Shown in pieces: positions 1-29,872 of a DNA stretch of 29,872 nucleotides. The notes under the pieces are model-generated. The model searched no databases. It saw only the letters and a program-made list of their open reading frames with translations, and was not told the DNA's origin. Each line of letters opens with the position of its first letter. Position 1 is the stretch's first letter. Origin of the DNA: an uncultured Azospirillum sp. (GTDB taxonomy: Bacteria; Pseudomonadota; Alphaproteobacteria; RF32; CAG-239). The position numbers were made by a program, and so were the translations under genes. The stretch spans positions 1-29,872 of the forward strand of contig CAYXBH010000002.1 of NCBI GenBank assembly GCA_964463185.1, given 5' to 3'.

Positions 1-56
1 GGAACAGAGTGTTTTTTTAAGGGTATTAAAAAACAACACTTTTCTTTAATTGAGCG

Positions 57-90
57 AAAAAAAAGCGTTTCTTTTTAAGGAAACGCTTTT
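57..90 (-). terminator. Rho-independent terminator of ppiD
   Basis: 11-bp perfect stem AAAAGCGTTTC (61-71) / GAAACGCTTTT (80-90) with an 8-nt loop; U-run on the minus strand; 5 nt after the ppiD stop. Confidence 0.8.
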
Positions 91-95
91 GCTTT

Positions 96-1970
96 TTAAT
101 CTTCCAACCCAAGCAGTCGGTATTTGACCCTGATGTCATAATCTTTTCCATAGCTCCTAATCAGAGCTGCCGATGCTTCCTGTGCCAAATCCAAATTCAG
201 ACGGCGGGAAATAACGTCCATATCTTCGTCCGACAAACTACGGGGTTCCGCATCTTTTACGGCCAGAGCAACAATATGTGTTCCGTTCTGTTCAATCAGT
301 TTCGGTGTCTGATTGACATCGTTAAACAGCTCGATCATTTGGGCCTGGGACAGCGATGCAAAGCTTTCGCTGCGGGTGAGGGGATCGGTTGTTTCCACCT
401 TCAGGCCATAACGTTTGGCTACTTCTTTGATGTCATCACCGCTTTCCAGATCATGCATAACATCGTTGATGATTTCCTGAGTGATGGCGGCTTTTTCGTT
501 TTCCTGCCACATTTCTTTAATCTTCGGCATCGCCATTTCAAGACTTTGCTGATGACTGTCCTTAATAGCATTGACTCTGGCAAAAACAAAACCGTCGTCA
601 GTTTCAATTGCCTGGGAAATCTCCCCCTGATTATAAGAGAAAACGGCATCAACGAAATCAGGATTTTTAACCAGACCATCAAAGGAGACAGGCAGGGATA
701 TAGCATTGCCGTTTTCATCCAAACCTTTAACCTGTTCGACTTTAACGTTCATTCCTTCGGCAATCTGCTCCAAACTATTACCGGCGCCGATCTGGTCTTC
801 AATCCGGTTGATCAGTTCATAACCGGTTTCATAAACCGCATCGTCGGCCAGGGTCTGTCTGATTTTTTCTCTGACTGTTTTTTCGTCTTCTTTGGAACCG
901 GCTTTAATATCGGTTACTTTCATGATGTGCCATCCCATTTCCGAAGACATCGGACCAACGACATCGCCTTTTTCAACCGCAAATACTTCCCGTCCGGTTT
1001 CAGCAATAAGCATATCTTCCGAAACATAATCCAGACGCGTTTCTTCATCGGTTTGCTGTGCTTTTTCACGGGCAACCTGATAAAAATCTTCGCCTTTGTC
1101 AAGCGCGGCTTTGGCGGCATCGGCATCTTCCTTGTTTGCAAACACCATCTGCAAAACATTGCGGGTTTCCGGCATAACAAACAGGTTCAGGTTGTTTTCA
1201 TAATATTCGTCGATTTCTTCGTCCGAAATTTCTATATGTCCGGCAAGATCTTTGGTCGAAAGAACGATAAAATCGGCATCGCGTCTTTCCGGCTCAACGA
1301 AATCCATGCTGAAATCGTTGTAATACTGGTCAATTTCATCTTCGGAAATTTCCCTGTCAACAACGGCATCGGCATCGTTCAGCGATATATAGCTGAACAC
1401 TTTCCGCATACTTTCAGCGGTGGCAACATATTTTGTCAGCACGGAAGGAACGTTGAAAACGGCAACCAGGCTTTGTACCAGATATTGTTTTTTCAGCTCC
1501 TGACGGATATTTTCGATATACTGTTTTTCGCTCCAGTTGGACCGGGAAAGAAAGTAATTCAGTTTTTCTTTGCTGAACTGTCCGTTTTCGTCCCAGAACT
1601 GAACTTGCGAAAAAATAATATCCCGCACCAGAGCATCGTTGATATACACTTTGTTTTTAACCGCGGTTTCTTCCGTGATCATATCGTCCAGATCTCTCTG
1701 TACCAGCCCGGCCAGCATGGCATTTCGTATTTCGTCGGTAATTTCGATATCTCCGAACAGCCGCTGAGCCATCCTGATTTCCCTGTCCAGCTGCTGTTTG
1801 ATATCAAACTGCGTAACCTCGCGGTTGTTAACTTTAATAACTGCCCGATTGCCGGCGGCACTGTTGATGTATCCAGAAACACCGAATAAAGACATAAAAC
1901 TGAGTGCCGTCAAAATCAAAATCGCTTTTGCCGCCCAAGAATCCTGTGCCTTGCGTAATTTGGTAATCAT
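96..1970 (-). CDS. ppiD: PpiD-like periplasmic chaperone / peptidyl-prolyl isomerase (SurA_N + rotamase)
   Basis: 624 aa; N-terminal membrane anchor (MITKLRK..WAAKAILILTALSF..FG), SurA-N-type domain, parvulin-like region (GEDFYQVAREK..GPMSSEMGWHIMKV); divergent from tpiA as in many Alphaproteobacteria. Confidence 0.9.
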   Translation of the reverse strand: MITKLRKAQDSWAAKAILILTALSFMSLFGVSGYINSAAGNRAVIKVNNREVTQFDIKQQLDREIRMAQRLFGDIEITDEIRNAMLAGLVQRDLDDMITEETAVKNKVYINDALVRDIIFSQVQFWDENGQFSKEKLNYFLSRSNWSEKQYIENIRQELKKQYLVQSLVAVFNVPSVLTKYVATAESMRKVFSYISLNDADAVVDREISEDEIDQYYNDFSMDFVEPERRDADFIVLSTKDLAGHIEISDEEIDEYYENNLNLFVMPETRNVLQMVFANKEDADAAKAALDKGEDFYQVAREKAQQTDEETRLDYVSEDMLIAETGREVFAVEKGDVVGPMSSEMGWHIMKVTDIKAGSKEDEKTVREKIRQTLADDAVYETGYELINRIEDQIGAGNSLEQIAEGMNVKVEQVKGLDENGNAISLPVSFDGLVKNPDFVDAVFSYNQGEISQAIETDDGFVFARVNAIKDSHQQSLEMAMPKIKEMWQENEKAAITQEIINDVMHDLESGDDIKEVAKRYGLKVETTDPLTRSESFASLSQAQMIELFNDVNQTPKLIEQNGTHIVALAVKDAEPRSLSDEDMDVISRRLNLDLAQEASAALIRSYGKDYDIRVKYRLLGLED

Positions 1971-2169
1971 GTATATTGCGTCCTGTGTATATTATGTTCC
2001 TATTTACTTACTAAACCAAGTCCGTAAACATATTGTATTAAAAATTAAAAAAGATTATCATAAATATAACCGTTTTCTTAATATATGCAATCGCAAAATA
2101 TTAGTGTTGAAAAGTTTTTTTTAGTATGCTAATTTTGCGGCAACATAAAATATTTTGAGGAAAAAAATA

Positions 2170-2928
2170 ATGGCTAGAAAAATTATGATCGCCGGCAACT
2201 GGAAAATGAACGGCCTGTCCGAAGACGGGGTTGCTCTTGCCAAAGAGGTTGCCGCCGAAGTCAAAAAACTGGGCAGACCCGCATGCGAATTTTTGGTATG
2301 TCCGCCTTTTACTTTGCTTTATCTGGTAAAAAAAGCTCTCCACGGTGCCAAAGTTGCGCTCGGTGCGCAAGATGCTCATTTTGCGGTTAAAGGCGCCCAC
2401 ACCGGCGACATCAGTCCCGCCATGCTCAAAGACATGGGCTGCACTTATGTTATCCTCGGCCACTCCGAACGCCGTGCCGACCATTTTGAAACCAGCGAAC
2501 TGGTAGCCCAAAAAGCGGCGGCAGCTTATGAGGCGGGGTTAAAAACCATTATCTGCATCGGAGAAACCGAAAAACAGCGCGACGAAGGGAAAACGATTGA
2601 AGTTTGCGCCGAACAGATTATGGGCTCCGTTCCCGAAAATGCCGACGCTTCCAATACCGTAATCGCCTATGAACCGGTTTGGGCAATCGGCACCGGCAAA
2701 ACGCCAACTCCCGCCGATGTTGAGGAAGTTCACGCTTCTGTCCGCAAAGTTCTGGCCAAAAAACTGGGTAAAGCAACCGCCAATAAAATGCGGATCCTTT
2801 ACGGCGGTTCGGTCAAACCTTCTAATGCTGGGGAATTTTTGTCGCTGGAAGACGTCGACGGCGCACTGATCGGCGGTGCCAGCCTGAAAGCGCAGGACTT
2901 TTTGGCAATTGCCAAATCCGTTTGTTAA
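2170..2928 (+). CDS. tpiA: Triosephosphate isomerase
   Basis: AGNWKMN, GHSERR and AYEPVWAIGTG motifs; ATG at 2170 after GAGG chosen over the upstream ORF start. Confidence 0.98.
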   Translation: MARKIMIAGNWKMNGLSEDGVALAKEVAAEVKKLGRPACEFLVCPPFTLLYLVKKALHGAKVALGAQDAHFAVKGAHTGDISPAMLKDMGCTYVILGHSERRADHFETSELVAQKAAAAYEAGLKTIICIGETEKQRDEGKTIEVCAEQIMGSVPENADASNTVIAYEPVWAIGTGKTPTPADVEEVHASVRKVLAKKLGKATANKMRILYGGSVKPSNAGEFLSLEDVDGALIGGASLKAQDFLAIAKSVC

Positions 2929-2952
2929 CAGTTTTTCTATAAAGGATATAAA

Positions 2953-3291
2953 ATGAGTACGGTTTTATTAGTTATCCATCTGCTGGTTGCCATCTTTCTG
3001 GTTGCCCTGATTTTGATGCAACGTTCCGGCGGCGGCGCCCTCAGTGGGCTCGGCGGCGGCTCGGGTGCGGGCAATTTTATGACCGCCCGCGGAACCGGCA
3101 ACCTGCTGACCCGTCTAACCGCGATTATGGCAACGCTGTTCTTTTTGACCAGTTTGTCGCTCTCTCTGTATTATAAAGATCACACCAATACGGAAAGCCG
3201 TTCCATTTTGGACGCGCCGGCTGTAGAAACCCAGGCTCCGGCTCAGCCGGCAGCTCCGGCAGTTCCCAACGCGCCGGTGGCAGAGCAGTAA
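2953..3291 (+). CDS. secG: Preprotein translocase subunit SecG
   Basis: Two hydrophobic segments around LMQRSGGGALSGLGGG..RG..NLLTRLT; Pro/Ala-rich tail; AAGGA RBS. Confidence 0.95.
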   Translation: MSTVLLVIHLLVAIFLVALILMQRSGGGALSGLGGGSGAGNFMTARGTGNLLTRLTAIMATLFFLTSLSLSLYYKDHTNTESRSILDAPAVETQAPAQPAAPAVPNAPVAEQ

Positions 3292-3306
3292 ATGAATGGG
3301 ACAATC

Positions 3307-3342
3307 AAAAAATCGGAGGCACCTTTTCACAAGGTGCCTCTG
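3307..3342. terminator. Strong hairpin between secG and pyrG (A-tract on its 5' side)
   Basis: CGGAGGCACCTT (3314-3325) / AAGGTGCCTCTG (3331-3342), 5-nt loop; U-tract only on the minus strand. Confidence 0.5.
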
Positions 3343-3393
3343 ACGCTTTAAAATCTGAAAAATTTTACCTTTTTATCAAAAGGGTCTTGCACA

Positions 3394-5037
3394 ATGACTA
3401 AAAATGAAAATAAGCAACCAAAATTCATCTTCATCACCGGCGGTGTTGTTTCTTCTTTGGGAAAAGGACTAGCATCCGCCTCTTTGGCCGCACTGCTGCA
3501 GGCGCGCGGTTTCAAAGTCCGGCTGCGCAAACTGGATCCATACTTAAATGTTGACCCCGGCACCATGAACCCATGCCAGCACGGGGAAGTTTTTGTTACC
3601 GACGACGGCACCGAGGCCGACCTTGACCTTGGGCATTACGAACGTTTTTCGGGCATTCCCGCCACCAAGCATGACAGCGTAACTTCCGGAAAAATCTATC
3701 AGCGGGTGCTCGACAAAGAGCGTCATGGCGATTATCTGGGGGCTACCATTCAGGTTATTCCTCATGTTACCAACGAAATCAAAGAATTCATCTTGTCGAA
3801 TTTAAGTGATGAAGATTTTGTATTATGCGAAATCGGCGGAACAGTCGGTGATATCGAGGGACAACCCTATCTGGAAACCATCCGCCAGTTGGCCTACGAA
3901 CTCGGACACGACAGAACCATGTTTGTCCACTTAACGCTTTTACCCTATATTCCGACTGCTGGCGAATTAAAAACAAAGCCAACCCAGCACTCAGTAAAAC
4001 AATTGCAGGAATACGGCATCCAACCAGATATTCTGCTGTGCCGTTCGCAAATTGAAATTCCGCAAAACGAAAAACGCAAAATTGCCTTGTTCTGCAACGT
4101 GCGGGAGAAGAGGGTGATTGCCGCGCTCGATGCCCGCTCCATATATCATGTGCCGATGGCCTATTCAAAAGAAGGGTTGGATGTGGAAGTCTGCAAGTAT
4201 TTCGGCCTTGATACCCCGGCTGCCGACCTAAGCAAGTGGGAACATATTGCAGATGTTATGGAAAATCCGGAAGGCGAAGTCAGGATTGCCGTTATTGGCA
4301 AATATCAACTGCTGGAAGCATATAAGTCTTTAAACGAAGCCCTGACTCACGGCGGCATAGCCAACCATTTCAAAATTAAAATCAAATGGATTGACGCCGA
4401 AGATGTGGAAAAAACCGGCGCAGCCGCTTATTTGTCCGATGTCAGTGGTATCCTGGTGCCGGGCGGTTTCGGCAGCCGCGGAACCGAAGGGAAAATCGCC
4501 GCCGCCCGCTATGCCCGCGAAAACAACATTCCCTACTTTGGTATCTGTTTCGGTATGCAGATGGCGGTTATTGAAACCATGCGCAACGTTGCTGGCATCA
4601 AAAACGCCAGCAGTACAGAACTGGATCCCAACTGCGAGGCCGTTGTTGGTCTGATGACGGAATGGGATAAAGACGGTGCCAGAGAAATCCGGAGCAAAAA
4701 CGGGGATCTCGGCGGCACCATGCGTCTTGGCGCATATCCCTGCCTACTGACACCAGGCTCAAAAGCCGCCGATATTTACGGGACGGAAAAAATCAACGAA
4801 AGACATCGCCATCGTTACGAAGTCAATATTAAATATGAACCATTGCTTCAAAAGGCAGGGATGCAGATTACCGGCAAATCGCCGGACGGGAAACTTCCGG
4901 AAATAGTCGAACGGCCGGAGCATCCGTGGTTTGTCGGAGTACAATTCCATCCGGAGCTGAAATCAAAACCGTTTGCACCACATCCGTTATTTGTAGCTTT
5001 TATAAAAGCAGCAATTGACAACAGCCGCCTTTTATAA
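3394..5037 (+). CDS. pyrG: CTP synthase
   Basis: [31 protein letters not shown] (catalytic Cys) and QFHPE motifs; 547 aa. Confidence 0.99.
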
Positions 5038-5075
5038 TTAAATACAACCCCTTGGAAGTTATAAAGAAGAAAAAC

Positions 5076-5618
5076 ATGAAAAACAGAATAATTATAACCT
5101 TTTTGGCGACAATATTTGCATTTTCGGCAGAAGCCGGCGTTATAAAAGATTTTTTCAGCGAAGCCTGGGAAAACTCAAAATACGCTTTTAACTGCGGCAG
5201 ACACGATCTTTATGTGCCTGTCCGCACTTGGCATAACCGTCTGTTCTACGATGACGAGCATATCGACAAATACAACGAAGAACCCTGGGGTATCGGCTAT
5301 GGCCACAGTTTTTGGGAGGGCAATGAATGGCACGGCGTCTATGCCATGGTCTTCAAAGATTCCAACTTTCACCCGGAAACTATGATCGGCTACGCCTACC
5401 TCTACAATTGGGGACTGGATGATACCGGCGACTGGAAAGCCGGCGTTGGCTACACGTTGGGCGTTACCCAGAGGGAAGAATATTTATACATACCGGTTCC
5501 GCTACCGCTGCCGATTGCCGGCGTTTCATACAAGCAACTTTCCCTGCAAGCGACCTATGTTCCCGGCGTCAAAAACGACGGTAACGTTCTGTTTGCCTGG
5601 CTAAAATGGACATTCTGA
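5076..5618 (+). CDS. pagP: Lipid A palmitoyltransferase PagP (outer-membrane beta-barrel)
   Basis: Signal peptide (MKNRIII..SAEA); LYVP..TWHNR, NEEPWG.G.G, WHGVYAMVFKDS, TQR, ATYVPG..NDGNVLFAW..W.F; His33/Asp76/Ser77/Arg114 and Pro28/Pro50 equivalents present; ATG at 5076 preferred over TTG at 5052. Confidence 0.92.
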   Translation: MKNRIIITFLATIFAFSAEAGVIKDFFSEAWENSKYAFNCGRHDLYVPVRTWHNRLFYDDEHIDKYNEEPWGIGYGHSFWEGNEWHGVYAMVFKDSNFHPETMIGYAYLYNWGLDDTGDWKAGVGYTLGVTQREEYLYIPVPLPLPIAGVSYKQLSLQATYVPGVKNDGNVLFAWLKWTF

Positions 5619-5638
5619 CAAAAGATAAGGAAAAATAT

Positions 5639-6484
5639 ATGGAAGCACAAAAAACTATAAAAATCGACAATTTTGAAATTGGTAACCGGTTGCCACTGGC
5701 GATAATCGCCGGTCCCTGCCAGATTGAAAGCCGCCAGCATGCTATTGACATTGCCGGCGCCATGGTGGAGATAACCAAAGATCTCGGCATCAACTACATT
5801 TTCAAAGCTTCTTACGACAAAGCCAACCGTACTTCTCTCAAATCGCCCCGCGGCATCGGTATAGAGGAGGGAATGCACACCTTTGACGAAATTAAAAAGT
5901 TGTACGGATGCCCGATTCTGACCGATGTGCATGAAAAGGAACAATGTGCCGTTGTTGCCAAACACGTTGACATACTGCAAATTCCGGCTTTTCTATGCCG
6001 GCAGACCGACCTGGTCATCGCCGCCGCCCAAACAGGAAAAATCATCAATATCAAAAAAGGGCAGTTTCTGGCTCCCTGGGATATGAAAAATCTGGTCATG
6101 AAATCGGTAGACAGTGGCAACCCGAATGTCTGCATTACCGAACGCGGCACCAGTTTCGGCTACAACACGCTGATAACCGATATGCGTTCTTTTCCCAAAA
6201 TGGCCAAAGATACCGGCTGCCCAATCATTTTTGATGCCACCCATTCGGTGCAGCAGCCAGGCGGACTTGGCGGATGCTCCGGCGGACAAAGGGAATTTGC
6301 ACCGGTTCTGGCTCGTGCCGCTGCTGCTGTCGGCGTAGCTGCCGTATTTATGGAAACCCACGAAAATCCGGATAAAGCATTATCGGATGGCCCCAACTCC
6401 ATCGCCTTAAAAGATATGAAACGGGTGATTGGCGAGTTAATGGCTTATGACAAGATTACCAAAACCATCATTCACGACTATTAA
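5639..6484 (+). CDS. kdsA: KDO8P synthase (3-deoxy-D-manno-octulosonate 8-phosphate synthase), Cys-containing metal-dependent type
   Basis: IAGPCQIES, KASYDKANRTS, QIPAFLCRQTD, KKGQF, ERG, DATHSVQ and SDGPN motifs; AAGGA RBS upstream of ATG 5639. Confidence 0.97.
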   Translation: MEAQKTIKIDNFEIGNRLPLAIIAGPCQIESRQHAIDIAGAMVEITKDLGINYIFKASYDKANRTSLKSPRGIGIEEGMHTFDEIKKLYGCPILTDVHEKEQCAVVAKHVDILQIPAFLCRQTDLVIAAAQTGKIINIKKGQFLAPWDMKNLVMKSVDSGNPNVCITERGTSFGYNTLITDMRSFPKMAKDTGCPIIFDATHSVQQPGGLGGCSGGQREFAPVLARAAAAVGVAAVFMETHENPDKALSDGPNSIALKDMKRVIGELMAYDKITKTIIHDY

Positions 6485-6513
6485 CCGCAGAACTGGCGAA
6501 CTCGGATATAAAA

Positions 6514-7230
6514 ATGGAGTTTCGTGACGAGGGATATATTACCGCTGTCCGCCGCTACGGCGAAAATTCGTTGATTGTAAGCCTAATTTCAAAAGAACAT
6601 GGCTTAATCAGCGGTTTTGTCAAAGGCGGCAGCAGCCGGAAGAACATCGGCATATACCAAACCGGCAACCGGATCGGCTTTGATGCCTATGCTCGAATTG
6701 AAGAAAATATGCTCAGCCTAAAAACGGAACTGCTGATGCCATCAGCAGTCAATTTTATGTCATCGCCCGCCAAGCTGGCCGCTTTATCATCTCTGTGCTC
6801 GTTGTGCACAGCCTGCCTTCCAGAAAAAGAAAATTTAGAGTTGTTTTATAACCGGATAGACGATTTTTTTAATTTTATAAATAAAGAAAATTGGTTGACA
6901 TACTATTCTTTGTTTGAATTTTTTCTGCTTGATTATCTCGGTATCGGGCTTGACCTGAACGAATGTGCTGTAACCGGCAGCAAAGAAAACCTGGCCTATA
7001 TTTCCCCCAAAAGCGGCCGGGCGGTGTGCTGGGAGTCGGGAGCGCCGTATGCGATGCGGCTCTATTCATATCCGCATTTCATTGTGGATAAAAACGAATT
7101 TCCGTCGCCGTCTGAAATAGCAGATCTACTGAAAATGACCGAATTTTTCCTCAACAAAAATTTTTTTAAAGTTCACGGCTTGAAATTCCCCGAAAACCGT
7201 GCTAGTTTGCTGGAAAATCTGGGCCTATAA
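6514..7230 (+). CDS. recO: DNA repair protein RecO
   Basis: MEFRDEG.I..VRRYGEN; alphaproteobacterial C-terminal L..CAVTG....[11 protein letters not shown]; directly upstream of parC. Confidence 0.95.
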
Positions 7231-7238
7231 GGGAAACT

Positions 7239-9476
7239 ATGCAAGAAAACGAAGAAAAAATCAAAAACGTACAGCTTGCTGAAGAACTCAGCAAGCGTTA
7301 CCTGTCTTATGCCATGTCAACGATCGTATCACGTTCGCTGCCAGACGTCCGGGACGGCCTAAAACCTGTTCACCGTCGTCTGCTGTATGCCATGCGCCAG
7401 CTGCATCTCGACCCCAAATCGGGGTTCAAAAAATGCGCCCGCGTTGTCGGTGATGTCATCGGTAAATATCACCCCCACGGCGACAGCGCCGTTTACGGCG
7501 CCATGGCACGCCTGGCACAGGATTTTTCGGTGCGCTATCCGTTAGTGGACGGGCAGGGCAACTTCGGCAACATCGACGGCGACGGCCCTGCCGCCATGCG
7601 TTATACCGAAGCCAGACTGACAGAATTTGCCATTGCCCTGATGGAGGGGCTGAATGACAATGCCGTCGATTTTATGGATACCTACGATGGAGAAGAAAGC
7701 GAGCCAGTAGTTATGCCAGCCATGGTACCCAACCTTTTGTGCAACGGTTCAGCTGGTATCGCCGTCGGGATGGCCACCAATATTCCCCCGCATAACTTAA
7801 GCGAAGTCTGCGACGCACTTTTGTACCTGATTGACAATCCGGAATGCGACATCGAACCACTTGTCCGTCGGATAAAAGGCCCCGATTTCCCGACTGGCGG
7901 CTATATCATCGACAAGTTCGACAGCATTTTGGATACCTATCGCCAGGGCAAAGGAGTGTTCCGCATCCGTGCAAAATGGGAAAAGGAAGACCTCGGTCAT
8001 GGGCAATATCAGATTATCGTTACGGAAATTCCTTATATGGTTCCCAAAGCCAAGCTGGTTGAAAAAATAGCCTCTTTGCTTTTGGAAAAGAAAATCCCAC
8101 TTCTAAACGACATCCGAGATGAATCTGCACAAGACATAAGGATTGTACTGGAGCCTAAAAGCCGGCTGGTCGATGCCAATTTGCTGATGGAACATCTGTT
8201 TAAGCAGACCGAGCTCGAAAGCCGCTTTAACCTGAACATGAATGTCCTTGATTCTGACGGCGTACCACGGGTTATGTCAATCAAGGAAGTCTTGCGCGAA
8301 TTTTTAAATCACCGTCACAACGTTCTGCTTCGGCGGACAAATTACCGTTTGGATAAAATAAACTACCGGCTGGAAATCTTAAGCGGCTACCTGATTACAT
8401 ATCTCAACCTTGATCGCATCATCCAGATCATACGCGAAGAAGAAAACCCCAAATCCGTCATGATGACAGAGTTCAAACTGACGGAAAATCAGGCAGAGGC
8501 CATTCTTAACATGAAATTGCGCTCATTACGCAAACTGGAAGAAAGCCAGATACAAGAGGAATACGACGCTCTTTTGGAAGAAAAATCCGGTCTGGAAGAA
8601 CTGCTCGATAATGAAGGCAAAAGATGGCAGGCGATTGCTTCCGAAGTAAAACAAATTAAAGAAAAATTCGGCAAAAAAACGGCTCTCGGCCGCCGGCGAA
8701 CAGAGTTTTCAGAAGTTGCGGAAACAATCGACGTACCGCTGGAAGCCCTGATTGAAAAAGAGCCGATTACTGTGATTTTGTCGCAAAAAGGCTGGATCCG
8801 CTGCCTAAAAGGACACGTCAACTTAAATGACGAATTTAAATTCAAAGACGACGATGCCCTGCAGATAGTTCTCCATGCACAGACAACAGACAAACTGGTG
8901 GTTATGGACAGCTCAGGCAAGTTTTTCAACATTCCGGCCAATGAAATCCCAAGCGGAAGAGGATTCGGACAGCCGCTCAGGCTGATGATTGACATCGCCA
9001 ACAATGATTATGTCATTTCCGTGTTTGTATTTGAGCCGAAAGCAGCATATCTGATTGCCTCCTCCAAAGGTTACGGCTTTATTGTTGACGAAAACCATAT
9101 TATCGCCCAAACCCGCAATGGCCGCAAAATTATGAACGTGTCCGAAGGCGACAAGCCCGTCTGCTGCCTGAAAGTTAACGGCAATATGGTTGCCATCGTC
9201 GGCGACAACCGAAAACTGCTTGTTTTCAAAACGGAAGAAATTCCAACCCTAGCGCGGGGAAGGGGCGTTTGCCTGCAAAAATATAAAGAAGGCAGCCTTT
9301 CTGATATTCAGTTCTTTAACGAAACCGACGGTTTCAGTTTCAGCCGCAGTGGCGGCATCAGCACGGAAAAAGAACTGATAACCTGGCTCGGACATCGCGC
9401 CCAAGTTGGAAAACAAGTTCCTTTCGGCTTCCCGAAAAACAACAAATTTTTCACTAAAAACAACGAAGAAAAATAA
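7239..9476 (+). CDS. parC: DNA topoisomerase IV subunit A
   Basis: [21 protein letters not shown] and [10 protein letters not shown] motifs; 745 aa; no GyrA box seen; C-terminal [13 protein letters not shown] typical of alphaproteobacterial ParC. Confidence 0.93.
7551..7558 (+). other. KOPS motif (GGGCAGGG) pointing towards dif
   Basis: Exact GGGNAGGG on the + strand, left of dif. Confidence 0.5.
9257..9264 (+). other. KOPS motif (GGGAAGGG) pointing towards dif
   Basis: Exact GGGNAGGG on the + strand, left of dif. Confidence 0.5.
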
Positions 9477-9497
9477 CAAATCAAACAAAACATTAAA

Positions 9498-9522
9498 GAG
9501 TCCGAAATAATCGGGCTTTTTT
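9498..9522 (+). terminator. Rho-independent terminator after parC
   Basis: GAGTCCGA-aataa-TCGGGCTT stem (two G.U pairs) running into a T-tract, 21 nt after the stop. Confidence 0.7.
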
Positions 9523-9676
9523 GCTTTTGCCAAAAACCCCAAGTATGAAATTTCTTGACTAAATTAAAGCCGGATCAAATGTTAAACAAAAGAAAAAATT
9601 ATTCTATTCAACATGTTGTCGTTGACTTCTAAAGTAAAATCCGCCACAAGGGCATACCTTTTTACATTATATATAT

Positions 9677-9704
9677 TTGTCGCATAATCTATATTATGTA
9701 TAGT
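9677..9704 (+). other. dif site (XerC/XerD chromosome dimer resolution site)
   Basis: TTGTCGCATAA-TCTATA-TTATGTATAGT; 20/28 identical to E. coli dif GGTGCGCATAA-TGTATA-TTATGTTAAAT; intact ATAA-N6-TTAT core; lies in a 380-bp AT-rich gap between convergent genes; KOPS and gene polarity converge on it. Confidence 0.88.
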
Positions 9705-9857
9705 TTGATATCAAGACATAACATATTGACAATACAGCACAAAACAGCGTTCTTTTCATTTTGAAAGCGCGTTTTATGGAATTTTTTTTCACCAAATTAA
9801 CATTACATCCAAAACCAGTACAAAAAACTGCTGACATCGGTCGTCAACTACCGACCT

Positions 9858-11444
9858 TTAATTGGCTGAGGCTACCAATTTCTGTGTATATGCTTTGCAC
9901 GGCTTCCCGAAAATATCATCACGACTACCGGTTTCAACCATTTTACCGTCTTTCATAACCAAAATCCGATCCGACATAGCCCGCACGGCTCCCATATCAT
10001 GAGAGATAAAAATATAGCTTAAATTACGATTTTGCTGAATTTCCTGCAGCAATTTGATGATCTGCGCCTGAATGGTAACATCAAGCGCCGAAGTCGGCTC
10101 ATCCAAAATCAACAGCTTTGGCTCCAGAATAAGTGCCCTCGCAATAGCAATCCGTTGTCTTTGTCCGCCGGAAAATTCATGAGGATATTTCACCATATCA
10201 TCTTTATTTAGTCCAGTTTCTTCAATCACTTGCAACACTCTTTGCCGACGTTCTTCCCTTTTTAAATCCGGATAATGCACCAACAGTCCCTCACTGACAA
10301 TCTCTTCTATATTCATTCTGGGATTCAGCGAATTGTAGGGATCCTGAAAAACGATCTGAATATTTTTGCTGAGTTGCCGGCGCTCTTTGACATCTGCCAT
10401 GCCCAATTCCCTGTTTTCAAAAAATATTTTTCCTGTATATTTGTTCAAACCGACAATCGTCAATCCCAGCGTCGTCTTTCCAGAACCGGACTCTCCCACA
10501 ATGCCGAGCGTTGCTCCCTGTCGCAGCTCAAAAGAAATATCATCAACCGCTTTCAGCTTTTCAATCATCCTTCCCCATAGATTTTTCTTTATGGGAAAAG
10601 TAACCCGGATATGTTCCGCACGCAACAAAACATTACCAGATTTATTGTTGTTTTTCATCAACATATGAGCACTTATTAAATCTTTAGTATAACAGTGGAC
10701 AGGATGCTCGAATACCTGTCTGATTTCTCCCTGTTCAACAATTTTGCCGTCTTTCATCACCAATACCCGGTCAGCAATCCGACGGATAACATTCAGATCA
10801 TGGCTGATAAAAATAATGGACATGTTCAGCTTTTGTTTCAGACTGATCAATAGGTTAATAATCTGCTCCTGAACCGTTACGTCAAGGGCTGTTGTCGGTT
10901 CATCGGCAATCAATATATCCGGATTATTAGCAATCGCCATGGCTATCATAACCCGTTGCCTTTGCCCACCGGAAAGTTCAAACGGATAGGCTTTCATCCG
11001 TTTTTCCGCATTTTGGATACCTGTCAGTTTCAGCAGCCGCAAAACCTCTTTCCGAGCACTTTTCTCATCCAGTCTCCGGTGAAGTACCAAAGTTTCGGCT
11101 ATTTGTTTTTCAATGGTATGCAGCGGATTAAGTGATGACATCGGCTCTTGAAAAATGTAGGCTATTCGATTGCCACGGATTTTCCGGAAAAGATTGTCAC
11201 TCAACCCAACCAGTTCCTGCCTTTCAAATTTTATGGAACTTCTTTCTCCCAGACGAGCTTTAGGGAAAGGCAGCAGTCCTAGTAAAGCCAGTGCCGTTAC
11301 GGATTTTCCCGATCCCGATTCACCGACTATTCCAAGGACTTTCCCGGGATCAAGGACAAAAGAAATATTATCGACCGCCGTTTTTTCTTTTCCGTCGCCG
11401 TTTCTGAACATAATTGAGAGATTTTGAACCTCGAGCATACTCAT
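9858..11444 (-). CDS. yejF: Peptide ABC transporter dual ATP-binding protein, YejF-like
   Basis: Two ABC domains (GESGSGKS/LSGGQRQR/ADEPTTALD and GESGSGKT/FSGGQRQR/LDEPTSALD); ATG 11444 overlaps the yejE stop (ATGA). Confidence 0.85.
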   Translation of the reverse strand: MSMLEVQNLSIMFRNGDGKEKTAVDNISFVLDPGKVLGIVGESGSGKSVTALALLGLLPFPKARLGERSSIKFERQELVGLSDNLFRKIRGNRIAYIFQEPMSSLNPLHTIEKQIAETLVLHRRLDEKSARKEVLRLLKLTGIQNAEKRMKAYPFELSGGQRQRVMIAMAIANNPDILIADEPTTALDVTVQEQIINLLISLKQKLNMSIIFISHDLNVIRRIADRVLVMKDGKIVEQGEIRQVFEHPVHCYTKDLISAHMLMKNNNKSGNVLLRAEHIRVTFPIKKNLWGRMIEKLKAVDDISFELRQGATLGIVGESGSGKTTLGLTIVGLNKYTGKIFFENRELGMADVKERRQLSKNIQIVFQDPYNSLNPRMNIEEIVSEGLLVHYPDLKREERRQRVLQVIEETGLNKDDMVKYPHEFSGGQRQRIAIARALILEPKLLILDEPTSALDVTIQAQIIKLLQEIQQNRNLSYIFISHDMGAVRAMSDRILVMKDGKMVETGSRDDIFGKPCKAYTQKLVASAN

Positions 11445-12490
11445 CGACGGTTTTTCCTTGTATCCAGCATATCGCGCACACCCTCGCCCACAAAAATCAA
11501 CGCCATCAGCAAAACTGACAAAACGATAAATATGGAAATCCCGATCCAAGGGGCCTGCAAATTATCTTTTCCCTGCCGGACCAGATCACCGAGCGAAGGG
11601 TATTCATGCGAAAGCCCCAACCCCAGAAAGTCAAGAGCCGTCAGCGACACAATCGCTTCCGACATAATAAACGGGATAAAAGTGATGGCGGAAACAAGCG
11701 CATTGGGCATAATATGACGATAAATAATCCGCCAGTTTCCCACGCCCATGACACGCGCCGCCTTAACAAACTCAAAATTGCGCGTCCGCATAAACTCCGC
11801 TCGCACCATACCGGTCAGCGAAGTCCATGAGAAAAAAAGTAAAATAACCAGCAATGTCCAAAACGAAGGCAAAAAAATGCTGGAAACGATAATCAAAATA
11901 AAAAGCTGCGGCAAAGATTCCCATATTTCTATAAAACGTTGCATAAAAATATCCAATTTTCCACCGAAATACCCCTGCACAGCTCCTGCGGCAATCCCGA
12001 TGGCGGAAGAAATCAGTGTCAGCAGAAAAGCAAATGCTAAAGACAGCCGCAGCCCGTACAGAATCCGAGCCACAATATCCCTGCCCTCATCATCGGTTCC
12101 GAGCCAGTGGCGTTTTGAAGGCGCTGCCGGCGTCGGCATATCCATTTCCATATCAACCGTATTGAAAGAAAACGGAACCGGAGACATCAACATCCAGCCG
12201 TTTTGCTCTATATTATTTCGAATATATGGATCCGCATAATCGACCGGCGTCGGAAAATCACCGCCGAAATCCAAATCCGTATATGTAACGGCAAGCGGAA
12301 AATACCACTTACCACCATAGCGCACCAACAGAGGTTTATCATTGGCTAAAACATCGGCAAACAGACTGAGAAGTACCAAAAACAAAAGCAGAAAAAGAGA
12401 TCTCGTGGCACGTTTGTTTTGACAGAAAACATGCCATTCTGGCAATAATGTACCATTTTTCAAAAACTGATTTTCCTTATTCTGCCACAC
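11441..12490 (-). CDS. yejE: Peptide ABC transporter permease, YejE-like
   Basis: LANDKPL.VRY.G.WYFP, HWLGTDDEGRD..ARILYGLRLSL, GAVQGYFGG..D and RAEF.RTRN.EFV.AAR (EAA) motifs; GTG start overlaps the upstream gene's end by 14 nt. Confidence 0.88.
   Translation of the reverse strand: MWQNKENQFLKNGTLLPEWHVFCQNKRATRSLFLLLFLVLLSLFADVLANDKPLLVRYGGKWYFPLAVTYTDLDFGGDFPTPVDYADPYIRNNIEQNGWMLMSPVPFSFNTVDMEMDMPTPAAPSKRHWLGTDDEGRDIVARILYGLRLSLAFAFLLTLISSAIGIAAGAVQGYFGGKLDIFMQRFIEIWESLPQLFILIIVSSIFLPSFWTLLVILLFFSWTSLTGMVRAEFMRTRNFEFVKAARVMGVGNWRIIYRHIMPNALVSAITFIPFIMSEAIVSLTALDFLGLGLSHEYPSLGDLVRQGKDNLQAPWIGISIFIVLSVLLMALIFVGEGVRDMLDTRKNRR
12079..12086 (-). other. KOPS motif (GGGCAGGG on minus) pointing towards dif
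   Basis: CCCTGCCC on the + strand, right of dif. Confidence 0.5.
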
Positions 12491-14546
12491 CGTTTTTCTC
12501 GTCTGTTTCCGCTAAGTTTTCAACATGACTTTCGGCGACGGACTTAATCCCCTCCTCATTTACAGCCGGCAGTTCTTCGGTTTGCTCTTCCGTCGGCGCC
12601 AGCTGTGCAGTCGAAAGAGCGGTGTTGTCCGCTTTTTCAACCGGCATTTTGGAAGATGTCTGCAACAGCGGTTTTACCGGCTCACGATAATTGATTTTAC
12701 TCCATTCCTGATACCAGTGGTTAAACTCCTGCAAGGCTTCCTGTGCTACCTCGTTGGTAAATATAACGGCGTCAATATTTTCTTTTACCGATTTTTTCGT
12801 GCTTTTTGACAGAGTCGTACGGCCAAATTCCGTACATTTCGAACCATTTTCAAATTGATTATTTAAGATTTCCTCAACCGGACAGATAGATTTATTGATT
12901 ACAAACTGCCTGCTTCCGGGAAGTTTGATGGCTAGAGCAACCATTTGTCCGTTACGGAACCGGTCTGCCAGATTTTGGTTATTTGATCCGATCATGTCAT
13001 CAACACCAGATAAACCCTCGATAACAACGGTTGTCTTTTCCCCGTCAGGCATTTTCTGAATTTCCTGCATCATTTTTTCTAATTGACCGAACAGGCACAT
13101 AGTCTGTTTCAGGTAAGCATTTCTCTTTTCGAGGAAATTTTTATTTTCCGCCCAGGGCTGATTATATTTGGGCAACCATTCAGACAACGGTTTCAAACGG
13201 CACATATCATCATAAACGAACATATCCGACGGCAGGTCAAGATAAACAAAATACGCCTGAGCCCCTTTATCCTGCGCCATATCTGACAACATCAGATCAA
13301 GGTTCTTAAACGAATTGACAACATACAATTTCCGATAAGTAATGCCGACAACCGGGGTTTTAGACGTATTAAACATCGGTTTCACATACTCGTAAACCTG
13401 CTCCATAACAGTTTCGTTGGCAAACCAGCCGGTGCTTTCCAGCCACTGAACCAGCAGAATCTGAATTTTGTCGGCTATCGGCATTTGCACACCATCGATA
13501 TTAAACGGGAAATTTATTTTGCTAACGCAACGATTGACCGCAGTTTTGTTGTTCTGATTACACAGATGAATACCATGCGACTGATAGGCGCTGATTTTAT
13601 AGCCTTTTTCTTTCAACTTGTCATAAACGGCGTTATCCTTTAGATAAGCTTCATAATCTTCCCGATTCTTAAACTGCCAGTACCCTTCACGTAAAACTTG
13701 ATTTTGCAGAAACGATGTTTTTTCGTCCGCCGTATAGTTAAGGTTACGGGCAGCATTAATAAACTGGTTATTATTGGTTACATAAGCATTGGGATAAAGC
13801 TTAAATCCGTTCTTGGCATAAAAGCCAAACATAATTTTCATCAGTTGCTGTTTATAGAGTTCCGCCGCCTCATTTTTTTCCAAACTGTAAAGATAGCTGT
13901 ACGAAGGGGCATTAGCAATCATAATAGTTACCAGCTTTTCGCTTGGGGCAGCCGATTCCGCAGTCTGAACCAAAACCGGAGGCATATCCGGATCGGTTAT
14001 AAACTCGCTTTTATCCTGATTCTGGTTAATCAGGACGGCACCAAAACAAAAACAGGCAATCAGGACCAAAAGAGCCTTGATCCGTTTCGGAGTTAAGGCC
14101 AATATAGCAAAAACGACAACGCCCGCAGCCACAGCGCCATATGTGCCGGATCCACCGTCCCCGGTATTGAAATTGGCAAATTGAGAAACCATAGCAAACG
14201 TAAAGAAACCGGTTACAAGGGCTGTCAGAAGATAAAGTATAATACTCAAAAAAGACAGACAGAAATAAACAGCGAAAATAACAGCAGCCATTCCGATGAG
14301 CGTATAAAGAATTTCCGGCCGCAGATTATTAATACCCTGAAAAATATTAATCGGCCCCGAAGACGCAAACAAAACAAAGTTGATACCGAGCAGCGAAAAG
14401 GTAATCAGACAGCAGGCAAGATAGTTGAAAAGATAGCTCCATAATTTACTGGATCTTTTTTTCTTTTTCTGCGGAGTTGCCGTCCTTTTACGAAAAGGGG
14501 GTATTAGAGAACTGACTTCAATGGGATTAGCTGTAGCATCGCTCAT
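12477..14546 (-). CDS. Hypothetical inner-membrane protein: about 5 TM helices plus a large periplasmic alkaline-phosphatase/sulfatase-like domain with degenerate catalytic motifs
   Basis: 689 aa; basic N-tail, about 5 hydrophobic segments in residues ~38-173, then a soluble domain whose motif order (LVTIMIANAP / GFKLYPNAY / FVYLDLPSDMFVYD..C / YLKQTMCL..QL / TTVVIEGLSG) recalls sulfatase-like transferases; the ORF is solid, the fold call is inferred. Confidence 0.6.
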   Translation of the reverse strand: MSDATANPIEVSSLIPPFRKRTATPQKKKKRSSKLWSYLFNYLACCLITFSLLGINFVLFASSGPINIFQGINNLRPEILYTLIGMAAVIFAVYFCLSFLSIILYLLTALVTGFFTFAMVSQFANFNTGDGGSGTYGAVAAGVVVFAILALTPKRIKALLVLIACFCFGAVLINQNQDKSEFITDPDMPPVLVQTAESAAPSEKLVTIMIANAPSYSYLYSLEKNEAAELYKQQLMKIMFGFYAKNGFKLYPNAYVTNNNQFINAARNLNYTADEKTSFLQNQVLREGYWQFKNREDYEAYLKDNAVYDKLKEKGYKISAYQSHGIHLCNQNNKTAVNRCVSKINFPFNIDGVQMPIADKIQILLVQWLESTGWFANETVMEQVYEYVKPMFNTSKTPVVGITYRKLYVVNSFKNLDLMLSDMAQDKGAQAYFVYLDLPSDMFVYDDMCRLKPLSEWLPKYNQPWAENKNFLEKRNAYLKQTMCLFGQLEKMMQEIQKMPDGEKTTVVIEGLSGVDDMIGSNNQNLADRFRNGQMVALAIKLPGSRQFVINKSICPVEEILNNQFENGSKCTEFGRTTLSKSTKKSVKENIDAVIFTNEVAQEALQEFNHWYQEWSKINYREPVKPLLQTSSKMPVEKADNTALSTAQLAPTEEQTEELPAVNEEGIKSVAESHVENLAETDEKNGVAE

Positions 14547-14619
14547 ATCTCTGCTTCCTTATAATAAATGATTGGCAAAACATAAAACATATAAACATAT
14601 TAGCGCCGATATTTAAAGC

Positions 14620-14656
14620 AAAAAACCCCAAGATTGCACACAATCCTGAGGTTTTT
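14620..14656 (-). terminator. Rho-independent terminator after rpsD
   Basis: Minus-strand RNA AAAAACCUCAGGAUUG-UGUG-CAAUCUUGGGGUUUUUU, fully paired with G.U pairs, ends in a U-tract. Confidence 0.85.
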
Positions 14657-14679
14657 GTCCATTTTCGGATTTCTCCCCG

Positions 14680-15291
14680 TTATCTGGAGTAAAACTCGAT
14701 AACCAAGTTCGGCTCCATAACAGAAGCATACGGAACATCAGCAAACTTCGGAACAAAAGCATATTTTACGCTGAATTTTGAATCGGCCTCCAGATAAGAT
14801 GGAACTTCATGCAGGTTAGATTCCAGCGAAGCTGTTACCATCGGCATCTGCTGGGCTTTTTCCTTAACCGAAATAACATCTCCGGCTTTAACCATATAAG
14901 AAGGAATATTAACTTTTTTACCGTTGACCAGAATATGACCATGGTTAACAAACTGACGGGCGGCAAAAATGCTCGGTACAAATTTGGCTTTGAAAACCAG
15001 GTTGTCCAAACGGGATTCCAAAATACCAATCAGATTTTCAGCAGCATCGCCACGTCTTCTGATAGCTTCAACGTAATATTTATGGAACTGTTTTTCCGAT
15101 ACATTACCGTAATAGGTTTTCAATCTCTGTTTTGCCAACAGCTGTTCACCGTAGTCGGTCAGTTTTTTCTTGCGGGCGCCGTGCTGCCCCGGACCGTATT
15201 CACGTTTTAAAAACGGACTTTTCGGGTCACCCCACAAATTGGCGTGCAAACTGCGGTTTGTTTTTTTCTTTGCTTTTACAATACTCTTCAT
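14680..15291 (-). CDS. rpsD: 30S ribosomal protein S4
   Basis: [28 protein letters not shown] and [22 protein letters not shown] motifs; C-terminal VIEFYSR. Confidence 0.99.
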
Positions 15292-15402
15292 TAAATTCTT
15301 CCTTGAATTGATTTTATTTTATTGGATTATTGTCCCGGTAGTCCTTGAAAAAACAACTTTTCAGGCGGGGCATTTTCTGCCCGCATTTCCGGAAGTGAGG
15401 GC

Positions 15403-15431
15403 AATGTAATATAGTTTTTTAAAAAAATCAA
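15403..15431 (-). promoter_or_regulatory. Putative sigma70 promoter of rpsD
   Basis: -35 TTGATT (15431-15426), 17-bp spacer, -10 TACATT (15408-15403), GC-rich discriminator GCCCTC; implies a 5' UTR of about 105 nt. Confidence 0.6.
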
Positions 15432-15444
15432 GCATTATCTTAAC

Positions 15445-15468
15445 AAAAAAACTCCGGATATCCGGAGT
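15445..15468 (-). terminator. Rho-independent terminator of the recJ-DUF502 transcript
   Basis: Perfect 18-bp palindrome ACTCCGGATATCCGGAGT (15451-15468) followed by a U-run on the minus strand. Confidence 0.8.
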
Positions 15469-15724
15469 CTTTTATCCCGACGACACTTAAAAAGCGGCAA
15501 AGACTTCCTGAGTGGCAATTTCTTCCGGCAGTTGCCCAACAAAAAAATGCATCAACAAAACACGTTTCTGCCGCCAACCATCCACACAGCTCTTTCCCTG
15601 ACCGAAACGGGGAGCTGGCACAAAACATCTTTACCGTCGGCCACGGCACTCCGAAACACCCGTATAAATGAAAAGTATCCGCCGAACACAGATACCACAG
15701 TCCTTCAATCGGTTTTATCCGCCA

Positions 15725-16447
15725 TTAGGCTGCTGTCTTTATTTTCTTTTTTGCCTCTTCCGGTTCCACGATTCCGCCGGAAACAACAAATTTCAGTCCT
15801 TCTTCGACGCTCATATCCAAAAAGACCACGTCCTTCCTCGGTACAAAGATCAAAAAGCCCGAAGTTGGGTTCGGCGTAGTCGGAACAAATACATTCAGCA
15901 TATCCCGGCCGAGGATTTTTTTGACCTCGCCGCCCGTTTCCATGCTGACAAACCCAAGTATCCAAATCCCTTTGCGCGGATACTCAAACAAAACCACCTG
16001 ACGGAAAGCCCGACTTTTATCAGAAAGAAAAGTTTCAAAAATCTGTTTAAGCAGAGAATAGACGCTTGAAACAACCGGCATTTTTTTTACCATCCAGTCG
16101 CCGAGGCGGATAAAAAAACCACCGACGAAACCGGCCGCAAACATACCGATAACAATCATTGAAATAATCAGCACAATCACGCCCAATCCGGGAATTGTAA
16201 ACGGCAGATCGTAATAATAAGACTTAAACTGTGGCGGCAATAGCCTGCCAACCCAGACATCAATCCAGAGAATGATCTTATACGCCATGTAAAAAGTAAT
16301 CGAAACCGGTGCTGTTACCAGAATACCGGTAAAAAAATAAGCCCTCAATTTAGCGCCAAGTTTCATGAAAACACGTTGCTCTTTTTCCCGGATATTACGG
16401 ATGTTGATCGCCCTCACCCTGATTTTTTCTTTGTTTTTCTCAGACAT
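15725..16447 (-). CDS. DUF502 family membrane protein
   Basis: F.TGIL...P...TFY, IPGLG, ...P.VSSVY...KQI.ET, FRQVVLFEYPRKGIW..GF, VFVPTTPNPTSGF..FVP and MSVEEGLKFVVSGG motifs. Confidence 0.93.
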   Translation of the reverse strand: MSEKNKEKIRVRAINIRNIREKEQRVFMKLGAKLRAYFFTGILVTAPVSITFYMAYKIILWIDVWVGRLLPPQFKSYYYDLPFTIPGLGVIVLIISMIVIGMFAAGFVGGFFIRLGDWMVKKMPVVSSVYSLLKQIFETFLSDKSRAFRQVVLFEYPRKGIWILGFVSMETGGEVKKILGRDMLNVFVPTTPNPTSGFLIFVPRKDVVFLDMSVEEGLKFVVSGGIVEPEEAKKKIKTAA

Positions 16448-18215
16448 TTTTCCCTCTCATGGCATCTTCAATAACAAACTGAACCTGCGTCCGCCCCATC
16501 CAGGTATCTTTTCTCAAATTTCCGGCCAAATCAAAAAACTCTCCACGCCGAGCAAGCAGAGCTTTTCCCATCTCGGAATCCGCCGCCCGAAAGGCAATTG
16601 CTTTCAAACTACCACCGTCAAGCGCTCCCAATATGCACCGGATATGCCCGTTGCCGACAATCTCCGCTCTGATAATCCGCACGTTGGAGAGCAACAGCCG
16701 GGGTTCCGGATTCCCCGCACCGAACGGTTCGAGCAGAGAAAGGCTGTCGGCAAACTCAGCCGTTGCTGCCGGCAAGCTGATGCAACCATCTATTTCCAAC
16801 GTAGGCACGATCTTTTCTTTTCCCAGATATTGTTCTGCATATTCCCCGGCAAACCGGTGAAAAGCTTCCATATTTTCTTCTTTCAGCGAAAAGCCTGCCG
16901 CCATATTATGCCCGCCTCCTTTGGTAAGCAGGCCATTTTCTTTGGCTGCCATCACCAACGCACCGATATTAAGACCAGGCACCGACCGTGCGGATCCCTT
17001 AACTTCGTCAGCCTCAACAGACATCACAAAAGACGGCAGATTATAACGCTCTTTCAGTTTTCCTGCCACAATGCCAATAACCCCTTGGTGCCAACCTTTA
17101 CCATACACAAAAGCAATCGGATACGATTGTGGCGTCCCTTCCAGAATTTCAATAGCCTGCAACAGTACATAAGCTTCAATTTCTTTTCTCAGAGCATTAA
17201 AACCGTCCAGCTTTTCAGCAAAAACAGCCGCCTGTACATCATTTTCAGCACACAACAACTTTTCCCCCGTCGAGGCCTCACCGACCCGCCCGCCGGCATT
17301 AATCCGCGGTCCGAGAACATATCCCAGATGATAGCTCGACGGCGCTTCCGCCAAAGATGCCCGGTCAGACAGAGCTTTTAATCCGAAGTTCTGCCTTAAA
17401 GACATCACTTTTAACCCCTGGCGGACAAAAGCCCTGTTCAACCCGAGCAGAGGCACAACATCGCAGACCGTTCCAAGAGCGGTCAGATCCAGCCATTTTT
17501 TCAAATCCGGTTGCGGATGGTTGTCATAATAACCGCGCTTTCTCAGTTCTCTGTTAACGGCAACCACGGTTAAAAAGACAACACCGACCGCCGCCAGATA
17601 TTTCAGATACGGACAATCATCCGCTTCATCCAGCCTTTTGGGGTTAACAACCGCATACACGGCCGGCAGCCGCGTTTCTGCTTCGTGATGATCAAGCACG
17701 ATAACATCTATTCCCTTACTTTGTGCATATTCCAAAACATCAAAGGCCGTTGTGCCACAGTCGGTGGTGATCAGCAGCGTCGTACCGAGAGCGGCAAATT
17801 TGTCAACAGCGACCACACTCGGACCATACCCCTCTTCCCGCTCCGGGATATGGACGGGAACATCACAACCGGTTGATTTCAGAAACAATTTCAGCAAAGA
17901 AGAAGAAGTTGCGCCGTCAACATCATAGTCGCCGATAATGGCAATTTGCTCTTTTTTCTCGACCGCATCGGCTATCCTTTCCGCCGCCTTTTGCATATCC
18001 TTCAGACAGTTGGGATCAGGCATCAGATTTTGCAGTTTCGGGTACAAAAAATCTCTCGCCTCATCCGGCATAACACCGCGGGCAGAAAGGATGGATGCAA
18101 CCACCACAGGCAAACCGTAACGCATAGCGATCTGCTCGGCATCATTCTCGCAAAAAGGGGCAAATTTCCATATATTGCCCCCTAAAGATTTGCTGATCGG
18201 AAAATCATTGTCCAC
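16440..18215 (-). CDS. recJ: Single-stranded-DNA-specific exonuclease RecJ
   Basis: DHH-family motifs GDYDVDG, TDCG, DHH, GTVCD, PRINAGGR, GSARS and GGH.MAAG; GTG start with GGGGAG RBS. Confidence 0.97.
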   Translation of the reverse strand: MDNDFPISKSLGGNIWKFAPFCENDAEQIAMRYGLPVVVASILSARGVMPDEARDFLYPKLQNLMPDPNCLKDMQKAAERIADAVEKKEQIAIIGDYDVDGATSSSLLKLFLKSTGCDVPVHIPEREEGYGPSVVAVDKFAALGTTLLITTDCGTTAFDVLEYAQSKGIDVIVLDHHEAETRLPAVYAVVNPKRLDEADDCPYLKYLAAVGVVFLTVVAVNRELRKRGYYDNHPQPDLKKWLDLTALGTVCDVVPLLGLNRAFVRQGLKVMSLRQNFGLKALSDRASLAEAPSSYHLGYVLGPRINAGGRVGEASTGEKLLCAENDVQAAVFAEKLDGFNALRKEIEAYVLLQAIEILEGTPQSYPIAFVYGKGWHQGVIGIVAGKLKERYNLPSFVMSVEADEVKGSARSVPGLNIGALVMAAKENGLLTKGGGHNMAAGFSLKEENMEAFHRFAGEYAEQYLGKEKIVPTLEIDGCISLPAATAEFADSLSLLEPFGAGNPEPRLLLSNVRIIRAEIVGNGHIRCILGALDGGSLKAIAFRAADSEMGKALLARRGEFFDLAGNLRKDTWMGRTQVQFVIEDAMRGKNV

Positions 18216-18240
18216 GGCAACTCCCCGTCTGCTTTTCCTG

Positions 18241-18951
18241 TCAATAGCTGATATAGATTTCAGCTCTGCGGTTTAAGCTTTCACCTTTTGGCAATGTCTC
18301 CCTGTAAAGGAGATTGCTGTCCGAAGGTGCTTCGATGCTGACCGCCCCTTCGGGTGCACCCGCCTCAACCAAGGCAACCGCCACATTTTTGGCCCGTTCA
18401 ATCGATACTTTGAAATTCGTCAGCTTGTGCCGAGTCTCATCCATACTGTTTGTGCGACCGGATGCAAAACCAAAAACCGTGATTTTAGCATTTCTCTCTT
18501 TCGCCAGACGGGCAGCTTCTTTAATATCCCCGTCATATTCCGAACCGATTGTGGTACTGCCGTTGGCAAAAAGAATAGTCAAAACCCTATCCGCTGCCAG
18601 CTCTGTCCCTTCCCGTCGGACAACACTCCTTTCTGTCGTTTTCTTCTCCTTTTCCGCCTGGGCATCGGTCAGTATTTTATTAAACTCTCTGTCTTTGTCA
18701 AAAACTTCTTTCGGAGCGGTATCTTCCCGGATAATCGGCACAGTTTTTACAGAACTTGTTTCTTCTCTTGTATAACTGTCACCAACAGTCGGTACCTCCC
18801 CCGGCTGCTTATGGATTGGACGATAGGTTTCAATCACTCGGGCAGAAACGTCGGTTGCAGGCTCCACAACCTCTCCGGTAGAACTGCAGGCAGAAATACC
18901 TACAGTCAAAACAGACACCAAAGCCAACTGAATACATTTTTTCCCTTTCAT
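18241..18951 (-). CDS. OmpA/Pal-like C-terminal-domain lipoprotein
   Basis: Lipobox ISA-C after MKGKK; C-terminal domain ILFANGS..GFAS..N..VS.ERA..V...L...G..NRRAEI; AGAGG RBS. Confidence 0.85.
   Translation of the reverse strand: MKGKKCIQLALVSVLTVGISACSSTGEVVEPATDVSARVIETYRPIHKQPGEVPTVGDSYTREETSSVKTVPIIREDTAPKEVFDKDREFNKILTDAQAEKEKKTTERSVVRREGTELAADRVLTILFANGSTTIGSEYDGDIKEAARLAKERNAKITVFGFASGRTNSMDETRHKLTNFKVSIERAKNVAVALVEAGAPEGAVSIEAPSDSNLLYRETLPKGESLNRRAEIYISY
18607..18614 (-). other. KOPS motif (GGGAAGGG on minus) pointing towards dif
   Basis: CCCTTCCC on the + strand. Confidence 0.5.
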
Positions 18952-19117
18952 GTCATCCTCTTTATAATTTAGTTCTCTGAAATACTGTATTTCTAGCCCA
19001 AGAATGGGGATAAGACAAGAATAAAAATCGAACAATGCAAACTTTTTAAAAATCAGTTTGTCTTTTAAAAAATATTGTTATACTATTTTAAAACAGTTGA
19101 AAACGGAGGAACAAACA

Positions 19118-19729
19118 ATGTCAAAAATATTTAAGCTTTTTATGATTCTCGCACTTGTTTCCGCCTGCTCACCAAAAGAAAAAAACGATGAACTGACCAT
19201 TGTCGGGGCAGACGGCAACCAGACAACGTATAAAGTTGAACTTGCCCAGACAAGGGAAGAACTAACAACCGGACTGATGAACCGAAACAGCCTTGACAAA
19301 AACGCCGGCATGATTTTTGACCTATCCGATTTCAATAATGTTCCGACCACCATGTGGATGAAAGATACCAAAATCGGCCTAGATATGATTTTCATCGATC
19401 ATGACGGCATGATCTACTGGATTTACGAAAACGCCGAACCCGATTCCATTAAAATGATCGTTGCCCCCTACCCGGCAGCCGCCGTTTTAGAAGTTAACGC
19501 CGGCGATGTCAAAGCCAACGGCATCCAAATCGGCGACATGGTAGAATATAAACTTTTCCCGATGGAAAAACCGGAAGTCTCAGCCATAACCGAAGAACAA
19601 GAAGAAGTTTCCGCACAAGAAAATGACAATGCAGCAGAAACTACGGAAGACAAAACCGCGATTGTCGAAAACCAAAAAGAACCCGTTGAAGAAGTGGAAA
19701 AAACAGCCCCGGTCGCAGACGGCAAATAA
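19118..19729 (+). CDS. DUF192 family lipoprotein with acidic C-terminal tail
   Basis: Lipobox VSA-C; ELA.T..E...GLMNR..L...AGMIF, MWMKDT...LDMIFID and VLEVNAG..IGD.V motifs; GGAGG RBS. Confidence 0.9.
   Translation: MSKIFKLFMILALVSACSPKEKNDELTIVGADGNQTTYKVELAQTREELTTGLMNRNSLDKNAGMIFDLSDFNNVPTTMWMKDTKIGLDMIFIDHDGMIYWIYENAEPDSIKMIVAPYPAAAVLEVNAGDVKANGIQIGDMVEYKLFPMEKPEVSAITEEQEEVSAQENDNAAETTEDKTAIVENQKEPVEEVEKTAPVADGK
19466..19473 (-). other. KOPS motif (GGGTAGGG on minus) pointing towards dif
   Basis: CCCTACCC on the + strand; here it opposes the coding strand of the + gene. Confidence 0.5.
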
Positions 19730-19747
19730 ATAAAACGGATTTTTGTT

Positions 19748-19782
19748 TCCCCGGAAAGTTCCGCACTCTCCGGGGATTTTTT
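19748..19782 (+). terminator. Rho-independent terminator after the DUF192 gene
   Basis: TCCCCGGA / TCCGGGGA 8-bp stem, 13-nt loop, then T6. Confidence 0.7.
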
Positions 19783-19788
19783 ATGTTT

Positions 19789-22700
19789 TTACAATTTATT
19801 GATACGGGCGACATAATCGCGGATTGTTTCCAGCCGCACGACATAGCTCTCCATCTCCCGGCTGACCAACAGTTTTTGATCCGGGCGCAACTTCATAGTA
19901 CCGAACGAACGGAGAGCCATATCCACCAGTTTTTCCGGCGCATGGAAAATATTGTTGTGAAAAGTAATCAGAAATCCCTTTGCCCCTGCATCTATTTTTT
20001 CAATATTAGTCTTTTTACATAACAGGCGGATTTCTACCGTTTTCAACAGATTTTCCACTTCTGGCGGAATGGCGCCGAAACGATCGGCCAGTTCTTCGCG
20101 CATATCAAGCAGAGCTTCCGGCTTTTCCAAACTGCCGATACGTTTATAAAGCCCTAGGCGCACCCCAAGGTCGCGGACATAGCTTTCCGGGATAATGATC
20201 GGCACACCGGTAACAATCTGCGGGCTCCAGTCGGCGAGTGTTTTTTCTTCTCCACCGGCCGCACCAGCCTTAATGCGGGCAATTTCTTCTTCCAGCATAT
20301 GGTGATAAAGGGCAATCCCCACTTCTTTGATATGGCCGGACTGTTCCTCACCGAGGATATTGCCGGAACCGCGGATATCCATATCATGACTGGCAAGCGA
20401 AAAGCCCGCCCCCAGGCCGTCCAAGGCTTGCAAAATGCTCAGCCTTCTTTCTGCCACAGGTTTCAGATTTTTCTGCGCAGGCACCGTAAAATAGCAGTAG
20501 CCGCGCACTTTCGAGCGTCCAATACGCCCTCTCAGCTGGTAGAGCTGCGCCAGCCCGAACATATCCGCCCGGTAGACAATCATAGTGTTGACCGTCGGCA
20601 TGTCAATGCCCGATTCGATAATGGTGGTTGAAAGCAGAATATCACCTTTGCGGTCAGCAAATTCGTTCATCACTTCTTCCAGTTGTTTAACCGGCATCTG
20701 CCCATGGGCAACAACAATTTTGGCATCCGGCACCAGTTCCTGCAAAACATCGTGCACCCGGGCCAGATCAGATACCCGCGGACAAACGACAAAAGTCTGT
20801 CCACCACGGTATTTTTCGCGATAAATGGCCTCTTTAATCATCACACCGTCAAATGGCATAACAAAAGTACGCGCAGCTAGCCTGTCGACCGGTGGCGTGG
20901 CAATAATCGACAATTGCTTGACACCAGTCAGCGACATTTGCAAAGTCCGCGGGATGGGTGTGGCAGTTAGGGTCAATACATGGACGTCAGCTTTCAGCCC
21001 TTTCAGTTTCTCCTTATGGGTAACGCCAAAATGCTGCTCTTCGTCAATAATCAGCAGACCGAGATTGCTGAACTCAATATTATTTGCCAACAGCGCATGG
21101 GTACCAATGACAATGTCAACCGAACCGTTTTTCAGCCCGTCTTTGATTTTTTTGGCGGCAGCCGGTGTCTGCAAACGCGACAACATAGCAACATTGATCG
21201 GAAAACCGGCCATCCGCTGGCAAAAGGTATAATAATGTTGCCGTGCCAAAAGTGTCGTCGGCACGATCAGCGCCACCTGTGCGCCCGATACCGCCACCGA
21301 AAACGCCGCCCTGAGAGCCACTTCCGTCTTGCCGAAACCAACATCACCGCACACCAACCTGTCCATCGGCGTACCGGCGGCCAAATCACTCAGAACATCA
21401 CCGATGGCGTTCAACTGATCATCGGTTTCATTATAAGGAAAACCGGCGCAAAATTCATCATAAAGCCCATCCGGAGGAACAAAACTTTCCGCTTTTTTCA
21501 GCTGGCGTTGGGCTGCAATTGCGATCAGTTTTTCGGCAATTTCGTGTATCCGTTTTTTGACTTTGGCCTTTTTAGCCTCCCAGGCTCCGCCACCCAAAGT
21601 ATCAAGCCGGATATTTTCATCCTCAATGCCGTAGCGGGAAACCGTTTCGATATTTTCCACCGGTACAAAAAGCTTGTCGTCGCCAGCATAGATAATTTTC
21701 AGGCAGTCGTGCGGTGCGCCGCCGGCAGTAATGGTTTCCAGCCCCATAAAACGACCAATGCCGTGCTCAATATGAACAACCAGCTCACCAACGTTTAAGG
21801 CAGACAAATCAGCAATAAAATCTTTGGAAGTAACTTTTTTACCCGCCCGCCGGTGCTGCCGGTTACCGAGAATATCCTGCTCAGCAACCAGACACACCCC
21901 TTCCCCGCGGAATCCCCGTGGCAATGGCAGCAAAAGTAGCGGCACTTTATGTGCGCCGGCTTTGTCAACGGCTTCCTGCCAGTCAGCCGCAAAAACAAAC
22001 TCCATTTTAGCGTAGTCACTGTCTCTTTTGGCATCATTTATCAGCGAAAACAACCGCTCGCGCGAACCTTCAGTATAGCAGCATATAATCCGCTTTAGTT
22101 TTCCGTATTCGTTCAAATAGGCCAGCAGATCAAGATAAACCTGCACCCCGTTGATGCTTTTGGCGGCGGAAAAATCACGCCCGGGAAGCACGCCAGTATC
22201 TTTGTTGCCGTTGCCATCTGGCAGATTCATGCTGCTTAAAACCAAAGCCTGCCGGCGCGCAGTCAGAGCCGTAAATTCTTTTTCGCCTAGAAACATCAGT
22301 TCCGGCGGCACCGGACGGTATATGTCAACCTCGCCATCATTTTTTACTTTCAGTGCCTCAAGCCGCGCCGCATAGTAATCAGCAATACTTTCGCATTTGG
22401 CAGCCAAAGCGGCATCAACATTGCGCCCAATAACAATTTTTGCCCGCGGCAAATAGTCAAACAGGCTCGGCAGCGGTTCTTCGTAAAAAAACGGCAACCA
22501 GTTTTCCATCCCCATGTATTTGCGCCCGTTGGAAACTGCCTCATAAATTTCATCTTCCTTAAAAGCGGTACCAAACGCCTCGCGATAGCGTCCACGAAAA
22601 GTTTTAACCGTGTTTTCGTCCAAAACCACCTCGCCTGCTGCCTGAAAAAGATAACTTTTCTTTTCGCCGATGGTACGCTGGCTCAATACATCAAAGGTAC

Positions 22701-23271
22701 GAATTTTTTCTACATCGTCACCAAACAGATCTATACGCAAGGGGGCTTCTGCCCCGGTCGGAAAAATATCCAGAATATCCCCCCGCACCGCATATTCACC
22801 CGGCTCCATCACCTGCTCCACCCGAGTATAGCCGTTGATCGTAGCATAATGCAGAAAATCATTAAAATTCAATATTTCGCCAACCTTAACTTCTTTCATC
22901 GCATTAAGAAAAACCTTTTTCGGTGGCAGTTTTTGCAAAACGGAACCGATACTGGCAACGATAATCCGCGGATATTTTCCCTCCGGCGTAAAAGCCAGCC
23001 GGCCGAGCGCATCAGTTCGTTTTGAAACAATGGCAGCATTCGGGGAAACACGGTCGTAAGGCACCGTATCCCAGGCCGGAAAACGCAAAATCTCTGCCGT
23101 TGGCAGCAGAGCTTGCAGGATATCGGCATTTTGCTCCAGAGCAACACCGTCACTGGCAATGTAGAGAATATCTCTTCTGCTTTCCCGCCACACACCTGCA
23201 ACAGCAAAAGGCTCATAGCCTTCGCTGACCGAAGACAGGGAAACAAGCTCTGTTTTGTCTGTTTCTTCCAT
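19789..23271 (-). CDS. mfd: Transcription-repair coupling factor
   Basis: 1160 aa; UvrB-like N-terminus (FPAWD..PYDRVSP, RGDILDIFP), RID (VVH.EHGIGRF), CGDVGFGKT, DEEQHFG, TATPIPRTL, QLRGRIGR and TRG motif D..IRG.GNILGEEQSG. Confidence 0.99.
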   Translation of the reverse strand: MEETDKTELVSLSSVSEGYEPFAVAGVWRESRRDILYIASDGVALEQNADILQALLPTAEILRFPAWDTVPYDRVSPNAAIVSKRTDALGRLAFTPEGKYPRIIVASIGSVLQKLPPKKVFLNAMKEVKVGEILNFNDFLHYATINGYTRVEQVMEPGEYAVRGDILDIFPTGAEAPLRIDLFGDDVEKIRTFDVLSQRTIGEKKSYLFQAAGEVVLDENTVKTFRGRYREAFGTAFKEDEIYEAVSNGRKYMGMENWLPFFYEEPLPSLFDYLPRAKIVIGRNVDAALAAKCESIADYYAARLEALKVKNDGEVDIYRPVPPELMFLGEKEFTALTARRQALVLSSMNLPDGNGNKDTGVLPGRDFSAAKSINGVQVYLDLLAYLNEYGKLKRIICCYTEGSRERLFSLINDAKRDSDYAKMEFVFAADWQEAVDKAGAHKVPLLLLPLPRGFRGEGVCLVAEQDILGNRQHRRAGKKVTSKDFIADLSALNVGELVVHIEHGIGRFMGLETITAGGAPHDCLKIIYAGDDKLFVPVENIETVSRYGIEDENIRLDTLGGGAWEAKKAKVKKRIHEIAEKLIAIAAQRQLKKAESFVPPDGLYDEFCAGFPYNETDDQLNAIGDVLSDLAAGTPMDRLVCGDVGFGKTEVALRAAFSVAVSGAQVALIVPTTLLARQHYYTFCQRMAGFPINVAMLSRLQTPAAAKKIKDGLKNGSVDIVIGTHALLANNIEFSNLGLLIIDEEQHFGVTHKEKLKGLKADVHVLTLTATPIPRTLQMSLTGVKQLSIIATPPVDRLAARTFVMPFDGVMIKEAIYREKYRGGQTFVVCPRVSDLARVHDVLQELVPDAKIVVAHGQMPVKQLEEVMNEFADRKGDILLSTTIIESGIDMPTVNTMIVYRADMFGLAQLYQLRGRIGRSKVRGYCYFTVPAQKNLKPVAERRLSILQALDGLGAGFSLASHDMDIRGSGNILGEEQSGHIKEVGIALYHHMLEEEIARIKAGAAGGEEKTLADWSPQIVTGVPIIIPESYVRDLGVRLGLYKRIGSLEKPEALLDMREELADRFGAIPPEVENLLKTVEIRLLCKKTNIEKIDAGAKGFLITFHNNIFHAPEKLVDMALRSFGTMKLRPDQKLLVSREMESYVVRLETIRDYVARINKL
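21898..21905 (-). other. KOPS motif (GGGAAGGG on minus) pointing towards dif
   Basis: CCCTTCCC on the + strand. Confidence 0.5.
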
Positions 23272-23355
23272 AATTGGTATCTTCCCGGTTTACATCTTCC
23301 CCAAAAATATATACAATCACAGCCAATAGCAACCTTTTTTTAAGGGATATAAACT

Positions 23356-25440
23356 ATGCGGCCGTCCTTTTTATACCCATTGTTTGCCTCGCCCTCATCC
23401 ATCCGCGGCGTTGGTGAAAAATATGTGCGGCTGCTGCAAAATTTAGGTATTGTCAAAATTGCCGATCTGCTCTGGCACCTGCCTTATGCCGTCAATGACC
23501 GGCGGCGGATTCCGGTCATATCACAGATGAAAAACGGAGAAATCAACACCATAAAAATCCGTGTGCTTGAGCATATTGCACCCAAAAGCCGCAAACAGCC
23601 CTATCAGGTATGGTGCGAAGACGATGCCGGCAACAGTCTTGCTCTGGTTTTCTTCAAGGCCTATCCGGAATCCATTGCCAAAAACCTGCCGCTTGGAGAA
23701 GAGCGGATTGTCAGCGGGCGGACGGAGCTTTTCAACGGCCACTGGCAGATGAGTCATCCCGATTATATCGTTGCACCCGAAAATACCTGGCAGATACCAG
23801 AAATCGAGCCAGTTTACGGCCTGACTGCCGGCATTACAAACAAATTCCTCTGCCGTCTGCTCCATCATGCACTGGCTTCCATACCACCAATGCCCGAATG
23901 GCTAGAACCTCATTATCAAAAATCACACGCCCTGCCATCTTTTACCGAGGCTCTGCAACAGGTACATCATCCGCGGGGAGCGGGTGACCTTGCAGCTCTT
24001 TCCCCTGCCCGCATGCGTCTGGCCTATGACGAACTCCTGGCCAATCAGCTAGCACTCGCTCTGGTACGGGAAAACCTCAAAAAACAAAACGGACGGAAAA
24101 TTGCCGGCAACGGACACTTGCGGCAAAAAATTCTGGCGCAACTGCCTTTCCGCTTGACGGAAGCACAGGAGCGGGTTTTGGCGGAAATTTATACCGATCA
24201 GGCGGCACCTGTCCGCATGCTGCGGCTACTGCAGGGTGATGTCGGCAGCGGCAAAACCATCGTCGCCTTACTTTCCATGCTCAACGCCGTTGAATGTGGC
24301 GCACAGGCAGCAATTATGGCACCAACGGAAATTCTGGCCAGGCAACACTATGACACCATTGCCCCACTGGCGGAAAATATCGGGATAAAAACAGCACTTT
24401 TAACCGGCAAAATCAAGGGGAAAGCAAGAAAAAAGCTGCTGGAAGAATTGCAAAACGGCACAATCAACATTCTCATCGGCACCCACGCCCTGTTTGTCGA
24501 AGACGTGGCTTTTGCCGACCTGGCCTGTGTCGTTATTGACGAGCAGCACCGCTTCGGCGTCCATCAGCGGCTGGGGCTTTCCGACAAAGGAAACCGCGCC
24601 GATATCCTGGTCATGACTGCCACGCCCATTCCGCGGACGTTGGTACTAACCGCTTTCGGCGATATGGAATATTCCAAAATCGACCGCCTGCCCGAAGGAC
24701 GTAAACCGGTGGACACGCGGGTTATGCCGCTTTCAAAAATCAAAGAGATTATCCCCGCCGTCAAACGCAAAATTGAGAACGGCGAGCGGATCTACTGGGT
24801 CTGCCCGCTGGTAGAAGAGTCGGAAAAAACGGACCTGGCTGCCGCCGAGAACAGGTTTGAAATCTTAAGCGAAAGTTTTGACCACGATGTCGGGCTGGTA
24901 CACGGCAAAATGAAAGAAAAGGAAAAAGACGAGATCATGGAGCGCTTTAAAGCCGGAGAAACCAAGCTGTTGGTTGCCACCACCGTGATTGAAGTCGGCG
25001 TCAACGTGCCAGAAGCAACGGTAATGATCGTTGAACACGCCGAACGTTTCGGGCTTGCCCAGCTGCACCAGTTGCGCGGACGCGTCAAACGCGGTACCAA
25101 ACCAGCCACCTGCCTGCTGCTGTACGGCTCCCCGTTGAGCGAAACCGCCCGTACTCGGCTTAACATCATGCGCGAAACTGAAGATGGTTTTGTCATTGCC
25201 GAAGAAGACTTAAAGCTCCGCGGTGGCGGAGAAATCCTCGGCACCCGTCAAAGTGGCAGCGAGCACTTCCGCTTGGCACAAATGCCCGAACATCAAGATT
25301 TGCTTTTTACTGCCAACAAAGACGCACGTATGATTGTCGCCGCTGACCCGCTGCTTTCCTCACCCCGCGGACAAGTTTTAAAAACCCTGCTCTACCTTTT
25401 TGAGCGCGACGACGCCGTCAGAACTTATCTGGCCGGCTGA
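23356..25440 (+). CDS. recG: ATP-dependent DNA helicase RecG
   Basis: 694 aa; wedge domain, QGDVGSGKT, DEQHRFG, TATPIPRTL, ATTVIEVGV and GFVIAEEDL.LRG.GE.LG.RQSG motifs. Confidence 0.98.
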   Translation: MRPSFLYPLFASPSSIRGVGEKYVRLLQNLGIVKIADLLWHLPYAVNDRRRIPVISQMKNGEINTIKIRVLEHIAPKSRKQPYQVWCEDDAGNSLALVFFKAYPESIAKNLPLGEERIVSGRTELFNGHWQMSHPDYIVAPENTWQIPEIEPVYGLTAGITNKFLCRLLHHALASIPPMPEWLEPHYQKSHALPSFTEALQQVHHPRGAGDLAALSPARMRLAYDELLANQLALALVRENLKKQNGRKIAGNGHLRQKILAQLPFRLTEAQERVLAEIYTDQAAPVRMLRLLQGDVGSGKTIVALLSMLNAVECGAQAAIMAPTEILARQHYDTIAPLAENIGIKTALLTGKIKGKARKKLLEELQNGTINILIGTHALFVEDVAFADLACVVIDEQHRFGVHQRLGLSDKGNRADILVMTATPIPRTLVLTAFGDMEYSKIDRLPEGRKPVDTRVMPLSKIKEIIPAVKRKIENGERIYWVCPLVEESEKTDLAAAENRFEILSESFDHDVGLVHGKMKEKEKDEIMERFKAGETKLLVATTVIEVGVNVPEATVMIVEHAERFGLAQLHQLRGRVKRGTKPATCLLLYGSPLSETARTRLNIMRETEDGFVIAEEDLKLRGGGEILGTRQSGSEHFRLAQMPEHQDLLFTANKDARMIVAADPLLSSPRGQVLKTLLYLFERDDAVRTYLAG
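24003..24010 (-). other. KOPS motif (GGGCAGGG on minus) pointing towards dif
   Basis: CCCTGCCC on the + strand; opposes the coding strand of recG. Confidence 0.5.
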
Positions 25441-25889
25441 CGGAAAGACACGTATTTGTGCATCAGATAAATAAAAACGGTAATGCATATTGTATAAATT
25501 CCTTGTGCCAACAGCTCGTCCATGGCAAAAACATCAACCAGTAGATACATAACGAGATAATTGAGCAGCATGGTCGAAAGATAAACACCCCAGGCTTTGG
25601 CATATTCCTTTTTCAAACTTCCCTTCGAGCGAAAGACATAATAGCGCATGGTAAAAATCGATACGTTGGTCGAAATGACATAGCCGATAGCTATGGCTGC
25701 CCGATAATCAATTTCCACTCCAGCCACCATCAGCACAAACAGTCCGTAGGAAAAAACGGTATTAAAACCGCCAACCAGCAAAAAACGCAGTTTTTGCGAC
25801 CAGGTAAACCAAAAATTTTCAATTTTCCGATACAATCTGATTATCATTTGCAGACTCGATATAATAAATTTTATAAACTCTGTTTTCAT
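25425..25889 (-). CDS. GtrA family protein (bactoprenol-linked sugar translocase-like)
   Basis: LRFLLVGGFNTVFSY, about four hydrophobic segments, RYYVFRS, C-terminal HKYVSF; start uncertain (25889 or 25847). Confidence 0.88.
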   Translation of the reverse strand: MKTEFIKFIISSLQMIIRLYRKIENFWFTWSQKLRFLLVGGFNTVFSYGLFVLMVAGVEIDYRAAIAIGYVISTNVSIFTMRYYVFRSKGSLKKEYAKAWGVYLSTMLLNYLVMYLLVDVFAMDELLAQGIYTICITVFIYLMHKYVSFRQPAR

Positions 25890-27466
25890 AAACAGAAGGC
25901 AGATCTTTTACATTCCCTGGCTCGCCGACATCTTTGCGGACGATAACATAATCTCCCTCCTGCGGCAGCCGGTGACTGACTTTACAATAGTTTCCATTAC
26001 TTAAAAACCGTTTTCTTGTCGCCGAAAGCTCCATATCGGTTATAAACAGAGCATCGCTGCCCATATATTTTAAGGCAGAAGCAAAGCATTGCAACTTCCA
26101 CAAATCACCAGCTGTCCGCTCCGGCATATAAAAAGCCGTTTTATCGTCTTCTGTGGACATGATAAATTCCGCCAATTCTCTGCGTTCCGCCCCCTCTTCT
26201 TTCTGCCGTGTGCTCCAATTGACGGCTACCGCCCACAGGACGACAGGGATAAAAATCAACATTAAAATTCCAGATCGCCGAACATTTGCAAAAATATACA
26301 TCGTACAAAAGACAGTCGGCAGATACATATACCAAGTTTTATATTGATCCGGGAAACAGGCTATCTGCAGCTTAAAAACCACTGTCAAGGCAATGATACC
26401 CCCCCACCAGCAGTCCCTCCTCCACCAAAGCAGTTCCACGGAAAAATGCTGTTTTTACTTTCCATGTGCAAACAACAAATGCCGTTACTAAGAGGATCAG
26501 TTCCAGAGCGTTTATCCGCAGCAAAGCCGAAATATTCATGTAGTGATGACGAAGATAAGCGCCGTCTACAAACAGATTGCTTTGCAGAAAATATCCCGCC
26601 GCAAACAGAAGCATACTCCACAACAGCACATATTCCACCGGCATTCGTCGTATCGTACGGACAGGACACACAAAAGAGCGCGGCGTCAAACAACCGGTGA
26701 CGGTATTTTTTATCAGCAGATATATCAAAATACCGAGATACAGCAAAATATTCGTTTCTTTTGTATAGATGGCCATATTAGCCCAAAAGGCGAAAAAAAA
26801 CAGACTAACAAAACTTTTTCCGCTATCATATTTTTTCAGAGACATCAAACTGAGTAGAATAAAAATCAACGTATTTTGCTCAGAATAGACAATACTGTTA
26901 ACCCAGAATACGGCTGGCAAAAAGTTGACGATAGCCAACATTAACAGTCAGCGGGCAACAGGAATAAAGTCAAAAAAACAATAAAGCAGCCATAAACAAA
27001 GCATCTGCTTTAAAATATTCCAACAAGCAACGATCAGGTAGTTGTGACTAATACCGTAAATAATGTTGTGATCAATACCGGCTGTCGGATTAAAACGTAA
27101 GGAATCGAAAATGGGCATCTGTCCGCGCCGCATGTCTCCAATATTGTGCGTCTGCATCTGGTCATAATTTCCAAAAATCGTCAGATCAAGAGACAGTATA
27201 TTACCCACATACAGCCCGAACGATAAAAGCAGCAGCCCACAGCAGAATCTGTCCGAAAATTTTCCACCATCAAAACAGAAGTGGGGCTGAGTCTTCGAAA
27301 AATACCCTTCATTCTTAAAAAAACACCCGGCAAACAGAGCATTAACAAACAAAACGGCCGTTACTACCATAGCATAGGCAAAAAAATTACCATATCCGAA
27401 ATAGAACATAAAATTATTCCAGATATGTTCCAAAATATTGCTGCGAAAATACGGTGGAGAAAACAT
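25819..27466 (-). pseudogene. Disrupted multi-pass membrane protein, GT-C/GtrC-like (three ORF pieces of one ~550-codon gene)
   Basis: Piece 26948-27466 ends in TGA (26948-26950) in frame with piece 26372-26941, which shifts into piece 25819-26439 at a G7 run; the joined product aligns with the paralog at 28297-29244; GT-C call inferred from topology, a TKET motif and gtrA context. Confidence 0.7.
26399..26405 (-). repeat. G7 homopolymer (C7 on +) at the frameshift
   Basis: CTG GT[G7]T ATC; G6 restores EGLLVGGIIALTVVFKLQ, matching the paralog's EGVLVGCLLLTAVVVFKLQ. Confidence 0.85.
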
Positions 27467-27468
27467 GG

Positions 27469-28278
27469 CTACTTCCTATGCAGAATATCCAAACGCAATT
27501 TTTTTAAGATGATCAGCCAATAAGGATACGGACGATAGTTACCAATCTTCAGAAACCGGTAGATATCTTCCTTAACTCTCGCATCAGCCGCCTTCATCAT
27601 CTGTTTTTTTTGCAGGGAAAAATTATTACCGTGCAGATGATACAAAAACAACACTTCAGGCAGATTGCATATTTGCAAACCATTTGCCAGCACCTGCCGT
27701 AACAAGTCATAATCTTCCGCCGGTGTATATTGTGGATTATAGCGGATGTTGTGCTTAACAAAATCGGCCTTTCTTATCATCATAGACGAGTGCATACAGG
27801 TGTTTCCGCGCAATGTTTCTTCCATAGTGACATTTTCGGGCTGACACCATATCCAACCCATATTGACGACAGCCTTTTTTATCCATGTAACAAAATTTTC
27901 CGCCGGTAAGGCATTAAACAATTTTCCCCAGCTACCTACAATGGTTACATCCGGATGCTCATCAAGAAAAGCAATCTCTTTGGCAAAACGTTCGGGCAAA
28001 GAAATATCATCATTGTCCATAACGGCCAGATATTCTCCTTTTGCCAAATCCATCAGCTTGTTTCTGCTTGCCGATATACCAAGGTTTGTTTCGTTCTTAT
28101 AATAACGAATGCGTGGATCGGAAAAATTTTGCACAATCCATTCGGAATTATCCGTTGAGGCATCGTTTAACAATACCAATTCAAAATCCCGATATGTTTG
28201 CTGCAATACACTGTTGATGCTTGCTTCTAAAAACGGCGCCGCATTGTATACGGGTATGAGTACGGAAACTTTCGGCAT
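27469..28278 (-). CDS. Family 2 (GT-A) glycosyltransferase, soluble
   Basis: VSVLIPVYN, FEL.LLNDASTD, N.G.SASRN, GEYLAVMDNDD (DxD) and AEDYDL motifs; no obvious C-terminal TM pair. Confidence 0.93.
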   Translation of the reverse strand: MPKVSVLIPVYNAAPFLEASINSVLQQTYRDFELVLLNDASTDNSEWIVQNFSDPRIRYYKNETNLGISASRNKLMDLAKGEYLAVMDNDDISLPERFAKEIAFLDEHPDVTIVGSWGKLFNALPAENFVTWIKKAVVNMGWIWCQPENVTMEETLRGNTCMHSSMMIRKADFVKHNIRYNPQYTPAEDYDLLRQVLANGLQICNLPEVLFLYHLHGNNFSLQKKQMMKAADARVKEDIYRFLKIGNYRPYPYWLIILKKLRLDILHRK

Positions 28279-28296
28279 GGTGTTTTTCCTTATGTT

Positions 28297-29244
28297 TTAT
28301 TCCGGACGGTATATTAAATACGCTTTGTTTTCATATACCAGACGATAATTTTCAGGCTTTTCAAAATAAAGTAAAAATTTCTTTGGCAACAACAGATAGT
28401 CACCCGCAGCAAATTCCCCCGAAGAAACTTCATAAGACTTACCAGAGGCATCGACATGCAAATCCAACGGCCGGGCATCGGTTTTTACGCGCACAGACAC
28501 GTCTTGCGGAAACACATACTTCAATGCCGCACCAAAACACGTAGCTTTCCACCATTTTAACGACAAGCCCTCAAGAGAATAAATATGCAGACTGACCGGT
28601 TCTTTTTTTGCCAAAGACAAAATAAATTCGGCAACTTCCCTTCGCTCCTTCCCCTGTTCTTGTTGTCGGATATCATAATTATTCACCGCCGACCACAAAA
28701 CAATCAGAACGCCCATTATCCACATTCCTGCTTTTCTTTTAAAAGCATCAAAAGTATACGCCGTACAAAAAACGGCCGGCAAATAAAGATAATAAGTTTT
28801 GCCACTGTCGGCCGCAGCCACCATTTGCAGTTTGAAAACCACAACCGCAGTCAACAATAGGCACCCCACAAGAACACCCTCGGCATACCAATGCACTTTT
28901 TCTGTTTTATCTTGGAAAATTTTGCCAACAGCCAACAACATTGCCACAATGTTCAGCAAAAGCTCAAATTTATAGGTATGCAAAATATTTTCCATATCTG
29001 CACGATGAACTGTCACATAAGCACCACTCAGTAACGGATCCTGCATCAGTAACCAACATGTAAAGAATATGAACAAGCTGAGAAAAAGCATATATTCAAC
29101 CGGCATTTTCCGCAAAGTTTTGAGAGGTGAAAGAAAAGATGAAAGAGTTATCTCACCGTTAAAAACCTTAACGACAACAAGGAAAAAAAGCAAACCGGTA
29201 TAGAGCAAAATATTCGTTGAAGTCAAACAGCGGCCACTGTACAT
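28297..29244 (-). CDS. N-terminally truncated paralog of the GT-C-like membrane protein (possibly a remnant)
   Basis: 24/51 identical residues in an ungapped hand alignment with the disrupted copy (TNILLY...MPVEY...); lacks the equivalent of roughly the first 230 aa; start uncertain (ATG 29244 or GTG 29271). Confidence 0.6.
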   Translation of the reverse strand: MYSGRCLTSTNILLYTGLLFFLVVVKVFNGEITLSSFLSPLKTLRKMPVEYMLFLSLFIFFTCWLLMQDPLLSGAYVTVHRADMENILHTYKFELLLNIVAMLLAVGKIFQDKTEKVHWYAEGVLVGCLLLTAVVVFKLQMVAAADSGKTYYLYLPAVFCTAYTFDAFKRKAGMWIMGVLIVLWSAVNNYDIRQQEQGKERREVAEFILSLAKKEPVSLHIYSLEGLSLKWWKATCFGAALKYVFPQDVSVRVKTDARPLDLHVDASGKSYEVSSGEFAAGDYLLLPKKFLLYFEKPENYRLVYENKAYLIYRPE

Positions 29245-29320
29245 TATCGACGAAAAAATAGCCTTTTCCACACGGCAACTAAAAACAGAAAAAAAGAACA
29301 AACCAAACAAAAAACCGTAA

Positions 29321-29764
29321 TTATGCCAGATTTTCAATCGTCTTGTGGACAGTAGCAAAATCTTTAACGACAAAAGTCGTAACCGGCGCCTGAGAATAGT
29401 GCTCAAACAAAATTTCATGTCCCAGACACAAACCGACATTAATGTTCAAATCTGTTTTTTGTTCGTTCAGATATTCTGCCTGCGACAGCGGATCACAACT
29501 GGGACCTTTCAGTTTTTGAGAAATTTCAGAAGCATCCAGCCCGCTTTCCTTGCAATGTATGTTGCAGACTTCAAAACCGGCCGCCTCCAAAAGCCCTGCC
29601 AGTTTTTTGGCATATGGCAACATACTGAAACAGTAGGCTATCCCCAGTTTCCTGAAACCGGACAAACGGGCAAAATTTATCAATTCCTGCAACCGGGATT
29701 TATTGCGGGCCTCCGCTGCTACAACCATCACTTCTTTATCTGCCTGCAAATATTTTTCAACCAT
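29321..29764 (-). CDS. DUF1847 family protein (putative metal-binding, uncharacterised)
   Basis: SRLQELI.FA...GFRKLGIAYC, GFEV..I.CK, C.P..QA..LN...TDLNI.VGLC.GH..LF..YS.APVTT..VKD motifs; GGAG RBS before ATG 29764 (alternative ATG 29776). Confidence 0.85.
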   Translation of the reverse strand: MVEKYLQADKEVMVVAAEARNKSRLQELINFARLSGFRKLGIAYCFSMLPYAKKLAGLLEAAGFEVCNIHCKESGLDASEISQKLKGPSCDPLSQAEYLNEQKTDLNINVGLCLGHEILFEHYSQAPVTTFVVKDFATVHKTIENLA

Positions 29765-29872
29765 ATTTTTCTCCATTTTTCTAGGAAAAGTACGATATAT
29801 ACGATATAATAGTACAATAAGAAATTTTTATTTAAAATTATCCTGATTTTGTTTTTTTTGCACTTTTCCCTT

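What the first reader, a model, noticed from the sequence alone, without database searches (positions are those of the whole stretch)
9677..9704. dif site with converging KOPS and gene polarity: the chromosome terminus region
Seen: a 28-bp site 20/28 identical to E. coli dif. Two GGGNAGGG motifs lie on + to the left (7551, 9257) and five on - to the right (12079, 18607, 19466, 21898, 24003); I found none in the opposite orientation by eye, and two of them oppose their host gene's coding strand. 7/8 left genes and 13/15 right genes are transcribed towards the site. Known: FtsK reads KOPS to reach dif and activate XerCD. This element is invisible to the ORF track and fixes replichore polarity. 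The XerD arm (TTATGTATAGT) deviates from E. coli at 3 positions.
Basis: partly seen in the sequence, partly recalled or inferred. Interest (0 to 1): 0.7.

Follow-up and report, generated by a model that had tools for sequence, protein, structure and literature searches.

The report
Chromosome dimer-resolution (dif) site
The 28-base sequence is very probably the chromosome's dif site, where the XerC/XerD recombinases separate joined sister chromosomes in an uncultured gut alphaproteobacterium; it is correctly identified, but it is an expected feature of almost any bacterial chromosome.

Summary
Window 9677-9704 (TTGTCGCATAA-TCTATA-TTATGTATAGT) has classical dif anatomy. It is the best match in the 1.2-Mb assembly to a profile of five published dif sites. 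Across its family, 83 of 121 genomes sampled carry one copy and two carry two. Its arms are 99-100% conserved while the flanks are about 55% conserved.

In three relatives with long contigs, the cumulative G-C maximum lies 223-370 bp from the site. There GGGNAGGG points at the site 42:0, the most polar of 43,471 frequent octamer families, and the polarity does not depend on gene orientation. XerC-like, XerD-like and FtsK-gamma genes are present. Two unrelated phages with no detectable integrase sit integrated at this site in relatives.

Corrections:
- 20/28 identity to E. coli dif is chance-level on its own.
- In the window's own genome, GGGNAGGG polarity cannot be separated from the strong GC skew.
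- There, third-codon-position skew does not switch at the site but at least 34 kb to the left (contig order inferred from synteny).
- FtsK-gamma lacks the E. coli KOPS-reading Arg1300.

Verdict: a new member of a well-known kind. Interest is low to moderate.

The parts
9677..9687 (+). dif XerC-binding arm TTGTCGCATAA
   Evidence: Column identity 0.99 over 14 distinct relatives; 7-9 of 11 positions match published dif XerC arms.
9688..9693 (+). dif central hexamer TCTATA, where strand exchange is expected
   Evidence: Always 6 nt. It is the only part that varies among relatives (0.89; TGTATA, TCAATA, TTTATA, TGTACG, TATGTA, TCTATC). Position 13 is the most variable, as reported for Proteobacteria.
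9694..9704 (+). dif XerD-binding arm TTATGTATAGT
   Evidence: Column identity 1.00 over 14 relatives. 10/11 to the Bordetella and Geobacter arms, 9/11 to R. sphaeroides chr 1 and 8/11 to E. coli. Family-wide variation falls at positions 23 and 27.
9477..9857 (.). Convergent intergenic gap holding the site, between the parC stop and the stop of the ABC-transporter ATPase gene
   Evidence: ORF map. parC terminator-like hairpin at 9495-9521. The site is 25% GC against 45.8% for the genome. No Rfam family or tRNA overlaps it, and the hairpin potential is weak.
7551..7558 (+). GGGCAGGG, pointing right towards the site
9257..9264 (+). GGGAAGGG, pointing right towards the site
12079..12086 (-). GGGCAGGG, pointing left towards the site
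18607..18614 (-). GGGAAGGG, pointing left towards the site
19466..19473 (-). GGGTAGGG, pointing left towards the site, inside a + strand gene (DUF192)
21898..21905 (-). GGGAAGGG, pointing left towards the site
24003..24010 (-). GGGCAGGG, pointing left towards the site, inside a + strand gene (recG)
2155..9476 (+). Left gene block transcribed towards the site (tpiA, secG, pyrG, pagP, kdsA, recO, parC)
   Evidence: Pfam. The coding-strand GC3 skew is lagging-like, -0.12 to -0.30, except secG at +0.03.
9858..19035 (-). Right gene block transcribed towards the site (ABC ATPase, permease, orf689, rpsD, DUF502, recJ, OmpA-like)
   Evidence: Pfam. Raw skew is -0.08 to -0.21 and GC3 skew is -0.09 to -0.42 on the + strand.

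Best explanation
Window 9677-9704 is the chromosomal dif site of this gut alphaproteobacterium. XerC is expected to bind TTGTCGCATAA and XerD to bind TTATGTATAGT. The two recombinases would exchange strands across the 6-bp centre, turning chromosome dimers into monomers at cell division. The site lies at the junction of the two replichores, where gene orientation and GGGNAGGG polarity converge. FtsK, which carries a gamma domain here, is inferred to translocate towards the site guided by these polar words and to activate XerD. Shown: sequence anatomy, uniqueness, conservation pattern, position at the skew maximum in relatives, motif convergence, presence of the three proteins, and use of the site by integrated phages in relatives. 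Inferred: binding, cleavage, FtsK dependence, and that GGGNAGGG is what FtsK reads.
For: (1) Anatomy: 11+6+11 with inner dyad CATAA/TTATG, 25% GC, in a convergent intergenic gap. (2) It is the top hit in the whole assembly to a profile of five published dif sites (107 against 91 for the runner-up). It is the best single hit for four of the five and ties for E. coli. It matches published sites at 20-23 of 28 positions. (3) Conservation in 14 relatives: arms 0.99 and 1.00, centre 0.89, flanks 0.53-0.58. (4) Copy number: one perfect-arm copy in each of five relatives. Of 121 family genomes sampled, 85 have a match (19 of 23 genera); 83 of these have exactly one, and the reversed-pattern control gives 0. 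(5) In G001, G002 and G004 the skew sign flips at the site over arms of 40-100 kb, and the cumulative G-C maximum is 223-370 bp away. In a more distant genus (G126), where the site is about 89 kb from parC, the maximum is 12 kb away. (6) GGGNAGGG is 42:0 towards the site in those three relatives, with all six arms contributing. It ranks 1 of 43,471 octamer families with n>=25. Same-composition controls are 85% polar, giving P = 9e-4. Thirteen of the 42 motifs lie in genes transcribed away from the site. (7) Machinery in the same genome: FtsK gamma at 94.8 bits; a XerD-like protein at 320.6 bits to PRK00283, above its cut-off; a XerC-like protein at 293 bits to its best model, TIGR02224. (8) Natural recombination evidence: in L009 an 8.3-kb prophage, and in L016 a 4.4-kb Microviridae provirus, are each bracketed by the full site and a hybrid half-site. 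No integrase was detected in either.
Against: In the window's own contig the raw skew never turns positive (cumulative maximum at base 23). GC3 skew is negative on both sides of the site. On a synteny-ordered pseudo-scaffold it switches only between contigs C14 and C5, at least 34 kb to the left. So in this genome the site does not coincide with the compositional terminus. GGGNAGGG polarity in this genome (44:2 when tiles are oriented by skew; 9:0 | 0:8 on the pseudo-scaffold) is not separable from composition, because controls are 70-93% polar. FtsK-gamma has V, or L or S in relatives, where E. coli has the KOPS-reading R1300. Both recombinases score below the strict NCBIfam equivalog cut-offs. 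No biochemical evidence is available.
Confidence: 0.92

Rival explanations
1. The site is a genuine Xer target but not the point where replication ends. In this genome forks meet at least 34 kb to the left, so the site marks the segregation (KOPS and gene-orientation) junction rather than the replication terminus.
For: GC3 skew is lagging-like across C5 and the left arm of C2, although all genes there point at the site. An attenuated or displaced skew next to the site also appears in L011, and in G126 with a 12-kb offset. Published offsets between dif and the skew maximum range from 146 bp to about 100 kb, with 39 kb for E. coli.
Against: Contig order is inferred from synteny with three relatives, not assembled. 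In the three closest long-contig relatives the skew maximum is within 370 bp of the site. This reading refines the dif reading rather than replacing it.
Confidence: 0.55
2. The 28-mer is an attachment site (attB) used only by mobile elements, or the scar of one, rather than the host's dimer-resolution site.
For: Two relatives carry phages integrated exactly at the site.
Against: The integrated elements encode no detectable integrase, so they must depend on a host recombinase. The site is present in a single copy in genomes without any insert. It matches the dif consensus and lies at the skew maximum. Phages integrating at dif are a known consequence of a working XerCD/dif system (PMC3091885, PMC7062461).
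Confidence: 0.03
3. It is a chance AT-rich near-palindrome, an operator or a terminator in a convergent intergenic gap. The GGGNAGGG convergence is only a by-product of GC skew and gene orientation.
For: 20/28 identity to E. coli dif is reached by shuffled genomes. In this genome all G-rich control words are strongly polar. The step in raw skew at the site can be explained by the flip in gene orientation.
Against: Conservation is sharply confined to the 28-mer in otherwise diverged spacers. The site is kept when its neighbours change (L009; G126) and when it is inverted relative to both flanks (L018/G004). Hairpin potential is weak (z = -1.3) and no RNA family matches. In relatives GGGNAGGG ranks 1 of 43,471 families for polarity, independently of gene strand.
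Confidence: 0.03

Closest known systems
E. coli dif / XerCD / FtsK-KOPS system
   Same: A 28-bp site with two 11-bp arms, a 6-bp centre and the inner dyad CATAA/TTATG. It is single-copy and intergenic, and lies at the junction of GGGNAGGG polarity. The genome encodes XerC, XerD and an FtsK with a gamma winged-helix domain.
   Different: Only 20/28 positions are identical. The outer XerC arm differs, and the XerD arm differs at positions 24, 25 and 27. FtsK-gamma has V at the R1300 position. No function has been tested here.
Published proteobacterial dif sites closest in sequence (Bordetella pertussis, Rhodobacter sphaeroides chr 1, Geobacter sulfurreducens; Carnoy & Roten 2009, PMC2731167)
   Same: 23/28, 22/28 and 22/28 positions are identical. 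The XerD arm matches Bordetella and Geobacter at 10/11. R. sphaeroides chr 1 shares the T at position 25, where most Proteobacteria have A.
   Different: The host is a different, uncultured lineage of gut Alphaproteobacteria with genomes of 1.2-1.9 Mb (among the more complete assemblies sampled). The outer XerC arm TTGT is specific to this family.
IMEX elements at dif: Vibrio CTX/TLC phages and Microviridae proviruses of Bacteroidetes and Enterobacteria (PMC9226527, PMC3091885, PMC7062461)
   Same: In relatives, integrase-less phage genomes are bracketed by a full dif and a hybrid site. The hybrid keeps one host arm plus the centre.
   Different: These inserts are in relatives' loci (L009, L016), not in the window. 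One is a small phage with a P2-like double-jelly-roll coat protein and a HerA-type ATPase. The hosts are Alphaproteobacteria.

Membership tests
Classical XerCD-type chromosomal dif (criteria of Carnoy & Roten 2009, PMC2731167) | 28 nt: two 11-nt arms with inner dyad symmetry, separated by a 6-nt centre | tested here: met
   TTGTCGCATAA / TCTATA / TTATGTATAGT, with inner CATAA...TTATG. The centre is 6 nt in all relatives.
Classical XerCD-type chromosomal dif (criteria of Carnoy & Roten 2009, PMC2731167) | Homology to experimentally characterised or published dif sites | tested here: met
   20-23/28 to five published sites, and top genome-wide hit to their summed profile (107 against 91). The 20/28 match to E. 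coli alone is chance-level.
Classical XerCD-type chromosomal dif (criteria of Carnoy & Roten 2009, PMC2731167) | Single copy per chromosome | tested here: met
   There is no second copy in the 96.5%-complete assembly. Each of five relatives has one perfect-arm copy. Of the 85 family genomes with a match, 83 have exactly one.
Classical XerCD-type chromosomal dif (criteria of Carnoy & Roten 2009, PMC2731167) | Intergenic, with G+C below the genome average | tested here: met
   The site lies in the 381-bp gap between convergent genes. It is 25% GC against 45.8% for the genome.
Classical XerCD-type chromosomal dif (criteria of Carnoy & Roten 2009, PMC2731167) | [quoted passage not shown] | tested here: inconclusive
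   Met in relatives: 223-370 bp from the maximum in G001, G002 and G004, and 12 kb in G126. In the window's own genome the skew does not switch within the contig, and GC3 skew switches at least 34 kb away on a synteny pseudo-scaffold. That offset is within the published range.
Classical XerCD-type chromosomal dif (criteria of Carnoy & Roten 2009, PMC2731167) | Present in related strains and species | tested here: met
   Found in 14 parC-linked relatives, and in 19 of 23 genera of the family sampled.
Classical XerCD-type chromosomal dif (criteria of Carnoy & Roten 2009, PMC2731167) | Genome encodes both XerC-like and XerD-like recombinases | tested here: met
   C25:8767-9630 scores best against XerD-type models (PRK00283 320.6 bits, cut-off 279; TIGR02225 307 bits, below its 329.6 cut-off). 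C138:1150-2028 scores best against XerC (TIGR02224 293 bits, below its 335 cut-off).
Classical XerCD-type chromosomal dif (criteria of Carnoy & Roten 2009, PMC2731167) | XerCD binding, cleavage and FtsK-dependent dimer resolution at the site | not testable with these tools
   There is only indirect natural evidence: two integrase-less phages integrated at the site in relatives, each leaving a hybrid half-site.
KOPS (FtsK-orienting polar sequences) | Octamer highly skewed on both replichores, with the switch at dif | tested here: met
   Window: 2:0 | 0:5. Relatives: 8:0|0:7, 9:0|0:5 and 6:0|0:7. Rank 1 of 43,471 families.
KOPS (FtsK-orienting polar sequences) | Frequent (roughly 1 per 10-30 kb) and over-represented | tested here: met
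   1 per 9 kb in relatives (42 in 380 kb) and 1 per 13 kb in the window's genome (91 in 1.2 Mb). It is about 3.3 times the mean count of same-composition words (42 against 703/55). No Markov-model over-representation test was run.
KOPS (FtsK-orienting polar sequences) | Skew exceeds what GC skew and gene orientation give | tested here: met
   Relatives: 42:0 against 85% for controls, P = 9e-4. Thirteen of the 42 motifs lie in genes pointing away from the site. In the window's own genome the test is inconclusive: 96% against 70-93% for controls.
KOPS (FtsK-orienting polar sequences) | FtsK gamma domain with the E. coli KOPS-reading residues N1296, R1300, E1303, E1306 (PMC2533119, PMC2680272) | tested here: not met
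   The gamma domain is present (94.8 bits). The N, E and E equivalents are invariant, but R1300 is V in the window's genome and in G001, G002 and G005, L in G004 and S in G003.
KOPS (FtsK-orienting polar sequences) | Direct binding by FtsK-gamma and orientation of translocation | not testable with these tools
   Needs EMSA or triplex-displacement assays.

The most novel reading that the evidence does not exclude
In this lineage GGGNAGGG is the single most polar frequent octamer around dif, yet FtsK-gamma lacks the Arg1300 that E. coli uses to read KOPS (V, L or S instead, with an Arg at the neighbouring 1304 position). One possibility is that the gamma domain reads the same word through a different set of contacts. 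Another is that the word's polarity is maintained by something other than FtsK. In addition, in this reduced 1.2-Mb genome the junction of dif, KOPS and gene orientation appears separated by at least 34 kb from the mutational skew switch. That would mean one fork routinely runs through dif.
Probability: 0.3. Interest if true: 0.4.

Novelty: new member of a known kind. Interest (0 to 1): 0.3.

Why it matters
The site anchors the replichore map of a fragmented genome from an uncultured gut alphaproteobacterial family. It gives that family a dif consensus (TCGCATAA-N6-TTATGTATA-N) that can be used to orient contigs and to find phages integrated by the host Xer system; two such phages were seen here. 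It offers a natural test of how much of the E. coli FtsK-gamma/KOPS recognition code is needed to read GGGNAGGG. Beyond that, it is an expected housekeeping element.

Tried and rejected
1. A whole-genome cumulative GC-skew or KOPS-skew curve is impossible, because the assembly is 172 contigs with the largest at 33 kb.
2. Orienting 5-kb tiles by their own GC skew and then counting GGGNAGGG (44:2) is circular, and all same-composition controls were 70-93% polar, so I did not rely on it.
3. A de novo ranking of octamers against a mononucleotide expectation was dominated by codon- and gene-strand-driven words such as TNATTTGG. I replaced it with ranking by polarity at n>=25.
4. My first uniqueness scan used the window's own 28-mer as query, which is circular. 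I redid it with published dif sites.
5. The 'opposite oriC' test failed. In the family member with an 829-kb contig (G126), the site and dnaA lie on different contigs.
6. I considered that the 21-copy repeat near contig ends (19-20/28 to the site) might be extra dif-like sites. I rejected this because conservation runs on for more than 60 nt on one side only, which marks the end of an insertion-sequence-like element, and it lacks the CGCATAA and TTATG cores.
7. Rfam, tRNA and hairpin checks of the site found nothing.
8. One call failed on a mis-framed reference.
9. GGGNAGGG in the lagging-like block C5 + C2-left is 3:0, but controls there are 68% +, so this is not significant.

Full report
**What is there.** Window 9677-9704 reads TTGTCGCATAATCTATATTATGTATAGT. 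It lies in a 381-bp gap between the stop of parC (7239-9476, +) and the stop of an ABC-transporter ATPase gene (9858-11549, -). A terminator-like hairpin for parC sits at 9495-9521. The sequence splits into an 11-nt arm (TTGTCGCATAA), a 6-nt centre (TCTATA) and an 11-nt arm (TTATGTATAGT), with the inner dyad CATAA/TTATG. It is 25% G+C in a 45.8% G+C genome. Two of them, at 19466 and 24003, lie in + strand genes (DUF192 and recG). Gene polarity is as described.

**Whose genome.** The window is a whole contig (C2) of a 1.2-Mb, 172-contig assembly estimated 96.5% complete. ParC relatives show that it belongs to an uncultured gut alphaproteobacterial family. Records carry labels such as 'Proteobacteria bacterium CAG:495', 'Azospirillum sp. 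51_20' and 'Ca. Scatocola'. It is not a gammaproteobacterium.

It is not significant by itself. Mononucleotide shuffles of the genome reach 19-22, and C98:546 also scores 20/28. Independent queries single the site out. It is the top hit for four of five published dif sites: Bordetella 23/28, R. sphaeroides chr 1 22/28, Geobacter 22/28 and Agrobacterium 20/28. It is also the clear top hit to their summed profile, 107 against 91 for the runner-up.

**Conservation.** In 14 distinct relatives with ParC 82-90% identical, the same 28-mer is present. Column identity is 0.99 for the XerC arm, 0.89 for the centre and 1.00 for the XerD arm, against 0.53-0.58 in the 45-nt flanks. Most substitutions fall in the centre, chiefly at position 13, which Carnoy & Roten report as the most variable position in Proteobacteria. 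Each of five relatives has exactly one perfect-arm copy. In a sample of 121 family genomes, 85 (19 of 23 genera) have a match with at most one mismatch. Of these, 83 have exactly one copy, and the reversed-pattern control finds none. The arm variants fall at positions 23 and 27, among the positions the same paper describes as variable (23-24 and the outer ends 27-28).

**Position in relatives.** On three long contigs (G001, G002, G004), GC skew is positive for 45-100 kb on one side of the site and negative for 40-55 kb on the other. The cumulative G-C maximum lies 223, 370 and 267 bp from the site. In a more distant genus (G126), where the site is about 89 kb from parC, the flip is at the site's tile. 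There is a ~20-kb attenuated zone on one side, and the maximum lies 12 kb away.

**Polar motif.** I oriented those three relatives by position relative to the site, not by skew. GGGNAGGG is then 42:0 towards the site, with all six arms contributing, at about 1 per 9 kb; GGGCAGGG alone is 26:0. Same-composition control words pool at 85% (595:108), giving P = 9e-4. Among 43,471 one-N octamer families with at least 25 occurrences, GGGNAGGG ranks first for polarity. Thirteen of the 42 motifs lie in genes transcribed away from the site, and such genes hold 24% of the bases. The polarity is therefore not a by-product of gene orientation. In the window's own genome the counts agree: 2:0 | 0:5 in the window, and 9:0 | 0:8 on a synteny pseudo-scaffold. 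They cannot be separated from composition, because this genome's skew is stronger and control words are 87-93% polar.

**Machinery.**
- FtsK: the same assembly encodes an FtsK with a gamma domain (94.8 bits, C69).
- XerD-like: a recombinase on C25 scores 320.6 bits to PRK00283, above that cut-off, and 307 bits to TIGR02225, below its equivalog cut-off.
- XerC-like: a recombinase on C138 scores 293 bits to TIGR02224, its best model but below the cut-off.
- Recognition residues: the gamma domain aligns without gaps to the E. coli chains. Counting back from the aligned C-terminus places the published KOPS-reading residues N1296, R1300, E1303 and E1306 (PMC2533119; PMC2680272) on N, R, E, E in E. 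coli, so the register is self-consistent. That register rests on my recollection that six residues follow the aligned ...REVL in E. coli FtsK.
- What the lineage has: here the four positions read N, V, E, E. In relatives the second position is V, L or S, and the other three are invariant. The claim that FtsK reads GGGNAGGG in this lineage is an inference that lacks one expected residue.

**Natural evidence of recombination.** Two relatives carry inserts bracketed by the full site and a hybrid copy in direct orientation.
- L009: a half-site at 13170 has a perfect XerC arm, centre and TT, then diverges. It lies 8.3 kb from the full site at 21436. The insert encodes a replication initiator, a HerA/FtsK-type packaging ATPase, a P2-like double-jelly-roll coat protein, a tail-collar-domain protein and an endolysin.
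- L016: the full site is at 13022. A copy with a variant XerC arm but identical centre and XerD arm (TAGTCGTATACTCTATATTATGTATAGT) lies at 17454. The pair brackets a 4.4-kb Microviridae provirus with a major capsid protein (599 bits), a pilot protein and a rolling-circle initiator.

No integrase was detected in either insert. This is the known IMEX pattern (PMC3091885, PMC7062461, PMC9226527). It implies that host Xer recombinases act on this 28-mer in vivo in the lineage.

**The complication in this genome.** Within contig C2 the raw skew never turns positive, and the cumulative maximum is at base 23. Third-codon-position skew on the + strand is negative on both sides of the site. On the left, tpiA, pyrG, pagP, kdsA, recO and parC read -0.12 to -0.30. 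On the right, values are -0.09 to -0.42 whatever the gene strand. The step in raw skew at about 9.7 kb, from -0.03 to -0.14, can therefore be explained by the flip in gene orientation alone.

I mapped the genome's contigs onto the relatives' terminus contigs. All three references give the order C26, C14, (gap), C5, C2, C53, C112, C11, C144, with consistent orientations. On that pseudo-scaffold the far-left contigs are clearly leading-like (raw +0.09 to +0.21; GC3 mostly +0.24 to +0.35). C5 plus the left arm of C2, about 34 kb in all, has raw skew near 0 and GC3 of about 0 to -0.25. Everything to the right is negative.

So in this genome the mutational skew switch appears to lie at least 34 kb to the parC side of the site, while gene orientation and GGGNAGGG polarity switch at the site. 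The nearest relatives show a weaker version of the same effect on the parC side, and L011 shows it on the other side. An offset of this size is within the published range of 146 bp to about 100 kb, with 39 kb for E. coli. 'Terminus region' therefore stands, but the site is not the compositional switch point here. The contig order is inferred, not assembled.

**Rivals.**
- A chance palindrome, an operator or a terminator is excluded. Conservation is confined to the 28-mer. The site persists when its neighbours change or when it is inverted relative to collinear flanks. Hairpin potential is weak (z = -1.3), and no RNA family matches.
- A phage-only attachment site is unlikely. The inserts lack detectable integrases, and most genomes carry the bare site at the skew maximum.
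- A 21-copy repeat near contig ends resembles the site at 19-20/28, but it is the end of an insertion-sequence-like element, not a dif-like site.

**Comparison and verdict.** This is a classical XerCD-type dif, as defined by Carnoy & Roten (PMC2731167). Every criterion testable here is met, except that proximity to the skew maximum is shown in relatives and not in the window's own fragmented genome. Recombination itself is untested. dif sites are expected in nearly all bacteria that have XerCD and have been predicted genome-wide for years, so this is a new member of a known kind. The more interesting by-products are:
- the FtsK-gamma lineage without Arg1300 in genomes where GGGNAGGG is the most polar octamer;
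- the apparent separation of dif from the mutational skew switch;
- inversion of the site relative to both flanks in some relatives;
- two unrelated integrase-less phages using the site.

Interest 0.3.

Noticed in passing
L009:13170-21463: An 8.3-kb prophage with no detectable integrase is integrated at dif, bracketed by a half-site (XerC arm + centre, 13170) and the full site (21436). It encodes a replication initiator, a HerA/FtsK-type packaging ATPase, a P2-like double-jelly-roll coat protein, a tail-collar-domain protein and an endolysin. This insert is why the site lies 9 kb from parC in that genome.
   Followed up: partly
L016:13022-17481: A 4.4-kb Microviridae-type provirus (major capsid protein 599 bits, DNA pilot protein, rolling-circle initiator; no integrase detected) lies between the full dif (13022) and a hybrid copy with a variant XerC arm (17454, TAGTCGTATACTCTATATTATGTATAGT).
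   Followed up: partly
L018 (= G004:C22:44680), also L017 and L011: The 28-mer is inverted relative to parC. In G004 both flanks are collinear with the window (single-orientation synteny from -25 to +12 kb), so only a short segment carrying dif is flipped. No mechanism was found.
   Followed up: partly
G000 contigs C5 and C2:1-9676 (window 1-9676): A block of about 34 kb has all its genes pointing at dif, but its third-codon-position GC skew looks like that of lagging-strand genes (about 0 to -0.25). This suggests that the fork-meeting point in this 1.2-Mb genome lies at least 34 kb from dif. Contig order is from synteny only.
   Followed up: partly
G000:C69:713-1000 (L001), and L111-L115: The FtsK gamma recognition helix reads GYNRAAVLIERME. 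The E. coli KOPS-reading R1300 is V here (L or S in some relatives), while the N1296, E1303 and E1306 equivalents are invariant. An Arg occupies the position of E. coli Q1304.
   Followed up: partly
G000, 21 places, e.g. C125:3318, C28:12221(-), C8:15942(-), C18:2931; not in the window: The end of a multi-copy insertion-sequence-like element (…CACT|CTGTTCCATAAAACATAGTATTTATAGACTATAAAAATATTTCACCC…) sits about 20-50 nt from many contig ends. It probably explains why the assembly is so fragmented. Two kinds of interior sequence suggest the two ends of one element.
   Followed up: partly
G001, G002 and G004 terminus contigs (L092-L110): Other strongly polar octamer families relative to dif remain unexplained: TNAAAGGG 27:0, GANTTACG 32:1 and TNATTTGG 79:5.
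   Followed up: no
window 7239-9704 and relatives L006-L085: The close linkage of parC to dif holds only in the nearest relatives (ParC at least 82% identical). In relatives at or below about 80% identity there is no site within 10 kb of parC, and in G126 they are about 89 kb apart. The linkage is a clade-level accident of gene order, not a conserved coupling.
   Followed up: partly
G000:C88:561: This is the second-best hit to the published-dif profile (AATACTGATAATGAATATTTTGTAAGGT; 22/28 to Bordetella dif). It lacks the TTATG core. I did not examine it further.
   Followed up: no
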